From: Bacilli bacterium
GTDB taxonomy: Bacteria; Bacillota_I; Bacilli_A; ML615J-28; CAG-698
DNA length: 64,000 nucleotides
Direction: 5' to 3'
Assembly: GCA_050174575.1 (NCBI GenBank)
Contig: JBFXJT010000003.1
Location: forward strand, 1,689-65,688
Shown here: in pieces, positions 1-64,000 of the stretch
Layout: each line of letters begins with the position of its first letter
How positions within the stretch are numbered: position 1 is the stretch's first letter
The notes under the pieces: generated by a model
Database searches by the model: none
The model's input: the letters and a program-made list of their open reading frames with translations, nothing else
What the model was told of the DNA's origin: nothing
Made by a program: the position numbers and the translations under genes

Positions 1-755
1 AAGGAAATTTGGGATACACTTTGCAAAGCCATGTAGAAGTTTTGCACTATATAAAAGCGCCAATGCTTAATACAATTAAATTAAACATTTTTGTATTGAT
101 ATGCGTCTTTTCAATAACCTTCCCGTTAGGTATCAAAACGGCAGTAAAGAAATATTCTACTTTTGATAATAGTGTTCAAGTCTTTACCATCGTTGGAATG
201 TCGCTTCCAAGTTTTTTCATTGCATTAATTTCCATTCTAATTTTTTCCGCTTGGCTAGGTGTTTTACCAAGTAGCGGAAGCAATTCGGGGATTATTGTTC
301 GTGAAACGATGACATGGTTCCAAGTTTTATTGGATGATTTGAAATATATGGTATTACCTGTGTTTGTTTTAACAGTATCTTCATTAGCCGGAATAACACG
401 TTATGTTCGTGGTACGATGATTGATATTTTGACTCAAGACTATATCCGTACGGCAAGAGCTAAAGGATTACGCGAAAAAGTTGTTATTTATTCTCACGCT
501 TTCCGCAATGCCATGATTCCTGTTGTTACCATCATGACTGGATGGACCTTAGGAATATTTGGTGGTTCTACGATTACTGAGACCATTTTCGCTTGGAAGG
601 GAATGGGGAAAACCCTATTTGATGCCCTTATGCAAGGACCGGACTATGCTGTCATTTTAGCAATGAACCTTTTCTATACAATGCTCGGCTTAGTTGGAAA
701 TTTATTACTTGATTTACTTTACACGGTTGTTGATCCAAGGGTTAAGTTGGGGTAA
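1..755 (+). CDS. oppB: Oligopeptide ABC transporter permease, OppB-like, 5' truncated by the window edge
   Basis: Translation shows a BPD_transp_1-type permease fold with multiple TM helices and a C-terminal 'LLDLLYTVVDPRVKL' motif typical of OppB/DppB. It lies immediately upstream of the oppC/D/F homologs. The ORF reaches the window start, so the true start is upstream. Confidence 0.75.
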   Translation, partial: GNLGYTLQSHVEVLHYIKAPMLNTIKLNIFVLICVFSITFPLGIKTAVKKYSTFDNSVQVFTIVGMSLPSFFIALISILIFSAWLGVLPSSGSNSGIIVRETMTWFQVLLDDLKYMVLPVFVLTVSSLAGITRYVRGTMIDILTQDYIRTARAKGLREKVVIYSHAFRNAMIPVVTIMTGWTLGIFGGSTITETIFAWKGMGKTLFDALMQGPDYAVILAMNLFYTMLGLVGNLLLDLLYTVVDPRVKLG

Positions 756-758
756 AAT

Positions 759-2756
759 ATGAAAAAAAGAAATTTATTTCAAAATATAAAAGAGATCTTT
801 ATTGTTATTGGACGTGCTATTAGATCGACATTCCGTAGAAGTTTTTTAGGAACACACAAGGAAATGACGATTTTAGAAGAAGAAGCAGTACAAAGCCCAT
901 TAAGAGTTACAGCAAAAAAATTCATAAAAAACAAACTTGCCATCATTGGTTTAGTTGTCTTTTTATCAGTTCTATTGTTTTGCTTTGTTGGGAGTATTTT
1001 TGTAAAAGCAGACATTTATTATGTTAATAAAACACAAGCTAATACAAGTCCCGGATTTTCATTATTAAGCATTCCAGATGAATTGCAAGAAAACGGCATT
1101 TTAGACATTGCCATTGCTGCAACTTATAGTATGGGAATTGATAAGCAAAATAATGTGTATATTTGGGGTATTGATGTTGATGCCATGGCTGAATCGTTTG
1201 AAGGTGGCGGGGCAACTCCAGAGGGTATTAAACGTGGTCAAGAATTGACCAAAGATTTAAAAGCAACTAGAGTTTGGGCAGGAACAGAACATTTCATTTT
1301 AGAACAAATGGATGGTTCACTCGTTTCCTTTGGTCTTGTTACTGAAACAATTTCCTTTGGACATACTACAATCCCAACAAATTTAGCAATTAAGAGTTTG
1401 TCAGGAATGACAACTTATGTTAATGTTGTGGAAGCCATTGCCGCTGATGGCGGGGTTTTAGATGTAATTGCTGAAAACCAAGTTACAATGGTTATTACAA
1501 ATAAAAATCGTGTATTCATGTGGGGAAATACAGCTAAACGTCCATACAATTTGACTATAGCTTTAAAAAATCTTAAAGCTGTTTATGCTGGCTTTTCACG
1601 TGAAAATATTACATTCTTATTGGATGATGGAAAAATAAAAGTCGTGGGCACTGGTTCCATTTCTTCAAACATTCCTTCAATCTTGTTGGGACCAAATGCC
1701 ATGGGTGAACAACTTGTGACAACAGCAGGTAGTGCCGTTGTTCTTCGTCAAGATGGAACAATCATTGCTTGGGGTGATAACTTATCTAAAGAACTTGAAT
1801 TTGATCCAAGAATTCAGGGACATGTTGTAAAAATATCTAAAACGGCAGTTGGGTCCGATAATTATCAACACTTATCAGCTGTTTTAGATGACGGATCAGT
1901 TTATTCTTGGGGGAGCCCAACTTATGGAGCAACAGATGTTCCCAAAGCTTTATCCGAAGGAACAGAAGCTGCTAACATTTATTCAAGTTTCTTCCAAAAC
2001 TATGTTACCGATGCGGATGGAAATCTTCTAGGTACATGGGGTTTAAAAGGTCACTTGTTTGGAACTGATGAATATGGGCGTGATGTATTTGCCCGTGTTG
2101 TTAATGGTGGAAGAATTTCTTTAACAATTGGTCTTGTTGCCGTTGTTATTTCCACAACCATTGGTATCATCATTGGTGGTATTTCTGGTTTCTATGGTGG
2201 TAAAGTCGACATTCTATTAATGCGTTTTGCAGAAATAGTTGGTTCGATTCCTTTCTTCCCGTTGGCAATGACCTTATCAGTTATCTTAAATCAAGCAAAT
2301 TCTGACTTTGATACAACTGATCGTATGGTTATGATCATGGTGATTTTAGGTGTCTTAAGCTGGACTGGTTTAGCTCAATTAATTCGTGCACAAATTCTTT
2401 CAGAACGTGAAAAAGAATTCGTTGTTGCAGCCAAAGCTTTGGGTGTAAAATCACGCGCGATTATTTTCAAACATATTATTCCAAACGTATTAACAATTAT
2501 TATTATTAATGCAACTTTAGGTTATGCAAGTTCGTTATTAACGGAATCAGGATTATCTTTCTTAGGATTTGGTGTACAATTACCAGCTCCATCTTGGGGT
2601 AACATGTTAAGTGGAGCCCAAGAAATGTCTGTTATTAAGGATGCATGGTGGCGTTGGATATTCCCATCCATCTTCTTATGTATTTCCACAATCAGCATTA
2701 ACATCATTGGTGATGCGATTCGTGATGCCGTTGACCCAAGGTCAAGGGAAAGGTAG
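759..2756 (+). CDS. oppC: Oligopeptide ABC transporter permease, OppC-like, with a ~350 aa extracytoplasmic insertion containing RCC1-like WG repeats
   Basis: The C-terminal ~270 aa match OppC/DppC (motifs 'GTDEYGRDVFARV' and 'AAKALGVKSRAIIFKHIIPNV'). After the first TM, the N-terminal region has repeated '(V/I)WG' beta-propeller-like motifs. Confidence 0.75.
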   Translation: MKKRNLFQNIKEIFIVIGRAIRSTFRRSFLGTHKEMTILEEEAVQSPLRVTAKKFIKNKLAIIGLVVFLSVLLFCFVGSIFVKADIYYVNKTQANTSPGFSLLSIPDELQENGILDIAIAATYSMGIDKQNNVYIWGIDVDAMAESFEGGGATPEGIKRGQELTKDLKATRVWAGTEHFILEQMDGSLVSFGLVTETISFGHTTIPTNLAIKSLSGMTTYVNVVEAIAADGGVLDVIAENQVTMVITNKNRVFMWGNTAKRPYNLTIALKNLKAVYAGFSRENITFLLDDGKIKVVGTGSISSNIPSILLGPNAMGEQLVTTAGSAVVLRQDGTIIAWGDNLSKELEFDPRIQGHVVKISKTAVGSDNYQHLSAVLDDGSVYSWGSPTYGATDVPKALSEGTEAANIYSSFFQNYVTDADGNLLGTWGLKGHLFGTDEYGRDVFARVVNGGRISLTIGLVAVVISTTIGIIIGGISGFYGGKVDILLMRFAEIVGSIPFFPLAMTLSVILNQANSDFDTTDRMVMIMVILGVLSWTGLAQLIRAQILSEREKEFVVAAKALGVKSRAIIFKHIIPNVLTIIIINATLGYASSLLTESGLSFLGFGVQLPAPSWGNMLSGAQEMSVIKDAWWRWIFPSIFLCISTISINIIGDAIRDAVDPRSRER

Positions 2757-2767
2757 GAGGATAGCGT

Positions 2768-3763
2768 ATGGCATTATTAGAAGTAAAAAATTTACATACA
2801 TATTTTAGAACCAAAAGAGGAACTGTAAAAGCCGTAAATGGTGTTAGCTATACTCTTGATGAAGGAAAAACTCTTGGCATCGTTGGTGAAAGTGGCTCGG
2901 GGAAAAGTGTTTCCGCAATGTCCATTTTACGTTTATTAGATGGTAATGGTTATATTGATCAAGGTGAAATTTTCCTTGAAGGAACTAATTTAGTAAATGT
3001 CAGTGAAAGAGCCATGCAACACGTTCGTGGAAATAAGATTTCGGTCATTTTCCAAGAACCAATGACTTCTTTAAATCCTGTCTTTACAGTTGAACGTCAA
3101 ATTGGTGAAGTATTCCAAATTCACCAAGGAATGAGCAAAAAAGAATCTTACGTGAAAAGCGTGGATTTGCTTCGGGAAGTTGGTATTCCTAATCCCGAAA
3201 AAGTTGCGAAAACATATCCGCATCAATTAAGCGGTGGTATGCGTCAACGAGTCATGATTGCCATGGCCTTAGCTTGTCGCCCACGTATTTTAATTGCGGA
3301 TGAACCAACGACCGCCCTAGATGTTACGATTCAGGCGCAAATATTAAAATTAATGAATGACTTAAAAAAAGAATCTAATATGGCGATTATTTTCATTACC
3401 CACGATTTAGGTGTAATTAATGAAATGGCAGATGATGTAGTCGTTATGTATTGTGGTGAGATTGTCGAAAACGCACCGGTAGATGTCATTTTCTCGGATA
3501 ATTGTAAGTTCTCACATCCTTACACAGAAGGTCTAATGACTTCAATCCCACGTTTATCAACTGATAAAGAACGCTTGGAAGCTATTCCTGGTGCTGTTCC
3601 TCATCCACTTGATTTACCAAAAGGATGCAAATTTGCCCCAAGATGCAAATATGCTACTGAAAGATGTTTAAATGAAGAACCAGATTTAATTAAAGTTTCC
3701 GACATTCAAGCGGTACGCTGTTTCTATCCGAACATCGAGGAGAGACAACATGGGAAAAAGTAA
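2768..3763 (+). CDS. oppD: Oligopeptide ABC transporter ATP-binding protein OppD
   Basis: Has Walker A 'GESGSGKS', the ABC signature 'LSGGMRQR', Walker B 'ILIADEPTTALD' and an OppD-type C-terminal Cys-rich tail. The start has an AGGAGG RBS. Confidence 0.85.
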   Translation: MALLEVKNLHTYFRTKRGTVKAVNGVSYTLDEGKTLGIVGESGSGKSVSAMSILRLLDGNGYIDQGEIFLEGTNLVNVSERAMQHVRGNKISVIFQEPMTSLNPVFTVERQIGEVFQIHQGMSKKESYVKSVDLLREVGIPNPEKVAKTYPHQLSGGMRQRVMIAMALACRPRILIADEPTTALDVTIQAQILKLMNDLKKESNMAIIFITHDLGVINEMADDVVVMYCGEIVENAPVDVIFSDNCKFSHPYTEGLMTSIPRLSTDKERLEAIPGAVPHPLDLPKGCKFAPRCKYATERCLNEEPDLIKVSDIQAVRCFYPNIEERQHGKK

Positions 3764-5906
3764 AGTATTAACAAACGAACCACTAATTAAAATAGTGGGA
3801 ATGAAAAAATATTTTCCACTTAAAAAAACCCACTTATTCCAAAAAGAAGCATTAACAGTAAAAGCCAATGATGGTGTCGACCTAATAATTCATAAAGGCG
3901 AAACTCTTGGTTTAGTTGGTGAAAGTGGTTGTGGAAAATCAACCCTTGGCCGTGTTCTTTTACAATTATACCCACAAACATCGGGAAAAATTATTTATTA
4001 TGGTTATACTTTGGAAGACTATTCACCGAGATATTTATTTAAAGAAATTAATCGGTTGAAAACATCTCGTTTAAAATACGAAAACTTATTAAAGAAAATT
4101 CCTTTAATCGAGAAGAAAATCGAAAAAAAGAAAAGCGATCCTTCTTTCCAAAACCAAGTAAAAGCTAACGAACAAGAAATTGCGAAATTGCAAGCTGAAT
4201 GCGATCAAATAGCTAGTGACTGTCGAAATGATTTTGGCACATTCTTCTCTTCTAATAATATGAAAGCAATTAAGCAATCATTAAAGCTTGATGAATTTGT
4301 TTATAAGAGTGGAGAAAAAGTTGCTCAATTAGAATTAAGATTAGAAAAACTTGCTTTAGACTTAGAAAAAGCTAAAAAAATCAAAAACTTAAAAGCTGAA
4401 GCTGAAGTTGCAGCAATAAAAAAACAATTGGAAAACGCTGACTTAAACCTCATTGCTGACTTAAATAAAAAGTTATCGATTGCGGAAAGAAAAGCGCAAC
4501 ACCACATTATTTCTGTGGATATCGATATTCGCGAGACACAAAAAAATATCAATATCATTAAAGATGATACACAAAGAAGTATCGCTAGAATTAAACAAGC
4601 GCTTGAAAAGCCGATTGAATTAAACACGGAAATAATCACTAAACTTGTTAGTCGCAAACAAGAACATTTTGAAAAGGAAAAACGCTTAAAACAGCTTCAA
4701 GACTTTAATCTTTTTTCAAAAGAAAAAGGTCAAATTAAAAACATTAGTAAGCAAATCGAAAAACTAATCAATAAAACAGCCAATGTAACTGGAGCATTCG
4801 TTCTATCTGATGACATTGCTGAAGTTTCGAGAACATTGTTTAAAAACATTGATGTATTGCATAGGATTCAATTAAACAAGGATAAACTAAATCTACTTGA
4901 AGTTAGAAAGTTTAAAGTAGAACAAAAAATAGCTGACGATAAAGAAACTTATACTGACTTCCAAAAAGATGTTTTCCAAGAACGCCTTGACAAGTTAAAC
5001 AAAAAAATTGCTTTCTTAGAAGCTCAAAACGAGTCTTTGTTAGAACAAACAAGACAATTGTCACAAGCAATTAAAGATGCCAACGAAAAATTATCTTCTC
5101 ATCCGATGTATCAAGAACTTGAATCAAAAAAAGAAAAAGGCCTTGATTTATCGCGTTTGACTGGTGAAGAAATGCGTCGCTTACGTCAAGATATGCAATT
5201 AATCTTCCAAGATCCATATTCATCTTTGAATCCAAGATTAACAGTTGGACAAATTATTGGTGAGGGATTAAAAGCCCATGATGTTGAACTGAAAACCAAA
5301 GATAATTACCAAGATATTATTTTAAAAGTCATGGATAAATGCGGATTGGCACCATACATGTTACATCGATATCCACATCAATTTTCTGGTGGTCAACGTC
5401 AAAGAATTGGTATTGCCCGAGCTTTAGCCGTTAATCCAAAATTTATTGTTTGTGATGAAGCAGTTAGTGCTTTAGACGTTTCTATTCAATCACAAATTAT
5501 TAATTTGTTGGAAGATTTACGTGACCAAGAAAACTTAACTTATTTGTTCATCTCCCACGACCTAAGTGTTATTAAACACATTAGTGATCGTATCGGAGTC
5601 ATGTACCTAGGGAAAATTGTAGAATTGGGTAATGCGGATGAAGTTTATAAACGCCCATTACATCCATATACAAAAGCGCTTATTTCCGCAATCCCTACTA
5701 CAGATCAAGGAACAAAACAACGCATTTTCTTGGAAGGCGACATACCTTCGAACGTCTTTCCACCAAGTGGATGTAAGTTTAGAACACGTTGCCCATTAGC
5801 ACGTAAGGAGTGCGCACAACGCGTACCGGAATTCCGCGAAGTTGAACCTGGTCGCTTTGTTGCTTGTCATTTTTATGAAGAAACAGAAACTATTAAACCG
5901 TCTTAA
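3750..5906 (+). CDS. oppF: Oligopeptide ABC transporter ATP-binding protein OppF with a ~400 aa coiled-coil insertion in the nucleotide-binding domain
   Basis: Walker A 'GESGCGKST' sits near aa 60, but the Q-loop 'FQDP', signature 'FSGGQRQR' and Walker B 'FIVCDEAVSALD' appear only after aa ~470. The intervening segment is K/E/L-rich with heptad character. It overlaps the oppD stop by 14 nt. Confidence 0.8.
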   Translation: MGKSKVLTNEPLIKIVGMKKYFPLKKTHLFQKEALTVKANDGVDLIIHKGETLGLVGESGCGKSTLGRVLLQLYPQTSGKIIYYGYTLEDYSPRYLFKEINRLKTSRLKYENLLKKIPLIEKKIEKKKSDPSFQNQVKANEQEIAKLQAECDQIASDCRNDFGTFFSSNNMKAIKQSLKLDEFVYKSGEKVAQLELRLEKLALDLEKAKKIKNLKAEAEVAAIKKQLENADLNLIADLNKKLSIAERKAQHHIISVDIDIRETQKNINIIKDDTQRSIARIKQALEKPIELNTEIITKLVSRKQEHFEKEKRLKQLQDFNLFSKEKGQIKNISKQIEKLINKTANVTGAFVLSDDIAEVSRTLFKNIDVLHRIQLNKDKLNLLEVRKFKVEQKIADDKETYTDFQKDVFQERLDKLNKKIAFLEAQNESLLEQTRQLSQAIKDANEKLSSHPMYQELESKKEKGLDLSRLTGEEMRRLRQDMQLIFQDPYSSLNPRLTVGQIIGEGLKAHDVELKTKDNYQDIILKVMDKCGLAPYMLHRYPHQFSGGQRQRIGIARALAVNPKFIVCDEAVSALDVSIQSQIINLLEDLRDQENLTYLFISHDLSVIKHISDRIGVMYLGKIVELGNADEVYKRPLHPYTKALISAIPTTDQGTKQRIFLEGDIPSNVFPPSGCKFRTRCPLARKECAQRVPEFREVEPGRFVACHFYEETETIKPS

Positions 5907-5982
5907 AATAACACCTGAAAAAGAAGCTTTAGCTCGTCAAAAGCTTGAAGAAACACCTTTAGAAAAAGGTGATTTACGAGCT

Positions 5983-6081
5983 TTGTTAATTGCAGCCTTT
6001 ATTATGTTTGTCTTACCCACTATTGGAGTATTGGCTGTATTAGCATTCATTATGTGGTTAATCTTTTTTGCAGGAAGATAA
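5983..6081 (+). CDS. Possible small hydrophobic membrane peptide of ~32 aa (TTG start), or 25 aa from ATG 6004
   Basis: A strong RBS 'AAAAAGGTGAT' sits 9 nt upstream of an in-frame TTG. The translation 'LLIAAFIMFVLPTIGVLAVLAFIMWLIFFAGR' is a single TM helix, located between oppF and spx. Confidence 0.2.
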   Translation: MLIAAFIMFVLPTIGVLAVLAFIMWLIFFAGR

Positions 6082-6102
6082 CAAAAAGAGATAGGAGGGA
6101 AC

Positions 6103-6540
6103 ATGATTAAAGTTTATACTTCACCCAGCTGTTCTTCATGTCGCAAAGTGAAAAAATATTTCCAACAATATAAGATTCCTTATGTTGAAAAGAATATTTT
6201 ATCAACACCTTTGTACCGTGAAGATATCTACAAAATGCTTATGAACAGCGAAAATGGATTTGAAGACATAATTTCAACGCGCTCAAACGTTTTTAAAGAT
6301 TTAAATGTTGATTTGAATAAAATGAAAACGAATGAACTTGTGGAATTTATTGTTCAAAATCCAAGCGTATTAAAAAGACCAATCATAGTTACCGACTATG
6401 AAATTCAAGTTGGTTACAATGATGACGATATTGAGTTATTTTTACCACAAGAACTCCGCGATATCGATTGCCTACACTGTGTTCCTGAAAAAGATTGTGA
6501 ATACATAAAGGCAATTAAAATTGTTGAAAAATCAGCATAA
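6103..6540 (+). CDS. spx: Spx/ArsC-family global redox regulator (Spx-like)
   Basis: The N-terminal 'MIKVYTSPSCSSCRKVKKYF' carries the CxxC motif. Conserved 'IISTRSNVFKDLNV' and 'LKRPII' match Bacillus Spx, and the length is 145 aa. Confidence 0.85.
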   Translation: MIKVYTSPSCSSCRKVKKYFQQYKIPYVEKNILSTPLYREDIYKMLMNSENGFEDIISTRSNVFKDLNVDLNKMKTNELVEFIVQNPSVLKRPIIVTDYEIQVGYNDDDIELFLPQELRDIDCLHCVPEKDCEYIKAIKIVEKSA

Positions 6541-6545
6541 AAAAA

Positions 6546-6576
6546 GGGCTAAGATGAAAAATCTTAGCTCTTTTTT
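6546..6576. terminator. Bidirectional rho-independent terminator between spx (+) and yjbK-like (-)
   Basis: The sequence GGGCTAAGAT-gaaaa-ATCTTAGCTC is followed by TTTTTT on the + strand and flanked by A-rich sequence for the - strand. Confidence 0.6.
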
Positions 6577-7144
6577 AATGCAAACGTTTATAAGCGTTAT
6601 ATGCTCGACGAATTTTTTTATCGGATTTTCGATATTGTATTTCAAGTTCGTTAATGATTTGAATAAATTCTTTTTTTCCTCCACTGTATGTTTTGGCTTC
6701 ATATTCCAATTCATAATCAGTAGTTCCAAGGTAATCACTTTTATCGATAAATAAAACACCAGTTTTATATGGCATATACATTCTTAAAGTCGAAAGACTT
6801 AAGAAGTTTACGAGCTTTTGTGAGCCAATTAAAGAAATTAATTCATTCTTTATATCACTTTCAGGAACAACTCCGGTTGTTCTAATTTCTTTAAATGTAT
6901 CTGCATCAATCGGAATAGTATACTCCTGCATTGAATAACCTTTTTTTCTTTTTAAAGTTAATTCTAGATCATCACGTTCCCGAACACGTAAAGAAGCATC
7001 TAAAGCTTTTAAAGAAAAGCGGGGCGTGTCAAAATAATGATTTGTTTGAAAATCGGAACGATTTCCCTTAAATAATTCAATTAATCGCCCATATTCTTCT
7101 TTTGATAATAACGTTTTAAATTCGACTTCAGTATTGGTGTGCAT
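6575..7144 (-). CDS. CYTH-domain protein (YjbK-like triphosphatase)
   Basis: Its size and its position divergent from relQ/nadK mirror the B. subtilis yjbK-yjbM-ppnK arrangement. The N-terminal 'EVEFKTLLSKEEY' matches a CYTH-like beta-strand/EXEXK region. Confidence 0.55.
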   Translation of the reverse strand: MHTNTEVEFKTLLSKEEYGRLIELFKGNRSDFQTNHYFDTPRFSLKALDASLRVRERDDLELTLKRKKGYSMQEYTIPIDADTFKEIRTTGVVPESDIKNELISLIGSQKLVNFLSLSTLRMYMPYKTGVLFIDKSDYLGTTDYELEYEAKTYSGGKKEFIQIINELEIQYRKSDKKIRRAYNAYKRLH

Positions 7145-7322
7145 AACTTGCGACGTCCTCCCTTTCCTTAATTCATAGTATATTATACATGTTAATGCTT
7201 AAAAAGCAATAGGATTTTTCAAAATAGAAATTTGAATAAAAATAAAATAATAATATATAAAAAAAATATAAATTGTGATAAAATATAGATGACCTTCAAA
7301 TCAATTGTGAAAGGAATTAAAC

Positions 7323-8000
7323 ATGATTAATGAAAACCTTTATTGGCAATCTTTTTTATTGCCATATGAATTGGCTGTCGGCGGATTTATCGTCAAGCTT
7401 GAAGCAATGCGCAAGGAATTTTTGTTAAAAAATGTCAGCAACCCCATTGAAATTGTCTCAGGTCGAGTCAAGTCAGTGAGTAGTATTTTGGAAAAAGCTG
7501 AACGATTGAATATTGATTTCAATCATATTACGGAAGGCATTTATGATATTGCCGGAATTCGTGTTACTTGCAAATATATCGAGGATGTTTATACGGTGGC
7601 TGAACTTTTGAAGTCCCGCAAAGACATCGACATCTTTCTTGTAAAAGATTACATTAAGGACCCAAAGCCAAGTGGTTATCGTTCATTACATTTAATCGCA
7701 AGGTATAATGTTGAAACCGTTGATGGACGCATGCCAATTAATATGGAATTTCAAATTCGAACACATGCAATGCATTTGTGGGCTTCAATTGAGCACACAT
7801 TAAAATATAAATATTATCGCCACATCCCCGAAGAGATTCAAGAACGATTAATCCAAGCATCAATTATTTGTACGGATCTTGATAACGAAATGACAAGAAT
7901 TAAAGAAACAATGGGGGCTGTCGTGGTTGATAAAGTTCGTGAAAATGAACCAACTTTAGACGAGATGGAAGTTTTCTTGAATAGCATAAAAAAATGGTGA
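7323..8000 (+). CDS. relQ: Small alarmone ((p)ppGpp) synthetase, RelQ/YjbM-like (RelA/SpoT synthetase domain only)
   Basis: Strong matches to B. subtilis YjbM include 'VSGRVKSVSSILEKAERL', 'DIAGIRVTC', 'GYRSLHLI' and 'EFQIRTHAMHLWASIEHTLKYKY'. Confidence 0.9.
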   Translation: MINENLYWQSFLLPYELAVGGFIVKLEAMRKEFLLKNVSNPIEIVSGRVKSVSSILEKAERLNIDFNHITEGIYDIAGIRVTCKYIEDVYTVAELLKSRKDIDIFLVKDYIKDPKPSGYRSLHLIARYNVETVDGRMPINMEFQIRTHAMHLWASIEHTLKYKYYRHIPEEIQERLIQASIICTDLDNEMTRIKETMGAVVVDKVRENEPTLDEMEVFLNSIKKW

Positions 8001-8004
8001 TTTC

Positions 8005-8751
8005 ATGAAATATGCACAATTTGGCAATTATGAGCCATTAGTAATAAAACAAACAAGAGATGATGAACATCCCGATGTCGTTTTTTCTTTTGGTGGTGAT
8101 GGAACAATGCTTTCCGCAATCCATCGATATATTGAACAACTAGAACATGTAAAATTTATTGGTGTCAATACAGGGAAATTAGGTTTTTTTACAGATTTTG
8201 ATAAAGATGAGCTTCCGTTGATTTGTGAAATGCTAGAAAACAATCAATTTGAAGTCAATGAATTTCATATATTAGAATATACTTTATACAATGATAAGAC
8301 GACCTATACAGGCTATGCTCTTAATGAATTAGCCATCATCAGTCCAGTCCATACCCAAAACATCGATGTTTATATTAATGATGAACATTTTGAAACATTT
8401 AGAGGAACTGGGCTATTGGTGTCACCGCCAACTGGGAGCACAGCATATAATAAATCTTTAGGGGGAAGTGTGATTGATCCACATATTTGTGCGATTCAAT
8501 TAACGGAAATTGCCCCTATTAGCAACCGCGTTTTTAAAAGTTTGTCTTCGCCATTGATTTTATCAGAAAAATCAAAAATCGCTCTTTTGTTATCCGAGAA
8601 TCAAAACCCAGTTATTAGTGCTGATGGTATCATGTTAGACTTTAATGATTTGCACAAAGTCACTACCAAACTATCCCAACGCACTGTTTCGTTTATTGTA
8701 AAACCAAATACCGATTTTTTCCATCGCGTTAAAAGATCGTTTATTAAATAA
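8005..8751 (+). CDS. nadK: NAD kinase
   Basis: Carries the 'GGDGTMLSA' motif, 'NEL..ISP', 'DG..VSTPTGSTAYNKSLGG' and is the expected length. Confidence 0.85.
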   Translation: MKYAQFGNYEPLVIKQTRDDEHPDVVFSFGGDGTMLSAIHRYIEQLEHVKFIGVNTGKLGFFTDFDKDELPLICEMLENNQFEVNEFHILEYTLYNDKTTYTGYALNELAIISPVHTQNIDVYINDEHFETFRGTGLLVSPPTGSTAYNKSLGGSVIDPHICAIQLTEIAPISNRVFKSLSSPLILSEKSKIALLLSENQNPVISADGIMLDFNDLHKVTTKLSQRTVSFIVKPNTDFFHRVKRSFIK

Positions 8752-8784
8752 TAAAAAGTTAAAGATTATTCTTTAACTTTTTTT
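8752..8784. terminator. Bidirectional terminator between nadK (+) and clpP (-)
   Basis: The hairpin AGTTAAAG-attattc-TTTAACT is flanked by T-runs on both strands. Confidence 0.5.
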
Positions 8785-9356
8785 GTCATAATTTGATCAA
8801 TGATACCATATTTTAAAGCTTCCTCAGGAAACATATAATTGTCTCGTTCGGTATCAAGATTAATTTGTTCAATTGTTTTATTTGTTTTCTCGGCTAATAT
8901 TTGATTCATACGTTCTTTGACACGTAAAATATGTTTAGCGGCGATTTGAATTTCCGTTGCTTGACCGGATGCACCACCCAAAGGTTGATGGATGAGAACC
9001 TCGCTATTAGCAAGTGCAAATCGTTTTCCTTTAGTTCCGCTTGCTAAAAGGAAAGCAGCCATTGATGCAGCTGTTCCAACACAAATCGTTTGAACATCGG
9101 GAGCAACTAAATTCATTGTGTCAAAAATGGCCATTCCGGCAGTAATGGATCCTCCGGGGGAATTGATATATAAATAAATATCTTTTTCCGCATCTTCCGC
9201 AGCTAAAAATAATAACTGAGCGACAACGGAATTCGCTAAATCATCATTGATTTCGCCACTGAGCATAATAATCCGGTCTTTTAATAATCGTGAATAAATA
9301 TCATATGAACGTTCACCTAAAGAAGTTCGTTCAATAACAATCGGTGCATAATACAT
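8766..9356 (-). CDS. clpP: ATP-dependent Clp protease proteolytic subunit
   Basis: Matches ClpP in '[21 protein letters not shown]', '[18 protein letters not shown]' and 'ASMAAFLL'. An AAAGGAG RBS is present. Confidence 0.9.
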
Positions 9357-9433
9357 TTGGTTGTCTCCTTTGTTATTTTATTTTACATCTTTGCTTCAGA
9401 TAAGTCAAACAAAATACTGACAATGAAATTTGG

Positions 9434-9463
9434 CTTGCACAAAATGCTATTTAGTGATATAAT
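9434..9463 (+). promoter_or_regulatory. Sigma-A-type promoter for the pheST leader: -35 TTGCAC, 18 nt spacer, extended -10 TGaTATAAT
   Basis: Read directly from the sequence. It lies just upstream of the T-box leader. Confidence 0.4.
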
Positions 9464-9467
9464 GCAA

Positions 9468-9692
9468 GAAATCAGTGATAAAGAAGTAGTAATTGGAAAA
9501 CAATCTGTAACAGGGAGTTAGGATCGTGACTGTAAGTCTTAACCAGAGCAACCAATGAATTCATCTTTGGAGAGGTTCTAATCAAACCCGCAAAGCGCCT
9601 TGCGTTATCAAACGAATAAGTGCAACTATTGTTGAACTAAGGTGGTACCACGGAAACTTTCGTCCTTAACTAAGTTAAGGATTTTTTAATTT
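9468..9692 (+). promoter_or_regulatory. T-box riboswitch leader, Phe-specific, with terminator
   Basis: The conserved T-box sequence 'AACUAAGGUGGUACCACGG' is at ~9637-9655. The specifier-loop candidate 'GAAUUCA' has a UUC Phe codon followed by A at 9560-9563. The terminator CCTTAACT-aag-TTAAGG plus a U-tract is at ~9661-9690, immediately upstream of pheS. Confidence 0.7.
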
Positions 9693-9703
9693 TTGGAGGA
9701 TTT

Positions 9704-10726
9704 ATGGACAATCAATTAAAACAGCTGCAAGAACAATTATTAAACGAGCTTGAAAATGTAAAAACGACGAATGAACTGAACGAAACAAAAGCTCTTTACT
9801 TGGGCAAAAAAAGCCCAATTCAAGATTTGTTTGCGAAAATGAAAGATTTAAGCATTGAAGAAAAAAAGGCTTTAGGTCAAAGCGTCAATTTGTTTAAAGG
9901 TTTTGTGGAAGAGCAAATAGCTAAAAAAGCAGAACAATTGGAAAACAATAAAATTAACGCTCAATTAGAGAGTGAAGCAATTGATGTTACCCTCCCTGGA
10001 GCAACTTTTGTTCAGGGCAACAAACATCCCTTAACAAAAATGACTGAAGAAATAGAAGATATTTTTATTGGTATGGGATATAAAATTGCTGAAGGACCGG
10101 AAGTTGAACTCGATTTATTTAATTTTGAAATGCTCAATTTACCAAAAGGCCACCCAGCTCGCGAAATGCAAGATTCATTCTACATTGATGCTAATACACT
10201 TTTACGAACACATACTTCTCCTGTTCAAGTAAGAACACTTTTAGCGGCAAACAAACAACCGGTTAAAATCATCTGTCCAGGGAAAGTATATCGCCGTGAT
10301 GATGATGATGCGACCCATTCCCATCAGTTTATGCAAATCGAGGGGTTGGTCGTAGATCACAATATAACGATGTCCGATTTAAAAGGAACATTGACGCTAT
10401 TGATGCAAAAAATGTTTGGCACGAGCTTAGAAGTTCGTTTTCGCCCATCCTTCTTTCCTTTTACTGAACCAAGCGTTGAAGTCGATGTTACTTGTTTTAA
10501 ATGTAAAGGCAAAGGATGTCCGCTATGTAAAAATGCTGGCTGGATTGAAGTATTAGGGGCAGGTATGGTTCACCCTAACGTTTTAAAAATGTCGGGTTAT
10601 GATCCAAATGAATTTCAAGGATTTGCTTTTGGCATTGGAATTGAAAGAATCACAATGCTTCGATATGGAATTGATGACATTAGAAATTTTTATACTAATG
10701 ATCTTCGATTTCTTAAGCAGTTTTAG
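9704..10726 (+). CDS. pheS: Phenylalanine--tRNA ligase alpha subunit
   Basis: Class II aaRS motifs '[12 protein letters not shown]' and '[10 protein letters not shown]', with the expected length and context. Confidence 0.9.
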
Positions 10727-10735
10727 GAGGGTTTT

Positions 10736-13120
10736 ATGCGTGTAAAATTAGCATGGTTAAATGAATTAATTGATATATCCGACTTAAGTATCGAACAGTT
10801 GACTAAAGTAATTTCCCTTTACAGTACAGAAGTCGAGAGCGTTGAACGGGTTGCCAGTGGAACTTCCTTGGTTATCGGACATGTTTTACAATGCGAATCC
10901 CATCCTGACTCAGATCATTTGCATATTTGTTTAGTTGATATAAAAGAAGAGCAATTACAAATTATCTGTGGAGCACCAAATGTAAAGGCTGGACAAAATG
11001 TCATTGTTGCGAAAATCGGATGTAGCCTCCCTGGAGGTTTAGTCATCAAAAAAGCGAAAATTCGTGGAGTTGAATCCTCGGGCATGATTTGTTCACTTGC
11101 GGAACTTGGCATTGAAAAAAAGTACATTCCCGAAGAATACCAAGCAGGAATTTACTATTTTAAAGAATCTGTCGAAATAGGCAGTCCAGCACTAGAAGCA
11201 CTTGATCTTGCTGATGTTGTTTTAGATTTGTCGATTACCCCTAATCGTGGTGATTTAATGAGCATGTTAGGTGTTGCAATTGAGGTTGGAGCCGTCTTAA
11301 AGCGACCGTTAAAACCACTTGCTTATTCGCTTGAAAATTACGAAAAAGCACTTAATTTATCAATTACTCTAGAATCAAACAGCTGCGTTGGATATTATGC
11401 TCAAGTTTTTGAAAATATTCAAATAAAACCTTCTCCTTGGTGGCTAATTGCGCGTTTAATCGCTTTTGGCATAAGACCGATAAATAATGTAGTTGACATT
11501 ACAAATTATATTTTGGCGCTTTTTGGTCAACCGCTTCATGCTTTTGATTATGAAAAATTGGGATCAAAAATTGTTGTTCGTCAAGCTTTTGATAAAGAAC
11601 AATTTATAACTTTAGATGGAATCAAAAGAGACTTGGTTACGACAGATTTGGTTATTACGGATGGTAAAAACCCTGTTGCTCTCGCGGGAGTAATGGGCGG
11701 ACAAAACACAGAAATAACAAATACCACAAATTCCATTGTTATTGAAGCAGCTGTATTTGATCCAATGGCTGTTCGCAAAACATCCCAAAGATTAAATTTA
11801 AGAAGTGAATCATCAGCTCGTTTTGAACGTGGCGTGGATATCAATCGCACAAAAGAAGCGTTAGTGTATACACGTTATCTCTTAGAAACATTGGCGTGTG
11901 CTAAACCACTTAGCGATGTTGCTATTGCTGGTGTTGGCAATATTGAAGATACACCAATAAGCATTTCGGAACAAGATATCAATCAATTGCTTGGCATAAA
12001 AATATCCAAAAAAGAAATTCAAAACATTTTTGAACGACTGTTATTTAAAGTAACAAGTACTTCCAATTTATTAGTAATGGTTCCTAACCGGCGAAGTGAT
12101 ATTCGCATAAAAAACGATTTAATTGAAGAAGTGGGCAGAATCCATGGATACACCGATTTGCCTAACACGTTACCTGAATCATCGATTGCTGGGTCTTTGT
12201 CATTAAAGCAGGCTCAGAGACGATTAATCAAGCTCACTTTAGCAAATTTAGGTTTGAATGAAGTTGTTACTTATTCACTTGTTAATGATCAATATAATCA
12301 AGTTTTTATGCAAAATCATCTTACGGGCAGTCAACAACTAAAATTAATCAATCCGTTGACACAGGAACGAGGAATTTTAAGAAAAGGATTGTTGTTAAGT
12401 TTATTGGATGTGGTGCAATATAATTATTCTAGAAAAATGAAAGATATAGCTTTGTTTGAAGTTGGTAAAGGTTATAGTTTATTAGATTCTTCCAAAGAAG
12501 AAGAAATACTATCGATGGCAATGGCTAATAATTATTTCAGCAATATTTGGAAACACAATTTAAAAGTAGATTATTACATCATTAAAGGTGTGTTAGAAAA
12601 CCTTGCTTCTCAATTAAAAATTAAACTCGATTTTAAACCGATAAATGAACCAAGTTTGGAATTACATCCAAAAAGAAGTGCTGATATCTATTTTGAAAAC
12701 AAAAAAATCGGCTTTATTGGATGTCTCCACCCACAATTTGCTTTATCGCTTGGACTTGATGAAGTTTATGTTTGTGAAATAAAAATCAATAAAATTTTAG
12801 ATTTTGTTCCAGTACAAAATACATATAAACCAATCAGTAAATATCCAAGCATGGAACGTGATTTAGCAATCGTTCTTCCAAGAACAGTGCTTGCAAATGA
12901 TATCATCGAAACAATCAAAAAAGTTGATGATCAAATAATCAGTGATGTTTTTGTTTTTGATGTTTACACAGGGGAGAATGTGGAAAAAGACGAAAAATCA
13001 ATTGCTGTAAGAATTGTTTTCACAGCAAACGAACCGCTAAGTGATGAAGTCATTCTTCCGAAGACAAATCGAATCATGAAAGTCTTAAGTGCAAATTTCC
13101 AAGCAAAATTAAGAAGTTAA
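10736..13120 (+). CDS. pheT: Phenylalanine--tRNA ligase beta subunit
   Basis: A 794 aa protein following pheS with the tRNA-binding N-terminal domain, B3/4, B5 and the FDX-ACB C-terminal region. Confidence 0.9.
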   Translation: MRVKLAWLNELIDISDLSIEQLTKVISLYSTEVESVERVASGTSLVIGHVLQCESHPDSDHLHICLVDIKEEQLQIICGAPNVKAGQNVIVAKIGCSLPGGLVIKKAKIRGVESSGMICSLAELGIEKKYIPEEYQAGIYYFKESVEIGSPALEALDLADVVLDLSITPNRGDLMSMLGVAIEVGAVLKRPLKPLAYSLENYEKALNLSITLESNSCVGYYAQVFENIQIKPSPWWLIARLIAFGIRPINNVVDITNYILALFGQPLHAFDYEKLGSKIVVRQAFDKEQFITLDGIKRDLVTTDLVITDGKNPVALAGVMGGQNTEITNTTNSIVIEAAVFDPMAVRKTSQRLNLRSESSARFERGVDINRTKEALVYTRYLLETLACAKPLSDVAIAGVGNIEDTPISISEQDINQLLGIKISKKEIQNIFERLLFKVTSTSNLLVMVPNRRSDIRIKNDLIEEVGRIHGYTDLPNTLPESSIAGSLSLKQAQRRLIKLTLANLGLNEVVTYSLVNDQYNQVFMQNHLTGSQQLKLINPLTQERGILRKGLLLSLLDVVQYNYSRKMKDIALFEVGKGYSLLDSSKEEEILSMAMANNYFSNIWKHNLKVDYYIIKGVLENLASQLKIKLDFKPINEPSLELHPKRSADIYFENKKIGFIGCLHPQFALSLGLDEVYVCEIKINKILDFVPVQNTYKPISKYPSMERDLAIVLPRTVLANDIIETIKKVDDQIISDVFVFDVYTGENVEKDEKSIAVRIVFTANEPLSDEVILPKTNRIMKVLSANFQAKLRS

Positions 13121-13148
13121 AATAAGTAGTTACTATATTAAATAAAAA

Positions 13149-13199
13149 AAGACACATTATATGATTAAACTTTACACTTGTCATATAATGTGTTTTTTA
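13149..13199. terminator. Bidirectional terminator between pheT (+) and ispH (-)
   Basis: A 13 bp inverted repeat ACACATTATATGA...TCATATAATGTGT is followed by TTTTTTA. Confidence 0.55.
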
Positions 13200-14105
13200 T
13201 TTAATAAAATCATCATCTTTTAAATGTGATTTAAAAATATGATCGTTATTTTTTAAAGAATTGATAATTTCTTCAACAATGGCATTGGGAGTCGAAGCAC
13301 CGGCTGTCACACCAATTTTATGAAAATTTTTGAGATTTTGTCCCGTTAAATCTTCAACCCTTTCTAAAAACAATGTTTTTAATTGTGCTTTTTTTTCACC
13401 AACTTCTTTTAACATTTTAGTGTTATTGCTATTAGGGTCGCCGACTACAATTAATAAATCGAGTTTATTTTTGTAATCAATAATGGCCGTTTGCCTTAGT
13501 CTTGTTGCATTGCATACTTCTTCTACAAGCTCTAATTGAGGAACAAAAACCTTTAACCGATGATAGAAATTGGTAACATCGAGATAGGACATGGTTGTTT
13601 GCGTTGTCAACACAGCCTTTCTATCAATTGTTTTGGGAATATCGTTAAGATCGCTTTGGTCGGTGACTAAGATAATTTGATCCGATAAACCTAAAATGCC
13701 TTCTGTTTCAGGATGATGATCAACACCATAAAAGTAAACGATATATCCTTCGTTTAACTTGCTTTTAATTAGTTGGTGCGTTTTTTTCACATCTTTGCAG
13801 GTGGCATCAACAATAAACAACCCTTTATCAATAGCTGTTTGACGGATAGCATCGCTTACACCGTGGGCGGTAAAAATAATCGTTCCCGATATAACCATAT
13901 CGAGCATTTCTTTTCTTGTTTCACCATCCAAAACAATTATGCCTTTATTCTTAAAGGCATTTACAATATTCTTATTATGGACAACATTTCCAAGCATATA
14001 AATAGGTCGGATGACTGTTGGGTCATTCAATGTTTTATTGATAATGTTAATTGCTTTCGCAACCCCCATACAAAACCCTTGAGGTTTAATTTTTATAATA
14101 TCCAT
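13197..14105 (-). CDS. ispH: 4-hydroxy-3-methylbut-2-enyl diphosphate reductase (IspH/LytB)
   Basis: Matches in 'MDIIKIKPQGFCMGVAKAI', 'HNKNIVN' and 'TAGASTP'. ATG at 14105 has a GGTGA RBS; the track's longer ORF uses an upstream TTG. Confidence 0.85.
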   Translation of the reverse strand: MDIIKIKPQGFCMGVAKAINIINKTLNDPTVIRPIYMLGNVVHNKNIVNAFKNKGIIVLDGETRKEMLDMVISGTIIFTAHGVSDAIRQTAIDKGLFIVDATCKDVKKTHQLIKSKLNEGYIVYFYGVDHHPETEGILGLSDQIILVTDQSDLNDIPKTIDRKAVLTTQTTMSYLDVTNFYHRLKVFVPQLELVEEVCNATRLRQTAIIDYKNKLDLLIVVGDPNSNNTKMLKEVGEKKAQLKTLFLERVEDLTGQNLKNFHKIGVTAGASTPNAIVEEIINSLKNNDHIFKSHLKDDDFIK

Positions 14106-14208
14106 CTTTTTCACCAACTTAATTATAACATATGAAGAAGACGGATACTAACAATACTAATGAAATTTTTTAGTCATTATGATATAATACTTATCAGTGG
14201 AGGAAAAT

Positions 14209-15087
14209 ATGAACTATACTTTGCAGAATGAATATATCCAAATAACTGTTAGAAGTTATGGAGCAGAATTGATTTCGTTAAAGAGCACTAACAAAATAGA
14301 ATATATATGGCAACGGAATCCTGAATTTTGGAATCGCTGTGCCCCCGTTTTATTTCCTGTTGTTGGCCGTCTTTTAGATAAACACATGATGATTGCTAAT
14401 AAAAAATATGAAATGGATATCCATGGTTTTTTAAAAGATCAAGAATTTTCTTTGTTGTCACAAAGCGACACCCAATTGTCGCTTGTTAACCGTTTTAGTG
14501 AAGAAACACTGAAGCAATATCCATTTAAATATGAAGTAGTTATCAATTATTATTTGTTTAACAAACAATTACGAACAGAATATGTTGTGAAAAACATTGA
14601 TCAAAATGATATATTTTTTAATATCGGCGGTCATCCAGCCATCAATATACCCCTTTACCCAAATGAACAATTTAGTGATTATACAATTACATTTGAGCAC
14701 GAAGAAACATTTGATGCACCAACGATTGAAAAAAACGGAACACTTAATTTTGATGTTCCGGCAGTAACTTATACCAATTTAAAACAATTAGTCTTAGATC
14801 GTTCATTATTCTTTTTGGATACAATTGTCATTCCTAAAATAAAATCTCGGGAAGTATTTTTATTAAACAAACACCATCAGGGAATTGCTTTTCGCTTTTA
14901 TAACTTTACGACTTTTGCCATTTGGACAAGGTATCATCAACAAGCACCATTTGTTTGTTTAGAACCATGGATGGGCTATGGTGATCGCTACAATTCCGAT
15001 CATGATTTCTTGAAAAAAGATGATTTACAAAAATTACCACCAAAGACAACTTTTGTAGCTTATTATGATGTTGAATTGATGGAATAA
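14209..15087 (+). CDS. Aldose 1-epimerase family protein (LacX/GalM-like)
   Basis: Galactose-mutarotase-like features 'NEYIQITVRSYGAELISLK' and 'PVLFPVVGRL'. ATG 14209 has a GTGGAGGA RBS; the track ORF starts at an upstream GTG. Confidence 0.65.
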   Translation: MNYTLQNEYIQITVRSYGAELISLKSTNKIEYIWQRNPEFWNRCAPVLFPVVGRLLDKHMMIANKKYEMDIHGFLKDQEFSLLSQSDTQLSLVNRFSEETLKQYPFKYEVVINYYLFNKQLRTEYVVKNIDQNDIFFNIGGHPAINIPLYPNEQFSDYTITFEHEETFDAPTIEKNGTLNFDVPAVTYTNLKQLVLDRSLFFLDTIVIPKIKSREVFLLNKHHQGIAFRFYNFTTFAIWTRYHQQAPFVCLEPWMGYGDRYNSDHDFLKKDDLQKLPPKTTFVAYYDVELME

Positions 15088-15145
15088 AAAGACTATACAA
15101 AAACGAAAAATTGTAGTATAATAACATAAGCTATTAGGAGGAACT

Positions 15146-15703
15146 ATGATTACCACAAGTGATTTTAAAACGGGAATAACCATTGAATACGATGGGAATG
15201 TATATACTGTCATGGAGTTTCAGCATGTGAAGTCCGCAAACAGTATGGCATTTGTAAGAACAAAATTAAAAAACATGCGCACAGGAGCAATCATTGAAAT
15301 TGCTATCAATCCAAAAGACAAAATTAAAAAAGCGATGATTGAAAAGAAAAAAATGCAATATTTATATGATGGCGGAACTTCCCTAGTTTTTATGGACATG
15401 GAAACATATGAACAAATCGAAATTCCAAGCGACAATCTAACATATGAAAAGAACTTCTTAGTTGAAGGAGCATCAGTTTTAGTTGTTGATTTTGAAGGTG
15501 AAATCCTTGGTGTGACTTTACCTGAAAAACTTGTCTTAGAAGTTCGCGATTGCCCTCCAGGCGTCAAAGGAAATACAGCAGCTAACGCTACTAAAGAAGC
15601 GGTTTTAGAAACTGGATTTCACGTTCAAGTACCACTGTTTATTGAAGCAGGGGAAAAAATCATTGTTAACACCGTTGAAGGAAAATATTATTCCCGTGCA
15701 TAA
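15146..15703 (+). CDS. efp: Translation elongation factor P
   Basis: Matches EF-P in 'FVRTKLKNMRTGAIIE' and 'VPLFIEAGEKIIVNT'. The modified-loop tip reads K-S-A-N-S-M, with Asn where Lys/Arg is normally conserved. Confidence 0.9.
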   Translation: MITTSDFKTGITIEYDGNVYTVMEFQHVKSANSMAFVRTKLKNMRTGAIIEIAINPKDKIKKAMIEKKKMQYLYDGGTSLVFMDMETYEQIEIPSDNLTYEKNFLVEGASVLVVDFEGEILGVTLPEKLVLEVRDCPPGVKGNTAANATKEAVLETGFHVQVPLFIEAGEKIIVNTVEGKYYSRA

Positions 15704-15705
15704 AA

Positions 15706-15729
15706 AAGAGGTCACCTCTTTTTTTTCTT
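15706..15729 (+). terminator. Putative terminator after efp
   Basis: AAGAGGTCACCTCT is followed by T8. Confidence 0.4.
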
Positions 15730-15774
15730 GTATTCAATCTGTTTTTAATGTATGATTATAAAAGAGGTGATATT

Positions 15775-16542
15775 ATGTTACTTTGCATCGATATTGGAAA
15801 TACAAACATTGTTTTAGGCGTTTTTTTAGACAATCATTTATCGCATAGTTTTCGGATGCAATCTAATTTAATGAAAACAGCTGATGAATATGGGACAAAA
15901 ATTATTGATATTTTGACTTTTCATGAAATTGATTATCATGAAATAACTGGTGTTATTATATCAAGCGTTGTTCCCGGCTTGGATAGTACATTCGAAAAAC
16001 TAATTGAAACATATTTTCAAACAAAAGCTTTATTTGTTGGGCCAGGAACAAAAAGCGGCATCAAAATTAAAATTGACAATCCTAAACAACTAGGTGCAGA
16101 TATTTTGGTTGGTGCAGTAGCAACCCATCACAAGTATGGTGCTCCAGCTATAATCATTGACATGGGAACAGCCATTACATTCGCTTATTTAAATCAAGAA
16201 AAAGAATTGCTTGGTGGCGTTATCGTTCCCGGAATTAAAACGGCTTTTAGCAGTTTAGTTTCCAAAACTTCAAGATTAGAGGAAGCAAGAATTGATGTAC
16301 CTTTAAAGGTTATCGGAAAAGATACTGTTTCTTCAATTCAAAGTGGAATGGTTTTTGGAACAGCTTCCATGATTGATGGCATGATAAAAAAAATAAAAAA
16401 AGAAATGAATACTGACGAACTACTTGTTGTCTTAACTGGTGGTGAAGCACGGTTAATTAAGCCATATTTAGAAGAAAATGTCATTTACGATGAAAATTTA
16501 TTACTTGACGGATTACGCATCATTTATCAAAAAAACCAATAA
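15775..16542 (+). CDS. coaX: Type III pantothenate kinase
   Basis: 'MLLCIDIGNTNIVLGVF' is the typical CoaX N-terminus. RBS AGAGGTGA precedes ATG 15775; the track ORF starts upstream. Confidence 0.85.
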   Translation: MLLCIDIGNTNIVLGVFLDNHLSHSFRMQSNLMKTADEYGTKIIDILTFHEIDYHEITGVIISSVVPGLDSTFEKLIETYFQTKALFVGPGTKSGIKIKIDNPKQLGADILVGAVATHHKYGAPAIIIDMGTAITFAYLNQEKELLGGVIVPGIKTAFSSLVSKTSRLEEARIDVPLKVIGKDTVSSIQSGMVFGTASMIDGMIKKIKKEMNTDELLVVLTGGEARLIKPYLEENVIYDENLLLDGLRIIYQKNQ

Positions 16543-16577
16543 AAATAACCCTAGATTGAATTCTAGGGTTATTTTAT
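16543..16577. terminator. Bidirectional terminator between coaX (+) and the GNAT gene (-)
   Basis: AACCCTAGA-ttgaa-TTCTAGGGTT is followed by ATTTTATT. Confidence 0.55.
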
Positions 16578-16994
16578 TCTTCGCATGTGATAGTGAGGGA
16601 TTCTGGCATCATAGAATAATTCACCATAAACAACATAACCACATTTTTCATAAAAAGGAATGGCATGTGTTTGAGCATCAAGGATTATTTCTTTCACGAA
16701 GTTTTCATCACAATATTTGTGAAGTTCCATCATTAAAGAATAACCATATCCTAATGAACGATATTCTTTTAAAATACAAACGCGCTGAATTTTTGCTTTA
16801 TTATTGTCTATTTTGATTCTTGCTGCACCAATTGGCTTTTCGTCATCATAAACGACAAACATTACTCGATCTTTTTCTTCAAGATCGAATTCTTCTTCCA
16901 TGGTAACATTTTGTTCACCAACAAAGACAATTTTACGAACAATGAAATGATCGATTATTTGGTTTTTTGTTGTGCAAATTTCATATCTTATCAT
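16569..16994 (-). CDS. GNAT family N-acetyltransferase
   Basis: GNAT fold signatures and the RSLGYGYSLM motif A. Confidence 0.6.
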   Translation of the reverse strand: MIRYEICTTKNQIIDHFIVRKIVFVGEQNVTMEEEFDLEEKDRVMFVVYDDEKPIGAARIKIDNNKAKIQRVCILKEYRSLGYGYSLMMELHKYCDENFVKEIILDAQTHAIPFYEKCGYVVYGELFYDARIPHYHMRRIK

Positions 16995-17842
16995 ACAAAT
17001 ACTCCAGTTGCGATTAAGATTAAAACAACGGTTGCAACAAGCAAACAGTAGAAGCCAAAATATTTTATGTTTTTGTGTTTTACTAATTTAAAGAATAGCG
17101 TTATTGCAACATATGTTCCTACTAAACTGGCAATAAAGCCACCAATGTATCCTCCCCAAAAAACAGGTTCGGTAAGGGCTTCATCAGGATTGATTAAATC
17201 ATAAAGCCCTAATAAGGCAGCAGCAATACTTGCGGGGATATACATCATAAATGAAAAACGCAAGGCCTTGTCTAATTTTAGATGGTTGGCAACGCCTACT
17301 GAAGAAGTAACGCCCGAACGGCTAATTCCAGGCAATAAGCCGATGACCTGGGCACCACCCATTAATAAAGCATCTTTCCAAGTCACATCATCTCTAATCG
17401 CTTGTGTTTGTTTTTGTGCAATAAACAACAACAGCAATCCTGTAATGAAAAGGGAAATTCCTACGACTAATATATTTGTATAATATTGATCCCAATTATT
17501 AAACTTAATAATTAAACCAACGATACCTGCAGGGATTGTTGCCAGGATTATATATAAGACATAAAGGAAGGCAGGTTTTTCCTCTTTATTACTTTTAAAG
17601 AGAAATTGCCAACTTCCAACAATTAGTTGTTTTATTAATTGACGGTAATAAATGATAATAGCCAATAAGGAAGCAAAATTTACGGCAATTTGAAAATTAT
17701 TCATGGCTTCCTTAGAAACAACATTGCCAAATATTTGATCAAAAATAACCATATGGCCACTTGAGGAAATTGGTAATGGTTCTGTTACGCCCTGAACTAG
17801 ACCAAGCAATAAGTACTTGATGAATTCTATAAACTTTTCCAT
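16991..17842 (-). CDS. uppP: Undecaprenyl-diphosphatase (BacA/UppP)
   Basis: Contains 'GVTEPLPISSSGHMVIF' and 'PGISRSGVTSSVG' with ~8 TM segments. Confidence 0.85.
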   Translation of the reverse strand: MEKFIEFIKYLLLGLVQGVTEPLPISSSGHMVIFDQIFGNVVSKEAMNNFQIAVNFASLLAIIIYYRQLIKQLIVGSWQFLFKSNKEEKPAFLYVLYIILATIPAGIVGLIIKFNNWDQYYTNILVVGISLFITGLLLLFIAQKQTQAIRDDVTWKDALLMGGAQVIGLLPGISRSGVTSSVGVANHLKLDKALRFSFMMYIPASIAAALLGLYDLINPDEALTEPVFWGGYIGGFIASLVGTYVAITLFFKLVKHKNIKYFGFYCLLVATVVLILIATGVFV

Positions 17843-17966
17843 ATCTTCACCCCTATTAGTTGGTAATATTATACTCTAAAAATGCAAAGATGAAAACCAT
17901 TTACCGAAATATTTATTAACAAAGTTTTAAAAAGATGGTATAATTATTAAAAAGGAGAATAAAAAA

Positions 17967-18368
17967 ATGTTTTTAGAAATAGGTAAAGAGACCCTAGTGC
18001 TCATTCTTTTGGCGCTCTGTTTATTGCCGATAATTGGATTGATGTTATATGCTATCATCGTTGCCCTAAAAAAGCGCAACAAATTATCGCAAGCCCAACA
18101 AGTAGCGATTGCCCAAGATACAGACACAACCCAAAGCCAATTATTTTTTCAATTATTTGGGCAAAAAGATAACATCGTTGCTGTAACACAAGAAATGAGT
18201 CGCGTTAGTGTCCAAGTTAAAGATTTAAGCAAAGTATCCTTAGAAGAATTAAAAAACCAAGGTGCCACTGGGATTTTAGTTGTTGGGGATACGGTTAAAT
18301 GTGCTTTCGGCGATCGTGCTGTTTACATTTATAATATTTTAAAGGAATTTTCAAAAAACGATGAATAA
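17967..18368 (+). CDS. Membrane-anchored PTS EIIB(Glc)-like domain protein with the phospho-Cys replaced by Glu
   Basis: After an N-terminal TM helix, the C-terminal ~75 aa align well to the E. coli PtsG IIB domain: 'KDNIVAVTQEMSRVSVQVKDLSKV...GILVVGDTVKCAFGD' against '[24 protein letters not shown]...GVVVAGSGVQAIFG'. The catalytic Cys position is Glu. Confidence 0.5.
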   Translation: MFLEIGKETLVLILLALCLLPIIGLMLYAIIVALKKRNKLSQAQQVAIAQDTDTTQSQLFFQLFGQKDNIVAVTQEMSRVSVQVKDLSKVSLEELKNQGATGILVVGDTVKCAFGDRAVYIYNILKEFSKNDE

Positions 18369-20337
18369 AGATAAACTTGCCATTGAAGCATTAAGAATAT
18401 TGTCTGTTGAACAAATAACAAAAGCTAATTCTGGTCATCCTGGAATCGCTTTAGGTGCTGCACCCATTCTTCATACTCTGTATGGCAAGCACTTAAACAT
18501 ATCACCAAAACATCACCAATGGATGAATCGCGATCGCTTTGTGATGGCTGCGGGGCATGGTTCAGCATTGCTTTATGCTTTATTATATTTAGCTGATTTT
18601 GGTTTAGATGTTGATGATTTAATGCAATTTCGCCAATTTGGCAGCAAAACCCCCGGACATCCAGAAGTTCATATTACGCCTGGAGTTGATGCTTCAACCG
18701 GACCTTTGGGACAAGGGATTGCGATGGCGGTGGGAATGGCGATTGCAGAAACGTATTTAGGCGCTCGTTTTAATCGTCCCGATTATCCAATTATTGATCA
18801 TTATACTTATGCATTATGTGGTGATGGCGACTTGCAAGAAGGGGTTACCCAAGAAGCAATGAGTTTGGCGGGACATCTCGGACTAAATAAATTAATTGTT
18901 CTGTTTGATTCTAATGACATTCAACTTGATGGAAAAGTCGGTAATGCGAACACAGAAAATGCGAAAGAAAAATATCAAGCAATGGGTTGGGATTATTTGT
19001 TTGTCAATAATGGCGAAGATACGGAAGGTATTTCATTAGCTTTAATCCAAGCAAAATTAAATAAGAAGCCGACAATAATTGAAATCAAAACAATTATTGG
19101 ACATAATTCATCAGTTGCTAATACTTCTAAAGCTCATGGGAGTCCCCTAAACATTATTGAAACACAAAAAATGCGTTCAGAATTTGGCGGAGAACCGTTT
19201 ACTGTTCCGAATGAAGTGTTTGAATATTATCAAAAAATTTTAGTTGATCCAGGAAAAGAAAGATATGATCAGTGGCAAACAATGTATAACCACTATCAAA
19301 AAGCATATGGAAAAGAAGCCGAACAACTAGAATCATTATATGAAAATGACATAAATGATGATTGGGATCGACCGTTTAACTATGATGAAGAATACAATAA
19401 AGCCACAAGAACGACGAGTGGGGAAATTTTGAATTTCTTGCAGTCAATTGACTTAGGTTTAATTGGTGGCTCAGCCGATCTTTCTTCATCTACAAAAGTT
19501 AGGGGTATCGAAGGAGACTTTTCCAAGGTAAACCGTTTAGGACGAAATATCAATTTTGGAGTCCGTGAACATGCTATGGGCGCGATTGCCAATGGCTTAG
19601 CTCTTCATGGTGGTGTTCGTCCGTTTGTCAGTGGCTTTTTTGTTTTTTCTGATTATATGAAGCCAGCTATTCGTCTTTCCGCATTAATGGGATTACCGGT
19701 CATTTATATCTTTACCCATGATTCCATTGCTGTTGGGGAAGATGGACCGACACATCAGCCAATTGAACAATTGACCCAATTACGAAGTACACCGCATATT
19801 AATGTCATTCGTCCAGCAGATGCCAACGAAACATTAGTTGCTTGGGACGTCATCATGAAAACTAAGGATAATCCGGTTGCTTTAATATTAACAAGGCAAG
19901 ATATTCCTAATGTCACAAATAAAAAATTAGCTAGCCATTTAAAACAGGGAGCATACATCATTTCTCCAGAACGCAAAAAAGCTGAAGGTCTTATTCTCGC
20001 AAGTGGTTCAGAAATCAAACTTGCTATTGATGCTCAAGCTAAACTACGAACTGAAGGAATTGATGTGCGTGTTATTAGTATGCCGTCGTTTTATTTGTTT
20101 GAAAAGGAAAGCAAACAATATCAAGAACAAATCATTCCATCATCGTTAAAAGCAAGAGTTGCTCTTGAAATGGGTGATGGCGTTCATTACTATAAATACT
20201 TAGGTAATGACGGAATTTTAATGAACATTAGTGCCTTTGGCCAAAGTGCACCGGCATCTGTTTTGGTTCCAAATTATGGTTTCACGGTTGATGAAGTTGT
20301 CGCTAATTTTAAAAAAAGTTTTCTTAAAAATCAATAA
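18361..20337 (+). CDS. tkt: Transketolase
   Basis: Carries the TPP-binding 'GHPG..LG.APIL', 'GDGDLQEG' and the 'HDSIAVGEDGPTHQPIEQL' motif. Confidence 0.9.
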   Translation: MNKDKLAIEALRILSVEQITKANSGHPGIALGAAPILHTLYGKHLNISPKHHQWMNRDRFVMAAGHGSALLYALLYLADFGLDVDDLMQFRQFGSKTPGHPEVHITPGVDASTGPLGQGIAMAVGMAIAETYLGARFNRPDYPIIDHYTYALCGDGDLQEGVTQEAMSLAGHLGLNKLIVLFDSNDIQLDGKVGNANTENAKEKYQAMGWDYLFVNNGEDTEGISLALIQAKLNKKPTIIEIKTIIGHNSSVANTSKAHGSPLNIIETQKMRSEFGGEPFTVPNEVFEYYQKILVDPGKERYDQWQTMYNHYQKAYGKEAEQLESLYENDINDDWDRPFNYDEEYNKATRTTSGEILNFLQSIDLGLIGGSADLSSSTKVRGIEGDFSKVNRLGRNINFGVREHAMGAIANGLALHGGVRPFVSGFFVFSDYMKPAIRLSALMGLPVIYIFTHDSIAVGEDGPTHQPIEQLTQLRSTPHINVIRPADANETLVAWDVIMKTKDNPVALILTRQDIPNVTNKKLASHLKQGAYIISPERKKAEGLILASGSEIKLAIDAQAKLRTEGIDVRVISMPSFYLFEKESKQYQEQIIPSSLKARVALEMGDGVHYYKYLGNDGILMNISAFGQSAPASVLVPNYGFTVDEVVANFKKSFLKNQ

Positions 20338-20340
20338 ATT

Positions 20341-20378
20341 ATAGCAAGTGTTTTAGCACTTGCTATTTTTTTATAGCG
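20341..20378 (+). terminator. Terminator after tkt
   Basis: ATAGCAAGTG-tttta-GCACTTGCTAT is followed by T8. Confidence 0.55.
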
Positions 20379-20428
20379 AACAAAAGCGAACTTGTGATAT
20401 AATAAAGCATAATGGAAAGGACGAAAAT

Positions 20429-21763
20429 ATGAATTTTGTTGAAATTGCAAAAAAATACGAAAAAGCATTTATTAAAGATGCTCAAGGATTATTACATATT
20501 GACAGCACATTGATTGAAAATCCCGATAATGCAAAAATGCCCTTTGGGGAAGGCATTTATCAAAGTCTAGAATATATGCTTAAACTTGGGGAGTCTTTTG
20601 GCTTTAAAACAAAAAACATTGATAATATTGCCGGCCACATCGAGTTTGGCGAAGGGAAGGACATCATCGGTGTTTTAGTTCATGTAGATGTTGTTCCTGC
20701 AGTTGGAGAGTGGAAGTATCCACCTTTTTCTGGAACTGTAGAAGACGGGAAAATCTATGCAAGAGGTGCTCTTGATGATAAGGGACCAGCAGTATGTGCT
20801 TTATATGCATTTAAGATTCTAAAAGATATGGGATTTAAACCTAATAAACGATTACGCTTAATTGTCGGAACTGATGAAGAAACAGCATGGCGAGGAATAA
20901 AACGTTACTTTGAACAAGAAGAGATGCCAATTTTGGGCTTTTCTCCCGATGCCAACTTTCCTTTAATTTATGGGGAAAAGGGGATTATGTCATTAGACTT
21001 GCTTGGACCTGGTGATAGCGATTTATATTTCAAAGCTGGTGTTCGTTATAATGTTGTTCCCGATTATGCGGAAGCAAGTTTAAGCAAAGATGTGAAAGAA
21101 GCTTTTGCTGCTTTTATTCAAAATAATCATTTGAAAGGTAACGCTGAAGAAAAAATTACTTTAAATGGACGCAGTGCCCATGCCATGGAACCGGATTTAG
21201 GAATCAACGCTGCGATAAAATTGAGTCAATTCCTCCAGATTTTTTCTTCTAGTAAAGTCCTTAGTTTTGTTGCTAATCAGTTAAGTGATTCGCGCTTTAA
21301 AACTTTAGGCTTGGCTTTTAGTGATCCAGAAATGAAAGATTTGACTGTCAATGTGGCAATTGTGGAAATCGATAAAGAAAAATCAAAAATCGGGTTGAAT
21401 TTACGTTATCCGATTCATTGGAACAAAGAAGAATTCCTCACGAAACTTCAACAAAAAGCAACAGCTTTTGGCTTGAAAGTAGATGTGAAACAAGATCAAG
21501 TTCCTCATTATGTTGATAAAAACGATCCATTAATTAAGACATTACATGAAGCATATATTCGAAATACAAACGACCATCAAAACCCAATTATGACAATTGG
21601 CGGAGGAACTTATGCGCGTGCTATGAAAAAAGGTGTAGCATTTGGTCCAGAGTTTCCAAACCGTGAAAATGTTGTGCATCAACCGAATGAATATTTTGTT
21701 ATCGAAGATGCGATAAGAGCCATGGCTATTTATGCTGATTCTTTGATGGAATTAGGAAAATAA
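20429..21763 (+). CDS. pepV: M20-family dipeptidase (PepV/Sapep-like)
   Basis: Metal-binding 'HVDVVP' and 'GALDDKGP', with a PepV-like overall pattern. ATG 20429 follows a GGAAAGGA RBS; the track ORF starts further upstream. Confidence 0.7.
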   Translation: MNFVEIAKKYEKAFIKDAQGLLHIDSTLIENPDNAKMPFGEGIYQSLEYMLKLGESFGFKTKNIDNIAGHIEFGEGKDIIGVLVHVDVVPAVGEWKYPPFSGTVEDGKIYARGALDDKGPAVCALYAFKILKDMGFKPNKRLRLIVGTDEETAWRGIKRYFEQEEMPILGFSPDANFPLIYGEKGIMSLDLLGPGDSDLYFKAGVRYNVVPDYAEASLSKDVKEAFAAFIQNNHLKGNAEEKITLNGRSAHAMEPDLGINAAIKLSQFLQIFSSSKVLSFVANQLSDSRFKTLGLAFSDPEMKDLTVNVAIVEIDKEKSKIGLNLRYPIHWNKEEFLTKLQQKATAFGLKVDVKQDQVPHYVDKNDPLIKTLHEAYIRNTNDHQNPIMTIGGGTYARAMKKGVAFGPEFPNRENVVHQPNEYFVIEDAIRAMAIYADSLMELGK

Positions 21764-21765
21764 CG

Positions 21766-22401
21766 ATGCGCTTGCGAAAAATAAAACAAGCAGCAACGAA
21801 ACTTGAATCATACCCTGATTTAGTTGTCTGTAGTGGCGAACAAAATCAAGGAAAATGGTCAACAATCTTTTCGAACAATCATCCCATTTATCTTGAGATT
21901 GGTATGGGGAAAGGACAATTTATAAGCAAAAATGCCCGCAAAAACCCGCAAATAAACTACCTTGGATTAGAAAAATATGATAGTGTCGTTTTAAAAGCAG
22001 CTCGAAGGTTAGAAGATGAAGCCATTCCTAATTTGCGCTTCATTTGTGCTGATGCCCAAAACTTAGAACAAATTTTCCAAAAAGAGGAAATCACCAAAAT
22101 CTTTCTTAATTTCAGCGACCCTTGGCCCAAAGAACGTCACGCTAAACGACGATTGACTTTTGATCATTTTTTAGAACGTTACGAACACATTTTAAAGCAT
22201 CCTGGCATTATTGAATTAAAAACAGATAACAGACAATTATTTGAATATAGCATCATGAAATTTAATGAACGCCGATACCGTTTTTTAGAAGTCAATTTAC
22301 ATTTGCATGAACAACCAAACGAAGATATTATTACAACAGAATATGAAGATAAATTTATCAGTGAAAATAAAACAATTTATTATTTAAAGGTGGAATTATG
22401 A
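21766..22401 (+). CDS. trmB: tRNA (guanine46-N7)-methyltransferase
   Basis: Matches TrmB in 'YLEIGMGKGQF' and 'FLNFSDPWPKERH'. Confidence 0.85.
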   Translation: MRLRKIKQAATKLESYPDLVVCSGEQNQGKWSTIFSNNHPIYLEIGMGKGQFISKNARKNPQINYLGLEKYDSVVLKAARRLEDEAIPNLRFICADAQNLEQIFQKEEITKIFLNFSDPWPKERHAKRRLTFDHFLERYEHILKHPGIIELKTDNRQLFEYSIMKFNERRYRFLEVNLHLHEQPNEDIITTEYEDKFISENKTIYYLKVEL

Positions 22402-23474
22402 ACAACAACATTAATTTAGATATTTTTTCTCAACTAGTCAATTTACATGGTGTTTCTGGACATGAACGTTCTGTTCGTCAATTTATGAAACAAGAATTAA
22501 GTAAATACAGCGATGAAATCATCCAAGATAAACTAGGTAGTATTTTTGGCATTAAAAAAGGGAAAGACAAACCCGTTATAATGATTGCTGGTCACATGGA
22601 TGAAGTCGGAGCAATGGTTACATCAATTACCGATCAAGGTTTTATAAGAATGATTCCTATTGGTGGAGTCAATCCTGAAGTTATGGTATCGCAAAACGTT
22701 TTAGTAAGCGTATCAAAAGATAAATTTATTCCAGGAATTGTTGGTGCCGTTCCTCCGCATATTACCAAAGTTGAAGAGCATAAACCCATTTCTTTTGATG
22801 ATTTGTTATTAGATGTTGGGGCTGATTCCAAAGAACATGCCGTTGAACTCGGGATTGAAATTGGCCAACAAATTACGTTTGTAAATCATTATTATTTTAC
22901 AGCTGATGGCAAAAAAATCGTCTCTAAAGCATGGGACAATCGCTTTGGGTGCGGTATGGCCATAGAAGTTTTACGTGAACTGCAAAATATTGATCATCCG
23001 AACACGGTCATTGCTGGAGCAACCGTGCAAGAGGAGGTTGGATTAAGAGGAGCAACAACAGCAAGTCAAATGGTTGTTCCTGATTTATTCATTGCGATTG
23101 ATGTTTCACCAGTTGGTGATTTCTTAAGCAAGGATCATCCACGAGCTTACGGAACATTGGGAAAGGGCTTTTTGGTCCGTTTTTATGACCCACGTTGTTT
23201 AATGAACCCAGCGATAAAAGATTATTTTGAAAAAGTTGCGAAAAAGAATAATATACCGTTCCAACAGTTTTTATCACTTGGAGGAACTGATGCTGCGGCA
23301 GCTCAATATGCTGGCCATGGAACACTTTCTACAACCATTGGGCTTCCAGGGCGATATATCCACTCAACAGCAACAATGGTTCATTTAGATGATATGTTAG
23401 CTGTAAAACAGATGGTTCTAGCAATCATTAAGGATTTTGATAAAGATCAATTGGTGGCATTGCAAAATGCTTAA
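22398..23474 (+). CDS. M42 family aminopeptidase (glutamyl aminopeptidase/YsdC-like)
   Basis: Matches the M42/FrvX family in 'MIAGHMDEVG', 'WDNRFGCG' and 'EEVGLRGA'. Confidence 0.8.
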   Translation: MNNNINLDIFSQLVNLHGVSGHERSVRQFMKQELSKYSDEIIQDKLGSIFGIKKGKDKPVIMIAGHMDEVGAMVTSITDQGFIRMIPIGGVNPEVMVSQNVLVSVSKDKFIPGIVGAVPPHITKVEEHKPISFDDLLLDVGADSKEHAVELGIEIGQQITFVNHYYFTADGKKIVSKAWDNRFGCGMAIEVLRELQNIDHPNTVIAGATVQEEVGLRGATTASQMVVPDLFIAIDVSPVGDFLSKDHPRAYGTLGKGFLVRFYDPRCLMNPAIKDYFEKVAKKNNIPFQQFLSLGGTDAAAAQYAGHGTLSTTIGLPGRYIHSTATMVHLDDMLAVKQMVLAIIKDFDKDQLVALQNA

Positions 23475-23970
23475 ATGCTATGTTGGTTCGCAAAACCGTA
23501 TCAAATTATTAGCAACAAAAACTGTATTAAAACATTATGAAGTAATCGGCTTAAATGTTGATAGCCAAGTTTCCAATCAACCAAAAACAGATTTAGAAAC
23601 AATTCATGGAGCATTGAACCGAGCTTTGGCTCTTCCTAAAGATGGGTTAAGAATTGGTTTAGAAGCAGGGCTTCAGTTACATGAAAACCAATTGTTTTTA
23701 GTAAATTGGGGTGTTTTGCTTGATGAACAAGATCACCAGTATTTTGCTGGTGGTACAAGAATTCCTCTGCCGGAATTTATGAAGGAGCCATTATTAGAAA
23801 AAGGTTTAGAACTTGCGGAAGTCATTGACGAATATACTAATTCATTCGATGTTCGGCAAAAGCAAGGAGCAATCGGTGTTTTCACAAGCGGCCTTGTGAA
23901 ACGAAAAGATATTTTTGTTCATATTGTGAAACTACTTTATGGACAGCATTTGCGAGGTAAAAAATCATGA
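23467..23970 (+). CDS. Inosine/xanthosine triphosphatase-like protein (YjjX/DUF84 family)
   Basis: The C-terminal 'KQGAIGVFTSGLVKRKDIFVHIVKLL' matches E. coli YjjX '[27 protein letters not shown]'. Its ATG overlaps the stop of the preceding gene. Confidence 0.6.
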   Translation: MLKCYVGSQNRIKLLATKTVLKHYEVIGLNVDSQVSNQPKTDLETIHGALNRALALPKDGLRIGLEAGLQLHENQLFLVNWGVLLDEQDHQYFAGGTRIPLPEFMKEPLLEKGLELAEVIDEYTNSFDVRQKQGAIGVFTSGLVKRKDIFVHIVKLLYGQHLRGKKS

Positions 23971-24518
23971 AAGGATTAATTGTATTAGCCGACGGCTTCG
24001 AAGATGTTGAAGCTGTTGCGACGATTGATGTTTTGCGACGCAGCAAAATCGAGATTCATATAGCAACAATCAATAAAAATTTGCTTGTGGAATCATCGAA
24101 TCACTTAATGGTAAAAGCAGAAAAGGAATGGGAAAAAGTCATAGAAAAAGATTATGATTTTTTAGTCATTCCCGGAGGAAGAGCGGTTTTTTCAGTATGG
24201 GATCAATTTGCACCTTTATCCAAATTGATTGATCAGTTTGTTTTATCAAAAAAGCTAGTTGCTGCTATATGTGCAGGACCAGCTTTGGTTGGGAAATTAG
24301 GCCACTATCAAAATCATTCTTACACTTGTTTTCCTGGTAGTGAAAAGGTTATTGTCGGGGGTCATTATTTGCCAAAAGAAACGGTTATTCGTGATGGAAA
24401 CTTTATTACTGCCAAGGCTATGGCTTTCACAATTGACTTTAGTTTAGCTATTATCGAATATTTGCAGGGCAAAGAGCAAAGAGAGCGAATGAACCATAGT
24501 GTTCGCGGTGAACTGTGA
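23967..24518 (+). CDS. DJ-1/PfpI (ThiJ) family protein
   Basis: 'IVLADGFEDVEAVATIDVLRR' and 'AICAGPALV' carry the nucleophile-elbow Cys. Confidence 0.7.
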   Translation: MKGLIVLADGFEDVEAVATIDVLRRSKIEIHIATINKNLLVESSNHLMVKAEKEWEKVIEKDYDFLVIPGGRAVFSVWDQFAPLSKLIDQFVLSKKLVAAICAGPALVGKLGHYQNHSYTCFPGSEKVIVGGHYLPKETVIRDGNFITAKAMAFTIDFSLAIIEYLQGKEQRERMNHSVRGEL

Positions 24519-24545
24519 GAAAATATCTCACAGTTTTTCTTTTTA
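24515..24545 (+). terminator. Terminator after the DJ-1 gene
   Basis: CTGTGAGA-aaatat-CTCACAG is followed by TTTTTCTTTTT. Confidence 0.55.
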
Positions 24546-24645
24546 TCATTTTTTATAAAAATAAAATGTTCTTGTTTATTAAGGGCTGTTATGATAAAAT
24601 TAAACTACAATAATTTGTTATGATGAGAGAAAAGTGGTGATAACA

Positions 24646-27600
24646 ATGAACGAAAAACCAACTGAAACAACTAAAACTCCGAAGCCACGTAAGCCAAGAA
24701 CAACAATTGCCAAGGTTGAGCCAGTTGAAACAATCGATGTTCAAAAACTTAATGCTATTCCGGAAAAAAAGCCATCTTTATCACCAATTGAAGAATTAAA
24801 ACAAAAGAAAATTGTTAATCTTCCTGAAGAAGCGCCAAAACCGACCGAAGAAGAGTTGTTTGAAGAACAAGCAAAACCAAAAAAAGGGAAAAAGAGCAAA
24901 AAAATAGAAGAATCACCAATTATTAGATATTTAGATACGCCTATTCTCGAAGGCTTAAGCAATGAAATTGTTGAACAAAGAAAAGCCGACGGACTAATAA
25001 ATGTTGCGAAAAAGGCCCAAGGAAAATCGATTGTCGGAATCATTTTTTCTAATCTTTTTACTTGGTTCAATATTTTGTACATGATTATTACTATTTTATT
25101 CGTCGTATTGCAAAGTACGGATAATTTATTATTCCTTACCACCATTATTCCTAATTTAATTATTGGTATTATTCAAGAAATAAAAGCAAAACTTACGGTT
25201 GATAAATTATCATTATTAACTGCACCAACAACAACAGTTGTCCGAAATAGTGAAAAATTGGAAATTCCTATTTCTGAAGTAGTGCTTGATGATATCGTTT
25301 TTTACACTCCTGGGAAACAAATTAGTGCTGATAGCATTGTTGTTGATGGGACATTGGAAGTAAACGAATCACTATTAACTGGGGAATCAGAATCAGTTAT
25401 TAAAAATGTCGGTGGTTCTCTTTTATCAGGAAGTTTTGTTGTTAGTGGCGTAGCTGTCGCACGCGTTGACAAAGTTGGTAAAGATAATTACATTGAAAAA
25501 TTATCTGCTGATGCAAGATTATATCGCAAACCAAAATCAGAATTATTAAATACGCTTAATTGGATTATTCGCATTATTTCTTTTATCATTTTACCACTAG
25601 CAATTCTTACATATATTACGACATCAAGCGATGCTATCCGCGACTTTTTGTATTTAGGAACATGGGCTGAAAATATCTTTGGCGCAAATGCCGGATATTT
25701 CTTAAACCGTGATGGTGTTATCAAAGCAGGAAGTTCTATTTTAGCGATGATTCCAGCAGGATTGTTCTTATTAACAAGTATGGCCTTAGCTGTAGGTGTT
25801 ATTCGTTTAGGTAAAAGTAAGACTTTAGTACAAGAACTATATTGTATTGAAATGCTTGCACGCATTAATGTCTTATGTTTAGATAAAACTGGGACCATAA
25901 CAGATGGAACGATGCGTGTATGCGATTGCGTGGAAATCAAAAATTATACCGATTATACTATTCGGGAAATTGTTGGTTCAATGATGAATGCTTTCAATGA
26001 TACAAATCCGACTTCAGAAGCTTTAATCCGCTTCTTTGATAAAAACAAAGTATTAGCACCAACCGAAATTATTCCGTTTTCCTCAAAAAGAAAGTTCAGT
26101 GCTGTTACTTTTGGCCGTCAGGGAACATTCCTTTTAGGCGCACCAGAATTTATTTTGTTTGAAAATTACGATAAAGTTCAAAGCAAAGTTGAACGATTTG
26201 CACAACAAGGATGCCGTGTCTTGGCGCTTGGTCATACAACGCTCAAGATCAAAGAAAACGACTTGCCGAAAACAATTAAACCTTTAGCGCTAATTGTAAT
26301 CCAGGATCACATTCGTGATGATGCTGCTGACACCATTGCTTATTTTAAGCACAACGGTGTTGATGTCAAAGTTATTTCCGGAGATAATCCGATGACGGTT
26401 TCCGAAATTGCTCTTCGTGCCGGAGTTGAAAATGCCGAACGATTTATTAGCTTGTTTGGGTTAACAGACGACCAAGTTCGTGAATCTGTCTTTGAATATA
26501 CTGTTTTTGGACGAGTAAGTCCTGTCCAAAAACGTATCATTATTCAAACACTAAAAAAACATAAAAAAGTTGTAGCAATGACTGGTGATGGTGTTAATGA
26601 CATATTAGCATTAAAAGAAGCTGATTGTAGTATTGCTATGGCTTCGGGAAGCGAGGCAACCCGCTATGTTTCCCATTTGGTATTAATGGACTCTAATTTT
26701 TCATCCATGCCAAAAGTTGTTGATGAAGGACGCCGTGTCATTAATAATATTCAAAAAACATCAACGCTCTTCTTAACAAAAACGATTTTCTCTATTTTAT
26801 TAACAATTTTATACATTGTATTCGCAATGCAAAGCGGTTCTTATCGTACAACTTATCCGTTTACTGCTAAAAATCTTTATATGATTGAATGGTTTGCATT
26901 AGGACTTCCCGCCTTTGTTTTAGCTTTACAACCAAATCATGAAATTGTGAGAGGGAAGTTTTTAACGAACGTCTTAAAATCAACCTTACCAGGGGCTTTG
27001 ACGGTTGTCTTTTTCCACTTACTTTTAATCATTTTGCGACCGCAACCTGGCTTTGAAAATTTAATAAACTACCCAGAAGTTTATACAACTATTGCAACAA
27101 TTGTTACAACGTCCGTTGTTATGATTGTTTTATTCCAAATGTCCCGCCCTTTCAATTGGTTTAGAAAAATACTGTATGTATTAATGCTTGCTGGATGTGT
27201 TGTTTTAGGAACAGGGTTAATCAAAGATTGGCCAGTTATTCCAGATTTAGAGTTAACTTTCCTTAAAAACCCACGAGATTACGATGTTGTCTTAACAACA
27301 ATCGAAACCGATAATGGTGAAGAGTGGCTTATAAACAGCACACAAACTGGAGTAAAAGCTTTTGAATATCCTGTCAATAATGTGAATAATGTTGAAGGTG
27401 AAATTACCTATATGGTACCAATAATCACGATCAATCAAGACTTGGATTGGATATTTAATGGTAAAAAAACCAGTGCCAACGCCAATGATGTTCTAAAATT
27501 TGATTTAAGTGTACAAAATGGTTATTGGTTCTTAAATGACATAAAAACAATCAAAGCTATCAAACAACCACTCCTCAATTTTACTGCTTTAAACAATGAA

Positions 27601-28191
27601 TTTGAAGAACCAGATCTTTCTATTGATGATGGATATTGGAGTTTGAATGATATAACAACAGAAATAAAAGCCGGCAACGAAGATGAAATTCTTTTTCAAG
27701 TAAATGAATTTGGGTTCTTTACTATGAACGGAAAAGAAACTAAAGTAATAGCGCAGCCAAAAGTAGAAATCATCAATGCTAATGAATACTTTTTTCCTGA
27801 AATCAATATTGTAACTGTTGATCAAATTCGTGTTTTCAAAATTGAAAATGTCACGACAACCATACCAGCAAACGATGCTAATATGATTACATTAACTGTC
27901 AACGAAGATGGGTATTGGGAAATTAATGGTGTAAACACTAATTACTTGGCAATTAAAATTTCTGATACGGTTATCAATGACACCGTGCATGTAAAACCAG
28001 ATTTAGAAATCAGTTTTGATGGTCATTGGATTCTCAATGATGTTAAAACAGACATTAAAGTTAATAATCATATCTTAATTTTGGAAATTGTGATGACCTT
28101 GCTTTTAGTAGCATTGGCTTATTCCATCATGGGAGGATTTGCTTCCCTATTGAAAAAAGTTAAAATGATTCCCGAATATAAACAAGAGTGA
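24646..28191 (+). CDS. Cation-transporting P-type ATPase (HAD-IC) with a K/E-rich N-terminal tail and a ~280 aa C-terminal repeat domain plus an extra TM
   Basis: Carries 'CLDKTGTITDG' and 'MTGDGVNDILALKEADCSIAM', the Cation_ATPase_N region and 10 TM helices. The C-terminal ~850-1150 aa hold 4 repeats of a 'DGYWxLND(I/V)xT' motif followed by a final hydrophobic helix. Confidence 0.85.
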   Translation: MNEKPTETTKTPKPRKPRTTIAKVEPVETIDVQKLNAIPEKKPSLSPIEELKQKKIVNLPEEAPKPTEEELFEEQAKPKKGKKSKKIEESPIIRYLDTPILEGLSNEIVEQRKADGLINVAKKAQGKSIVGIIFSNLFTWFNILYMIITILFVVLQSTDNLLFLTTIIPNLIIGIIQEIKAKLTVDKLSLLTAPTTTVVRNSEKLEIPISEVVLDDIVFYTPGKQISADSIVVDGTLEVNESLLTGESESVIKNVGGSLLSGSFVVSGVAVARVDKVGKDNYIEKLSADARLYRKPKSELLNTLNWIIRIISFIILPLAILTYITTSSDAIRDFLYLGTWAENIFGANAGYFLNRDGVIKAGSSILAMIPAGLFLLTSMALAVGVIRLGKSKTLVQELYCIEMLARINVLCLDKTGTITDGTMRVCDCVEIKNYTDYTIREIVGSMMNAFNDTNPTSEALIRFFDKNKVLAPTEIIPFSSKRKFSAVTFGRQGTFLLGAPEFILFENYDKVQSKVERFAQQGCRVLALGHTTLKIKENDLPKTIKPLALIVIQDHIRDDAADTIAYFKHNGVDVKVISGDNPMTVSEIALRAGVENAERFISLFGLTDDQVRESVFEYTVFGRVSPVQKRIIIQTLKKHKKVVAMTGDGVNDILALKEADCSIAMASGSEATRYVSHLVLMDSNFSSMPKVVDEGRRVINNIQKTSTLFLTKTIFSILLTILYIVFAMQSGSYRTTYPFTAKNLYMIEWFALGLPAFVLALQPNHEIVRGKFLTNVLKSTLPGALTVVFFHLLLIILRPQPGFENLINYPEVYTTIATIVTTSVVMIVLFQMSRPFNWFRKILYVLMLAGCVVLGTGLIKDWPVIPDLELTFLKNPRDYDVVLTTIETDNGEEWLINSTQTGVKAFEYPVNNVNNVEGEITYMVPIITINQDLDWIFNGKKTSANANDVLKFDLSVQNGYWFLNDIKTIKAIKQPLLNFTALNNEFEEPDLSIDDGYWSLNDITTEIKAGNEDEILFQVNEFGFFTMNGKETKVIAQPKVEIINANEYFFPEINIVTVDQIRVFKIENVTTTIPANDANMITLTVNEDGYWEINGVNTNYLAIKISDTVINDTVHVKPDLEISFDGHWILNDVKTDIKVNNHILILEIVMTLLLVALAYSIMGGFASLLKKVKMIPEYKQE

Positions 28192-28210
28192 TGAACCCAT
28201 CACTCTTTTT
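28183..28210 (+). terminator. Terminator after the P-type ATPase
   Basis: AGAGTGATG-aaccc-ATCACTCT is followed by TTTTTTG. Confidence 0.5.
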
Positions 28211-28281
28211 TGTTTCATTTTTTTATTGAAAAAACGTCCACTTTCAGGTATAATTGTTATTAGATTGAAAGGATAATCGTT

Positions 28282-28638
28282 ATGGCAATCATTGGCAACA
28301 TTTTGTGGTTAGTTTTTGGTGGCTTATTAATGGGATTATTATGTTATTTAATCGGAGCAATTTTATGCTTAACGATTATTGGCATTCCTTTTGGTTTACA
28401 AATATTTAAAATTGGTACCCTTTTTTTATGGCCATTTGGCAGTGACATTGATATTCATTTTGAAGCATTCCCTCTTGCCAATATTTTATGGCTCATTTTT
28501 TTTGGGATTGAACTGAGTGTTAGCTGTTTAATCATGGGTGCATTATTTTGTATAACGATTATTGGGATTCCCTTTGGACTGCAGTGGTTTAAATTAGCTC
28601 AACTTACACTCCTCCCTTTTGGGGCAATTGTAAAATGA
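28282..28638 (+). CDS. yccF: YccF-like inner membrane protein (DUF307, internal duplication)
   Basis: Two tandem halves each carry an 'IIGIPFGLQ.FK....L.PFG' motif. A TTGAAA-17-TATAAT promoter lies upstream at ~28227-28255. Confidence 0.6.
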   Translation: MAIIGNILWLVFGGLLMGLLCYLIGAILCLTIIGIPFGLQIFKIGTLFLWPFGSDIDIHFEAFPLANILWLIFFGIELSVSCLIMGALFCITIIGIPFGLQWFKLAQLTLLPFGAIVK

Positions 28639-29111
28639 AAATCGAAAAAACAAATGTTATGCGACTTTTGGATACACAAAAAATTACATACAACGTTTAT
28701 ACTTATCCTCATCAAGAACAGGCTGTTGACGGAGAAATGGTTGCCAGCTTAATTGGCAAAAGGCCAACTCAAGTTTTTAAGACACTTGTTGCAAGAGCTA
28801 AGAACCAAATTTATGTTTTCATGATTCCTGTTTGTGATAGTTTGGACTTAAAAAAAGCAGCCATCGCTGCCAATGAAAAAAGTTTGGAAATGGTTGGAGT
28901 AAGTGAACTACTACCATTAACTGGCTATATAAGAGGTGGATGCAGTCCCATAGGAATGCGTTATAAATATTCTACTTTTATAGAACAAAAAGCAGAAGCA
29001 CTGGATACAATTATTTTTAGTGCTGGAAAAATTGGTTATCAAGTTGAATTATCCCTAGAAGATTTAGGAAAAATATTACCGATAAAAATAACAAATTTAA
29101 CGGTAAACTAA
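28635..29111 (+). CDS. ybaK: Cys-tRNA(Pro)/Cys-tRNA(Cys) deacylase YbaK/EbsC family
   Basis: YbaK-like 'KTLV...IPV...LDLKK' and 'GGCSPIG', with ~158 aa length. Confidence 0.7.
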   Translation: MKIEKTNVMRLLDTQKITYNVYTYPHQEQAVDGEMVASLIGKRPTQVFKTLVARAKNQIYVFMIPVCDSLDLKKAAIAANEKSLEMVGVSELLPLTGYIRGGCSPIGMRYKYSTFIEQKAEALDTIIFSAGKIGYQVELSLEDLGKILPIKITNLTVN

Positions 29112-29130
29112 AATAGAAAGCTAGATTTAT

Positions 29131-29943
29131 ATGAATTTATTTGAAAAAATTATTGACTTTTTAAGTTATCAACTTCCTTATGTTCCACAACCATATGGAA
29201 CATTTCATTTGGTTTTTTTAGGATTAACAGTCCTCATTTGTTTGTTTATTGGATTAAAGTTCTCCCACAGTACGGATAAACAAGATAAAAATATTTTACT
29301 ATTTTTCAGTATCCTATTATTAAGTTTTGAAGTATATAAGCAATTAGTCTTTACGATTGAAAAAGATGTTTGGTCTTATCAGTGGTATGCTTTTCCCTTC
29401 CAATTTTGTTCTGTACCGATGTATGTAGCGTTTATTACTGCTTTTTTAAAACCGGGTAAAATTAAAAATGCTTTCTATAATTTCTTAGGTACTTTTTGTT
29501 TGTTTGCAGGATTAGCAGCAATGTTTTATCCAGACGATGTTTTTATTTCAACTTTAGGAATTAGTATCCAAACAATGGTTCACCACGGATCGATGGTTAT
29601 TATTGGCTTTTATTGTTTGATATCAGGCAGAACAACAATAAACAAAAAAAGTATCATTGGCAGTGGAATTGTTTTTTCTGTTTTATTTTTAATGGCGTTA
29701 GGAATGAACCTTTTATTTAAAAACGTTAATGGTACTTTTAATATGTTTTTTATTAGCCCCTACTATCAATGCCATTTGCCAGTATTATCACAAATTCAAA
29801 GCCAATTTGGTTATGTTGTTTTCTTGCTATCTTATTTATTAGGATTTATCTTTATTGCTTATTTAATCTTACTCATTGCTTTAGGAATTAAGAATTGGCA
29901 TTATAAAGCTAAAAGTTTACGAAAATTAGTCAAAGCCAACTAA
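29131..29943 (+). CDS. Integral membrane protein of unknown function
   Basis: ~7 predicted TM helices. No family is recognised from the sequence. Confidence 0.4.
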   Translation: MNLFEKIIDFLSYQLPYVPQPYGTFHLVFLGLTVLICLFIGLKFSHSTDKQDKNILLFFSILLLSFEVYKQLVFTIEKDVWSYQWYAFPFQFCSVPMYVAFITAFLKPGKIKNAFYNFLGTFCLFAGLAAMFYPDDVFISTLGISIQTMVHHGSMVIIGFYCLISGRTTINKKSIIGSGIVFSVLFLMALGMNLLFKNVNGTFNMFFISPYYQCHLPVLSQIQSQFGYVVFLLSYLLGFIFIAYLILLIALGIKNWHYKAKSLRKLVKAN

Positions 29944-30030
29944 AGGCATTTGTTAGAATAAAAAAAACGGACAATCAATATAGGATACCATCATTTAACA
30001 GATATATCTTAAATTTATTGTCCTTTTTTG

Positions 30031-31500
30031 TCATTTATCGTAAGTTATTCCGATTTCAAAAGCCCGATTCCATGGGAAATAAGCTTTATAATTTTGTTTA
30101 AAGAATGGGTCGGACAAAACATGTAGCTCTTTTTGCAACAATTGTTTTAATTCATTGTTTGGTTTAAAATCAAACAAGTTTAAAAAATTAAGTCGCAAAT
30201 ATTCATGAACTTTTCCTCTCACGATATCTTGATAAAAACAATCATCAATAATTCGTTCTTGTAAGAACACATTTGTAAGTGCTATGTTTGGCGAAGTTTG
30301 ACTGCAATAAATTAGGGCTGTTGCAAGTAGGCTCCCAGTAGCGTTAGAAGCAGTATTCCAAGCACTATAACCTTTTAATTTTAAGAAATCAAGCTGTTTT
30401 AATAACCAAAAACAGCCGCCATTAGGTGTATGAATATCTAGCAAAAAGACAGGAGTTTTATTTTGCAGTACTTTATTTAGTTGCTCAATGAAGGAATTCG
30501 TGTTTTGGTCGGATAAGGCCTCTAATGGATGTTCGCGATCAGCGATTTCCATTTTTTGGAAGTTATCGCCTTGAAAAATTGCTAAAACAAACGATGCCTC
30601 TTGAATATCGTTCGTTCTTTGCATATGTAAAATGCTGGTCATTTTATTTAGGTTTTCTAAATAAGGACGATCTTCAAATGGAAGACAAATGTTTAATAGT
30701 TCTTCTTTTGGGTGCAACAGAAAATATTTTAATTCACGGTTTCCGATATTACTAATGATTTTTGCAAGTAAAAAAGTGGTTCCTTCATCGGTGCCGTTAT
30801 ATAACCAAGCTTTTTCTTCTAAATGGTGCTCTTTAATCTGCGCCATTAAAAGATCATGCTCCAATGTTTGCAAACCATCAGCCATTGAATCTTCTTGAAG
30901 AAGAAGCAAAAAATCAATTTCATTTTGTTGCAACATATTAATTGCTAGTTTGTTTACTTCGTGTTTTTTAATTCTTGCGATTTCATATGTTTTTAAAACA
31001 TCAACAGGGATTTTTAAACTAATTTCTTGAAACTTTTCACAGTCCTTTTGCTCATGGTATCGTAAATATTTTCCCTTATAACGGCTATACTCATTGATTA
31101 AACGCCAGTATTGTTTCGTTTTTTCATCAAATGTAGAAATGGAAGTGCGAAGAACGGTATCAAACATATAAATTTTTAGTTTTGGATTATGTTTTTTTAG
31201 TTTTTTTATTAATTGAATTTTATATTGTAATTCTTCTTTTGAAAAATTAGCACTTCTGCTTTGAATTAGTCCTCCACTAATGATACTATCTAGTGGACAA
31301 ATTAAATAATCGAGATTTCTTGCTTCTTCGTTTAAGAAGTTTTCGATGTTTTTAAAATCAAGTTTTGTATGGAGAGTCCCTAATTGGGTTTTATCCATCG
31401 TTATCAAATTGACGTTTGCTAATTTTGCTAATGTAATTGCCCAATCGTAATTACAAGGCCGACTATCTAGAGGAATTAAGCCAATATTCGTTTTCATCAT
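30031..31500 (-). CDS. Uncharacterised cytoplasmic protein, paralog A of a ~500 aa family (DUF4127-like; assignment from memory, unverified)
   Basis: Shares the N-terminal 'IGLIPLDSRPCNY' and C-terminal 'SAWNTASNATGSLLA' motifs with the paralogs at 45043 and 48483. The ATGATG start follows an AAAGGAG RBS; the track ORF is extended upstream. Confidence 0.5.
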   Translation of the reverse strand: MMKTNIGLIPLDSRPCNYDWAITLAKLANVNLITMDKTQLGTLHTKLDFKNIENFLNEEARNLDYLICPLDSIISGGLIQSRSANFSKEELQYKIQLIKKLKKHNPKLKIYMFDTVLRTSISTFDEKTKQYWRLINEYSRYKGKYLRYHEQKDCEKFQEISLKIPVDVLKTYEIARIKKHEVNKLAINMLQQNEIDFLLLLQEDSMADGLQTLEHDLLMAQIKEHHLEEKAWLYNGTDEGTTFLLAKIISNIGNRELKYFLLHPKEELLNICLPFEDRPYLENLNKMTSILHMQRTNDIQEASFVLAIFQGDNFQKMEIADREHPLEALSDQNTNSFIEQLNKVLQNKTPVFLLDIHTPNGGCFWLLKQLDFLKLKGYSAWNTASNATGSLLATALIYCSQTSPNIALTNVFLQERIIDDCFYQDIVRGKVHEYLRLNFLNLFDFKPNNELKQLLQKELHVLSDPFFKQNYKAYFPWNRAFEIGITYDK

Positions 31501-31569
31501 AAGCTCCTTTTTGTTCATATTGTAACACAGGCAATTTAAAAAGAGAATAAGAATATTTTTAAAAATCAA

Positions 31570-31598
31570 TTGACTAGACATTTAGTTGGTGCTATAAT
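31570..31598 (+). promoter_or_regulatory. Consensus sigma-A promoter (TTGACT-17-TATAAT) with an operator-like TTGACTAGACA element over the -35
   Basis: The -35 and -10 boxes are read directly. The identical 11-mer TTGACTAGACA recurs at the promoter at 50031. Confidence 0.5.
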
Positions 31599-31609
31599 CA
31601 AAGGCGTGA

Positions 31610-31623
31610 TGTAAACGTTATCA
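31610..31623 (+). promoter_or_regulatory. Catabolite-responsive element (cre, CcpA site) just downstream of the -10
   Basis: TGTAAACGTTATCA matches the TGWAANCGNTNWCA consensus at every constrained position. It lies within a larger 8-5-8 inverted repeat AAACGTTA-tcagt-TAACGTTT (31613-31633). Confidence 0.5.
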
Positions 31624-31681
31624 GTTAACGTTTTCCGTCTACTATAGCAGTTTATCAAACTGCAAAGAAAAGGAGAAAAAG

Positions 31682-33229
31682 ATGTTTAAAAAATTAATGA
31701 TTGCCTTTTTAATGATTGCCTCGGTTTTCATGTTTGTTGGATGTACTAAAGATGACGACGTTGTTGAAAGCTTAGACAACATTAAAATTTATGGCCCGTT
31801 TGACACATTTGACCCAGAAACTGATTATGTTCATCAACTAATCAAAGATATTACTGGTGTTGATGTTGATTATGACTTTTTACCACAAGATGGCGCTTCT
31901 GCAAATACTAAACTTTATTTAGATATTGCTGGACAAGCAGAATACCATTTGATGAAACTTGCTCCTACTCAATTTGATCAACTAAGAGCTGTTGGAGCTT
32001 TACTCGATATTACTGAATTACTAAACGAATATGGAACAAATATTACAAGTTCTGTTAGTGAAGAAGTATGGAAAACAGCAACTTACGATGGAAAAATTTA
32101 CGGTGTTCCTCAAAAGAACCCATCAAACAACATCAATAGTGCTTTATTCTTAAGAAAAGACATTTTTGTTGAAAACGAGATAGCTCTTCCAACTACTTTA
32201 ACGGAATTTAAAGATGCTATGGTTGCTTTAAAAACAAAATTAGGAACTGGATTTGTTCCTTTCAGTGCTAGTTCACATAACATTGAACCAATTAGAGGCG
32301 CCTTTGGGATCGTTACTGACTGGGTTCCACAAACTGATGGCACTTTAAAATATTGGACAGAAACAGCTGCTTTCTAAGACTATGCAGATTATATGAAAGA
32401 ATTAGTTGACTTGGGAGTTATGCAAGATGGTTATTTAACAATCCCTAATTATGGTGCAAATAGCCGTGCCGGATTGCAAAACGGAACAGTTGGTGTTACA
32501 CTAGATGCATGGTGGAGTGGCAATGGTATTATCAATGGTATCGCTGCTTCAGAAGGACAAACAGAAGAATATGTAATCGAACACGCTGCTGATTACTTAC
32601 ATTTTATTGACTCTTTATTAGGTGATGCTAATTATGGTACACCAGGAAAAGGTCAAGCTAAAATGGATTATTCCGTTACTTATTTCTATGCTATTCCAAA
32701 ATATATGGAAAACACAGCCATGGCCGTTATTAAATGGATGAATGAAAAAATGGATCCAGTTAACTTCAAACGTTTAACAATTGGTGAAGAAAATGTTCAT
32801 CATACACTTGTTGATGGCAAATATTTCCCAATATTAACACCTGATACTAATGGAAAAATTCCTTTTGATTCTTTCAATAAAGGTGATTATTTCTTAACTG
32901 GTATTCGCGAAGAAGATTATTCATTATACTGGCAATGTCGAGCTCGTAAGAATCCTCGTCAACAATTTGTTTGGGAAGGAATGAATACAGAAGCACAAAA
33001 AACAAGTGTCGGAATTTATGATCGCGTTGGTCTAGCTCCAGGATTCTTAATTTATGGCGCTAATAAAACGAAATTATCACAACTTACGACTGATTACTTA
33101 GTAAGTGTCATCACAGGCCAAGGGACACAAATGACACAAACTGAATTCAATGCGAAATTAGTTGCAGAAGCACAATTAACAGAAAGCATCGCTGAAGTTA
33201 ATGCTTGGTATGCAACTCTTGGTGATTAA
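31682..33229 (+). pseudogene. LplA/YesO-type extracellular sugar-binding lipoprotein (ABC SBP family 1) interrupted by an in-frame TAA at 32375-32377
   Basis: Lipobox 'FMFVGC'. ORFs 31682-32377 and 32393-33229 are in the same frame, and the read-through translation '...YWTETAAF*DYADYMKELVDLG...' is continuous SBP sequence. Confidence 0.6.
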
Positions 33230-33250
33230 TCCGCATTCGGAGGTAAATTA

Positions 33251-33886
33251 ATGGTTAATAGAGCACTTTTTGTTATGGGGCGTTTATTTTTATTAAATGT
33301 CATATATATTCTTACGATTGCTTTTAGTGTAGGAATATTGGTTGCCCCGGCAACAAGTGCTCTTTTTTATTGTACTAAAGACTTGTTAAAAAAAGATACA
33401 CACGAGTTTGGCTTTTTCAAACAATATATTAACATCATCAAAACAAAATTCCGTTATAGTTTTTTGTTTGGACTGATTGCTTTGATTATTCTTTATCTAT
33501 GTATCGTTAATTTAGATAATGTATTATTGCTGAATTATGAACAATGGTTATTAAAAACAATTGTTGTATTTCAATATATTATTATTCTTGAAACTTCTTT
33601 AATGTTTATTATGGTTCTTTTTTTGAATGGACTGTTTGTTTTTAATAAGTTTTCTGATTTATTAAAAATGTCTTTTTTCATTTTACATCGACATATCCTA
33701 ACAACTATTTTGTTGGGTATATCCGTTATTGTTCTCATCTATGTTTTTATTTATTACATCAACGCTTTATTCTTATTATTGTTTTTTAGTATGATTAGTT
33801 TATGGGTCAATTTATTATATTGGCCTATCGTGATAAAATATATAAAAAAGGAGGAAAAACCCGAACATGAGCAAGAAACCGAATAA
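33251..33886 (+). CDS. YesL-like membrane protein (DUF624)
   Basis: The N-terminal pattern 'RLFLLNVIYILTIAFSVGILVAPATSALFY' and its size/TM layout are typical of DUF624 proteins that accompany LplABC transporters. Confidence 0.55.
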   Translation: MVNRALFVMGRLFLLNVIYILTIAFSVGILVAPATSALFYCTKDLLKKDTHEFGFFKQYINIIKTKFRYSFLFGLIALIILYLCIVNLDNVLLLNYEQWLLKTIVVFQYIIILETSLMFIMVLFLNGLFVFNKFSDLLKMSFFILHRHILTTILLGISVIVLIYVFIYYINALFLLLFFSMISLWVNLLYWPIVIKYIKKEEKPEHEQETE

Positions 33887-34805
33887 GTTATTAAAACATT
33901 TTAAACAATATGGGGCCTTGTATTTCTTCTTAATACCCGGGTTAGTTCTTGTTGCCATTTTTAACTATGTTCCTATGGCAGGAATTGTTATTGCTTTTAA
34001 GCATTATGATATTTTTGCAGGAAATACACCAATTGAATCAATCATAAAAAGTGATTGGGCGGGATTTACCCATTTCGAAGCTTTATTTAGTAATAACGAC
34101 TTCATTAATGCTTTCGAAAACACTTTAATCATAAGCACTTATAAAATTGTTTTTTTATTCCCAATACCAATTGTTTTAGCAATCATGATTACCGATATTA
34201 AAGCTCTTTGGTATAAAAAGGTTATTCAAATTGTTTTATACTTGCCACATTTTTTGTCATGGATTGTTGTTACAGCTTTGTTTATTCAAATATTAGGGCC
34301 TTACGGGGTCATCAATAATTGGTTAAAAGATTTGAACATAATTGAGCATTCACTGGCCTTTTTTGGAAATAATGATATTTTCCGTGGACTGATTGTTATT
34401 TCTGCTGGATGGAAAGAAGTAGGCTGGAATGCGATTATATATATTGCTGCCATTACGGGGATTAACCCACAATTATATGAAGCAGCAAAAATGGATGGAG
34501 CCAATAAAATTCAACAAATTTTCTATATTACAATTCCATCAATTGCTAATACAATTGTTATGTTGTTTATTTTGCGAATTGGCGCTATTTTAGATGCTGG
34601 TTTTGACCAAATTTTTAATATGTATTCCTATGTGGTATATGATAAGGGTGATATTTTGTCAACACTTGTTTACCGATCAGGTATTGGACAACAAAACTAT
34701 AGTTTTGCGACAGCAGTCGGATTATTCAATTCCGTTGTTGCGTTAATCATGGTTCTTGGAGGCAATTATTTATCACGTAAAATCTTTAAGAAAGGATTGT
34801 GGTAA
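33867..34805 (+). CDS. Sugar ABC transporter permease, LplB-like (CUT1)
   Basis: 'KHFKQYGALYFFLIPGLVLVAIFNYVPMAGIVIAFKHY' is the characteristic LplB N-terminus, and the 'EAAKMDGANKIQQIFYITIP' EAA loop is present. Confidence 0.8.
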   Translation: MSKKPNKLLKHFKQYGALYFFLIPGLVLVAIFNYVPMAGIVIAFKHYDIFAGNTPIESIIKSDWAGFTHFEALFSNNDFINAFENTLIISTYKIVFLFPIPIVLAIMITDIKALWYKKVIQIVLYLPHFLSWIVVTALFIQILGPYGVINNWLKDLNIIEHSLAFFGNNDIFRGLIVISAGWKEVGWNAIIYIAAITGINPQLYEAAKMDGANKIQQIFYITIPSIANTIVMLFILRIGAILDAGFDQIFNMYSYVVYDKGDILSTLVYRSGIGQQNYSFATAVGLFNSVVALIMVLGGNYLSRKIFKKGLW

Positions 34806-34807
34806 TT

Positions 34808-35674
34808 ATGCTTGAGTCAAGAAGCGATAAAATATTCAGCATTATTGTATATATCATTTTATCCATTTTTGGATTATCAATTATTTTGCCGTTTTTCAAT
34901 TTATTAGCGACATCCCTTTCCGATCAAGTAGCTGTTTCTAACGGTTCAGTTTCATTTTGGCCAAAAAACTTCACATTTAGTGCTTACCAATTTGTTGTGC
35001 AAAACGATCAATTTTGGAATGGATTAAAAACAACGGTCTTTGTAACATTTGTTGGAACGGCATTAGCGATGGTTGTAACAACACTTGTTGCCTATCCGCT
35101 AAGCCTTCCCAAATTTCGAGCTCGTAAAATTTTTCTAGTTATCTTTATTATTGTTATGCTTTTTAATGGAGGACTAATTCCCACATATTTACTTATTAAT
35201 CAAATCGGATTACGTAATAATCGGTGGGCGCTAATCTTGCCATCCCTCATTTCTACATACAATATGTTACTTGTGAAAAACTATTTTGAAACATTGCCAG
35301 AATCATTGTATGAGTCCGCTAAAATTGATGGGGCAACCGAATTTCAAATCTTTTTGAAAATCACGTTACCTTTATCACTACCAACACTGGCAACTGTTGC
35401 TTTGTTTTATGCCGTTGGCTTTTGGAACGCTTATGTTAGTGGTATGTTGTATATATCAACACCGAGCAAAATGCCACTGCAAACATATTTACAAACGCTT
35501 CTCAATATGGCGTATATACCGGCACACGAACTATCGCCAGAAGCAGCTGAAAGTTTGTCGACGGAATCGATTAGAGCAGCAACAATTTTTTCAGCAACAG
35601 TCCCTATTTTGATTCTTTATCCTTTCTTACAAAAATATTTTGTGAAAGGGTTAGTATTGGGGTCGGACAAATAA
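34808..35674 (+). CDS. Sugar ABC transporter permease, LplC-like (CUT1)
   Basis: EAA-loop 'ESAKIDGATEFQIFLKITLP' with 6 TM helices. Confidence 0.8.
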   Translation: MLESRSDKIFSIIVYIILSIFGLSIILPFFNLLATSLSDQVAVSNGSVSFWPKNFTFSAYQFVVQNDQFWNGLKTTVFVTFVGTALAMVVTTLVAYPLSLPKFRARKIFLVIFIIVMLFNGGLIPTYLLINQIGLRNNRWALILPSLISTYNMLLVKNYFETLPESLYESAKIDGATEFQIFLKITLPLSLPTLATVALFYAVGFWNAYVSGMLYISTPSKMPLQTYLQTLLNMAYIPAHELSPEAAESLSTESIRAATIFSATVPILILYPFLQKYFVKGLVLGSDK

Positions 35675-36096
35675 TGAAAGACCGTTTTAAAATTTTTATC
35701 TTAAGATCCTGGGTAATTGGGATGGTTGTCGTTGTGGTTTATTTCATGATGAGTTTGCAACATATTTTTATTGGACTTATTTTAGGAATTATCAATACCT
35801 TTTTGGTTGATTTATTAAGTTTAACTATCAACAAAGGTAATCAGGCTGCTTTTCCTACAGGATGGAAATTGTTTTTTAAAACCATTTTCAATATTGCTAT
35901 TGCCATCATCATTAGTTTAATTATTCGCTTAATCGATTTGCAACTATTAAAAAACAACCTTATTACTATGCCAATTGAAACATTTCGCTTTATTGCTTAT
36001 TACCAAATTATTTATTATGGATCGTTATTCGTATATAACAAAATAAAAAGATTAATTGAGAGGAACAAAAATGAAACGATTATTAAAAAGCCTTAA
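35674..36096 (+). CDS. Small membrane protein of unknown function
   Basis: 3-4 TM helices. It overlaps neighbouring genes in an operon-like arrangement. Confidence 0.35.
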   Translation: MKDRFKIFILRSWVIGMVVVVVYFMMSLQHIFIGLILGIINTFLVDLLSLTINKGNQAAFPTGWKLFFKTIFNIAIAIIISLIIRLIDLQLLKNNLITMPIETFRFIAYYQIIYYGSLFVYNKIKRLIERNKNETIIKKP

Positions 36097-36766
36097 AACT
36101 AAACCGATGACACTTGTCGTCAGTTTGCCAGAAAACACTTACGAAATGGCAAAAGCTGCTTGGGAAGCAGGCGCAGATGCCATTAAAGTGCACATCAATT
36201 TATTTCACAACGCTAGTTTAATCAAATTTGGAACGATTGAAGAGCAACGACCTGTTTTAGAAAAAATATTGCACGACTCTCCGGTTCCTGTTGGTGTCGT
36301 AGCTGGCGAAAATACAAAAGTTAGTGAAGGGGTCATCGAAGAATTAGTTCGAATGGGATTCGATTTTATATCTTTGTATGGTCATCATATGCCTGTATCG
36401 TTATGCAATCGCCAAGACGTATCAAACTTATTTGCAATTGATTATAGTTATTCAGTTGAAGAAGTAAAAACAATTACTAATTCATTCATTGCAGAAATAT
36501 TGGAGTTATCAATTCTTCCTCATGAAGAATATGGTTCTCGTCTTAATGCCCGAGATTTAAGTCGTTATTTAGCTTTTTCACAAGTATCTAATATTCCAAC
36601 ACTTTTACCAACTCAAAGATTGATTTATCCGAGCGATGTTCAAGCAATTGCTAATTGTGGCGTCAAAGCAATCATGATTGGAGCAATTGTTTTTGGTCAC
36701 GATCTTCATCAAATGGTTGAACAAATAAAGTTATTTAAACAAGCTATAAATGAATTAAAGCAGTAA
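36071..36766 (+). CDS. Hypothetical cytoplasmic protein, possibly a TIM-barrel (alpha/beta) enzyme
   Basis: Alternating beta-alpha pattern with 'AWEAGADAIKVH' and a 'VKAIMIGAIVFG' phosphate-binding-like C-terminal motif. The family is not recognised with confidence. Confidence 0.35.
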   Translation: MKRLLKSLKTKPMTLVVSLPENTYEMAKAAWEAGADAIKVHINLFHNASLIKFGTIEEQRPVLEKILHDSPVPVGVVAGENTKVSEGVIEELVRMGFDFISLYGHHMPVSLCNRQDVSNLFAIDYSYSVEEVKTITNSFIAEILELSILPHEEYGSRLNARDLSRYLAFSQVSNIPTLLPTQRLIYPSDVQAIANCGVKAIMIGAIVFGHDLHQMVEQIKLFKQAINELKQ

Positions 36767-36776
36767 GGAGTAATTT

Positions 36777-37736
36777 ATGTCACTAGCGATTCAGGCCGTT
36801 CCGATATATGATAGTAAAGCGTTTGATATACGTCGCTATATCCATCCTCCAATATATGATGGAAAAATCGATCAAGAAAAACTTCCAATTGCCCCTCCAG
36901 CATGTTTTTTAGGAGCATGGTATCGTAAAGTTTTTTCATCATTTGACAAATGGGTTGGTATTGAAGGGGTGATTGAATTAGGAGAATTTACTCCCGATGA
37001 AGCACGTTTCAATTTAGATGGTAAAGGCCGCTATATGGATGTTCCAAGTATTTATATGGGTGGAAAAAGCGCTTTTGAAAGTGATGCCGGCTTAGGTTTA
37101 GGACCAACATATTTAACTTCTGATTTTTCTTTTGAATTAACAATGGCCAGTCCTAAAATAGCTTATCGTCCTTTTTGGCGTTATATTTATCAAGATGCAA
37201 CTGATATCAACGGTAATGTCAATCGACGTGAAATCAATTCTTGGAATGTTACTGAACCTAGAAGCGTTATTTATAGTTACTTTCCTGGTGATGTTTTAAG
37301 AATGAGTGTTTATAGTCCTATTCCTGATTACTTACAATTACACATCGAAGTATTAAAAACGACGACGATTCCTAAATATGTGCAAATTAGAGAACAATAT
37401 CATTTAGAAAATAATCGTCCCGATGATTTTTTCAGCCCAATCTTTTTATCAAAAGGTCATGGGAAAAATGATGCAGAATTTAAAAGAGTGAATGCTATTG
37501 ATCAATTTGGGAATGAAGGATTTCATGCAAAACCAACCAAAGCTGAAGTTTCAAAAGCTACTTGGCACGAAACATATTTATATCGGATGATTAATAACGA
37601 AGTTAGACGTATTCCATTTTCGAAAGCTAGGCAAACAAGTATGATTTGCCCAAACAATGATGCCGTTTCTGTTATCGACATTGATCCAGAAATTGGCAGC
37701 GAAGCAATAATCATTCATCCGGGGAAAATAAAATAG
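36777..37736 (+). CDS. Unknown-family cytoplasmic protein, 319 aa, paralog A
   Basis: ~45-50% identical to the 44071-45030 product. Shared blocks are 'FLGAWYRKVFSSFD.W.G.EGVI.LGEFTPD..RFNLDGKGRYMD.PSIYMGGKSA', 'AYRPFWRYIY..ATD..GNV.R.EINSWNV' and 'RQTSMICPN.DA'. It has no signal peptide and an AAGGAG RBS. Confidence 0.5.
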   Translation: MSLAIQAVPIYDSKAFDIRRYIHPPIYDGKIDQEKLPIAPPACFLGAWYRKVFSSFDKWVGIEGVIELGEFTPDEARFNLDGKGRYMDVPSIYMGGKSAFESDAGLGLGPTYLTSDFSFELTMASPKIAYRPFWRYIYQDATDINGNVNRREINSWNVTEPRSVIYSYFPGDVLRMSVYSPIPDYLQLHIEVLKTTTIPKYVQIREQYHLENNRPDDFFSPIFLSKGHGKNDAEFKRVNAIDQFGNEGFHAKPTKAEVSKATWHETYLYRMINNEVRRIPFSKARQTSMICPNNDAVSVIDIDPEIGSEAIIIHPGKIK

Positions 37737-37745
37737 GGGGTAAAG

Positions 37746-39449
37746 ATGAATTTTAATGAAACTACTTATATTTGTAAAAACGTATATTCCATTGATGGAA
37801 TATTAAAGTTTGATGGGAAAATCCCCGTTGATATCAATGGGCGTACAGTCACTTATAAAATGTATAGTAATTTCCATGAATTGCTTGATAAAAACATTTT
37901 TGAAGTGAACAATCATGGTCTTTTGTTTTACGTTCATTACGATGAAAATATTAAAGAGGATGGCTATTATTTAAACATTACTACTGAAAATAAAATCATC
38001 ATTAAAGCATCGAATATACGAGGAATCCGTTATGCCTTTAAAATGCTTAACGATTTAGCAAGAAAATCCAATGATGGGTTTTTATTACCCATTGTTTTAA
38101 TCGAAGACGAACCTTCATTCCCTATAAGAGGAATCGTCGAAGGTTATTATGGAGAACCTTGGACGTTAGATGAGCATTTAGATATGGCTGATTTTATGGA
38201 TCAATTTCGTTTAAATGCTTTTATGTACGCGCCAAAAACTGATCAATATCATCGTGAGAAATGGTTTGAATTATATCCGGATGATCTTTTTCAACAATTG
38301 TTAACAATAAAAAACAAGTTAGCAAGCAAGGATATCGATTTTTATTATTGTATCTCACCAGGTCATGCAAAAAATCCAGAAGATGGATTTCAATATGCGA
38401 AGGATGCTGATTTTGACCGTTTATTTATAAAACTTAAACAAGTTATTGATGTTGGTGTCAATCATTTCGGATTATTTTTTGATGATATTGATTATCAATT
38501 AAGTGGAGATAACTTACAACTTTTTAAACGCCCAGGAATTGCCCATGCCCATATTTGCAATAAAGTAATGGACTTTTTAAGAGAGAATGTAATTGACCCA
38601 GTTCTTGTTATGTGTCCAACAGAATATCATCAAATTGGCGCAACAGAATACCGTAATGATTTAAAACAAAATTTAGATGAAGATATTGTTGTTTTCTGGA
38701 CGGGAGACCGCGTTTGTGCAGAAGCTATTACAGAAAATGATGCTAAACAAACAGCAGAAGCTTATGAAAAACCAATTTTTATTTGGGATAATTTCCCTGT
38801 CAGCGATTTTACATACGGCGTGAGAGAATTTATTGCGCCAATTAAAAACAGAGCTGCCAATTTAAGTGATTATGCTTTGGGTTATTTAATTAATCCAAGC
38901 TTGCATTATCATATTTCAAAAATCGGAATGATTACTATGGCTCACTATGCATGGAATTGTCAACACTATGATTATGTGAAATCATATTCCATCGCATTAA
39001 ACAGCGTCAGCCATGAATTTGCAACTTTAGGGGAAGCATACTTCGAATATAATTATCCGAACGTTCTTTCTCATGGGAATTTAGCCTTAGAAAAGCAAAT
39101 GGTAGAAAATCATGATTATTCTGCAATTTTAGCTTATATGGAAAAAGTATCAAAGAGCGCAACGCAACTACTTACCATCAATGAGCCGATTATTGATGAA
39201 CTAAAACCATGGTTATTAAGAGTTATTGATGAAGAAAAAATCATCAAACAAATCATTGATGGAGAACTAAACAAAAAAACATTACTTACTTTCTTGCAAA
39301 ATATCAAATTTTCAGGTGGAAAAATCCTTGATTATTTGATTGCTGACAAAAAATTATTGACCGATGAAGAGTTTACTAATTTGCTTTCTAAACGACGAGG
39401 CGGAGAATGGTATCGTGTGTTTGAATACAAACGCTGGCCAAAGCACTAG
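37746..39449 (+). CDS. GH84-family beta-N-acetylglucosaminidase (O-GlcNAcase/NagJ-like), cytoplasmic
   Basis: 'FPIRGIVEGYYGEPWTLDEHLDMADFMDQFRLNAFMYAPKTDQYHREKW' matches the GH84 catalytic-domain N-terminus, and the catalytic Asp-Asp sits in 'FGLFFDDIDY'. It has no signal peptide. Confidence 0.8.
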   Translation: MNFNETTYICKNVYSIDGILKFDGKIPVDINGRTVTYKMYSNFHELLDKNIFEVNNHGLLFYVHYDENIKEDGYYLNITTENKIIIKASNIRGIRYAFKMLNDLARKSNDGFLLPIVLIEDEPSFPIRGIVEGYYGEPWTLDEHLDMADFMDQFRLNAFMYAPKTDQYHREKWFELYPDDLFQQLLTIKNKLASKDIDFYYCISPGHAKNPEDGFQYAKDADFDRLFIKLKQVIDVGVNHFGLFFDDIDYQLSGDNLQLFKRPGIAHAHICNKVMDFLRENVIDPVLVMCPTEYHQIGATEYRNDLKQNLDEDIVVFWTGDRVCAEAITENDAKQTAEAYEKPIFIWDNFPVSDFTYGVREFIAPIKNRAANLSDYALGYLINPSLHYHISKIGMITMAHYAWNCQHYDYVKSYSIALNSVSHEFATLGEAYFEYNYPNVLSHGNLALEKQMVENHDYSAILAYMEKVSKSATQLLTINEPIIDELKPWLLRVIDEEKIIKQIIDGELNKKTLLTFLQNIKFSGGKILDYLIADKKLLTDEEFTNLLSKRRGGEWYRVFEYKRWPKH

Positions 39450-39461
39450 GAAGGATTAGTG

Positions 39462-40127
39462 ATGATTGAACAATTAAAAAACAAATTGATAGTTTCATGT
39501 CAAGCAAAAGATAATGAACCTTTAAAAGACCCCCAAATTATGGCGAAAATGGCTGCTGCAGCATTACTTGGTGGTGCTGGTGGCATTAGGGCGGCAGGAG
39601 TTAACGATATTAAAGCAATTAAAGCCATGAATGAAACCATTGTTATTGGACTAATTAAAAAAGACTATTCGGATTCTGAAGTATACATTACACCTACTAA
39701 ACAAGAAGTTTTCCAATTGTTGGAAAGTGGTTGTGAGATTATTGCTTTAGATGGTACGAATCGCAATCGGCCCAACAAAGAAACATTATTCAGTTTAATT
39801 TCATTAATTCATGCCAATAACCGTTTAGCTATGGCTGATATTTCCACATTTGAAGAAGCTTTATTAGCCCAACAAGCTGGAGCAGATATGGTTTCCACAA
39901 CGCTTTCTGGTTATACAAGTTATACAAAGAAACGCCAGGGACCCGATATAAAGCTTGTCGGACAATGTGTTTCAAAACTGCAAATTCCTGTGCTTGCGGA
40001 AGGAAGGATTAGAAATCCTCAAGATTTAAAGAAAGTTTTACGAAAAAAACCGTTTGCTGTTGTTATTGGAACAGCAATAACACGTCCAACCGAAATTACT
40101 AAAACTTTCGTAGGGTGTTTTAAATGA
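39462..40127 (+). CDS. nanE: N-acetylmannosamine-6-phosphate 2-epimerase
   Basis: Collinear with E. coli NanE in 'LIVSCQA', 'IIALDGTNRNRP', 'TTLSGYT', 'AEGRIRNPQ' and 'VVIGTAITRP'. Confidence 0.85.
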   Translation: MIEQLKNKLIVSCQAKDNEPLKDPQIMAKMAAAALLGGAGGIRAAGVNDIKAIKAMNETIVIGLIKKDYSDSEVYITPTKQEVFQLLESGCEIIALDGTNRNRPNKETLFSLISLIHANNRLAMADISTFEEALLAQQAGADMVSTTLSGYTSYTKKRQGPDIKLVGQCVSKLQIPVLAEGRIRNPQDLKKVLRKKPFAVVIGTAITRPTEITKTFVGCFK

Positions 40128-41767
40128 ACAGAAAAACGATCAACGAATCTTATAAAGATATTCTAAGCAATTGGAATAATGAATTTTCCCATAATTATCC
40201 GATTACGGAACGATTATTCAAAGAAAAAATTCTTGATTCGCTAGAAATTGTTGCCGATGGTTCATACTCCTTATATGACAAAGAGGAATATATTGGCAGT
40301 GTTATTTTAAAATTTAATCATATTAATGATAAAAAATTGCAAGACTACGCTTATATTTCGTTTATTTTTGTGGCTTCAAAATTTCGAAATCGAGGATACG
40401 GTTCTGTTTTGATAAGTGATGCGCTTAGAATATGTATTGAATATGAAAAAAGCATGTTATATGTAGGTGGTGATAACGATTGCTTGTTTTCCGGTGTTTT
40501 TTTAGATAATAATGAATTTGTTCACCAATTTTTTAAAGAACATCGTTTTAATATTGCTTACAAAAATTATAATTTGATTTGTAAAGAACCACCAAAAACA
40601 ACAAACGACGAATACAAATATACGACGTTAAAGACTGAAAAAGAAAAAAAGGACTTATTAAAGCAAGTTCATAAATTATTTCCTTCAAGATGGCATTATG
40701 ATTTGCAAAGCTGTGAACCAAAAGCTTTTTTTGTTGCGAAAGAAAATGATAATATTGTTGGGGTTGTTCGTTTAAATACGCCTAAATCAAATCACATCGC
40801 CAACAGTGTTAATACTTATCCGTTATACAAAATGCTTGGAGGAATTGGCCCCGTTGCCATCTTCCCCGAAAAAAAGGGTTCGGAATTAGCCAACAACATC
40901 GTCAAACAAGCAGTCAACTATTTGTTCAACTTGGGATGCTCCGAAGTTATTGTCGATTGGACCAATTTTATTGATTACTTTAAAGCTTCGGGATTTTCGG
41001 ATATCTCTAATTCCTATGTTCTCTATGAATTGCGTGTTCAAGAAAAAATCAAAGGGCCAAAAACACATATTTATCAGGTTATCGAAAATGATTTACGACA
41101 TGACATTTTAGAAGGTAAATATAAACATGGAGATATTATTCCTAGTGAAGTGGAATTAGCTTCTACATATAAAGTAACGAGGATGACAGTTAGACAAGCT
41201 ATCAACAACTTGTTAATCGATGGATTTATATATCGTCATAAGGGACGCGGCACGTTTGTAACATATAATAAAAGAAATATTGATTTTGAAGACAAACCTT
41301 ATTTTTCATTTAACAATGATAAGGCAAATAATAATGAATTACGAACGACTGTTTTAATTTTTGAAATCAGGGCAGCAGATGAATTACTCGCTCTGCGATT
41401 ACAACTAAAAACAGGTGATCCGCTTTATTATGTTGAACGGGTTGTTTCCTATGATAATTTACCATTATTGTTTGAAAGATTATATTTACCAGCAAACATG
41501 TATGCCAATTTAAATGAAAAAATATTTGAAAAATCATTTTATCAATATGCGAAAGAGCAGTTGCACTGGAATTTAGTTTCATGCAACATCAATATAGAAG
41601 CAAGAGGTCTAAGTGGACGGGCTGCAGAAGTCTTACAATTATCCCAAGGCGATCCAGCGCTTTATTGCAGTAGTGTAGCTCACTTGGTCAATGGTAGAGC
41701 AATCTTGTATACTAGAACTTTTTTCAATGCGGAACAAGTAAATTTTTCCCATCAATTTTCTTTTTAA
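40124..41767 (+). CDS. Fusion protein: two N-terminal GNAT acetyltransferase-like domains plus a C-terminal GntR/HutC-family regulator (HTH + UTRA)
   Basis: GNAT motif A 'FIFVASKFRNRGYGSVLISDAL' is at ~aa 80-100, and a second GNAT-like region spans ~aa 190-300. The GntR HTH 'SEVELASTYKVTRMTVRQAINNLLIDGFIYRHKGRGTFV' is at ~aa 330-370, and a UTRA-type C-terminal domain follows. Confidence 0.7.
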   Translation: MNRKTINESYKDILSNWNNEFSHNYPITERLFKEKILDSLEIVADGSYSLYDKEEYIGSVILKFNHINDKKLQDYAYISFIFVASKFRNRGYGSVLISDALRICIEYEKSMLYVGGDNDCLFSGVFLDNNEFVHQFFKEHRFNIAYKNYNLICKEPPKTTNDEYKYTTLKTEKEKKDLLKQVHKLFPSRWHYDLQSCEPKAFFVAKENDNIVGVVRLNTPKSNHIANSVNTYPLYKMLGGIGPVAIFPEKKGSELANNIVKQAVNYLFNLGCSEVIVDWTNFIDYFKASGFSDISNSYVLYELRVQEKIKGPKTHIYQVIENDLRHDILEGKYKHGDIIPSEVELASTYKVTRMTVRQAINNLLIDGFIYRHKGRGTFVTYNKRNIDFEDKPYFSFNNDKANNNELRTTVLIFEIRAADELLALRLQLKTGDPLYYVERVVSYDNLPLLFERLYLPANMYANLNEKIFEKSFYQYAKEQLHWNLVSCNINIEARGLSGRAAEVLQLSQGDPALYCSSVAHLVNGRAILYTRTFFNAEQVNFSHQFSF

Positions 41768-41770
41768 TAT

Positions 41771-41795
41771 CAGTGCCATTTTTTGGCACTTTTTA
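41771..41795 (+). terminator. Terminator after the GNAT-GntR gene
   Basis: AGTGCCA-tttttt-GGCACT is followed by TTTTAATTT. Confidence 0.5.
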
Positions 41796-41797
41796 AT

Positions 41798-41809
41798 TTG
41801 TATATACAA
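41798..41809. promoter_or_regulatory. Perfect 12-bp palindrome TTGTATATACAA (GntR-family GT-N-TA-N-AC operator type) in the promoter region of the GHL10 gene
   Basis: Read directly. It lies ~17-28 nt upstream of a TATAAT at 41826-41831. Confidence 0.4.
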
Positions 41810-41854
41810 GTTGGTTATTAAATGTTATAATTAAGAAAAAAAGGAAATGACACA

Positions 41855-44074
41855 ATGAGGAAAATTCTTATGGCTTTTTTATTAACATCACTCGCAGCAA
41901 ACATTTTTGTTAATGCTGAACAAACAACGATTGTCGACGATTATTTAAATGGAAAAGACATCGTTCGTTACGAAAACTACTTAGTTTATTATAGTTTTAA
42001 TTCATCCTTGAAATCTCCTGCAAATCAATGGGGGTATGAAATTGCAGTGAGCCCGGACCATTTTGTAATTGATTGCGATACCAATGCAACCATGGAAGAA
42101 GGAGGTTACATTATTTCTGGTCATGGAACGAAAAAAACAATCCTTTTGGATGTCAATGTTGGCGATCAAGTAAATATCGATTGGGGAACTAAAAAAATTA
42201 TCATTACTAGAGATCCCCTAAAAAGTCCGCAGTTTTTAGCACACCGCTTTAAACAAACGGCAATTGATTATTACAATCAAGCTACAAAATACGGTTATGC
42301 TTTTGATTCTATCCTTGTTAATCAACTGATTGATCTGATTGACAAGGACTGTGATTTAATCGATGAGATTGCTATCAAAAGCGAGCCAACAAGTGATGAT
42401 TTAAATCAAGTAAAATTGTTAGCCGAAAACATCGAGACGCGGGCTTTAACAATCAAATTTCTTACTTCTTATTCTTCAAAAACGGAGATTCGAGCTTTGT
42501 GGCATCGGCCAAATGCAGCAGGGTTAAAAGAGGATAATTTAGACAATTTAAAAGCTTTCGTACAAGAAGTTAAAGATTTAGGGTTTAATACAATTTTTGT
42601 AGAAACATTGTGGAATGGATATGTTAGCTATCGATCAGATATCATCAGCACACACCCACAAGTAGCTGGTTTTACATATGGTGAAGTTTACCAAAACGAT
42701 TATATCGCAGCATTAATTGGCGAAAGCAAAAAACTAGGGATTGATGTTCATGCTTGGTGTCATACCTTCAATGCTGGAAATGTTACTTATAAAGCGGCAT
42801 CAATCAAAGATGAATGGTTACTAGAAAATTACCAAGGCTTAACATTGCACCCTAACACTTACGGTGGGAGTTATTATTTGGATCCATCAAATCCTGAAGT
42901 ATTAACTTACTTAACCAGTGTCTTTTTAGAAATGGTTGAGAAGTATGACTTTGCAGGTATCCAATTAGATTACATTCGTTATTATGATAACAACTATTCA
43001 CAAACGCCCATTAGAGATAGTGGTTACGGATTGCTTCCGGAAAATCGCTTTAAAGAAGCTTATGAATTAACCGGTGATGTCCGTGAACTCATCAAACAGG
43101 AAACAAATTTAGAAAAATGGAACAAATGGCGACAAGACAATGTCACTAACGCCGTCAAAACATTTTCACAAGCTTTACGAAATAAAAATCCCGAAATTGT
43201 CATCTCTGCTGATGTTGTTGCCAATATTACTTATGCAAAAGCAACATACATGCAAGATTGGAAAACATGGGTTGATAAAGGGTATATTGATTTACTTTGC
43301 CCAATGATTTATACAGGAAGTGCCGAAGCAATTAAAGAAGATTCTTTAGCTATTATGAACCAAATAAAAAATTTAGCCTTTTTATCTTCAGGTATTGCAC
43401 CGATTTATTATGGATATTCTGTAGAAATTAACCACGATGAATTTGAAGCAACGAAAAGTGCTGATGGCTTAGCCTTTTTTGCAAGTCAAAATATTGTTGG
43501 GTTACAAGAAGTTTCACAATCAATAAAAACAGGGGTATTTCGATTAGAAGCTACATCCCCACTTCAGAAAACGTCAATTGTTATTGAAAATGGATTGCAA
43601 CATTTAAAAGAATACGTAACTATGGCAATGGTAAATGAACCGCAACAACAAATGTTCCTTGACCATATAAACACGATGAGTGCCATGGATTGCAATAATC
43701 CATCTGATTATCAAAGCCTAATGGAAAAAATGGATTTTGTAAGAACAATATCTCCATATGTTATTTCCAATGACATTAGAGAAATTTTCAACTTGGAATT
43801 GGAACAATTAATTCATGTATTAGACGTCAAGATTAGCCGGGAAATGATTACTTTAGGTTTTTATGACCCCAGTGATGGAAGTCGACCAGACCCTGATTTA
43901 TTTGATTATCCTGTTGATGAACCCGAACCTGAACCAGAACCAGAACCTGAGCCAGAGCCTGAACCAGAACCCACTGACGAAAAAGGATGCTTGAATTTTT
44001 TTACAGCACCTTCAATAATATTCTTCGGATTGATACTTATGTTATTTAGAAAAAAAGAAAGAGGTAATATATGA
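41855..44074 (+). CDS. Secreted glycoside-hydrolase-like protein (GHL10/YngK-YddW-like TIM barrel) with a (Pro-Glu)n linker and a C-terminal membrane anchor
   Basis: Carries a signal peptide. The central region 'GFNTIFVETLWNGYVSYRS...' with 'DVHAWCHTFN' and 'GIQLDYIRY' resembles the DUF187/GHL10 family, though this assignment is unverified. The C-terminus is 'PEPEPEPEPEPEPEPTDEKGCLNFFTAPSIIFFGLILMLFRKKERGNI'. Confidence 0.6.
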   Translation: MRKILMAFLLTSLAANIFVNAEQTTIVDDYLNGKDIVRYENYLVYYSFNSSLKSPANQWGYEIAVSPDHFVIDCDTNATMEEGGYIISGHGTKKTILLDVNVGDQVNIDWGTKKIIITRDPLKSPQFLAHRFKQTAIDYYNQATKYGYAFDSILVNQLIDLIDKDCDLIDEIAIKSEPTSDDLNQVKLLAENIETRALTIKFLTSYSSKTEIRALWHRPNAAGLKEDNLDNLKAFVQEVKDLGFNTIFVETLWNGYVSYRSDIISTHPQVAGFTYGEVYQNDYIAALIGESKKLGIDVHAWCHTFNAGNVTYKAASIKDEWLLENYQGLTLHPNTYGGSYYLDPSNPEVLTYLTSVFLEMVEKYDFAGIQLDYIRYYDNNYSQTPIRDSGYGLLPENRFKEAYELTGDVRELIKQETNLEKWNKWRQDNVTNAVKTFSQALRNKNPEIVISADVVANITYAKATYMQDWKTWVDKGYIDLLCPMIYTGSAEAIKEDSLAIMNQIKNLAFLSSGIAPIYYGYSVEINHDEFEATKSADGLAFFASQNIVGLQEVSQSIKTGVFRLEATSPLQKTSIVIENGLQHLKEYVTMAMVNEPQQQMFLDHINTMSAMDCNNPSDYQSLMEKMDFVRTISPYVISNDIREIFNLELEQLIHVLDVKISREMITLGFYDPSDGSRPDPDLFDYPVDEPEPEPEPEPEPEPEPEPTDEKGCLNFFTAPSIIFFGLILMLFRKKERGNI
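43918..43974 (+). repeat. In-frame hexanucleotide microsatellite (GAR-CCN)x9 encoding the (Glu-Pro)9 linker
   Basis: 'gaacccgaacctgaaccagaaccagaacctgagccagagcctgaaccagaaccc' is read directly. Confidence 0.8.
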
Positions 44075-45030
44075 GTTTAGCAATTAATGTTATTCCAACA
44101 TTGGATAGTCAATTTATAGACAGCCGAAAATTTCAAAACGCAAAAATATTTTATGGAAATATTGAAAACGAGGTAAAACCAATTTTGGCTCCAAAATGTT
44201 TTCTTGGAGCGTGGTATCGCAAAGTTTTTTCATCCTTTGATTATTGGTTAGGGATGGAAGGGGTTATAAAATTAGGTGAATTTACCCCTGATAAGCTTCG
44301 CTTCAACCTTGATGGTAAAGGTCGTTATATGGATAACCCATCAATTTATATGGGAGGGAAAAGCGCCAAAGAAACTGATGCTGGCTTAAACCTCAATTTA
44401 AGTTATCTATCAGATGATACTAAAGACGACTTAGTTCTTTCTTCTCCAAAGCTAGCTTATCGACCATTTTGGCGTTATATTTACAATACTGCGACTGATG
44501 TATCAGGGAATGTTGAACGCCATGAAATTAATTCTTGGAACGTTCATAATCCTAGACATTTAGGAAATTATTATTTTCCCGGCGATGTTATCAAAATGAG
44601 CGTTTATAGTCCGATGAAAGACTACTTACAACTACGTATTGATGTTATTGAACCGACAACAAACCCAAAATATGTGAAAATAAGAAATGGATACAATTTA
44701 GAAAATAATCTTCCCACTTCATTTTTAAGTCCTTTATTTTTTTCTAAAGGACATGGTTATGAAAAAGCCGAATTTAAACGTGTAAATTCCATTGATCAAT
44801 ATGGTAACGAAGGCTTTGTAGCACAAAATACCAATGCCGAAGTATCGGAAGCTGTTTGGCAAGAGGTCTATTTGTACAAAGAAATCGACAAAACAATTTA
44901 CAAAATTCCTTTCTTACAAAGTCGCCAGACATCAATGATTTGCCCAAACACAGATGCTATTACTGTGAAAAATCATCCAGTTGATCCCACTGGAGAATCA
45001 GTTATCATTCATCCAGGAAAAAGGAATTAA
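44071..45030 (+). CDS. Unknown-family cytoplasmic protein, 319 aa, paralog B
   Basis: Paralog of the 36777-37736 product with the same conserved blocks. Its start overlaps the upstream stop as ATGA. Confidence 0.5.
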   Translation: MSLAINVIPTLDSQFIDSRKFQNAKIFYGNIENEVKPILAPKCFLGAWYRKVFSSFDYWLGMEGVIKLGEFTPDKLRFNLDGKGRYMDNPSIYMGGKSAKETDAGLNLNLSYLSDDTKDDLVLSSPKLAYRPFWRYIYNTATDVSGNVERHEINSWNVHNPRHLGNYYFPGDVIKMSVYSPMKDYLQLRIDVIEPTTNPKYVKIRNGYNLENNLPTSFLSPLFFSKGHGYEKAEFKRVNSIDQYGNEGFVAQNTNAEVSEAVWQEVYLYKEIDKTIYKIPFLQSRQTSMICPNTDAITVKNHPVDPTGESVIIHPGKRN

Positions 45031-45042
45031 AAGGCCGAACTT

Positions 45043-46545
45043 ATGAAAAAAATAGTTTATATTCCCCTTGATGAACGACCTTGCAACTATGATTTTCCTA
45101 ACGAGATTTTTCAAAATTCCCAAACAAATATTGTCATTCCCCCAATCAATATTATGGGAGACAAAAAAATGCCGGCTAACCATAATGCTTTAGAAGCTTT
45201 TCTCTTAAAAGAGACAAAGGATGCCGACGGTTTAGTCATTTCTTTAGACACACTAATTTATGGTGGGATTGTTCCTTCTCGTTTACATTATTTAGATGTT
45301 AGCGTATTAAAAGAGCGATTATTATTTATTGAGCAGATTAAAAAACAAACGCCAAAATTACCTATTTTTGCTTTCCAATTAATCATGCGTTGTCCCCAAA
45401 ATAATTCAAGCGATGAAGAACCAGAATATTACAAGCATTCTGGAAGAAGCATTTATTTAAATGGTTATTATCAAAACAAAAAACAATTAGGCATTATTAC
45501 CGAAGAAGAAGAAAAACATTGGAAAACATTGTCAATTGAAGATACCTATTTAAATGATTTTTTACAAAGACGATTTACAAATAAACAAATTAATATTTTT
45601 GCTCTCAATTTGCTTGAGAAAGAGATGATTGACTTTTTGGTTGTTCCTCAAGATGATGCGAGCGAATATGGGTATACAGCGATAGATCAAGTAGATATTA
45701 GAGAAATCATCCGTCAAAAGCAACTGATGTTAAAAGCATATATGTATCCAGGAGCCGATGAAGTCGGATGTATCTTATTGAGTCGTATGATTAACCATTT
45801 AGAAAATAAAAAGCCTGCTTTTTTTGTTAAGTATCCATCACCAACAACACCAATGGTGATTCCTTGTTTAGAGGATCGCTATGTCGATGTAACCATTAAA
45901 TATCATATTGCTTGTACGGGTGGAATTACTGTTCCTTCTTTAGCAGATGCAGACATTGTTTTACTAGCTTTCCTTGGAGCAACTAAAATGATTTCTCATC
46001 CAAACAATGAACCAAGTTTGGATGTTGATGTCATGTGTAACTTTACGGAAATGATGGAGTTTGCGGATTATGCAATCAAAAAGGGATATCCCGTTGCTAT
46101 TGGTGATTTAGTTTACCTTAATGGTGGTTCGCTAGATATCTTACATTTTTTAGAAGCAAAGCAACTAACAATGAAAGTTGCATCGTATGCTGGATGGAAT
46201 ACATCAAGTAATTCTTTAGGAACAGCCATTGCTCAAGCGATTCAGTTTTGGTACCAAGGAAATACTTTGTCACATCAAGCTTTCTTGATTAAACGCTATG
46301 TGGAAGACGTGGGCTATTGTGGAATTGTTCGAGCTGATGTTACAAAAGAACTTGCAAAACATCAAATGGATTATTTTAATGTTAATGAAAAAGATGGTAT
46401 TGCTGCCAAACTCGTCAATCATGGATTGCAAAAATTCATCCATGAACATTTAACAAGTATCAGTCACCAATTTACCGTTACAAAAGTAAACTTACCTTGG
46501 AAGCGGATGTTTGAAGTCGCTTTTGAAGTTCATTTGAAGGATTGA
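45043..46545 (+). CDS. Uncharacterised cytoplasmic protein, paralog B of the ~500 aa DUF4127-like family
   Basis: Carries the N-terminal 'KIVYIPLDERPCNYDFP', 'DTLIYGGIVPSRLH', 'QLIMRCPQ', 'FLVVPQDD', 'YMYPGADE' and 'AGWNTSSNSLGTAIAQA' motifs, all shared with paralog C. Confidence 0.5.
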   Translation: MKKIVYIPLDERPCNYDFPNEIFQNSQTNIVIPPINIMGDKKMPANHNALEAFLLKETKDADGLVISLDTLIYGGIVPSRLHYLDVSVLKERLLFIEQIKKQTPKLPIFAFQLIMRCPQNNSSDEEPEYYKHSGRSIYLNGYYQNKKQLGIITEEEEKHWKTLSIEDTYLNDFLQRRFTNKQINIFALNLLEKEMIDFLVVPQDDASEYGYTAIDQVDIREIIRQKQLMLKAYMYPGADEVGCILLSRMINHLENKKPAFFVKYPSPTTPMVIPCLEDRYVDVTIKYHIACTGGITVPSLADADIVLLAFLGATKMISHPNNEPSLDVDVMCNFTEMMEFADYAIKKGYPVAIGDLVYLNGGSLDILHFLEAKQLTMKVASYAGWNTSSNSLGTAIAQAIQFWYQGNTLSHQAFLIKRYVEDVGYCGIVRADVTKELAKHQMDYFNVNEKDGIAAKLVNHGLQKFIHEHLTSISHQFTVTKVNLPWKRMFEVAFEVHLKD

Positions 46546-46546
46546 T

Positions 46547-48490
46547 ATGAGACTCATAAAAAGTTTATTTAGTTTGATGCTTTTTTGTTGTGTGTTATTT
46601 TTTTGCTTTCATGTAAACACGAATGCTCATTTAATGAGTGTTGTAAAAGTAGAAACAATTAAAAGTGGAACAGTTACAGATGGTGTTTATTATGAAAGTT
46701 TCAAAGGTACTACAACGAATGATGCCCAAACTATTAGTAATCAACGTATTAGCTGGGTAAAAAAAGAAGCAAGCGCTAATGCAAAAATCGTTGCTTGGAG
46801 CAAACTAGGAAAAACAGGTATTGTTGGAGCTAATTTATTAGCATTAGCTCTTGATTTTGAAACGAACAATCCCGGATGGCATGTTTTAGCAGGAATCAAC
46901 GGAGATTATTATGATCCTACAACAAAAACACCAATCAATGCCCTTGTTCAACAAGGAGATGTTGTAAAAGCAACAAACTTTTCACTTTCACGTTATTTTT
47001 CTGTGGGGTTTTTAGATAATAGCCAAAGTTATATGTCTTCGAAAATAAACATATCCGAAAGTAAATATGCCCTAAGTATTTATGATGATACAAACACCCA
47101 AATTATATCGGAAGTACTGATTCAGGGGATAAATACTTTTCCAAGCGCAGGACAAACAAGCATATACTTTAATAGTCCATACCCATATCAGATTGCAAAT
47201 GCTCGTTATTTTCGTATTAACGATTTAGAACATGTAATTAATTACGGATCATATTTGTTTAAAGGAACTGTTTTTGAAGAAGTAGAAGATACTCAAACAG
47301 ACTTAAATGAATTAGTAATTGTGTCGTTGGATGAAGAAGTACAAACTTTATTGGCAAATAATCCCTCTATTCGGATTCAAAAACATTTAAAAGAAGCAAA
47401 CAATGGTTTAGAAAATGTTATTGGTGTTGGCAGTCAGCCATTAAAAGATGGTACTATCCTTGAATTTGGTGAAATCAATGACCAAAATATTGATTTCGCA
47501 AAGCAAAGAGCACCAAGATCAACGATTGGTTTTACTGAAAATGGTGATTTTGTGATGTCAACCATTGATGGCCGGCAAGCACTGATGGCTGGTGCTGATC
47601 TACGTGAAGAAGCGATGGTTATGGAATCACTTGGATGTAAGCAAGCTTTTAATTTAGACGGTGGTGGTTCTACACAACTAATTGTTAGAGAAAATAATCA
47701 ATTAGTAATGTTAAATTCGCCTTCCGAAATATATCGAAGTAATGCTAATGGGTTATTGCTTGTGGAACCAGATGTTTATGTGGATGCTTCCATTACCGAT
47801 TTAAACATTTCTTCTCTTCATTTACAGTATTCTTTAACATCAAGCGAAGAAGTTATCATCAACAATCACACTTTGTATTTGAATAATGTGGCGATTGATT
47901 CAACCAGTGAAAATTTAACTGTCGATTCACTCATTTCATCAGGAATAAATTACTTATCAATCGTTGTGAAATACGAAAAACAAGGAATAATGTATGAACA
48001 TTGTTTATGGAGTGAACGCATCAACCTTGCAAATTATGGTTTTGTAGAAGAAGTTATTAAAGTAAAACCCCATAATTTTCAAATCGAATTTGTGAAAGAT
48101 GACACAATCAACGGTTTTAGCGCTATTGTTAATTTTGATGATCCCGATAAGACACTCACAAAACTTTATGTAGCATATGCTGATAATCAAGAGATTGCCA
48201 TTAAAGATTACCGTGGATATGTTGTCGATTTTTACAATGTTGCTAATCCAAGTTCGTTTACATTTTCCATTATTTATTATTATCGGATAAATACCATAAA
48301 TGCTGTTTTCGAAACTTTTGAAACAACATTCCCCTATACTTATGAGGTAATTGATGATCCGATTATTGAACCAGAACCAGATCCGGAAGAAAAGCCAAAA
48401 GGATGTTTGCAACAAACAACCATCATGCCATTTTCGGCCTTGTTATTAGGAATATTTCTCTTGTGGAAAAAGGGACGCAAAAATGGTTAA
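46547..48490 (+). CDS. Secreted phosphodiester glycosidase family protein (NAGPA/uncovering-enzyme-like domain, DUF2233) with C-terminal beta-rich domains, an acidic Pro linker and a membrane anchor
   Basis: Carries a signal peptide and the hallmark 'FNLDGGGSTQL' motif of the phosphodiester glycosidase domain. The C-terminus is 'IIEPEPDPEEKPKGCLQQTTIMPFSALLLGIFLLWKKGRKNG'. Confidence 0.65.
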   Translation: MRLIKSLFSLMLFCCVLFFCFHVNTNAHLMSVVKVETIKSGTVTDGVYYESFKGTTTNDAQTISNQRISWVKKEASANAKIVAWSKLGKTGIVGANLLALALDFETNNPGWHVLAGINGDYYDPTTKTPINALVQQGDVVKATNFSLSRYFSVGFLDNSQSYMSSKINISESKYALSIYDDTNTQIISEVLIQGINTFPSAGQTSIYFNSPYPYQIANARYFRINDLEHVINYGSYLFKGTVFEEVEDTQTDLNELVIVSLDEEVQTLLANNPSIRIQKHLKEANNGLENVIGVGSQPLKDGTILEFGEINDQNIDFAKQRAPRSTIGFTENGDFVMSTIDGRQALMAGADLREEAMVMESLGCKQAFNLDGGGSTQLIVRENNQLVMLNSPSEIYRSNANGLLLVEPDVYVDASITDLNISSLHLQYSLTSSEEVIINNHTLYLNNVAIDSTSENLTVDSLISSGINYLSIVVKYEKQGIMYEHCLWSERINLANYGFVEEVIKVKPHNFQIEFVKDDTINGFSAIVNFDDPDKTLTKLYVAYADNQEIAIKDYRGYVVDFYNVANPSSFTFSIIYYYRINTINAVFETFETTFPYTYEVIDDPIIEPEPDPEEKPKGCLQQTTIMPFSALLLGIFLLWKKGRKNG

Positions 48491-50012
48491 AATTGTATAT
48501 ATTCCCCTTGATGAACGCCCTTGTAATTATCAGTTTCCTACAAAAATATTTAACCAAAAAGATGTTGAAATAATTACTCCACCCCAATCAATAATGGGAT
48601 ACAAAAAGCAACCGACTGATATAGATCAATTAAGCGATTGGTTAATGACGAACACAAAACAAGCTTATGGATTAGTTGTTGCCCTTGATACGCTGCTTTA
48701 TGGAGGAATTGTTCCTTCTAGATTGCATCAGCTTCCCCTTAAAATCCTTTTAAAAAGATTACAAATTTTAAAAAAACTGAAAAAACAAAATCCTGAACTT
48801 CAAATTTTTGGGTTTCAGTTAATCATGCGTTGTCCTCAATATAATTCAGCCGATGAAGAACCTGAATATTTTAAAAACTATGGAAAAAGCATCCACATGT
48901 TGGGATACTATTCTCACATGAAAGAGCTAGGAATTCTTCCCAAAAAAGATCAGGAAAAACTAAACAATATTTTTGTCCCACAACCATTTTTAGATGATTT
49001 TGTCAATCGAAGAAAAGTGAATCAGCAAATGAATATCGCAGCCTTAAAACTAGTTTCAGAAGGCATTATATCATTTTTCACTTTCCCTCAAGATGACTCA
49101 TCAAAATTTGGTTGGACAGCAAAAGATCAAATTGTTATTAGAAAGTCTATAAAAAAACGTCATTTAATGCATCTTGTTTATATGTATCCTGGAGCGGATG
49201 AAGCGGGGAGTGTCCTTGTTAGTCGCATGGTCTGTCAATTTAAACAAGTAGTTCCAAAAGTATTAATAAGATATCCCGGTCCAAGTTGCGCAAAAATCAT
49301 TCCCTCAATCGAAGACCGTTATTTAGATACTATGGTTAAATATCACGTTTTAGCATGTGGAGGAATTATCGTCGATTCTTTGAAAGAATGTGATGCTGTT
49401 GCTTTTATTAATGCACCGGCAGATTATATGCGTTCATCATTTTCTAGAGAGGCTCCTAAACATGGATTAGAAGTTTTAAGAAACATGGTTGAGGCAATGG
49501 AGTTTTTGGATTATGCCCGTCACCAAAACAAAGTCATAATCATCGGTGATATTACTTATGGAAACGGTAGCGATCTTGAAATCTTCCATTTACTATCACA
49601 AAAACAAATGACATTTGATTTGGCAGGTTTTGGAGGATGGAATACAGCCTCAAATGCGATTGGTCAGGCTATTGCCATGGGATTTTCATTCTTAATAAAC
49701 GGTTGCACAGAAAGCCATTTGAACTTTTTAGTAAGTCGTTATATTGAGGATATTTGTTATTGTGGTTATGTTCGTCAAATCGTTATGAAAAATTTTTTAC
49801 CAAAGCATCCACAACTTGATTATTTTAATGTAATGGAAAAAAATGGACTTGTTGCTCAAGAAGTTGCAAGACAATTAAACTTATTCATCAAAAAGAACAT
49901 GCCTCAATTGTGGGACCATGGAAAAATCATCAAAGTTGAATTACCGTGGAAAAGGATGTACGAAATCGATTTAGAAGCTATTTATCAAGAGGATAATAAA
50001 AAAAGCATGTAA
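48483..50012 (+). CDS. Uncharacterised cytoplasmic protein, paralog C of the ~500 aa DUF4127-like family
   Basis: 'VKIVYIPLDERPCNYQFP' and 'GGWNTASNAIGQAIAMG' are present. It is collinear with paralog B (~45-50% identity), and its start overlaps the upstream stop. Confidence 0.5.
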   Translation: MVKIVYIPLDERPCNYQFPTKIFNQKDVEIITPPQSIMGYKKQPTDIDQLSDWLMTNTKQAYGLVVALDTLLYGGIVPSRLHQLPLKILLKRLQILKKLKKQNPELQIFGFQLIMRCPQYNSADEEPEYFKNYGKSIHMLGYYSHMKELGILPKKDQEKLNNIFVPQPFLDDFVNRRKVNQQMNIAALKLVSEGIISFFTFPQDDSSKFGWTAKDQIVIRKSIKKRHLMHLVYMYPGADEAGSVLVSRMVCQFKQVVPKVLIRYPGPSCAKIIPSIEDRYLDTMVKYHVLACGGIIVDSLKECDAVAFINAPADYMRSSFSREAPKHGLEVLRNMVEAMEFLDYARHQNKVIIIGDITYGNGSDLEIFHLLSQKQMTFDLAGFGGWNTASNAIGQAIAMGFSFLINGCTESHLNFLVSRYIEDICYCGYVRQIVMKNFLPKHPQLDYFNVMEKNGLVAQEVARQLNLFIKKNMPQLWDHGKIIKVELPWKRMYEIDLEAIYQEDNKKSM

Positions 50013-50030
50013 ACCTTTACAAACTCTTCT

Positions 50031-50059
50031 TGACTAGACAAGTAATTAAAGATATAATA
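50031..50059 (+). promoter_or_regulatory. Consensus sigma-A promoter (TTGACT-17-TATAAT) carrying the same TTGACTAGACA element as the 31570 promoter
   Basis: Read directly. It is followed by an AAGGAGG RBS and the ATG at 50089. Confidence 0.5.
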
Positions 50060-50088
50060 GAGTTATCATTAGACAAAGGAGGAAACTA

Positions 50089-53000
50089 ATGTCAAACATT
50101 AAAAAATTTCTATTTTTTCTATGTTTAATCATTGTGGCTTTTGCTGTCACTGCTTGTGGAACCGATGATATCGAGAACCCAAGTTTAGTGATCAATTCCC
50201 CAACGATTACGCATGTTGTAAACGAGGATGTTGATTTATTAGAAAACATCACGGCAACAGATAATGAAACAGTGGCTGATGACATTGTCATTGAAATATC
50301 CGATTTAGGTGGATATGACAAGACTAAAGTCGGCACGTATACAGTAACAATCAAGGCTACTGATAAAGCAGGAAACTCTATCACAGCAGACATTACTGTT
50401 ACAGTTACTGAAGAGCCTGTTTTAGATACTGAAGCACCAACGCTTACAATTGGCAAACCGAGCATTACTCATGAAATTAATGCGACTGTCGATTTATTAG
50501 CTGATGTCAGTGCAACTGACAACATCGATGCTGCTAGCGAAATTATAATTAGCATTTCTAATTATAATGGCTATGACAAGAGCGTCGAAGGGACTTATGA
50601 AATTACAGTAAAAGCTACAGATACTAGTGATAATTTCACTACCGGAACAATTACTGTAATTGTAAAAGAAGATATTTTACCACCAATGGTTACTGGTGCT
50701 GTTACAACAGTTACACAATTGGCTGGCGAAACAGTTGACCTTACTAAAGGGTTAGCCGGTGTTGATAATAAAGATGGCATAAATGTCATTTTTACAGTTA
50801 CCAATTTTAAAGATTACAATAAAGATGTACCAGGAACATACACGGTTGAAATTACTGCTTCCGATTCTTCCGACAACGAAGGGCTTCCGTTTAACCGAAC
50901 AGTTGTTGTAGAAGAAAGTTATGCTCGTGCAGAAATGACATCCTTTGCAGGCGATACTATTCGTTATGAAGCGTTATATAATCCTCAAATAATGAACAGC
51001 AATACCGCAACAGGTTACAATGCAGCATATGATGGTCATTATGTCAATGTTCTTTCTAAAGAATATCTTGAATGGATTATTGAATATGCTCCTGAACGTT
51101 TAGGCGCAGGTGTTGGTTGGAGTGTTATAGCTGTAACTGATGCTGATGAAAAGATTGTCTATGTTCGTCATTGGAATAGTGGAGAAGCTTACCATGATGA
51201 AGCAGGTAATCTAGTTTCTGCAAAATCTGTTAACTGGTCAACAGGAACAATCCGTACTTGGACTGAAGATGTTGGTGGTCAAGTTGTCGGCATGTCAAAT
51301 GCGAAATACAGTTCTGCAGAAATGGGCATGATGATGGCTAATATTAATGAATGGGTTCCAACTGGCGGACACGTCTTTATCTTTATCAATTGGTCAACAA
51401 TCGGTGAAGACGAAGGCGGAAATGTTGTTGGAATTGCCAACTCAGCAACAATGCCACGATCCATGGGTGCAAACTACATTATGTCAAGCGATGAAAATGG
51501 CGATGATGTCATGGATTATGCTATTGGTCGTACATTAAAAATCTTAGATAAACAATTAACTGATGAAACAATTCGTCAAAGTTTTGATGCAGCTAATCCA
51601 TTCCCAATTATTTCGATTCCAAGTGTTAGATATATAACATCAACGGGAATTTGGAAAAACCGCTATACAGAAACTGTTTATCTTGATGAATATAATCAAG
51701 AAAATCCTTTCAATCCTTTAAATGGCGTTACTGCCAATGATGGAAAAGGTAATGACATCACATCAACAGTTTCTTATAAACTATTCCGTTATCAAACAAC
51801 AGAAACTGCTTATGGATTAATGACTTCTCTTCCAATTGATGATCCTCGTTGGGCACAATATTTCGAAGATGCAGAATTATGGAAGAAAGAAGAAAATGAA
51901 GTAACATTAGAACAAGCAATGGTTGATGCTAATAATGATTACTATTTTGTTGTTCAATATCAAGTTACTGCTAACGAATTTACGGATACAGCTTATAAAT
52001 TAATTCAGATTAAAGCTTCAGTTCCAGATTATATTGATTTATATGGAACTACTGATTCGGTATTTTCTGAGGCAATGGGGATTCAACAACGTTTAGACAT
52101 GAATCCAAATCTTGAAGACTTTGGTTCGATGACTGCAACAGAAAAAGGTATTATTTATACAGCTTCCGCATTTAAAGATTTAACTACTTTCCCTGCTTTG
52201 GAAAAAGGTGTTATTGTTGTAGTTGATCCTTTCTATCGCATTCAATTAATCAGAATTGTTAATGGTATTGCTTTTGAAATGGATGCCACTGGCACAGCCA
52301 AAACGACCGATTTAACTTGGACTGCAAGTCAAATGTTTAGTGGGTTAGATACATTGGTTCCTGCTGGCGGGTATGTCATCGTTTATCCAGAAGGATTAGA
52401 TGGTTCCGTTTTAACAAAGGCCTTAAAAGCATACTATGATTATAATTATCAATCAGGTTTATTAACAGAAGCCCTTCCAACAAACGGAAAAGTTTCAATC
52501 GAAATGATCATTAAAGAAGTAAAAGAAGTATCCACATTCGTCGTTAATGATGTTGCTCCACAAATCTCCATCAATAACACTGATACTAATATTTTTGTTG
52601 TGGAAAACAACAAAGCATCGTTAGTATTCTCATCATCTGGTGGTGGCGCTGGATTCCGTTTGGATACTGGAAAAGCTTATTATTATACAAAAGCTGAATA
52701 CGCTGTTTTATCACAAAATACTGATGTTGTTACTTCATTTACAACACTAAGCCCGAACAAAGGTGTTCCTTGGTTCCGCGATGGCGTTATTATCGTTGTT
52801 GATTCAACTGGCAAGTTTGTACAAGCCCGTGTTATGACAACGAGCGCAGCTGCTGAAGTCCGTGTTGACGGAACAGTTGTTTATGGTAATGCTGCCGTTG
52901 TTGCCCTTAGTGAAACTGCGAAAACTGCTGCTGGAGAAGCTAACCTAACTTGGGATTTAGTTCTTCCAAACGCTGCTAACACTGTTGCTCATGGGCCACT

Positions 53001-55473
53001 TGCTGATATTCAATCAGTTATCCCTGATGGAGGAGCTTTCTATATTCTTCCAGGAACAGCCAATACTGCTGTTCGTAATTATGCTATTTCCTTAGTTTGG
53101 AACACTGCTTATCCAGGAAGTGGTATCATTGTTGATGCTACTTTAGCTGAACAACCTGTAGGTAATCCAAGTCCAGCAACAAATGGCTTTGATTTCACAA
53201 ACTATAATGCAGCATACTTTGCAGGATTAACATTTAAAGTTCAGTTCGTTTCAACCATAACTGCTAAGCCAGCAAAAATTGCTCGTCCTGTAGCGACAAT
53301 TACAGATAACGTTTTAGCTTGGGAACAAGTAGAAAACGCTGGAAGTTATGATGTTTATGTTGATGGTATCTTAAAAGCCTCAAATGTTGGCGAGTTATTA
53401 ACAGAAACGACAACATTTAACTATGATTTACGTTTATTAAAATTAGATGATCAAGTTCATACAATTCAAGTACGTGCTATTACAGCGAATGCTCAAACTG
53501 CATCAACTTCAGTATTATCCGATGCTGTTACAGTTCAATTTATCGCTTTAACAACACCAGCAAACTTAGTTGTCACTGATACTGTACTTTCGTGGGGTGT
53601 TGTCGATAAAGCATCAACTTATGAAATTTATGTTAATGATGTTTTAGTTGGCACATCGGAAACCAACAGTTTTGATCTAAAAGACTTCTTTGGATCATCT
53701 ACAAAAGATGTTCAAGTTAAAGCATTACCGGGTGATGTTGACAAAATGTATGTTGCTTCGCCATTATCAGACAAATTCCCATTTGGTGAACCAACAACAA
53801 CTTATTTAACATTAACACTTGAAACACAACATGTTACTTATACAACAGTTGACGAGTGGATGGTAAAACGTAATATTACGATTCCTAATGGTGGTTTCTC
53901 AGGTTCAAATGAAATCTTCTTAATTGAAGATGCTTATGCCTTTACAACATTTGCAACACCAACATCCTTAATTACTGTTAATGGAACGTTCTTGTTGTTT
54001 GGTGCTGATGGCAAATTAAAAGCTATTCGTACAATTATTGCTAATCATCAATGGTTAGCAACTAACGATCAATTAGTTAATAATGGTTGGACAACTGTTT
54101 CAACATATACAAATGGTCAAGTAAAAGTATCCGAAGTTACTCCATTATTAGCTGAAGGCGATTTCATCTTAGTGACAACTGCGGGAACAACAAAACAACC
54201 AGGTGCAACATTAAATGCCCGTGATTTCCTAGCTTATCACTTCATGGGTTCATGGGATACAACGATTGCAAGTAACGAAATTTGGCGCAAGACAATCGAT
54301 TTATTCTCCAATCCATCAACTGTTACTTACAAATTATCATCTTACCCTGTAACTTATTACTTAGCTTTAACTTTAGAAAGTCAACATGTTACTTATACAA
54401 CTGTTGATGAGTGGATGGTAAAACGTAATGTTACAATTCCTAATGGTGGTTTCTCAGGTTCAAATGAAATTTTCTATATTGAAGATGCTTTTGCCTTTAC
54501 AACATTTGCAACACCAACATCCTTAATTACTGCTAATGGAACGTTCTTGTTGTTTGGTGCTGATGGAAAATTAAAAGCTGTTAGAACAATCATCAATAAC
54601 CATCAATGGCTTGCAACAAATGATCCATTAGTTAACAATGGTTGGACAACTGTTTCAACATATACAACTGGTCAAGTAAAAGTATCCGAGGTTACCCCAT
54701 TATTAGCTGAAGGCGATTTCATCTTAGTGACAACTGCGGGAACAACAAAACAAGAGGGCGCAACATTAAATGCCCGTGATTTCTTAGCTTATCATTTCAT
54801 GGGTTCATGGGATACAACGATTGCTAGTAATGAAATTTGGCGCAAAACGATTGATCAATTCATCAATCCAACAGCCGTAACTTATTCTGTTGTTGGACGC
54901 CCATACATTAACAAATTAGCTTTAACCCTTGAAAACCAACAAATTGCTTTTACAACTGTCGATGAATGGATGGCAAAACGCAATATTGTTGTTGCTAGTG
55001 GTGGTTTTTCTGGATCAACCAATATTTTCTATATTGAAGATGCATATGCTTTTTCAACTTTTGCAACACCAACAGCTCTAATAACTGTTAATGGAACATT
55101 CTTACTATTTGGCGCTGATAACAAGTTAAAAGCAGTGCGCACTGTTCTTAATAACCATCAATGGTTAGCTACCAATGACCCGTTAGTTAATAACGGTTGG
55201 ACAATTGTCTCAACCTATACTTCAGGTCAAGTAAAGGTTCAAGAAATTACTTCCTTCTTAGCTGAAGGTGACTACATTATTCTATCGAACAATGTAACAT
55301 CTAAACAAGTAGGAGCAACCTTGACACCAAGAGATTTCTTAGCTTATCATTTCATGGGTCCATGGGATACTGCTGTTGCAAGTAACGAAATTTGGCGCAA
55401 GACAACTTTTGAAACATTTATTAATCCTTCAACTGTTACTTTCGCAATTAAGAAAGTTGTTGTAACTTTCTAA
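50089..55473 (+). CDS. Giant surface lipoprotein (1794 aa) with three N-terminal Ig-like domains (DUF5011-type), a central multi-domain region, two FN3-like domains and three C-terminal tandem ~183 aa repeats
   Basis: Lipobox 'AVTACG'. Three ~95 aa Ig-like modules each carry 'VDLL...ATDN' and 'GTY.VT.KATD..GN'. A recurring '(I/V)P.GG' beta-sandwich-like module appears ~6 times, and the C-terminus is a triplicated domain. Confidence 0.7.
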   Translation: MSNIKKFLFFLCLIIVAFAVTACGTDDIENPSLVINSPTITHVVNEDVDLLENITATDNETVADDIVIEISDLGGYDKTKVGTYTVTIKATDKAGNSITADITVTVTEEPVLDTEAPTLTIGKPSITHEINATVDLLADVSATDNIDAASEIIISISNYNGYDKSVEGTYEITVKATDTSDNFTTGTITVIVKEDILPPMVTGAVTTVTQLAGETVDLTKGLAGVDNKDGINVIFTVTNFKDYNKDVPGTYTVEITASDSSDNEGLPFNRTVVVEESYARAEMTSFAGDTIRYEALYNPQIMNSNTATGYNAAYDGHYVNVLSKEYLEWIIEYAPERLGAGVGWSVIAVTDADEKIVYVRHWNSGEAYHDEAGNLVSAKSVNWSTGTIRTWTEDVGGQVVGMSNAKYSSAEMGMMMANINEWVPTGGHVFIFINWSTIGEDEGGNVVGIANSATMPRSMGANYIMSSDENGDDVMDYAIGRTLKILDKQLTDETIRQSFDAANPFPIISIPSVRYITSTGIWKNRYTETVYLDEYNQENPFNPLNGVTANDGKGNDITSTVSYKLFRYQTTETAYGLMTSLPIDDPRWAQYFEDAELWKKEENEVTLEQAMVDANNDYYFVVQYQVTANEFTDTAYKLIQIKASVPDYIDLYGTTDSVFSEAMGIQQRLDMNPNLEDFGSMTATEKGIIYTASAFKDLTTFPALEKGVIVVVDPFYRIQLIRIVNGIAFEMDATGTAKTTDLTWTASQMFSGLDTLVPAGGYVIVYPEGLDGSVLTKALKAYYDYNYQSGLLTEALPTNGKVSIEMIIKEVKEVSTFVVNDVAPQISINNTDTNIFVVENNKASLVFSSSGGGAGFRLDTGKAYYYTKAEYAVLSQNTDVVTSFTTLSPNKGVPWFRDGVIIVVDSTGKFVQARVMTTSAAAEVRVDGTVVYGNAAVVALSETAKTAAGEANLTWDLVLPNAANTVAHGPLADIQSVIPDGGAFYILPGTANTAVRNYAISLVWNTAYPGSGIIVDATLAEQPVGNPSPATNGFDFTNYNAAYFAGLTFKVQFVSTITAKPAKIARPVATITDNVLAWEQVENAGSYDVYVDGILKASNVGELLTETTTFNYDLRLLKLDDQVHTIQVRAITANAQTASTSVLSDAVTVQFIALTTPANLVVTDTVLSWGVVDKASTYEIYVNDVLVGTSETNSFDLKDFFGSSTKDVQVKALPGDVDKMYVASPLSDKFPFGEPTTTYLTLTLETQHVTYTTVDEWMVKRNITIPNGGFSGSNEIFLIEDAYAFTTFATPTSLITVNGTFLLFGADGKLKAIRTIIANHQWLATNDQLVNNGWTTVSTYTNGQVKVSEVTPLLAEGDFILVTTAGTTKQPGATLNARDFLAYHFMGSWDTTIASNEIWRKTIDLFSNPSTVTYKLSSYPVTYYLALTLESQHVTYTTVDEWMVKRNVTIPNGGFSGSNEIFYIEDAFAFTTFATPTSLITANGTFLLFGADGKLKAVRTIINNHQWLATNDPLVNNGWTTVSTYTTGQVKVSEVTPLLAEGDFILVTTAGTTKQEGATLNARDFLAYHFMGSWDTTIASNEIWRKTIDQFINPTAVTYSVVGRPYINKLALTLENQQIAFTTVDEWMAKRNIVVASGGFSGSTNIFYIEDAYAFSTFATPTALITVNGTFLLFGADNKLKAVRTVLNNHQWLATNDPLVNNGWTIVSTYTSGQVKVQEITSFLAEGDYIILSNNVTSKQVGATLTPRDFLAYHFMGPWDTAVASNEIWRKTTFETFINPSTVTFAIKKVVVTF
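53800..55470 (+). repeat. Three tandem intragenic repeats of ~550-560 bp (R1 53800-54349, R2 54350-54907, R3 54908-55470)
   Basis: R1 and R2 are ~90-95% identical at the nucleotide level, with identical runs exceeding 50 nt. R3 is ~75% identical. Each encodes a copy of the 'VDEWMVKRN..IPNGGFSGS...LAEGDFILV...ARDFLAYHFMG.WDT' domain. Confidence 0.85.
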
Positions 55474-55491
55474 TATCAATCAATGATTAAG

Positions 55492-55519
55492 TGAATAAGT
55501 CGAGGAGCAATCCTCGACT
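55492..55519 (+). other. Strong 12-bp stem-loop (ATAAGTCGAGGA-gcaa-TCCTCGACTTAT) without a U-tract, between the giant lipoprotein gene and the downstream transporter genes
   Basis: Read directly. No T-run follows, so it is not a canonical intrinsic terminator. Confidence 0.35.
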
Positions 55520-55542
55520 TATCGTTAATCACGGAGGACAAA

Positions 55543-56205
55543 ATGAAATTTGAAAAATTATTTAATAGCAAGTTCTATATGTTTTTTGAATGGCTATATC
55601 GGATGATTATCATTAATTTGTTATTTATTTTATGCTCCGTACTTGGTCTTATTGTCTTTTCGATTGTCCCTTCGTTTATTGCAATGATTACTATTATAAA
55701 ATCGTTGTCTACGGAAACCTCATTTCCGATTGTTCGACCTTTTTTTCGGATTTTCTTAAAACACTTTAAACAAAATATAGTTTTATCATTAGTTTTTTTA
55801 GTGCTTACTTTGATGTTTTTGTTTAATACTTATTTTTTCTTTCTCGCTTGGCAAGAATATCAAGCCTTAATCAATGAAATAATTTTTAATTTTACGCTAG
55901 TATTAGATGGAATTTTAATTGTATCATTCATTAATGCTTTATTTATTAGGGTTTATTTCCCTAATTTAAACACTTTAAAAACACTAAAATATGCCATAAT
56001 TTTGTTAAGAGCAATGCCAATGCAATTCTTGTTGGTGTTCTTATTGTTAATTGTCATGGCTGTTTTACTTTATTATTTCCCTTACTTTTTAATTATTATG
56101 GGATTTTCAATCGTCATTTATATTGTCAATTTATTAATAAGAACAAAATATTCCAAGCTTGTTGCAACGGGAGTAATCTCGCTTCAAGCACAAGATTATT
56201 TATAA
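55543..56205 (+). CDS. YesL-like membrane protein (DUF624), second copy
   Basis: The N-terminal 'FFEWLYRMIIINLLFILCSVLGLIVFSIVPSFIAMITII' pattern and TM layout resemble the 33251 product. Confidence 0.55.
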   Translation: MKFEKLFNSKFYMFFEWLYRMIIINLLFILCSVLGLIVFSIVPSFIAMITIIKSLSTETSFPIVRPFFRIFLKHFKQNIVLSLVFLVLTLMFLFNTYFFFLAWQEYQALINEIIFNFTLVLDGILIVSFINALFIRVYFPNLNTLKTLKYAIILLRAMPMQFLLVFLLLIVMAVLLYYFPYFLIIMGFSIVIYIVNLLIRTKYSKLVATGVISLQAQDYL

Positions 56206-56230
56206 AAAGGACTTGTGAAAGGAAGGACTT

Positions 56231-59125
56231 ATGAAGAAAAAAATCGTCATTATTACGCTTTTAATATTGTTAGCGTTAAGCGGATATTTGTTAATTGATT
56301 TTTTAGATGTTGAAGCAAGTGAACCGCGTCCTTATGTCGGGTCCATTTATGAAAGCGTGCTGGTTAATAGTTCTTCTTATGAAGAATATTTGCAAAACAT
56401 TGATGAAGATGTATCCGATGTTGCTTTTTCGCAAGCAGCCACTCAAGGATATACTTATTCACTAGATAACGCCAATGTCCTGCCATATGTTCTTACAATT
56501 GATGATCAAGAAGGGTTATATATCCCCGAAATTGGTGACGTATCTTGGACGGTCAATGTTCCCAAAGCAGGACAATACACCATTTCATTGACATATTATC
56601 CAATTGAAGGACGAAGTTCAGAAATAAACCGTGGGTTAAAAATAAACGGTGAATATCCTTTTTCAGAAGCATCATCATTTGTCTTACCAAGAATTTGGGA
56701 GGATGCTTTTGATGTTTCTACAAGAAGAATTGACGGAAAACATGATCAAAAACCCGCACAGATTGAAAAGCCAAGATGGAACGTATTTCCTATACGTGAC
56801 ACCGCTGGTTTTTACAACGGGAAAAGTTATTTCTTCTATTTAGAACAAGGTGCTTCCACAATTACTTTAACTGGAAATAAAGAACCAATGATTTTATCCT
56901 CGTTTCAATTTCAACCGGTTGTTAACGAAAAAACATATCTTGAATTGCTTTCTTACTACGAGGAACAAAACTATGAAAAAGTAAGTAGTGAAGAAATGAG
57001 CAATGTCGGTTATATAAAGGAACAAGGTGAAACAACTTTTGAAAAATCAACACCAATTTTATCACCTGTTGCTAATTGGAGTAGTTATAAGGTTGATCCA
57101 TATGTCCAGTTCATTACAAGATACAACACTGTTGGTGGAACAACTTGGCGTGTTGCTGGCGATTTTGTTAGTTGGGAAGTTGAAGTCCCTAAATCGGGGT
57201 TGTATCAGCTAACATTAAAAGTGCTTCAGAATTATCGTCAGGGAATGTACTCAACAAGAATTTTATCGATTAACGGTGAAGTGCCTTTTAGTGAATGCCG
57301 AAACATTCAATTTAAGTATGATAGCGATTGGCAGAATGTAACTTTAGGCAATGACGATGGTGCTTATTGGTTTTATTTTGAACAAGGCAAAAATACAATT
57401 ACATTGGAAGCAACAATTGGCGTTTATGCGCAAATAGTGAGAGTTGCGGAAGAAACCATTGCTACATTAAACTCCTTATACCGTAAGGTAGTCATGATTG
57501 CGGGAGCTAATCCCAATGAATATCAAGACTATTTGCTAGAAGAACGGATCGATGGTTTATTCGAAATGATCTCTTCTAGTGCAGATAATTTACAAGCATG
57601 CATCGACAGCATCGTTACTATTGCTGGCGAAAGAAGTGCGCTTGTTTCCAGCTTTGAACGAACACTCTATCAAATGCGACAATTTGCGAAAAGCGAACGT
57701 AATATCCAAATTGGTTTGAAAGAACTTGATGATAATATTGCTGCTTTGGGGACATGGGTCATGACCATTTCCGAACAATCTTTAGCAATCGATTGTTTTT
57801 ATATTCATGGTGAACATGTGAAATTGCCCAAAGCAAGCACAAACTTTTTCCAAAAACTTTGGCATGAAATTGTCATGCTTTTCGGAAGTTATGGTGCAAA
57901 CACATCTTTAGAAAGCAGTGTTGAAACCGATGGGGAAACAATTACTGTTTGGATATCTTCTGGCCGTGATCAATCACAACTCTTAAGACAATTAATTGAT
58001 GAATCATTTACTTTACAAAAAAATATTAATGTTAGTTTAAAATTAGTTTCGCAAGCAGCACTTTTACCGGCAACATTATCGGGGAATGGTCCCGATGTTG
58101 CCATTGGTGTTGGTCAAAACATCCCTGTTAACTGGGGGATCAGAAATGCCCTATTGGATTTAACTCAATTTACGGATTTTGAAGAAGTACAAACTTGGTT
58201 TCATGATAGCGCCATAACACCGTTTATTTTTCAAAACCATGTTTATGCATTACCAGATACTCAAGATTTTTTAGTATCGTTTGTGAGAACGGATATTATG
58301 GCTGAATTGAACATGACTGTCCCTGATTCTTGGGATGAAGTCATCGATACGCTTCCACAACTACAAAGGCAATATCTTGATTATTATTTACCTAATTCCA
58401 AGGGCGCATTAAGTTCGTTATTGTATGCAATGGTTGCTCAAAAAGGTGGTCGTTTATACGATGACGAAGGAACAAAAACATTGCTGACAGAAACAAATGC
58501 TACAGAAGCTTTTATTGATTTCACAACGTTTTTTAGTGACTATGGTTTTGAAGTGAGTGCCAACTTCTCTAATCGTTTTCGTAGTGGTGAAATGCCAATA
58601 GGCGTTGCGAATTTTTCGCTATACAATACACTATCGGTATTCGCTCCAGAAATTCGTGGTCATTGGGAATTTAGACCTTTACCTGGTTACAAAACGAATG
58701 AAGAAATTGCTAACCAAACAACATCAACTGTTACAGGAACAGTTATTTTAGGAAACACAAAGCATCCTAATGCTAGTTGGGAATTCTTGAAATGGTGGTT
58801 GGGTGAAGAAGCACAAGCGGGATATGCTCGAGGCATGGAAGCCATTCTAGGGGCTGCAGCTCGTTATCCAACAGCTAATTTAACGGCTTTTGAAAAATTG
58901 CCATGGTCAACAAAGGATTATCAATTGTTGACTTCCCAAAGAGAAAAGGCTGTTGGTGTTCCAACATTCCCTGGTGATTACATTGTCGGCCGTTATATCG
59001 ATAATGCTTTTCGGGCTTCAATCAATGATAATATCAATCCTCGTGACAGTTTATTTGAATATTGTAAAAAAATAAATATCGAACTTGAAAGAAAACGTCA
59101 AGAATTCGGTTTGAATGGAGAGTAA
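56231..59125 (+). CDS. Large (964 aa) membrane-anchored extracellular solute-binding protein: N-terminal duplicated beta-sandwich (carbohydrate-binding-like) domains fused to a family-1 sugar SBP
   Basis: The N-terminal TM/signal anchor is followed by two homologous ~150 aa modules ('W.V.VPK.G.Y.L.......R.L.INGE.PFSE...') and then a C-terminal ~420 aa SBP_bac_1-like domain. It is immediately followed by LplB/LplC-type permeases. Confidence 0.65.
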   Translation: MKKKIVIITLLILLALSGYLLIDFLDVEASEPRPYVGSIYESVLVNSSSYEEYLQNIDEDVSDVAFSQAATQGYTYSLDNANVLPYVLTIDDQEGLYIPEIGDVSWTVNVPKAGQYTISLTYYPIEGRSSEINRGLKINGEYPFSEASSFVLPRIWEDAFDVSTRRIDGKHDQKPAQIEKPRWNVFPIRDTAGFYNGKSYFFYLEQGASTITLTGNKEPMILSSFQFQPVVNEKTYLELLSYYEEQNYEKVSSEEMSNVGYIKEQGETTFEKSTPILSPVANWSSYKVDPYVQFITRYNTVGGTTWRVAGDFVSWEVEVPKSGLYQLTLKVLQNYRQGMYSTRILSINGEVPFSECRNIQFKYDSDWQNVTLGNDDGAYWFYFEQGKNTITLEATIGVYAQIVRVAEETIATLNSLYRKVVMIAGANPNEYQDYLLEERIDGLFEMISSSADNLQACIDSIVTIAGERSALVSSFERTLYQMRQFAKSERNIQIGLKELDDNIAALGTWVMTISEQSLAIDCFYIHGEHVKLPKASTNFFQKLWHEIVMLFGSYGANTSLESSVETDGETITVWISSGRDQSQLLRQLIDESFTLQKNINVSLKLVSQAALLPATLSGNGPDVAIGVGQNIPVNWGIRNALLDLTQFTDFEEVQTWFHDSAITPFIFQNHVYALPDTQDFLVSFVRTDIMAELNMTVPDSWDEVIDTLPQLQRQYLDYYLPNSKGALSSLLYAMVAQKGGRLYDDEGTKTLLTETNATEAFIDFTTFFSDYGFEVSANFSNRFRSGEMPIGVANFSLYNTLSVFAPEIRGHWEFRPLPGYKTNEEIANQTTSTVTGTVILGNTKHPNASWEFLKWWLGEEAQAGYARGMEAILGAAARYPTANLTAFEKLPWSTKDYQLLTSQREKAVGVPTFPGDYIVGRYIDNAFRASINDNINPRDSLFEYCKKINIELERKRQEFGLNGE

Positions 59126-59128
59126 AAG

Positions 59129-60085
59129 ATGAATAAAACACTTATTACTCATACACAAAAGCAAGCAGAAAGACGAGCTCGGCGACAAGAATTTTGGAAA
59201 CAAGTTAAGAAAAACAAAGTTTCTTACACGATGATTGCCCCCTTTATAATTATATTCTTTACATTCACCGTTCTTCCGGTATTGATGAGCTTTTTCTTAA
59301 GTTTTACATCTTTTGATATGCTTCAGGCACCAAAATTTCTTGGTCTTGATAATTATATTAATCTGTTTTTAAACGATGAAGTTTTTTTAATTGCAATTAA
59401 AAACACCTTTATATTAGCAGTGATTACCGGTCCTGTTTCTTATGTTTTAGCGTTTTTATTTGCCTGGCTAATCCATGAATTACCGAAAAAGATCCGTTGG
59501 TTTATGACCTTGGTTTTTTATGCTCCGTCAATCAGCGGTAGTGCTTATTTACTTTGGCAGCTAATCTTTTCTTCCGATATGTATGGCGTTTTAAATGCTT
59601 TCTTAATTAATTTAGGCATTATCAATGCACCAATTCTTTGGCTAGAATCACCTCAATATGCACTTATTATCTTAATCATTGTTCAACTTTGGTTAAGTTT
59701 AGGCGTAACTTTCCTTGCTTTCATTGCCGGATTACAAACTGTTGATCGCACTTTGTATGAAGCGGCAGCCATTGATGGTTTACGTAACCGTTGGCAAGAA
59801 TTATGGTTTATTACACTTCCTCAAATGAAATCACAATTGATGTTTGGTGCTGTAATGCAAATTACAAATGCCTTGGGGATTGCCTCTGTTTCGATTAATT
59901 TACTCGGATTTCCATCTGTGGAATATTCCGGACACACAATTGTCACCCATTTAATGGATTTTGGATCAACCAATTCCACCCGTTTAGAAATGGGATATGC
60001 TTCAGCAATTGCGACCGTCCTTTTCTTTATCATGTTGGGTTCCAACCTAATTGTTCAAAAAATAATTAGGAGGGTCGGATCATGA
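59129..60085 (+). CDS. Sugar ABC transporter permease, LplB-like (CUT1)
   Basis: LplB-type N-terminus and the EAA loop 'EAAAIDGLRNRWQELWFITLP'. Confidence 0.8.
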   Translation: MNKTLITHTQKQAERRARRQEFWKQVKKNKVSYTMIAPFIIIFFTFTVLPVLMSFFLSFTSFDMLQAPKFLGLDNYINLFLNDEVFLIAIKNTFILAVITGPVSYVLAFLFAWLIHELPKKIRWFMTLVFYAPSISGSAYLLWQLIFSSDMYGVLNAFLINLGIINAPILWLESPQYALIILIIVQLWLSLGVTFLAFIAGLQTVDRTLYEAAAIDGLRNRWQELWFITLPQMKSQLMFGAVMQITNALGIASVSINLLGFPSVEYSGHTIVTHLMDFGSTNSTRLEMGYASAIATVLFFIMLGSNLIVQKIIRRVGS

Positions 60086-61038
60086 GTAAAAAGAAAGCAA
60101 TGATGATGACCGAACAAGAGCGAAGTCAAGTCATCCAAGATCTTAAAGTTCAAGAATTAGAATGGTACAAACAAAAACGAAAATTTAAAAAATACCGCCG
60201 AGTTCGACTGAGTCGATCAATTTGGGGAGACATTTTTGTTGTTTTTGTGTTAGTACTATTTGGAACGTTCAGTGCCTATCCACTAATTTATACAATTTCG
60301 AATTCCTTAAAAGGGCTTGATGAAATTTTTGTTTTTCCACCACGTTTATTTCCGAGAAATATAACGTTTCGTAATTTTATCGATTTATTCAATTTAATTG
60401 GTAATACGCAAATTCCTATTTCTCGTTATTTTATCAATACATTAACGATTACTTTATTTGGGACAGCAGGACATGTTTTACTGTCTTCTCTTTGCGCTTA
60501 TCCTTTATCAAAGCACCGTTTTCCTGGGCGCCATTTAATCAACCAATTAGTTGTTTATTCATTAATGTTTTCAGCAGCCGTTACGGCTATTCCATCTTAT
60601 ATGATTATCAGTTGGCTTGGATTAATTGACTCGCAATTAGCCATCATCATCCCAGCGTTTGGGTTTACTTTAGGCTTGTTTTTAATGCGTCAATTTATGA
60701 ATGTCATTCCCAATGAATTACTAGAAGCAGCAAAAATTGATGGTGCTAACGAATATCAAATCTTTTTTAAAGTCGTTATGCCACTTGTGAAACCTGCTTG
60801 GTTAACTTTAATTATTTTGTTATTCCAACAATTATGGGGAACTGATGGTGGATCGTATATCTTTACAGAAAATTTAAAACCGTTAAGCTATGCTTTAGGG
60901 CAGATTGTTGCTGGCGGTGTTGCCCGAACAGGAACAGCAGCAGCTGTTACCGTCATCATGCTGATTGTGCCAATTTCCGTATTCATTTTCAATCAAACAA
61001 AGATGCTGGAAACAATGGCCCATTCAGGACTTAAGTAG
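60082..61038 (+). CDS. Sugar ABC transporter permease, LplC-like (CUT1)
   Basis: EAA loop 'EAAKIDGANEYQIFFKVVMP' with 6 TM helices. Confidence 0.8.
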   Translation: MSKKKAMMMTEQERSQVIQDLKVQELEWYKQKRKFKKYRRVRLSRSIWGDIFVVFVLVLFGTFSAYPLIYTISNSLKGLDEIFVFPPRLFPRNITFRNFIDLFNLIGNTQIPISRYFINTLTITLFGTAGHVLLSSLCAYPLSKHRFPGRHLINQLVVYSLMFSAAVTAIPSYMIISWLGLIDSQLAIIIPAFGFTLGLFLMRQFMNVIPNELLEAAKIDGANEYQIFFKVVMPLVKPAWLTLIILLFQQLWGTDGGSYIFTENLKPLSYALGQIVAGGVARTGTAAAVTVIMLIVPISVFIFNQTKMLETMAHSGLK

Positions 61039-61047
61039 GAGGGACTT

Positions 61048-62538
61048 ATGAAAAAAATTATTAGTCTACTTCTAAGTATTGTTTTGCTTGTTTCGCTTAA
61101 TTTTGCTTCCGTTAAAGGAGCTTATAATTACAGCCCTTTGGGAGAAGTGATTGCTTCAGCAGAAGCTCTGATTGCTACAAAAGTCATTGATTCTTCCAAT
61201 TTAAGAACGGAAAATGATGAAAAAGCGTCCCTTGTTTTGGGAACGCTCAGTGATGTCTTTTCATTCAATGACTATATTTATATCGTTGATAACACAAATA
61301 GTATGATTCATATCTTAAATAGTGATTATCAGTATGTGAAAAGTTTTGGACAAGGGTTAGCACCTGCCAGACTTAATAAACCGCAAGGGATTTTTATTAC
61401 TGATAACTATATTTATGTTGCCGATACCGATAATTTTCGGATAGCTATTTTTAATCATGAAGGGGAATATGAAAAAGAAATTAACGCCCCCGATGATTCC
61501 ACATTTAAACAAAGCCCCGACGATCAAACAGGATACGACTTTAAGCCAATCAAAGTTGCTGTTGACCGAACAGGACGAATTTATGCAATCGCGGATCAAA
61601 TTTTTGAAGGCATTATTGACTTTAACCCCGATGGTAGTTTTTCACGTTATGTTGGCGCTAATTCCATCACCCTATCTGTTTGGGATGCTTTTTGGTTGCA
61701 GTTTACATCCGAAGAACAAAGACAAAACCAGGGATATCGCTTAGCAACAACTTTCTCCAATTTAAATATTGATGACAAAGGTTATTTATATACATTATCG
61801 GGTCCAGAAGAAGGAACGAAAGTAATTAAAAAGCTCAACTATAAAGGGCTTGATGTTTTAACCCGTAACGGTTATGTTCCTTTAGTGGGGGATGCTAATT
61901 ATTTAATAAGTCAAGACGATGTTCCAGAAGGACCAAGTCAATTAATTGATATTGATATTAACGAGCAAGGTTATTATACCGTTTTGGATAGTGTTAGAGG
62001 ACGTATGTTCACTTATGACTTTGAAGGAAATCTCTTATATATCGGTGGACAAATAGGGAATATTAGTGGTTCCACAAACAACCAAAGTACTTTATTCATT
62101 AGTCCAAAAGCGCTATGCTACCATCAAAATAAAATTTTGGTTATCGATTCTTTAAATAAAAATTTAGTTGTTTTTGAATATACGGAATTTGGAAAACTAG
62201 TCAATGAAGCAACCAATCTTTATTTATTAGGAAAATACGATGAAGCAAAAGAAGTTTGGGAGCAAGTTCTTGTTCTCAATACCAATTATTATTTAGCCTA
62301 TGCTGGCATTGGTAAAGCCCAATTACGAGCAGGAGATTATGAACAAGCCATGGATAATCTAAAACTTGGTTATGATTCATATAATTATTCACAAGCTTAT
62401 CAACAATATCGTTATGATCAGTTAACAAAAGTATTTCCTTTTGTTATGGGAATAATCATCATTTTGATGGTTTTTGCTTTTGGAAAATCAATTAAAAAAG
62501 CTGTTGACAACGAAGTTAAGGAGGAAAAAGATGAATAA
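61048..62538 (+). CDS. Secreted NHL-repeat beta-propeller protein with a C-terminal TPR-like region and a TM anchor
   Basis: Carries a signal peptide. NHL-like 'YIYVADTDNFRIAIFNHEG', 'RIYAIAD' and 'KILVIDSLNKNLVVF' blades, TPR-like 'YDEAKEVWEQVLVLNTNYYLAYAGIGKAQLRAGDYEQA' and a C-terminal hydrophobic helix. Confidence 0.5.
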   Translation: MKKIISLLLSIVLLVSLNFASVKGAYNYSPLGEVIASAEALIATKVIDSSNLRTENDEKASLVLGTLSDVFSFNDYIYIVDNTNSMIHILNSDYQYVKSFGQGLAPARLNKPQGIFITDNYIYVADTDNFRIAIFNHEGEYEKEINAPDDSTFKQSPDDQTGYDFKPIKVAVDRTGRIYAIADQIFEGIIDFNPDGSFSRYVGANSITLSVWDAFWLQFTSEEQRQNQGYRLATTFSNLNIDDKGYLYTLSGPEEGTKVIKKLNYKGLDVLTRNGYVPLVGDANYLISQDDVPEGPSQLIDIDINEQGYYTVLDSVRGRMFTYDFEGNLLYIGGQIGNISGSTNNQSTLFISPKALCYHQNKILVIDSLNKNLVVFEYTEFGKLVNEATNLYLLGKYDEAKEVWEQVLVLNTNYYLAYAGIGKAQLRAGDYEQAMDNLKLGYDSYNYSQAYQQYRYDQLTKVFPFVMGIIIILMVFAFGKSIKKAVDNEVKEEKDE

Positions 62539-63220
62539 TGATTTAAAAAAAGTCAAGCACTTTTCCAACTTTAACTTTAAACAAGCTTTTAAAAAGTTTA
62601 TCGATGAAGCTTTTGCGAAACCCTTTTATTTAATTACTCATCCCATAAAAGGGTTTGACGAATTTAAAAGGGAAAAAACATCGCGAACGGATATTGCCAT
62701 CTTTTATCTTGTTATGATGATCATTACCCAAATTATTGCTTACAATGAGAACGGTTTTTTAATTAATCGGCAAAACCCCGATGACTTCAACTTGTTTCTA
62801 ACAATTGCTTTGGTCATTTTTCCGGTATTAATCGGCACAATAGGCAATTGGTCATCAACCGTTTTAATGGATGGTAAAGGAACAATGAAGGAAATATTCC
62901 ATGTTATATGTTATGCCTTCTTTCCTTATGTGTGGCTTGGTTTGTTTTCAACGCTTATCAGCAATATTATAACGATTGATGAAATTATTTTCTTTAGTTT
63001 TTTTAATGGGTTAGGAGCATTTTTATTAGTTTACATGTTGTTTTTTGGACTGATGGGGATTCATGAATATGGTTTATTGAAAACAATCTTCATGATTATT
63101 GCAACAGTTGTTGCCATTGCTGTCATCTTATTTATCATGTTGCTTTTCTTGTCCTTAATCCAACAAGTTTATTCCTACATTGCTTCGGTATATCGTGAGT
63201 TTGTGATGAGGTTTCTATGA
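62531..63220 (+). CDS. Yip1-domain-like polytopic membrane protein
   Basis: An AGGAGG RBS precedes ATG 62531. It has 5 TM helices and an N-terminal cytoplasmic segment. The family assignment is tentative. Confidence 0.4.
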   Translation: MNNDLKKVKHFSNFNFKQAFKKFIDEAFAKPFYLITHPIKGFDEFKREKTSRTDIAIFYLVMMIITQIIAYNENGFLINRQNPDDFNLFLTIALVIFPVLIGTIGNWSSTVLMDGKGTMKEIFHVICYAFFPYVWLGLFSTLISNIITIDEIIFFSFFNGLGAFLLVYMLFFGLMGIHEYGLLKTIFMIIATVVAIAVILFIMLLFLSLIQQVYSYIASVYREFVMRFL

Positions 63221-64000
63221 TGGAAAAAGAACCAATGACGACTTATCGGCCACTACCGTGGTATAAAAATATTTGGATTAATTGGAAATCAGGAATAACG
63301 AATTACATTCGTAATTATCGTTTTCCTTGGAAAAAATTAATAATTGTCCTTGTTTTGGCGTTTATCGTTTTAACTGTTTATTTAGCTGTTGTTTTCAGCC
63401 AAGTTATCGTACCAGAACGATTGCCGTACGATAAAACAGCGTTCATTGATGCTCCAAATTATATTGATGAATTTGGCCAAGAAACTGTTATTGAAAATGA
63501 TGATTATCGATTTGTCTTAAACAATAATTCAACAACCTTTACCATTACTGATAAATCGACCAATGAAGTTTGGTCAAGCAATCCCAATACGTCCTCAAAA
63601 CGCTTTTTAGAACCTTTGATTGTTTACTATGCTGGTTCTTTAGGTGCCGCATCATCCATGGGAGCATTGGAAAAAGCAGTCGATTTTAAAGATTATTACT
63701 TTCGAAAACAAGCCAATTCCCTAGAAATCCTCTATGAGATTGGTGGAAAAAAGGATGTTGACCGAACGGATTTTCCGGAAATCATGACCAATGCTAGAAT
63801 GGAAGAAAAAATTTTATCGAAATTGGAAGAAGGAAGTATAGCTTATCGTCGCGTTACGGAACAAATGTATACCATCGGTGAATTAAAAGGCGAACAAGTC
63901 TGGAAACTAAAAGATGGAATCACAGTAGTCCCACTACGTAATTTATATAAGATTTTTTATGAAGATTGTGGCTATACCAAAGAAGACTTACAATATGATT
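63220..64000 (+). CDS. Hypothetical N-terminally membrane-anchored extracytoplasmic protein, 3' truncated by the window end
   Basis: An ATGATG start overlaps the upstream stop, and the ORF stays open to the window end. A single TM helix (aa ~40-60) is followed by a hydrophilic domain. The family is not recognised. Confidence 0.35.
   Translation, partial: MEKEPMTTYRPLPWYKNIWINWKSGITNYIRNYRFPWKKLIIVLVLAFIVLTVYLAVVFSQVIVPERLPYDKTAFIDAPNYIDEFGQETVIENDDYRFVLNNNSTTFTITDKSTNEVWSSNPNTSSKRFLEPLIVYYAGSLGAASSMGALEKAVDFKDYYFRKQANSLEILYEIGGKKDVDRTDFPEIMTNARMEEKILSKLEEGSIAYRRVTEQMYTIGELKGEQVWKLKDGITVVPLRNLYKIFYEDCGYTKEDLQYD

Follow-up and report, generated by a model that had tools for sequence, protein, structure and literature searches.

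Family X, a duplicated and uncurated beta-sandwich protein of amino-sugar loci and possible hydrolase of cell-envelope glycopolymers

Introduction

The window analysed here, a stretch of 64,000 nucleotides from a Bacilli bacterium, carries two copies of a gene whose product could not be assigned to any family when the sequence was first read, and both lie among genes for N-acetylhexosamine (HexNAc) metabolism. What this protein, here called family X, is related to and what it contributes to such loci are the questions addressed below.

Results

The two paralogs and their surroundings

The two copies, X_A and X_B, occur among the following features of the window.

30031..31581, minus strand: third DUF4127 paralog, divergent, transcribed away from the importer operon on the other strand
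31682..35674, plus strand: CUT1-type ABC importer (lipoprotein solute-binding protein, DUF624 protein, two permeases)
35674..36766, plus strand: u140 (small membrane protein) and u236 (faintly ribulose-phosphate/NanE-like barrel), conserved, just 5' of X_A
36777..37736, plus strand: X_A, 319 aa, apparently cytoplasmic, between the TIM-barrel-like u236 gene and the GH84 gene
37746..39449, plus strand: GH84 beta-N-acetylglucosaminidase (PF07555), cytoplasmic
39459..40127, plus strand: NanE, ManNAc-6-phosphate 2-epimerase (PF04131)
40124..41767, plus strand: GntR/UTRA regulator with a fused double GNAT domain, closing the first putative transcription unit
41772..41831, plus strand: terminator-like hairpin (41772-41790), then promoter-like site (41803-41831), consensus matches only
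41855..44074, plus strand: GHL10 (PF02638), 739 aa, secreted, with signal peptide, first gene of the second putative transcription unit
44071..45030, plus strand: X_B, 319 aa, apparently cytoplasmic, with GHL10 upstream and a DUF4127 gene next
45043..46545, plus strand: DUF4127 paralog, 500 aa, without signal peptide
46547..48490, plus strand: NAGPA-type phosphodiester glycosidase (PF09992), 647 aa, secreted, with signal peptide
48483..50012, plus strand: second DUF4127 paralog, 509 aa
50089..55473, plus strand: surface lipoprotein, 1794 aa, weak Ig-like and GH85_C matches

The hairpin and promoter-like site would part the two transcription units, and the 1794-aa surface lipoprotein is kept 3' of NAGPA/DUF4127 in related loci. 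A sequence-only reading had placed X_A at the head of a GH84-NanE-regulator segment, but X_A is internal to a longer co-directional string that begins at the solute-binding-protein gene (31682). That gene carries an in-frame stop (32375-32377), a point against the reading of the locus preferred below, and its intact ortholog in locus L004 is 515 aa. The start of X_B does overlap the GHL10 stop, as had been claimed, by 4 nt (GHL10 ORF end 44074, X_B start 44071).

The ORF list and translations bear out the equal length and common MSLAI start of the two proteins, both of which begin at ATG with a Shine-Dalgarno-like motif 5' of the gene. BLASTP aligns them with 198/317 identities (62%) and zero gaps (E 2e-152), and the blocks CFLGAWYRKVFSSFD, RFNLDGKGRYMD, SIYMGGKSA, AYRPFWRYIY, EINSWNV and RQTSMICPN occur in both copies as first described; only the last block was misquoted, reading IIIHPGK in X_A and VIIHPGK in X_B. 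No hydrophobic signal segment is present at either N-terminus, in agreement with the earlier report of no signal peptide, and both proteins look cytoplasmic. With 66% nucleotide identity, 50% identity at third codon positions and, in related MAGs, an ortholog of each copy at the same position (77-86% identical), the duplication is ancient and neither copy has been lost. These syntenic, copy-specific orthologs rule out a recent tandem duplication or an assembly artefact.

Distribution and cellular location

X_A and X_B had no match in Pfam-A or NCBIfam at E<=1, nor among PDB sequences at E<=10 (phmmer), and a closely related X profile (A1) returned noise only from the PDB, so that the label of an unrecognised protein was justified. 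X is a small protein family without a curated description. Its members are few, forming 236 clusters at 50% identity in a set of 1.84 billion representatives, but with 463 close relatives and matches to 176 GTDB species it is not restricted to one strain. Most members belong to wall-less Bacilli (Acholeplasmatales, Izemoplasmatales, Haloplasmataceae), and others occur in Pyrinomonadaceae, Chitinophagaceae and T9SS-secreting bacteria. The description as a cytoplasmic family fits both window copies but not the family at large, which includes lipoprotein, periplasmic and T9SS-secreted members; the lipoprotein forms carry Ig-like domains, and up to three X copies occur per locus in different compartments. 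Acholeplasma laidlawii, for one, encodes a cytoplasmic form (P0087) and a lipoprotein paralog (L001, 4110-5456).

Seventeen polar residues (Y49, K51, D57, D88, S91, Y93, E101, D103, R131, R135, K236, R237, N239, D242, Q243, N246 and E247) are found throughout the cytoplasmic, lipoprotein and acidobacterial classes, whose sequences are 25-35% identical, and secreted lipoprotein and periplasmic members keep them as well. The many invariant Asp/Glu/Arg/Lys residues and aromatics suggest a ligand-binding or active site, as had been proposed from the sequence; that the ligand is a sugar we infer. Roles given to these residues below are guesses from strand periodicity and weak alignments.

Predicted fold and remote homology

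The AlphaFold (AF2) model of X is all-beta (pLDDT 95.3, pTM 0.92), and its nearest solved folds, a set that Foldseek reproduces, are YncM/CPAVM1, neprosin, GH16, the eqolisins and HC7, a di-glutamate mucinase; the guess of a lectin-like beta-sandwich accords with the concanavalin/lectin-like fold predicted by model and fold search. The only family reached by an X sequence profile is YncM/YrpD (PF15493): a diverse profile found YncM in hmmsearch (E 9.4e-5) and in hhalign (89%, E 2.4e-6), the YncM sequence having been reconstructed from seven partial proteins found in a homolog search with a YncM-fragment seed and scoring 281.7 bits against PF15493. Homology to YrpD/YncM is thus detectable and the fold is the same, while the PF15493 model itself matched neither X_A nor X_B at E<=1 and 0/64 diverse members at E<=0.01. 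The first reading, which could match X to no family, is therefore borne out for curated models but not for remote homology and fold neighbours, which include glutamic peptidases and GH16. The best reading is that X is a remote, uncurated branch of the YncM/YrpD-eqolisin-GH16 concanavalin-like beta-sandwich group.

X and YncM/YrpD (PDB 4HFS; CPAVM1 PDB 8XAI) have E-x-D-x-G-L, [RK]-P-x-x-[RK] and PG[DS]xVxM in common, but X has ~110 more residues, its N-terminus being extended and loops inserted, and its C-terminal motif K-R-V-N-x-I-D-Q-x-x-N-E-G is its own, absent from the YncM sequence. YncM is a secreted Bacillus protein without a curated function, whereas X is found in amino-sugar loci. Protease activity is reported only for the YncM homolog CPAVM1, described as secreted (Li et al. 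2024, cited in PMC13291215).

The G1 eqolisins (PF01828; PDB 1S2B/2IFW, 1Y43) and G3 neprosin (PDB 7ZVC/7ZU8) are fold neighbours, X having the eqolisin beta-sandwich fold and local motifs resembling theirs (PGDxxxMSV to EGDSIQMSV, AEF to AEF). The Peptidase_A4 model (PF01828) matched neither X_A nor X_B and hit one of the 64 members weakly (E 0.004, below any curated threshold); hhalign comparisons with the eqolisins SGP and AGP (profiles A1 and A2; global; local greedy) were non-significant throughout, and residue equivalences are accordingly tentative. The catalytic dyad is Gln53/Glu136 in G1 (SGP numbering) and Glu/Glu, E188/E297, in G3 neprosin, with SGP E136 and neprosin E297 as general base (PMC9343461). 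Weak alignments would put the corresponding positions of X (Gln/Glu-Glu in glutamic peptidases) at Asp103 and Val238 or Asp242: a motif-based mapping sets Asp103 at SGP Gln53, and a local alignment pairing AEF with AEF sets the universal V238 at SGP Glu136.

HC7 (DUF3472; PDB 8PMU/8PN5; Narimatsu et al. 2024 Nat Catal, cited in PMC13003899), grouped with BACCAC_02064 (PDB 4QHX) among the systems closest to X, belongs to the di-glutamate mucinases, which as cited stand between glycan hydrolases and peptidases and recognise HexNAc-bearing substrates. Sequence identity of X to this group is 8% and X has no Pfam DUF3472 match, and HC7 targets mucin glycopeptides extracellularly, whereas X loci hold no mucin-related genes. 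GH16 and X both have an E-x-D pair on one strand, and X loci are polysaccharide-utilisation-like, but X lacks part of the GH16 signature E-x-D-x-(x)-E, invariant Gly105 replacing the third carboxylate, and the strand motif E-[ILV]-D-[IVAF]-[VILMF]?-E is absent. Identity to GH16 and PL7/PL18 is 4-8%, with no Pfam GH16/PL7 match. The PL7 alginate lyases conserve R-x-E-x-R, Q-[IV]-H and Y-F-K-A-G, and X does not have this motif set.

These neighbours raise the alternative that X might be an amidase or peptidase of the glutamic-peptidase type acting, like HC7, on the peptide part of a glycopeptide, for example on the stem peptides of muropeptides, in an AmpD/AmiE-like role, or on O-/N-GlcNAc glycopeptides. 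The top fold neighbours (YncM/CPAVM1, neprosin, scytalidoglutamic and aspergilloglutamic peptidases, the O-glycoprotease HC7) and the single weak PF01828 match speak for it; peptidoglycan cleavage is published for GHL10 (PMC6016235), the GH3/GH84/GH20 enzymes of X loci could be NagZ-like, the Lys/Arg cluster of X could bind peptide carboxylates, and acidobacterial X loci have extra hydantoinase/oxoprolinase-like and ATP-grasp-like genes. We nevertheless consider it unlikely, since the profile comparison with eqolisins is non-significant and the only alignment obtained sets V238 at the general-base Glu and Asp103 at Q53/E188. Further, the characterised G1/G3 enzymes are secreted and work at acid pH, while X is cytoplasmic (as are X_A and X_B) or in a neutral-pH periplasm and has no propeptide; MurQ, AnmK, amidase_2/3 and LD-carboxypeptidase genes are absent from Mollicutes-type loci, and NanE with ROK indicates free ManNAc, not MurNAc.

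Gene neighbourhoods across genomes

Context was counted over 78 non-redundant X loci, 52 of Mollicutes type and 26 others. DUF4127 genes are present in 52 of the 78 (37/52 Mollicutes-type, 15/26 other; many loci without it come from contigs truncated at an end), followed by PF12831 flavoprotein (40), GNAT2 (31), GHL10 (25), GH3 (24), NAGPA (22), NanE (21), GH84 (14) and GH20 (10). Directly 3' of X lie DUF4127 (18 times), GH84 (14), NanE, GH3 and GHL10 (11 each). ROK and BadF/G kinases, NagA, NagB or a SIS deaminase, and SGNH, AXE1 and alpha/beta hydrolase esterases recur. In unrelated phyla X genes have DUF4127 and HexNAc-catabolic genes no more than 10 kb away; the conserved DUF4127/GHL10/NAGPA/NanE HexNAc locus so defined is operational and not a named system. 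The co-occurrence with DUF4127 that the first reading had suggested looking for in other genomes is real and extends across phyla, and in locus L040 the two are fused in a single DUF4127-X ORF (DUF4127 E 9e-53, X E 4.5e-140); another protein, P0151, fuses X to NAGPA with a T9SS tail. DUF4127 is far more widespread than X, and a Paenibacillus DUF4127/NanE/ROK/FADox/GHL10 locus has no X, so that DUF4127 does not depend on X as a partner and X, judging from loci of this kind, would be dispensable for the core pathway or replaceable. In Paenibacillus locus L082, ADP-ribosylglycohydrolase-like genes lie next to DUF4127.

Two familiar cluster types were rejected. With NanA and sialidase absent and NanE as the sole Nan gene, the loci are not canonical sialic-acid (Nan) clusters; lacking MurQ, AnmK and amidase genes, they are not canonical muropeptide-recycling clusters. 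Literature searches on DUF4127, PF13552 and 'N-acetylmannosaminidase' found nothing.

The flavoprotein gene suggests another partner for X: the PF12831 enzyme would oxidise a hydroxyl of a (Man/Glc)NAc-glycoside and X would hydrolyse or eliminate the resulting keto-glycoside, by analogy with glycoside 3-dehydrogenase and concanavalin-like 3-keto-disaccharide hydrolase or with PL7-type elimination. PF12831 is the commonest identified gene directly 5' of X (20 cases), its stop often overlapping the X start codon, a DUF4127-FADox-X triad recurs in Acholeplasma, Izemoplasmatales and Chitinophagaceae loci, and R131-x-x-x-R135, on one strand face, is presumably comparable to the PL7 motif R-x-E-x-R. 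Such a partnership is improbable, as the 64-kb window contains X_A and X_B but not a single PF12831 gene, a cytoplasmic flavoenzyme could not reach lipoprotein or T9SS forms, and no unsaturated- or keto-sugar-processing genes were recognised downstream. The 3-keto-disaccharide hydrolase family PF06439 (DUF1080), considered solely because X adjoins the flavoprotein gene, gave no Pfam match to X_A, X_B or the 64 members, and matches to lyase families were likewise absent.

Discussion

We tentatively propose that X is a hydrolase cleaving an anionic, ManNAc/GlcNAc-containing cell-envelope glycopolymer, a substrate that we infer from the neighbouring genes. The system as a whole would be catabolic, directed at an O-acetylated, partly N-deacetylated polymer such as a teichoic-acid-like sugar-1-phosphate polymer, a secondary cell-wall polymer or the peptidoglycan-linkage region. 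Secreted GHL10, NAGPA and the large surface lipoprotein may fragment this polymer outside the cell, and two ABC importers would take up the oligomers. In this connection, the GHL10 domain of C. difficile Cwp19 is a peptidoglycan lytic transglycosylase (PMC6016235), and NAGPA domains are fused to homologs of cell-surface teichoic-acid phosphoesterases (bioRxiv 10.1101/2024.03.27.587046). Cytoplasmic X might then cut a linkage beyond the reach of the acetamido-assisted GH84, such as beta-ManNAc or one at a phosphate- or carboxylate-bearing residue, with E101/D103 together with D242/E247 as putative carboxylates and the basic cluster K51, R131, R135, K236 and R237 as the putative holder of the anionic group. 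X would alternate with GH84 and work with DUF4127, and the released HexNAc or HexNAc-6-P would pass through NanE, NagA and NagB. Secreted members may make the same cleavage on the polymer itself; in Acholeplasma-type loci lipoprotein X is the only candidate secreted enzyme among the called genes checked for a signal peptide, which fits a depolymerase role. Against a glycosidase, the nearest solved relatives of X with reported activity are peptidases.

That X is instead a non-catalytic lectin- or CBM-like protein presenting or sequestering substrate for DUF4127, NAGPA and the solute-binding protein is highly improbable, for although the lipoprotein genes adjoin solute-binding-protein genes and encode Ig-like domains, and fusion to a catalytic NAGPA domain is a CBM-like architecture, stand-alone cytoplasmic copies sit in catabolic operons, the universal polar residues, four carboxylates and five basic side chains among them, are more than is usual for binding modules, and multiple copies in different compartments are typical of enzymes.

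The hydrolase reading has a more specific form, which we hold to be doubtful: X as a new glycoside-hydrolase-type family (a beta-N-acetylmannosaminidase, or cleaving beside HexNAc-1-phosphate) that with DUF4127 and bacterial NAGPA forms the core of an undescribed multi-phylum system by which wall-less Bacilli and soil Acidobacteriota feed on other bacteria's cell-wall glycopolymers (teichoic-acid-like or secondary cell-wall polymers). More broadly, X, DUF4127, bacterial NAGPA and GHL10 travel with NanE, NagA and NagB across five lineages (Acholeplasmatales, Izemoplasmatales, Haloplasmataceae, Pyrinomonadaceae and Chitinophagaceae), a pattern that defines a coherent and experimentally tractable predicted pathway with an amino-sugar polymer as its substrate, probably microbial necromass derived from cell walls. 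X could explain how free ManNAc or ManNAc-6-P arises in the absence of sialic acid, and with X the YncM/YrpD-eqolisin fold group, itself poorly understood, reaches into cytoplasmic carbohydrate metabolism. Judged by its conserved residues, X has the clearest enzyme-like signature of the putative pathway, and since it also occurs in two cultured hosts, Acholeplasma laidlawii and Haploplasma axanthum, it offers a practical entry point to a new CAZyme or peptidase family.

A small protein family without a curated model

The two paralogs of protein family X occupy the following positions:

36777-37736, + strand: X_A, ORF of 319 aa with an MSLAI start
44071-45030, + strand: X_B, ORF of 319 aa with an MSLAI start

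Both ORFs were recovered as the sequence-only reading had described them, and pairwise protein alignment places them at 62% identity, end-to-end and gap-free (E 2e-152). The shared sequence blocks quoted in that reading occur in both copies apart from the last, which is IIIHPGK in X_A and VIIHPGK in X_B. Shine-Dalgarno-like sequences are present at both genes, and the X_B start does overlap the stop codon of the GHL10 gene, by 4 nt. Identity at the nucleotide level is 66% (50% at third positions) and each copy has its own orthologs, 77–86% identical, at the same locus position in three related MAGs (L004, L007, and L011), which argues that the duplication is old and that both copies have been maintained. 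The window protein is identical to P0001, a database protein from a 'Bacilli bacterium' MAG.

Neither paralog matched Pfam-A or NCBIfam at E ≤ 1 and a PDB sequence search gave no match, so the family was rightly called unrecognised. The 463 relatives found in a collection of 5.8 billion sequences are all annotated as 'hypothetical' and none carries a Pfam domain; the family forms 236 clusters at 50% identity (1.84 billion representatives searched, E ≤ 1e-3). Confinement to this strain, which would have weighed against the proposal, is not what was found, with 176 hits among 185,579 GTDB species genomes and hosts in several phyla. X is a genuine, conserved, small family without any curated model. 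The main hosts are wall-less or Mollicutes-related Bacilli, including Acholeplasma laidlawii, A. granularum, Haploplasma, Paracholeplasma, Anaeroplasma, Izemoplasmatales, Haloplasmataceae, and Liberiplasma, and a distant branch (33–38% identity) occurs in GTDB genomes of Pyrinomonadaceae and other Acidobacteriota, Chitinophagaceae, and Sumerlaeota. It should be noted that five contigs labeled 'uncultured Bacteroidales' or 'Prevotella sp.' (L008, L010, L014, L017, and L031) are almost the same as the Mollicutes-type locus in gene order and sequence, with X at 61–84% identity, and are probably mis-binned rather than products of horizontal transfer.

Cellular locations and fusions

The description of X as cytoplasmic applies to X_A and X_B, whose N-termini have no hydrophobic signal segment, but not to the family as a whole. 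Signal or lipoprotein leaders are present on the neighboring GHL10, NAGPA, solute-binding, and 1794-aa proteins. Cytoplasmic forms of X are about 320 aa, while in lipoprotein forms (430–575 aa), which have a lipobox, the X domain is C-terminal and accompanied by one or two Ig-like domains (PF16403, PF20578); their genes usually lie directly 3′ of an ABC solute-binding protein gene. Acidobacterial forms have a signal peptide and a length of about 385 aa; their genes follow a TonB-dependent receptor-like gene (recognized from sequence only) and an inner-membrane transporter. Two proteins are T9SS-sorted: P0152 consists of an X domain and a T9SS tail, and the secreted, 997-aa P0151 combines a signal peptide, X (169–425), a NAGPA phosphodiester glycosidase domain (460–577), and a T9SS C-terminal sorting domain. 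A locus can hold up to three copies in different compartments. A single 857-aa ORF in a Hadza gut 'Bacilli' MAG (L040, 8387–10960) contains a full DUF4127 (E 9e-53) and a full X (E 4.5e-140), and is either a true fusion or the result of a stop codon lost in assembly. Together, the putative DUF4127-X fusion and the X-NAGPA protein tie X to its neighbors.

Genomic context and predicted pathway

In the window, X_A and X_B appear to lie within two co-directional gene units:

30031-31581: third DUF4127 gene, divergently encoded
Unit 1: ABC solute-binding protein (in-frame stop), DUF624, two permeases, u140, u236, X_A, GH84, NanE, double GNAT-GntR/UTRA regulator
41772-41790: terminator-like hairpin between units 1 and 2 (consensus match only)
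41803-41831: promoter-like site between units 1 and 2 (consensus match only)
Unit 2: secreted GHL10, X_B, DUF4127, secreted NAGPA, DUF4127
3′ of unit 2: 1794-aa lipoprotein, then a second ABC importer

ORFs were called and clustered in 81 fetched loci, and cluster representatives were annotated with Pfam.

Table. Gene families near X in 78 non-redundant loci (52 Mollicutes-type, 26 other); many of the loci negative for a family lie on truncated contigs.
Family; Mollicutes-type; other
DUF4127; 37/52; 15/26
PF12831 FAD oxidoreductase; 24/52; 16/26
NAGPA; 22/52; 0/26
Double GNAT; 18/52; 13/26
NanE; 17/52; 4/26
GHL10; 14/52; 11/26
GH84; 14/52; 0/26
GH3; 2/52; 22/26
GH20; 6/52; 4/26

Co-occurrence with DUF4127, a check proposed by the sequence-only reading, extends to both groups of loci as well as to the DUF4127-X ORF. 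The gene directly downstream of X is most often DUF4127 (18 times), followed by GH84 (14) and by NanE, GH3, and GHL10 (11 each); directly upstream, the flavoprotein was counted 20 times and GHL10 11 times. Also recurrent are ROK or BadF/G kinases, NagA, NagB or SIS deaminase, PIG-L, and esterases (SGNH, AXE1, and alpha/beta-hydrolase). At least 2572 relatives of DUF4127 were found, including in Paenibacillus and Heyndrickxia, which makes it far more common than X; it is modeled with a confident fold (pLDDT 94.9) that has no close solved relative. X is likely a functional component of a HexNAc-polymer locus, coupled to DUF4127 and NAGPA. This locus is conserved in several phyla, and several of its other families likewise have no assigned reaction.

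X is absent from a Paenibacillus sediminis locus (L082, 7383–14854) in which GHL10, DUF4127, NanE, ROK, and the PF12831 flavoprotein occur together with an ADP-ribosylglycohydrolase-family gene. The ADP-ribosylglycohydrolase-like gene adjoins DUF4127, the position taken by X elsewhere, and may be a non-orthologous replacement.

The combination of NanE, ROK or BadF/G kinases, NagA, and NagB indicates production of HexNAc-6-P or of free HexNAc, specifically ManNAc, and its channeling into fructose-6-P by a route that does not involve the sialic-acid enzymes (NanA, sialidase). GH84, GH20, and GH3 would remove beta-GlcNAc, and the esterases and double GNAT suggest a substrate that is O-acetylated and partly N-deacetylated. 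In animals, NAGPA cleaves GlcNAc-1-phosphodiesters. The bacterial NAGPA domain is fused to cell-surface teichoic-acid phosphoesterase homologs (bioRxiv 10.1101/2024.03.27.587046), and the GHL10 domain of Cwp19 has been shown experimentally to be a peptidoglycan lytic transglycosylase (PMC6016235). The simplest common denominator would be an anionic polymer from the cell envelope of other bacteria that contains ManNAc/GlcNAc. Candidates are a teichoic-acid-like polymer of sugar-1-phosphates, a secondary cell-wall polymer of ManNAc and GlcNAc, and the murein linkage unit. A literature search returned nothing on DUF4127 or an 'N-acetylmannosaminidase', and the bond-specific activities required for these polymers thus appear to be orphan.

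Fold and conserved residues

The AlphaFold2 model of X (pLDDT 95.3, pTM 0.92, from a 44-sequence alignment) comprises some 16 strands plus a single short helix and, with its Foldseek neighbors, bears out the earlier guess of a beta-sandwich. The top Foldseek ranks are the CPAVM1 'protease' (8XAI), YncM, and scytalidoglutamic peptidase (SGP). YncM was also detected by sequence with a profile of 64 diverse X sequences (E 9.4e-5), and a YncM sequence pieced together from database fragments aligned in hhalign to X residues 87–193 with 89% probability (E 2.4e-6), with the common motifs E-x-D-x-G-L, [RK]-P-x-x-[RK], and P-G-[DS]-x-V-x-M. Since YncM itself falls in Pfam PF15493 ('Domain of unknown function, YrpD'), X is best read as a remote relative of that family and not a member. 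The fold superfamily of X is already known.

Conserved positions were those with the same residue, at 85% or more in each, in all three classes of 107 X domains from fetched loci (59 cytoplasmic, 23 lipoprotein, and 25 acidobacterial or other). These are F44, G46, A47, Y49, K51, D57, W59, G61, I62, L68, D88, S91, Y93, G95, G96, E101, D103, G105, R131, P132, F133, W134, R135, P170, G171, K236, R237, V238, N239, I241, D242, Q243, N246, E247, G248, W263, L268, P280, and I313. Although overall identity is 25–35%, no fewer than four carboxylates and five basic residues belong to this set. Cys43 and Cys291 (X_A numbering) are invariant across cytoplasmic forms, and the one acidobacterial example inspected (L056) has them too. 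The inspected lipoprotein forms carry other residues there (e.g., V/S and A), and the pair is thus not essential to the shared function. A structural disulfide would lead one to expect the reverse distribution.

Possible roles of X

We tentatively favor X as a hydrolase that cuts a polymer or oligomer linkage which the acetamido-assisted GH84, GH20, and GH3 cannot handle. This reading draws on the same conserved site in secreted, periplasmic, and cytoplasmic copies, the adjacency of X to exo-HexNAc-ases and NanE, the fusions to NAGPA and DUF4127, and fold neighbors that include GH16 and the glycan-recognizing HC7. HC7 appears in the reference list of PMC13003899 as a 'di-glutamate' mucin glycoprotease, whose family is said there to form a bridge from glycan hydrolases to peptidases. 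Additionally, in the Acholeplasma loci the lipoprotein X is the only candidate secreted enzyme identified among called genes, with signal peptides checked for part of the neighbors. Hydrolysis would proceed via the E101/D103 strand together with D242/E247, with a Lys/Arg cluster binding substrate phosphate or carboxylate.

A glutamic-type glycopeptide or muropeptide peptidase would agree with the top fold hits, among them CPAVM1, a YncM homolog for which protease activity was claimed by Li et al. 2024 (as cited in PMC13291215), and with the GHL10 precedent, but is unlikely given the cytoplasmic location of X, the absence of muropeptide genes, and a dyad left unconfirmed by comparison with SGP. 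G1/G3 peptidases pair a general-base Glu (E136 in SGP, E297 in neprosin) with Gln53 or Glu188 (PMC9343461). No comparison of the X profiles with the SGP sequence, checked against 1S2B, was significant. The best local alignment, itself non-significant, matches PGDVLRMSV to EGDSIQMSV and A233-E-F of X to A131-E-F of SGP, which would tentatively equate the universal Val238 with Glu136; with the register moved by four residues, Asp242 would take that place instead. A tentative motif comparison ([QD]-x-G-[FL]-x-W) puts Asp103 at the Gln53 position, and PF01828 matched weakly (E 0.004) in one of 64 X members.

The frequent adjacency of the PF12831 flavoprotein and X would suit a partner enzyme cleaving keto-glycosides, a role made quite improbable by the absence of the flavoprotein from the 64-kb window and the existence of secreted X forms. 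A non-catalytic lectin is highly improbable, as the conservation pattern fits an anionic-substrate active site better than a lectin. The nearest relatives of X are peptidase-like and not lectins.

Other features of the window

The conserved pair u140 and u236 (35674–36766) lies 5′ of X_A-type genes in many loci. The former is a small multi-pass membrane protein; no Pfam family matches the latter, which resembles ribulose-phosphate 3-epimerase (3INP, E 0.04) and NanE only faintly. Based on its place in the string GxDLY-u236-DUF4127-FADox (the PF12831 flavoprotein)-X of NanE-less loci, u236 may be a second sugar-phosphate epimerase-like barrel.

The lipoprotein solute-binding gene of the first ABC importer (31682–33229) is split by an in-frame TAA at 32375–32377 into fragments of 231 and 278 aa; either the gene is a pseudogene or the stop reflects a sequencing error. 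Its ortholog in L004 is intact (515 aa). In the locus regulator (40124–41767), two GNAT acetyltransferase domains are joined, unusually, to a GntR/UTRA DNA-binding/effector module; at other loci the double GNAT is encoded on its own, as a protein of about 310 aa. The 1794-aa surface lipoprotein (50089–55473) is conserved 3′ of NAGPA or DUF4127 in related MAGs at 43–81% identity, with weak matches only, to Ig-like, GH85_C, and sialidase-lectin domains. Finally, in an OppC-type oligopeptide permease (759–2756; OppC_N and BPD_transp_1), the N-terminal TM segment and the permease core are separated by an inserted RCC1-like beta-propeller some 350 residues long.

What the first reader, a model, noticed from the sequence alone, without database searches (positions are those of the whole stretch)
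40124..41767. GNAT-GNAT-GntR(HutC/UTRA) fusion as the sole regulator of the island
HutC-subfamily GntR regulators such as NagR/DasR normally consist only of an N-terminal HTH and a C-terminal UTRA effector domain, and they sense GlcNAc-6-P/GlcN-6-P. Here the HTH and UTRA module begins at ~aa 320 and is preceded by ~300 aa containing two acetyltransferase-like GNAT folds. One has a clear acetyl-CoA motif A, 'RNRGYGSV'. A regulator that could both bind an amino-sugar effector and N-acetylate a substrate is unusual. The enzymatic GNAT might generate or modify the effector, for example GlcN-6-P to GlcNAc-6-P, or acetylate a protein partner. The gene overlaps nanE as ATGA, so it is co-transcribed with the catabolic genes.
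Basis: partly seen in the sequence, partly recalled or inferred. Interest (0 to 1): 0.55.

Follow-up and report, generated by a model that had tools for sequence, protein, structure and literature searches.

The report
Amino-sugar acetyltransferase fused to NagR-like repressor
One gene in this uncultured Bacilli genome joins a glucosamine-acetyltransferase-like enzyme to a NagR-type sugar repressor; the fusion is real, rare and arose once from two overlapping neighbour genes, so it links an enzyme and a regulator that probably already worked together.

Summary
ORF 40124-41767 (547 aa) is a single reading frame encoding two GNAT lobes, a GntR winged helix and a UTRA domain, and it overlaps nanE by ATGA.

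It is not an assembly error. Uninterrupted orthologs (58-100% identity) occur in assemblies from at least six separate samples and in five species-level MAGs.

The N-terminal 305 aa are specifically a GlmA-type tandem GNAT (Clostridium glucosamine/glucosaminide N-acetyltransferase; TM 0.84-0.88). The C-terminal half is closest to B. subtilis NagR/YvoA.

In related loci, and in four of the same genomes, the two halves are separate, adjacent, overlapping genes in the same nanE-GNAT-GntR order. Trees of both halves indicate one fusion event. Only one 50%-identity cluster among 1.84 billion representatives has this architecture.

Three conserved dre-like palindromes (TTGWNTAKACAA) lie over the -35 boxes of the three island promoters. 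This predicts an autoregulated repressor.

The lobe that is catalytic in GlmA carries substitutions found only in the fused proteins (motif-A Gly to Glu/Asp; GlmA Tyr297 to Phe). Catalysis is therefore uncertain, and a sensor or trigger-enzyme role is plausible.

Verdict: a new variant of a known kind, of moderate interest.

The parts
40124..41767 (+). Fusion gene, 547 aa: GlmA-type tandem GNAT + GntR wHTH + UTRA
40124..40603 (+). GNAT lobe 1 (aa 1-160). Canonical acetyl-CoA motif A, RNRGYG, at aa 88-93 (nt 40385-40402). This lobe is non-catalytic in GlmA, RmNag and VipF.
   Evidence: PMC4680927; PMC10936415
40604..41038 (+). GNAT lobe 2 (aa 161-305), equivalent to the catalytic lobe of GlmA. 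Altered motif A K251-G-S-E254-L-A256 (nt 40874-40891). D278-W279-T280 (nt 40955-40963) corresponds to GlmA D287-W-T. F286 (nt 40979-40981) corresponds to GlmA Y297.
41039..41071 (+). Interdomain linker (aa 306-316). Variable in sequence and low in pLDDT. It derives from the former GNAT tail plus the GntR head of the overlapping gene pair.
41072..41260 (+). GntR winged helix-turn-helix (aa 317-379). R353 and G374 correspond to NagR R48 and G69. V343 replaces NagR R38.
41333..41740 (+). UTRA effector domain (aa 404-539). The phosphate cradle is retained: R439, S471, Y473, E451, F396.
39459..40127 (+). nanE (ManNAc-6-P 2-epimerase). Its stop codon overlaps the fusion gene's start as ATGA.
41772..41797 (+). 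Intrinsic terminator (AGTGCCA-loop-TGGCACT followed by a T run) that ends operon 1 directly after the regulator gene
31570..31581 (+). Candidate operator O1, TTGACTAGACAT, over the -35 box of promoter P1 (17 nt to an extended -10). It predicts autoregulation of the operon that ends with the fusion gene.
41798..41809 (+). Candidate operator O2, the perfect palindrome TTGTATATACAA, covering the -35 box (TATACA) of promoter P2 upstream of the GHL10 gene. It is identical in six loci.
50030..50041 (+). Candidate operator O3, TTGACTAGACAA, over the -35 box of promoter P3 upstream of the 1794-aa surface protein gene
31609..31623 (+). cre-like box ATGTAAACGTTATCA. It fits WTGNAANCGNWNNCW, lies downstream of the P1 -10 box, and is conserved in L008 and L002.
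50008..50021 (+). Weaker cre-like box TGTAAACCTTTACA upstream of P3, conserved in L002

Best explanation
This is a genuine, single-origin gene fusion. An amino-sugar N-acetyltransferase gene of the GlmA tandem-GNAT type merged with the NagR/HutC-type repressor gene that overlapped its 3' end.

Shown: the architecture, its conservation, its origin from an adjacent overlapping pair, purifying selection on all four domains, and three conserved dre-like palindromes over the -35 boxes of the island's three promoters.

Inferred for the C-terminal half: it dimerises through UTRA, binds these operators and occludes the promoters. This includes the promoter of its own operon, so the gene is negatively autoregulated. 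A phosphorylated amino sugar (GlcNAc-6-P, GlcN-6-P or ManNAc-6-P, the substrate/product pair of the neighbouring NanE) binds the retained phosphate cradle of the UTRA pocket and releases the repressor.

Inferred with less confidence for the N-terminal module: it still binds acetyl-CoA in lobe 1 and an amino sugar at the conserved DWT pocket of lobe 2. Catalysis has been weakened or re-specified, because the motif-A Gly is Glu/Asp, Arg is Lys, and the GlmA-Tyr297 position is Phe in all fused copies only. The module would then act mainly as a second, trigger-enzyme-like input (acetyl-CoA and/or unphosphorylated amino-sugar status) on the repressor, to which it is tethered by a flexible 10-12 aa linker.

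My confidence by layer: real single-origin fusion about 0.95; NagR-like autoregulated repressor acting at these operators about 0.8; sensor or attenuated-enzyme role of the GNAT module about 0.45.
For: Real fusion: uninterrupted 547-548 aa orthologs at 58-100% identity come from NCBI, ENA, JGI and Logan assemblies and from five GTDB species genomes.

GlmA type: a full-length phmmer match to 5KF1/5KGH (E 8e-10); Foldseek TM 0.84-0.88 and rmsd 2.3-3.1 A to GlmA, and rmsd 2.4 A to RmNag, against TM about 0.6 for other tandem GNATs; model pLDDT 93-98 over the module.

NagR-like: YvoA E 7.7e-24; R48, G69, R133, S165, Y167, E145 and F89 are conserved.

Origin: separate GNAT (306-312 aa) and GntR (241-249 aa) genes are adjacent, overlapping by 4-8 bp in several loci and within 1-4 bp in the others, in L001, L005, L006, L016-L019 and L022, with nanE upstream in L005-L007. 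These neighbouring genes are the closest relatives of both halves (GntR 54-58% against 49% for the best unlinked regulator). The fused copies are monophyletic in both trees. Linker length equals the old tail plus the old head.

Selection: dN is 0.04-0.44 with dS saturated. Identity is similar for lobe 1, lobe 2 and UTRA, and only the linker is free to vary.

Operators: TTGWNTAKACA occurs only at the three promoters in 64 kb (0.84 hits expected), and at the orthologous positions in L002, L003, L008 and L010 while the spacers diverge. These are the best + strand promoter matches in the island. The operator differs from the NagR site GTGGTCTAGACCAC at position +/-5, which matches the loss of the G-5-reading Arg38.

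Lobe-2 divergence: of 39 columns conserved at 80% or more in 37 standalone homologs, the fused proteins differ completely at five. Three of these are in the lobe-2 acetyl-CoA loop and one is the Tyr297 position. The pattern holds in 10 fused and 9 further unfused copies, including same-genome paralogs.
Against: There is no biochemical evidence for any step. Motif-A position 4 is not invariant in standalone homologs (K, N or Q in five of them). From my memory of Dopkins et al. 2016, the GlmA Y297F and D287N variants keep activity, so the substitutions do not prove loss of catalysis. Island A has no other GlmA-like gene, which argues that the fused module still supplies the enzyme. The relative orientation of the GNAT module and the regulator is not predicted with confidence (pTM 0.63; linker pLDDT below 50), so no allosteric path is shown. 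UTRA residues R135, R211, E222 and Y228 differ from NagR, so the effector may not be GlcNAc-6-P. Two of the three operators share TTGACT with the -35 consensus, so part of their conservation could reflect promoter function alone.
Confidence: 0.55

Rival explanations
1. Plain bifunctional protein with no cross-talk. The N-terminal module is a fully active amino-sugar N-acetyltransferase and the C-terminal half is an ordinary NagR-like repressor. The fusion is a near-neutral consequence of losing a stop codon in an overlapping, translationally coupled gene pair, and it merely fixes 1:1 stoichiometry.
For: Unfused pairs overlap by 4-8 bp, so a single small mutation is enough to fuse them. The linker is flexible and variable. 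Both lobes are under purifying selection and the DWT pocket is intact. Island A has no other GlmA-like gene. The fusion is confined to one narrow clade, as expected for a neutral event.
Against: The fused lineage carries conserved substitutions, unique to the fusion, at positions otherwise conserved across the family in the catalytic lobe's acetyl-CoA loop and acceptor Tyr. This is not expected if the enzyme simply carried on unchanged. A repressor is normally needed in far lower copy number than a catabolic enzyme.
Confidence: 0.3
2. The GNAT module is a protein (lysine) acetyltransferase. It acetylates the regulator itself or a partner protein and so modulates DNA binding post-translationally.
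For: GNATs include protein acetyltransferases. The fungal Ngs1, a GH3 + GNAT protein, couples GlcNAc sensing to promoter histone acetylation (PMC5063960).
Against: The module is specifically of the GlmA/RmNag small-molecule type by sequence and fold, it keeps the sugar-binding DWT motif, and nothing links this subfamily to protein substrates.
Confidence: 0.05
3. Assembly or sequencing artefact. Two separate genes (GNAT and GntR) are joined by a frameshift error in this MAG.
For: Homologous halves do exist as separate overlapping genes in other loci. The same window contains one apparently broken gene, the solute-binding protein split at 32377/32393.
Against: The same uninterrupted ORF is found in assemblies from at least six separate samples across different projects, at 58-100% amino-acid identity. 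The linker is in frame in all of them. The fused clade is monophyletic with its own conserved substitutions.
Confidence: 0.01

Closest known systems
NagR (YvoA) of Bacillus subtilis and DasR of Streptomyces coelicolor (GntR family, HutC subfamily)
   Same: wHTH + UTRA fold. These are the best solved-structure sequence matches. Arg48, Gly69 and the phosphate cradle (R133, S165, Y167) plus E145 and F89 are conserved. The predicted operators resemble the dre palindrome (9 of 12 positions match TGGTCTAGACCA) and overlap promoters of amino-sugar genes.
   Different: A 305-aa tandem GNAT is attached in front of the wHTH. Arg38 is lost, with the matching G-5 to T change in the operator. R135, R211, E222 and Y228 of the sugar pocket are replaced. 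No NCBIfam equivalog cut-off is reached (best 123.7 bits against 275).
[quoted passage not shown]
   Same: A tandem GNAT of the same length and fold (TM 0.84-0.88). The lobe-1 acetyl-CoA motif, the D-W-T motif (GlmA D287) and many family-conserved residues are retained. The genomic context is amino-sugar catabolism.
   Different: Only about 23% identity. The lobe-2 motif A is K-G-S-E-L-A instead of R-K-Q-G-L-G. Tyr297 is Phe. The module is fused to a DNA-binding regulator. Close GlmA relatives sit with murQ, a BadF-type kinase and nagA, not with a regulator.
Trigger enzymes and bifunctional enzyme-repressors (BirA, PutA, NadR) and the MocR subfamily of GntR regulators (own knowledge)
   Same: One polypeptide combines an enzyme fold with a DNA-binding domain that controls genes of the same pathway.
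   Different: Here a complete two-domain HutC regulator, with its own effector domain, is retained, and the enzyme module is added at the N-terminus. In MocR the enzyme-fold domain replaces the effector domain and lies C-terminal to the wHTH. No cross-talk is demonstrated here.
Ngs1 of Candida albicans (GH3-like GlcNAc sensor + GNAT; PMC5063960)
   Same: A GNAT of the amino-sugar world is recruited into GlcNAc-dependent transcriptional control.
   Different: It is eukaryotic. It acts through histone acetylation and is recruited by a separate DNA-binding protein (Rep1). It is not a DNA-binding fusion.

Membership tests
GntR family, HutC subfamily (NagR/DasR-like) | N-terminal GntR-type winged helix-turn-helix (PF00392) | tested here: met
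   aa 317-379, E 8e-20. The helices and wing are modelled.
GntR family, HutC subfamily (NagR/DasR-like) | C-terminal UTRA / chorismate-lyase-fold effector domain (PF07702) | tested here: met
   aa 404-539, E 3.6e-27. Foldseek hits to YydK, YvoA, PhnF and DasR.
GntR family, HutC subfamily (NagR/DasR-like) | Two-domain protein of about 240 aa with the wHTH at the N-terminus | tested here: not met
   The wHTH starts at aa 317, preceded by a 305-aa tandem GNAT.
GntR family, HutC subfamily (NagR/DasR-like) | DNA-reading residues of NagR (Arg38, Arg48, Gly69) | tested here: inconclusive
   Arg48 and Gly69 are conserved. Arg38 is Val or Ser. This is consistent with an operator that has T instead of G at -5.
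GntR family, HutC subfamily (NagR/DasR-like) | Palindromic GT-N-TA-N-AC-type operator at regulated promoters | tested here: met
   In silico only: three sites matching TTGWNTAKACA(A), conserved in position across orthologous loci. Binding was not tested.
NagR orthologs (GlcNAc-6-P / GlcN-6-P sensing) | Effector-pocket residues T90, R133, R135, S165, Y167, F89, E145, Y228, E222 | tested here: inconclusive
   R133, S165, Y167, F89 and E145 are kept. T90 is N, R135 is V, E222 is L, Y228 is F and R211 is S. A phospho-sugar effector is likely, but its identity is open.
NagR orthologs (GlcNAc-6-P / GlcN-6-P sensing) | Score above a curated equivalog cut-off | tested here: not met
   the best NCBIfam hits score 123.7 (cut-off 275) and 123.4 (cut-off 156.8).
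GlmA-type tandem GNAT (glucosamine/glucosaminide N-acetyltransferase) | Two GNAT lobes in one chain, homologous to GlmA over the full length | tested here: met
   query aa 10-287 aligns to GlmA 9-298, E 8e-10. TM 0.84-0.88; 22.6% identity.
GlmA-type tandem GNAT (glucosamine/glucosaminide N-acetyltransferase) | Acetyl-CoA motif A (R/Q-x-x-G-x-G/A) in lobe 1 | tested here: met
   R88-N-R-G-Y-G93, conserved in all fused and unfused homologs.
GlmA-type tandem GNAT (glucosamine/glucosaminide N-acetyltransferase) | Acetyl-CoA motif A in the catalytic lobe 2 | tested here: not met
   K251-G-S-E254-L-A256. Position 4 is acidic only in fused proteins.
GlmA-type tandem GNAT (glucosamine/glucosaminide N-acetyltransferase) | Acceptor-site residues Asp287 and Tyr297 of GlmA | tested here: inconclusive
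   The Asp287 equivalent, D278, is kept within an invariant DWT motif. The Tyr297 equivalent is Phe286 in all fused copies and Tyr in all 37 standalone homologs.
GlmA-type tandem GNAT (glucosamine/glucosaminide N-acetyltransferase) | Acetyl-CoA-dependent N-acetylation of GlcN or glucosaminides | not testable with these tools
   This needs an enzyme assay.
Trigger enzymes / bifunctional enzyme-repressors | Enzyme fold and DNA-binding domain in one polypeptide that controls the same pathway | tested here: met
   and the operators at the island promoters.
Trigger enzymes / bifunctional enzyme-repressors | Substrate or cofactor occupancy of the enzyme module changes DNA binding | not testable with these tools
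   This needs EMSA or reporter assays with and without acetyl-CoA or amino sugar.
MocR subfamily of GntR regulators | wHTH followed by a PLP-dependent aminotransferase-fold domain | tested here: not met
   There is no aminotransferase domain. MocR-type models match only the wHTH.

The most novel reading that the evidence does not exclude
The GlmA-derived module has become a ligand-sensing pseudoenzyme, or a slow trigger enzyme. It reports acetyl-CoA and/or unphosphorylated amino-sugar status to a NagR-type repressor, giving a two-input switch. The fusion would then be a Rosetta stone for a previously unrecognised physical enzyme-regulator partnership that also operates in the unfused, translationally coupled GNAT/GntR pairs of related sugar-utilisation islands.
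Probability: 0.3. Interest if true: 0.7.

Novelty: new variant of a known kind. Interest (0 to 1): 0.5.

Why it matters
HutC/NagR-type repressors are textbook one-input switches for amino-sugar catabolism, and no member with an N-terminal enzyme module has been described in the literature I could search. This fusion has unfused paralogs in the same genomes for comparison. It is therefore a natural experiment on how a metabolic enzyme is recruited into a transcription factor. It predicts a functional, possibly physical, link between GlmA-like acetyltransferases and their neighbouring regulators. It also offers a compact candidate sensor that might integrate acetyl-CoA and amino-sugar signals. 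The island it controls (three DUF4127 paralogs, a NAGPA-like phosphodiester glycosidase, GHL10, GH84, NanE and two unknown 319-aa paralogs) is itself uncharacterised. The predicted operators give a handle for defining its regulon.

Tried and rejected
(1) I first misread the genome scan as showing two fused paralogs per genome. The ORF check showed that the second copies are unfused adjacent genes bridged by tblastn, and I corrected this.

(2) Searching the perfect palindrome with two mismatches was uninformative: 9 hits against 9.2 expected. The degenerate pattern TTGWNTAKACA was specific.

(3) dN/dS could not be quantified because dS is saturated between all available orthologs. Only the qualitative statement of strong constraint is used.

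(4) The AlphaFold-DB fold search, intended to look for the same architecture elsewhere, was not available.

(5) The primary GlmA papers (Reith & Mayer 2011; Dopkins et al. 2016) are not held. Statements about GlmA kinetics and about which lobe is catalytic rest on my memory, on the PDB entry titles (D287N and Y297F mutants), and on secondary papers.

(6) Literature searches for a GNAT-GntR/UTRA fusion, for DUF4127, and for trigger enzymes with GNAT found nothing relevant. PA3458 turned out to be a MarR regulator next to a GNAT gene, not fused to one.

(7) NCBIfam gave no assignment for the unannotated island ORFs.

(8) I considered that asymmetric divergence (GNAT 34-43% against GntR 57-58% between fused and unfused copies) shows post-fusion acceleration. 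I rejected this as evidence, because GNATs of unfused pairs are equally divergent from each other.

(9) Other long hits in the exhaustive search (P0041, P0152, P0073) are tandem GntR-UTRA duplications or carry an unknown N-terminal extension. They are not GNAT fusions.
Full report
OBSERVATION. Pfam finds Acetyltransf_1 (aa 32-117, E 1.8e-15, two stretches), a weaker second GNAT signal (Acetyltransf_9, aa 187-267), GntR (317-379, 8e-20) and UTRA (404-539, 3.6e-27). The start codon overlaps the nanE stop as ATGA at 40124-40127. The same 4-bp overlap is present in the orthologous loci L002, L008 and L010. RNRGYG lies at aa 88-93.

IS THE FUSION REAL? Yes. Word-indexed and exhaustive protein searches found uninterrupted 547-548 aa orthologs at 100, 83, 74, 73 and 58% identity, from NCBI, ENA, JGI and Logan assemblies. 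A scan of one genome per species found the single ORF in five MAGs labelled Bacilli, Bacillales, 'Tenericutes' and, probably wrongly, Bacteroidales. Synonymous sites between orthologs are saturated while dN is only 0.04-0.44. Lobe 1, lobe 2 and UTRA have similar identities (0.57-0.83), and only the 10-aa linker (aa 306-316) is free to vary. An assembly frameshift is therefore excluded.

WHAT THE TWO HALVES ARE. The N-terminal 305 aa match the PDB entries 5KF1/5KGA/5KGH over their whole length (query 10-287 against chain 9-298, E about 1e-9). The PDB titles, and PMC10936415, identify these as GlmA, the glucosamine N-acetyltransferase of Clostridium acetobutylicum. An AlphaFold2 model built on a 119-sequence alignment has pLDDT 93-98 over this module. 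Its low-confidence regions are the two linkers, 308-313 and 382-402. Foldseek places GlmA first (TM 0.84-0.88, rmsd 2.3-3.1 A). The glucosamine N-acetyltransferase region of fungal RmNag follows (rmsd 2.4 A). Other tandem GNATs (VipF, MAB_4324, the clavulanate CBG protein) reach only TM about 0.6. Sequence identity to GlmA is about 23%, so the fold family is secure but substrate specificity is not.

The C-terminal half is closest to B. subtilis YvoA/NagR (E 7.7e-24). It reaches no NCBIfam equivalog cut-off. No solved chain spans both halves.

ORIGIN. The closest standalone relatives of the N-half are P0010 (45%) and P0006 (43%). Each is followed directly by a 241-aa GntR+UTRA gene whose start overlaps the GNAT stop by 4-8 bp, and in L005-L007 nanE lies directly upstream. 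That is the same nanE-GNAT-GntR order as in the window. Those neighbouring regulators are 54-58% identical to the C-half, closer than the best unlinked regulator among 1.84 billion representatives (P0011, 49%).

Four of the five genomes with the fusion also carry such an unfused pair in a second island (DUF5696, ABC transporter, aBig_2 protein, GxDLY/GDSL esterase, DUF4127, FAD oxidoreductase). The linkage persists at 36% GNAT identity in L022. Proteins closest to true GlmA instead sit with murQ-like, BadF-type kinase and nagA-like genes and no regulator.

NJ trees of both halves make the fused copies monophyletic and sister to, or nested among, the unfused pairs. This indicates one fusion event. 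The fused linker RVQEKIKGPKTH (12 aa) matches in length the old GNAT tail plus the old GntR head (9 + 4 aa), so loss of the stop codon in an overlapping pair is sufficient. In the exhaustive search, only one 50%-identity cluster has the full-length architecture.

REGULATORY TARGETS.
- TTGACTAGACAT at 31570
- TTGTATATACAA at 41798
- TTGACTAGACAA at 50030

The pattern TTGWNTAKACA occurs nowhere else in the 64-kb window (0.84 hits expected). In the loci of the 83, 74 and 58% orthologs it occurs only at the corresponding intergenic positions, while the flanking spacer sequence has diverged. These are also the three best + strand sigma-70-like matches in the island. In each case the element covers the -35 hexamer, which is the classical geometry of promoter occlusion.

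The strongest terminator in the region follows the regulator's stop codon at 41772-41797. The gene is therefore the last of the operon driven from the operator-bearing P1, which predicts negative autoregulation.

Compared with the NagR palindrome GTGGTCTAGACCAC (PMC4333415), the elements keep G-4 and C+4 but have T/A at +/-5. In parallel, Arg48 (which reads G-4) and Gly69 (the wing) are conserved, while Arg38 (which reads G-5) is Val or Ser. This concordance between protein and DNA supports the assignment, although binding is untested.

Conserved cre-like boxes at P1 (ATGTAAACGTTATCA, which fits WTGNAANCGNWNNCW) and, more weakly, at P3 suggest CcpA co-regulation. 'Sole regulator' is therefore true only of regulators encoded in the island. 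No other transcription-factor domain was found between 30 and 63 kb, but four ORFs there have no annotation.

EFFECTOR POCKET. Most of the NagR residues that bind the sugar phosphate (PMC4333415) are retained: R133, S165, Y167, F89, E145 and S88. T90 becomes N, T or S. R135 becomes V or T in most fused copies. R211, E222 and Y228 are S, L/V and F in both the fused and the unfused relatives. A phosphorylated sugar effector is therefore likely. Its identity (GlcNAc-6-P, GlcN-6-P or ManNAc-6-P) is open, and the association with NanE makes ManNAc-6-P and GlcNAc-6-P the obvious candidates. This is inference.

IS THE GNAT MODULE AN ENZYME? In characterised tandem GNATs only one lobe is catalytic. 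In GlmA, RmNag and VipF it is the C-terminal lobe, and the N-terminal lobe binds acetyl-CoA without catalysing transfer. This rests on PMC4680927, PMC10936415, and the fact that the GlmA active-site mutants D287N and Y297F lie in lobe 2.

I aligned 5 fused proteins, 36 standalone homologs and GlmA. Of 39 columns conserved at 80% or more in the standalone proteins, the fused proteins differ completely at five:
- G141R
- L244V
- R251K
- G254E/D
- Y286F

G245A and G256A are partial changes. R251, G254 and G256 are positions 1, 4 and 6 of the lobe-2 motif A, and Y286 is the GlmA Tyr297 position (Tyr in 37 of 37 standalone proteins). The same signature is present in all ten fused copies examined. 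It is absent from all unfused copies, including the paralogs in the same genomes. The altered residues are themselves conserved within the fused clade, so the site has changed rather than decayed.

Caveats apply. Position 4 is K, N or Q in five standalone proteins. The D-W-T motif (GlmA D287) is intact. From memory of Dopkins et al. 2016, Y297F and D287N affect substrate binding rather than chemistry. I therefore regard catalysis as uncertain. I favour, narrowly, a module that still binds acetyl-CoA (lobe 1) and an amino sugar (the DWT pocket), with weakened or re-specified turnover, acting as a second input on the repressor. The main rival is a fully active enzyme fused without functional consequence.

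COMPARISON WITH KNOWN SYSTEMS. The protein works like a NagR/DasR-type HutC repressor and contains a member of the GlmA tandem-GNAT fold family. It fails the defining two-domain architecture of the former, and two active-site features of the latter. Conceptually it resembles trigger enzymes and enzyme-repressors (BirA, PutA, NadR) and the MocR subfamily. It differs from MocR because a complete HutC regulator is retained and the enzyme is added at the N-terminus. Fungal Ngs1 (PMC5063960) is an analogy: a GNAT recruited to GlcNAc-dependent transcription, although through histone acetylation. Full-text searches found no description of a GNAT-GntR/UTRA fusion.

VERDICT. This is a real, single-origin and very rare fusion of a GlmA-type acetyltransferase with a NagR-like repressor, with a clear evolutionary origin, predicted operators and a testable question about the fate of the enzyme module. 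Novelty: a new variant of a known kind. Interest: 0.5.

Noticed in passing
window 36777-37736 and 44071-45030 (also 35674-36096 and 36056-36766): Two 319-aa paralogs (62% identity) have no Pfam or NCBIfam family. One sits in each of the two regulated operons, and both are conserved in all orthologous loci. Two further ORFs upstream also have no family.
   Followed up: partly
window 30031-31581(-), 45043-46545, 48483-50012, with 46547-48490, 41855-44074 and 37746-39449: The island combines three DUF4127 paralogs, a NAGPA-like phosphodiester glycosidase, a GHL10 protein, a GH84 N-acetylglucosaminidase and NanE. This looks like a catabolic locus for a polymer containing GlcNAc or ManNAc, possibly phosphodiester-linked. 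DUF4127 also occurs in the unfused 'island B', and no paper in the library mentions it.
   Followed up: partly
window 31682-32377 and 32393-33229: The solute-binding protein gene of the island's ABC transporter is split into two ORFs here. It is a single 505-514 aa ORF in L002 and L008. It is either a pseudogene or a local assembly error.
   Followed up: partly
window 31609-31623 and 50008-50021: Conserved cre-like boxes (ATGTAAACGTTATCA and TGTAAACCTTTACA) lie next to two of the three operator-bearing promoters. They suggest catabolite repression by CcpA on top of the local repressor.
   Followed up: partly
L010 1-16081 compared with window 24634-41767: The 74% ortholog locus has the same left flank (P-type ATPase, YccF, tRNA_edit, TMEM164) but lacks the divergent DUF4127 gene and the whole ABC transporter. 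The operator-bearing promoter there sits directly before the unknown ORFs. The island is therefore modular.
   Followed up: no
L001, L005, L016, L019, L022 (unfused pairs): The GNAT and GntR trees disagree among the unfused pairs. The regulators are close to each other while their partner GNATs are very divergent (for example L019 against L001). The cause could be fast GNAT evolution or partner exchange.
   Followed up: no
L011, L014, L017, L018: MAGs titled 'uncultured Bacteroidales bacterium' carry loci 58-74% identical in protein to those of Bacilli and 'Tenericutes' MAGs. These bins are probably mislabelled or chimeric.
   Followed up: no
window 41855-44074 (about aa 690-706) and 50089-55473: The GHL10 protein ends in a (Pro-Glu)n repeat followed by a hydrophobic anchor. 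The 1794-aa protein after P3 has Ig-like and weak GH85_C-like signals. Both are probably cell-surface enzymes of the island.
   Followed up: no
P0041, P0152, P0073: Other unusual HutC architectures exist in the database: tandem duplications of the whole GntR-UTRA unit (510 and 483 aa), and one regulator with an unassigned 140-aa N-terminal extension.
   Followed up: partly

Follow-up and report, generated by a model that had tools for sequence, protein, structure and literature searches.

CPBP proteases cleave Cys-containing tripartite signals, and the Cys residue is needed for cleavage (bioRxiv 10.1101/2023.06.07.544157; Guo, Haft and Wall, mBio 2025, PMC11980579). Housekeeping sorting enzymes are typically encoded away from their substrates (Haft, bioRxiv 10.1101/2023.06.07.544157). 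The MYXO-CTERM signal of Myxococcota consists of a short motif with an invariant Cys residue, often Gly-Cys and sometimes with two Cys residues, followed by a hydrophobic helix and an Arg-rich basic cluster. Many unrelated surface proteins in each MYXO-CTERM genome bear this signal, and the sorting enzyme, a myxosortase (MrtX, MrtC or MrtP; CPBP, PF02517), is encoded away from them. JDVT-CTERM also comprises a Cys-containing tripartite tail, in a one-target system with the MrtJ protease next door. In Synerg-CTERM (MrtS; limited to Synergistales) and CGP-CTERM (MrtA; limited to Thermococcales), the helix directly follows an invariant Cys that closes a Gly/Ser-rich run; basic residues come next, and threonine- or proline-rich linkers lie upstream. 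To our knowledge, descriptions of Cys-containing C-terminal sorting signals so far come from Thermococcales and, among bacteria, from diderms alone (Myxococcota, Synergistales and scattered JDVT hosts); three of these four systems are T2SS-linked, and we know of none in monoderm or wall-less Bacilli.

The layout of signature, helix and basic tail is also found in LPXTG/sortase A, PGF-CTERM/archaeosortase A and GlyGly-CTERM/rhombosortase. In these systems the helix is removed and the protein is covalently re-anchored, to peptidoglycan or to an amide-linked lipid. In the open-access literature, no earlier description of a Cys-containing signal for Mollicutes, Acholeplasma or Firmicutes was found. 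An uncultured, Acholeplasma-like member of the low-GC Bacilli encodes, in a 64-kb stretch of its DNA (the window), two unrelated secreted sugar-cleaving enzymes with a common type of tail. This tail recurs on unrelated surface proteins in related genomes and resembles the cysteine-type sorting signals of myxobacteria, of which it is apparently a so far undescribed relative.

The first enzyme is a GHL10-family (glycosyl hydrolase-like 10) protein of 739 residues, encoded on the forward strand at positions 41855–44074 in the list of open reading frames (Pfam PF02638, E=3.7e-32). Its predicted Sec/SPase-I signal peptide (41855–41917), assigned by eye with the −3/−1 rule, reads MRKILMAFLLTSLAANIFVNA and is followed by Glu-Gln. 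Near the C-terminus, an acidic Pro/Glu stalk of the form D-(EP)9-T-D-E (43916–43981, with (EP)9 at 43919–43972) leads into a juxtamembrane K-G-C-L (43982–43993; Cys codon 43988–43990). A hydrophobic transmembrane segment of 18 residues, NFFTAPSIIFFGLILMLF, follows at 43994–44047, as delimited by hydropathy scan and composition profile. The protein ends in the putatively cytoplasmic basic tail RKKERGNI and its stop codon (44048–44074, with RKKERGNI at 44048–44071), and the next gene starts with an ATG at 44071, inside the 3′ end of the GHL10 gene.

The GHL10 stalk is encoded by an imperfect microsatellite, GAR-CCN, with a period of 6 at 43919–43971 (8.8 copies, 82% matches in Tandem Repeats Finder), in which third codon positions vary synonymously. 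The stalk weakly resembles the TonB (EP)n region and PARP repeats. The original prediction held that this linker can change length in frame by slippage. Linker length does vary among orthologs, with nine EP repeats in the window protein vs four in P0121, a GHL10 ortholog that is 70% identical and has the same tail type; hypermutability is nevertheless weaker than was implied, because the repeat is imperfect.

The second enzyme, a NAGPA-family (phosphodiester glycosidase) protein of 647 residues, is encoded on the same strand at 46547–48490 and was assigned through Pfam PF09992 (E=6e-28) and its homologs. The SPase-I type signal peptide MRLIKSLFSLMLFCCVLFFCFHVNTNA, followed by His, is predicted by eye at 46547–46627. 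Its C-terminus comprises the acidic Pro-rich linker EPEPDPEEKP (48368–48397), a juxtamembrane K-G-C-L (48398–48409; Cys codon 48404–48406), a polar spacer QQTT with the hydrophobic helix IMPFSALLLGIFLLW behind it (48410–48466; helix 48422–48466, by sequence and hydropathy scan) and the predicted cytoplasmic tail KKGRKNG with its stop codon (48467–48490). The GHL10 and NAGPA proteins thus end alike, in an acidic Pro/Glu linker, K-G-C-L, a helix of 15–18 residues and a KK.R.N tail. Both C-termini were found in the two reading frames exactly as the original prediction had quoted them, and the ordinary N-terminal signal peptides that it described are of the SPase-I type by inspection (FVNA before EQ and NTNA before H). 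Membrane anchoring of both enzymes follows from these sequences, and the positive-inside rule would leave the basic cluster in the cytoplasm.

The residues around the tail Cys were compared across relatives, whose records are labelled Tenericutes, Acholeplasmataceae or Izemoplasmatales. The original prediction described an invariant K-G-C-L and a KK.R.N tail; this holds only for the two proteins and their closest relatives, and [KR]-G-C-[LF] is nearly invariant in the clade of the window, but Cys is the sole constant residue in the wider set. Gly occupies position −1 in 34 of 45 tails (~75%), K/R occupies −2 in ~45%, Lys/Arg is common at −2 to −4 and small residues are preferred at +1 to +3. 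Several tails carry two Cys residues (GCGC, CKKC or CGSKC). A general core of [KR]-x(0–2)-G-C, a polar spacer of 3–6 residues, a helix and [KR]3–4 describes the set, with the Cys of the homologs in the polar spacer 20–23 residues ahead of the basic cluster. Within the helix, the composition profile indicates weak conservation beyond the clade of the window. The basic cluster reads RKKER and KKGRK in the window and KKRK or RKRK in relatives, and is Lys-rich as expected at 34% GC.

The position of the Cys is constrained. Among 115 homologs with a C-terminal helix and basic tail, 46 have a Cys within one 7-residue interval of the tail vs the 3.2% that a Cys frequency of 0.47% in the protein bodies would predict (binomial 1e-37; 37 distinct tail clusters), although this P-value overstates independence since the sequences share kinship. 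All 27 Cys-type members of the NAGPA alignment have their tail Cys in one single column, and the Cys is present in 24 of the 26 helix-tailed NAGPA homologs that are distant (<=32% identity). Many other orthologs end in a plain helix without Cys, and Cys-tails and plain tails are discrete classes. The plain type is found in Acholeplasma granularum, in Haloplasma contractile and in the genomes of loci L219 and L220. Over the 10 juxtamembrane residues, hydrophobic residues make up 13% in Cys-tails vs 47% in plain tails, K/R 18% vs 7% and Gly 15% vs 6%; helix length does not differ significantly between them (P=0.16).

Haft set out eight operational criteria for tripartite C-terminal sorting signals (bioRxiv 10.1101/2023.06.07.544157, Methods), and the Cys-tail agrees with six of them. 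Single-stretch HMM matches all lie at the extreme C-terminus of the protein, and the window tails stop 7–8 residues past the helix. Hydropathy scans reveal a central, strongly hydrophobic transmembrane segment, which is followed by a terminal cluster of 2–5 basic residues. N-terminal signals were recognised in 55 of 65 Cys-tail proteins by a heuristic rather than SignalP, the exceptions being mostly truncated gene calls; only one of the 65 contains a lipobox-like string. Carrier pairs are alike in the tail only: the NAGPA, GHL10 and ~1100-residue Ig-like carriers form three separate BLAST clusters with the tail alone in common, and an HMM scan of 1.84 billion proteins added Flg_new-repeat proteins and a coiled-coil protein. 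Finally, the homologs encoded in other lineages end in a plain helix, carry SLH domains or are unanchored. The tail departs from Haft's third criterion in that, with Cys alone invariant across the whole set, there are fewer than three near-invariant residues.

Carriers of the Cys-tail thus belong to five or more unrelated protein kinds (NAGPA, GHL10, ~1100-residue Ig-like, Listeria–Bacteroides-repeat and coiled-coil), with two carriers in the window and two or three per 20-kb locus in relatives. Tail type is uniform in all 10 loci that encode two or more short-tail anchored proteins, eight being all-Cys and two all-plain. A permutation test on the first nine loci gave P=0.005 for this uniformity; the permutation within multi-protein loci became informative only once plain-type loci had been added, and fewer than 10 independent events lie behind the concordant loci because the loci share ancestry.

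None of the curated sorting-signal models reached its cutoff on the relatives' tails, and the window's own tails match none. For MYXO-CTERM (TIGR03901), relatives score at most about 10–15 bits vs a cutoff of 20, and two of 43 match at E ~0.01, below the cutoff; a MYXO-CTERM-looking tail from the Polyangiales locus L074, intended as a positive control, scores just 9.9 bits and so calibrates the model poorly. The Cys-tail resembles MYXO-CTERM in its short motif with an invariant Cys, often Gly-Cys and sometimes doubled, in its helix and basic cluster, and in its several unrelated kinds of carrier with no sorting enzyme gene beside them. It differs from MYXO-CTERM in that the basic cluster is Lys-rich, a polar spacer of 3–6 residues and a Lys-rich box flank the Cys, and the hosts are low-GC Acholeplasmatales-like Bacilli. 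An outer membrane or T2SS step is not applicable here because the hosts are Bacilli and not Myxococcota.

The best curated model was JDVT-CTERM (NF033191), which aligned over its full length with the Gly-rich tail of a relative (L025) at 17.7 bits vs a cutoff of 27. Cys-containing tripartite tails are common to both systems, but in contrast with the one-target JDVT arrangement, several targets occur per locus here and no CPBP gene is adjacent. Synerg-CTERM (TIGR04564) gave a best E=1.7 and CGP-CTERM (TIGR04288) no match. Both share with the Cys-tail a Gly/Ser-rich run up to an invariant Cys, a helix, basic residues and a threonine- or proline-rich linker upstream, whereas their motifs abut the helix and the Cys-tail has 3–6 polar residues after the Cys. 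The LPXTG model (TIGR01167) matches weakly, through the helix and basic part only, at 13.5–13.7 bits vs a cutoff of 15.9. LPXTG signals also have a spacer ahead of the helix, but LPXTG, PGF-CTERM and GlyGly-CTERM have other signatures and substrate motifs without Cys, and their enzymes are absent from the window; in place of their chemistry, a thiol modification is presumed here.

In our judgement, and by a modest balance of probability, the Cys-tail is a tripartite C-terminal signal for anchoring or sorting that contains a Cys, is specific to a lineage of low-GC Acholeplasmatales-like Bacilli (former Tenericutes) and is of the MYXO-, JDVT-, Synerg- and CGP-CTERM kind. It is proposed that both enzymes would be exported through Sec, lose their ordinary N-terminal signal peptides and be held at the extracellular side of the membrane by the C-terminal module. 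This module would comprise an extended acidic Pro/Glu stalk, a short polar Lys/Gly-rich box with one Cys and a helix of ~17 residues, with the Lys/Arg cluster behind the helix remaining cytoplasmic. By analogy with the known Cys-type systems, the Cys thiol at the outer face of the membrane may be lipid-modified, and the helix and basic tail may then be removed by an unlinked housekeeping intramembrane protease, for which the CPBP/Rce1-type 'myxosortase' provides a precedent. The end state would be an enzyme on a stiff stalk with a C-terminal lipid tether, beside an ABC importer for its products.

A stronger version, which we regard as speculative and rather unlikely, holds that wall-less or monoderm Acholeplasmatales-like Bacilli possess their own, hitherto undescribed, Cys-dependent C-terminal lipid-anchoring pathway, with a thiol lipid transferase and an unlinked intramembrane protease. 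By this route, type-I membrane proteins exported through Sec would become surface enzymes tethered by a C-terminal lipid, and the enzymes of the pathway might fall outside the CPBP family.

Candidates for a processing enzyme were sought around the Cys-tail genes. As the original prediction had stated for sortase-, exosortase- and rhombosortase-like genes, none occurs in the 64-kb window, nor does any rhomboid- or CPBP-like gene, the myxosortases included. In relatives' loci, no sortase, CPBP or rhomboid gene is consistently linked to Cys-tail genes, and a search of 2289 ORFs with regular expressions for CPBP (EExxxR...FxxxH...HxxxN) and sortase (TLxTC) gave no match in the Acholeplasma-type loci covered. 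A single PF02517 (Rce1-like) gene near Cys-tail genes, in locus L096, was rejected as a generic CPBP protein that scores well below every myxosortase cutoff (26 bits to the MrtJ model, cutoff 75). A membrane ORF of ~230 residues that recurs upstream of Cys-tail NAGPA genes is DUF624/YesL, and was rejected as a partner because homologous-position genes also occur in the plain-type loci L219 and L220. In loci L089, L096 and L097, a pseudopilus operon lies upstream of the Cys-tail NAGPA gene.

The absence of a processing enzyme nearby and of a match to any curated sorting model would also suit an unprocessed type-I transmembrane anchor, in which the helix is kept and the juxtamembrane Cys has another role. 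A helix and basic tail suffice for such an anchor, and because many orthologs are built exactly so without the residue, anchoring as such does not require the Cys. Possible roles for it are a dimerising intermolecular disulfide, metal or cofactor binding, or lipidation without cleavage (e.g. an Lgt-like thioether). The Gly at −1 and the small residues at +1 to +3, a preference that we take to resemble the C-terminal half of a lipobox, are consistent with this reading. An intramolecular disulfide in NAGPA was rejected: Cys-type members have no ectodomain Cys column in common (maximum 13 of 27), and two members have no mature Cys besides that of the tail. Many source samples are labelled gut or digester metagenomes in their record titles, and extracellular disulfides are unlikely there because such habitats are reducing. 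A structural Cys would moreover not be expected to come and go jointly in unrelated proteins of one genome, nor would a distinct polar Lys/Gly-rich spacer be expected with a purely structural Cys. We consider an unprocessed anchor a serious possibility, though not a probable one.

That the two tails owe their likeness to a 3′ cassette duplicated locally or gene-converted between neighbours, with no wider meaning, is highly improbable. The two genes lie in one operon with 2.5 kb between them, and K-G-C-L and KK.R.N occur in both. Against this, the two tail-coding DNA stretches align poorly and are not copies of each other, and many genomes encode unrelated proteins that bear a tail of this type; the idea is effectively refuted. 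The term 'shared cassette' used in the original prediction is also misleading, because each tail resembles that of its own ortholog in L001 more closely than it resembles the other tail. The prediction of a class of C-terminal anchoring signal rather than a local duplication is borne out by the range of unrelated carriers, the uniform loci and the lack of DNA copying.

An LPXTG-like cell-wall sorting signal, by which a sortase would cut the protein and link it to peptidoglycan, is scarcely credible: the layout of motif, helix and basic tail is the same and a few tails match LPXTG/NPXTG anchor models weakly, below threshold and through the helix and basic part, but no LPXTG-like pentapeptide precedes the helix, no sortase is encoded in the window or loci, and the orders to which the relatives are assigned are reported as peptidoglycan-deficient in one study (PMC10868615).

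If the juxtamembrane Cys is unprocessed, it would be merely a conserved feature of ordinary anchors. If the Cys-tail is instead a sorting signal, a new HMM would better annotate the surface proteomes of MAGs that gut and digester metagenomes commonly yield (Acholeplasmatales, RF39 and Izemoplasma-like), and the tail would be a candidate tag for surface display in mollicute-like chassis organisms. The sporadic distribution of Cys-type and plain-type tails offers a clean phylogenetic-profiling handle on the processing enzymes. A dedicated lipid-anchoring pathway, if true, would give bacteria that lack both wall and outer membrane their own equivalent of GPI or archaeosortase anchoring. As a sorting signal, the Cys-tail would extend the Cys-type principle to low-GC, probably wall-less Bacilli without an outer membrane or peptidoglycan, in which membrane tethering would be the sole way to hold degradative enzymes at the cell surface.

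The window (GC content 34%) encodes two secreted enzymes on its plus strand, a GHL10-family protein (41855–44074; 739 aa; PF02638, E=3.7e-32) and an NAGPA phosphodiester glycosidase (46547–48490; 647 aa; PF09992, E=6e-28), whose N-termini are by inspection typical signal peptides (MRKILMAFLLTSLAANIFVNA|EQ and MRLIKSLFSLMLFCCVLFFCFHVNTNA|H, respectively). As read from both ORFs, their C-termini match those quoted in the original prediction: ...VD(EP)9TDE-KGCL-NFFTAPSIIFFGLILMLF-RKKERGNI for GHL10 and ...EPEPDPEEKP-KGCL-QQTT-IMPFSALLLGIFLLW-KKGRKNG for NAGPA. The GHL10 linker, which had been described as a (GAR-CCN)9 microsatellite able to change length in frame by slippage, is a period-6 array (43919–43971; 8.8 copies, 82% matches; Tandem Repeats Finder). 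The repeat is imperfect, since third codon positions vary. Linker length does differ between orthologs, with nine EP repeats in the window versus four in the 70% identical ortholog P0121. The nearest orthologs come from MAGs labelled Bacilli, Tenericutes (ADurb.BinA124), Acholeplasmataceae and Izemoplasmatales.

Inspection of the C-termini of 240 GHL10 and NAGPA homologs revealed three kinds of member within each family: those with a Cys-tail, those with a plain helix and basic tail, and those with SLH domains or no anchor. In both families the Cys-tail takes the form ...[KR](K)-G-C-x(3-6)-helix-[KR]3-4, and the Cys is sharply positioned 20–23 residues upstream of the basic cluster. Aligned on this Cys, the tails yield the consensus E-E-P-K-K-G-C-[GK]-S-G-helix-[KR]K[KR]K, in which 34 of 45 tails have Gly at −1 and Lys is frequent from −2 to −4. 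K-G-C-L, originally proposed as invariant, and KK.R.N therefore mark the local clade only; the general core is (K/R)-G-C within a polar spacer.

A Cys falls within one 7-residue window in 46 of 115 helix-tailed homologs, whereas the ectodomain Cys frequency of 0.47% would predict 3.2% (binomial 1e-37, a value inflated by relatedness; 37 distinct tail clusters). A non-circular view, the distant NAGPA homologs with a helix tail (≤32% identity), agrees: 24 of 26 carry the Cys. Furthermore, the 10 juxtamembrane residues of Cys-tails and plain tails differ in hydrophobic (13% versus 47%), Lys/Arg (18% versus 7%) and Gly (15% versus 6%) content, and the two are therefore discrete types. The tail is probably a C-terminal anchoring signal of a distinct class that is under selection.

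Searches of NCBIfam (June 2026) and Pfam with the window tails matched no model, even at E≤10, and 43 scored tails gave only sub-threshold matches, among them to Loki-CTERM, Heimdall-CTERM, LPXTG and NPXTG anchor models. MYXO-CTERM matched two of the 43 below threshold (E ~0.01); a MYXO-CTERM-looking tail from Polyangiales locus L074 was a weak positive control, at 9.9 bits. JDVT-CTERM peaked at 17.7 bits, short of its cutoff of 27. Among described signals, the nearest in kind are the Cys-containing tripartite MYXO-, JDVT-, Synerg- and CGP-CTERM, which are cut by CPBP/Rce1-type 'myxosortases', in work that leaves Firmicutes or Mollicutes unmentioned (Haft, bioRxiv 10.1101/2023.06.07.544157); Cys-dependent cleavage has been demonstrated experimentally for MrtX and TraA (PMC11980579). 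No description of a Cys-containing tail signal in Firmicutes/Mollicutes was found in the open-access literature. The tails agree with six of Haft's eight operational criteria for tripartite signals. Three invariant signature residues are present inside the window's clade but not across the broad tail set; as to multiple carriers per genome, the 64-kb window has two and 20-kb relative loci up to three.

By analogy, the tail may be processed like MYXO-CTERM, a tentative proposal; the combined explanation, a Cys-containing anchoring signal with MYXO-CTERM-like processing, is modestly favoured. Its main rival is an unprocessed anchor whose Cys acts between molecules or in some other way. A disulfide within one molecule is unlikely, as no ectodomain Cys column is common to the Cys-type NAGPA members (maximum 13/27) and two of them have no other mature Cys.

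Duplication of the tail between the two genes is effectively excluded. Their tail-coding DNAs align poorly with each other, and each tail resembles that of its own ortholog in syntenic locus L001. A scan of all ORFs of the homologous loci also found the Cys-tail on a ~1100-aa Ig-like surface protein in three loci (L005, L026 and L027), its body forming a BLAST cluster apart from NAGPA and GHL10. A 34-position tail HMM, run exhaustively against 1.84 billion representative proteins, gave 17 matches at E≤1e-3, of which six were internal-repeat artefacts and one belonged to the existing NAGPA set. All other single-stretch matches lie at the extreme C-terminus, mostly of fragmentary metagenomic ORFs; the parts upstream of the tail include Listeria-Bacteroides (Flg_new) repeats, PT-type linkers and a coiled-coil protein rich in Ala/Lys. 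With the Ig-like, Flg_new and coiled-coil carriers, at least five unrelated protein kinds bear the tail, which thus behaves as a class of signal rather than a local cassette.

If the system operated genome-wide, the unrelated anchored proteins of a genome would be expected to have the same tail type. Tail type was uniform in 10 of 10 de-duplicated loci with at least two short-tail anchored secreted proteins, eight all-Cys and two all-plain (L219, L220; label-permutation P = 0.005 for the first 9 loci). GHL10 and NAGPA change tail type jointly in six syntenic operons. Shared ancestry lowers the number of independent events, but Cys-type loci cover clades with enzyme identity of only 25–45%.

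Sortase anchoring is effectively excluded: the LPXTG and NPXTG models match only the helix and basic part of the tails, and no sortase was found within the window. A CPBP, rhomboid or exosortase was not found there either, consistent with the originally reported absence of sortase-, exosortase- and rhombosortase-like genes. Multi-pass membrane proteins in the window comprise YccF, TMEM164/YwaF, DUF624 (two copies), Yip1 and BacA. Among Acholeplasma-type loci, L096 alone has a PF02517 gene ≤10 kb from a Cys-tail gene, and the product is a generic CPBP (55.7 bits to MroQ, cutoff 270; 26 bits to MrtJ, cutoff 75). A recurrent membrane ORF upstream of Cys-tail genes is DUF624 and also occurs in plain-type loci. 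One would not expect linkage between a housekeeping enzyme and its substrates, so a missing neighbour does not discriminate between hypotheses.

Away from the tail-bearing genes, the TMEM164/YwaF-family multi-pass protein (29131–29943; PF14808, E=4e-20) has a eukaryotic namesake that is a lipid acyltransferase. A gene for a PF04018 (VCA0040-like/DUF368) membrane protein, a family linked to polyprenyl-phosphate translocation, adjoins Cys-tail genes in two different arrangements (L089 13173–13952; L092 9041–9925; L097 4487–5260). In three divergent genomes, Cys-tailed NAGPA is the last, same-strand gene of a T2SS/type-IV-pilus-like operon of small ORFs, T2SSF (PF00482), T2SSE (PF00437) and two N_methyl prepilins (L089 4401–12007; L096 4357–11980; L097 3–4346). 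This linkage is possibly meaningful because the known diderm sorting systems of the Cys and GlyGly types rely on type II secretion, or it may be plain synteny within one clade.

Cys-type genomes also contain a second C-terminal anchor, a helix leading into a long acidic cytoplasmic tail without Cys (ending ...KKAVDNEVKEEKDE or ...KKLKINKKEEEEGGVND), on secreted proteins with NHL/TPR or LTD domains (window 61048–62538; L005 841–3630; L026 1–1047), in every case with a Yip1-domain membrane protein gene directly after. Elsewhere in the window, an 1185-aa P-type ATPase (24634–28191) has a ~330-aa C-terminal extension with about five [DG]GYW.[LI]N[DG]..T-like repeats and an extra terminal transmembrane helix. 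A 231-aa ORF bearing a lipoprotein signal and an adjoining 278-aa ORF, 15 bases apart (31682–33229), look like two halves of one sugar-binding lipoprotein, which could be split by a frameshift or stop (pseudogene) or by an assembly error.

The operon around the tail genes (36056–50012; syntenic in L001, L094, L219, L220 and L221) comprises a 236-aa ORF, a 319-aa protein, GH84 NAGidase, NanE, a GNAT-GntR/UTRA fusion regulator, GHL10, a second 319-aa paralog, DUF4127, NAGPA and DUF4127, followed by a giant lipoprotein and an ABC importer. The 319-aa paralogs (36777–37736 and 44071–45030) are uncharacterised, the second matching nothing in Pfam or NCBIfam. The 1794-aa lipoprotein (50089–55473; lipobox ...AVTAC) contains, in its C-terminal half, three tandem repeats of ~230 aa (LTLE(T/S)QHVTYTTVDEWMVKRN...); its counterparts in close relatives differ in called length (1045–1289 aa in L002–L004), though some of these gene calls seem truncated or unresolved. 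The operon resembles one for using a GlcNAc-phosphodiester-linked glycan. The sequences show Sec-type N-termini, a stalk, a juxtamembrane Cys box, a helix and a basic tail, and the comparisons show how the tail is distributed across proteins and that its type is concordant within loci. Under the favoured explanation of an anchoring signal with MYXO-CTERM-like processing, the anchored enzymes would be oriented N-out/C-in, the Cys would be lipid-modified at the outer leaflet and the helix removed by an unlinked intramembrane protease, which would leave a C-terminally lipid-tethered enzyme beside the operon's ABC importer.
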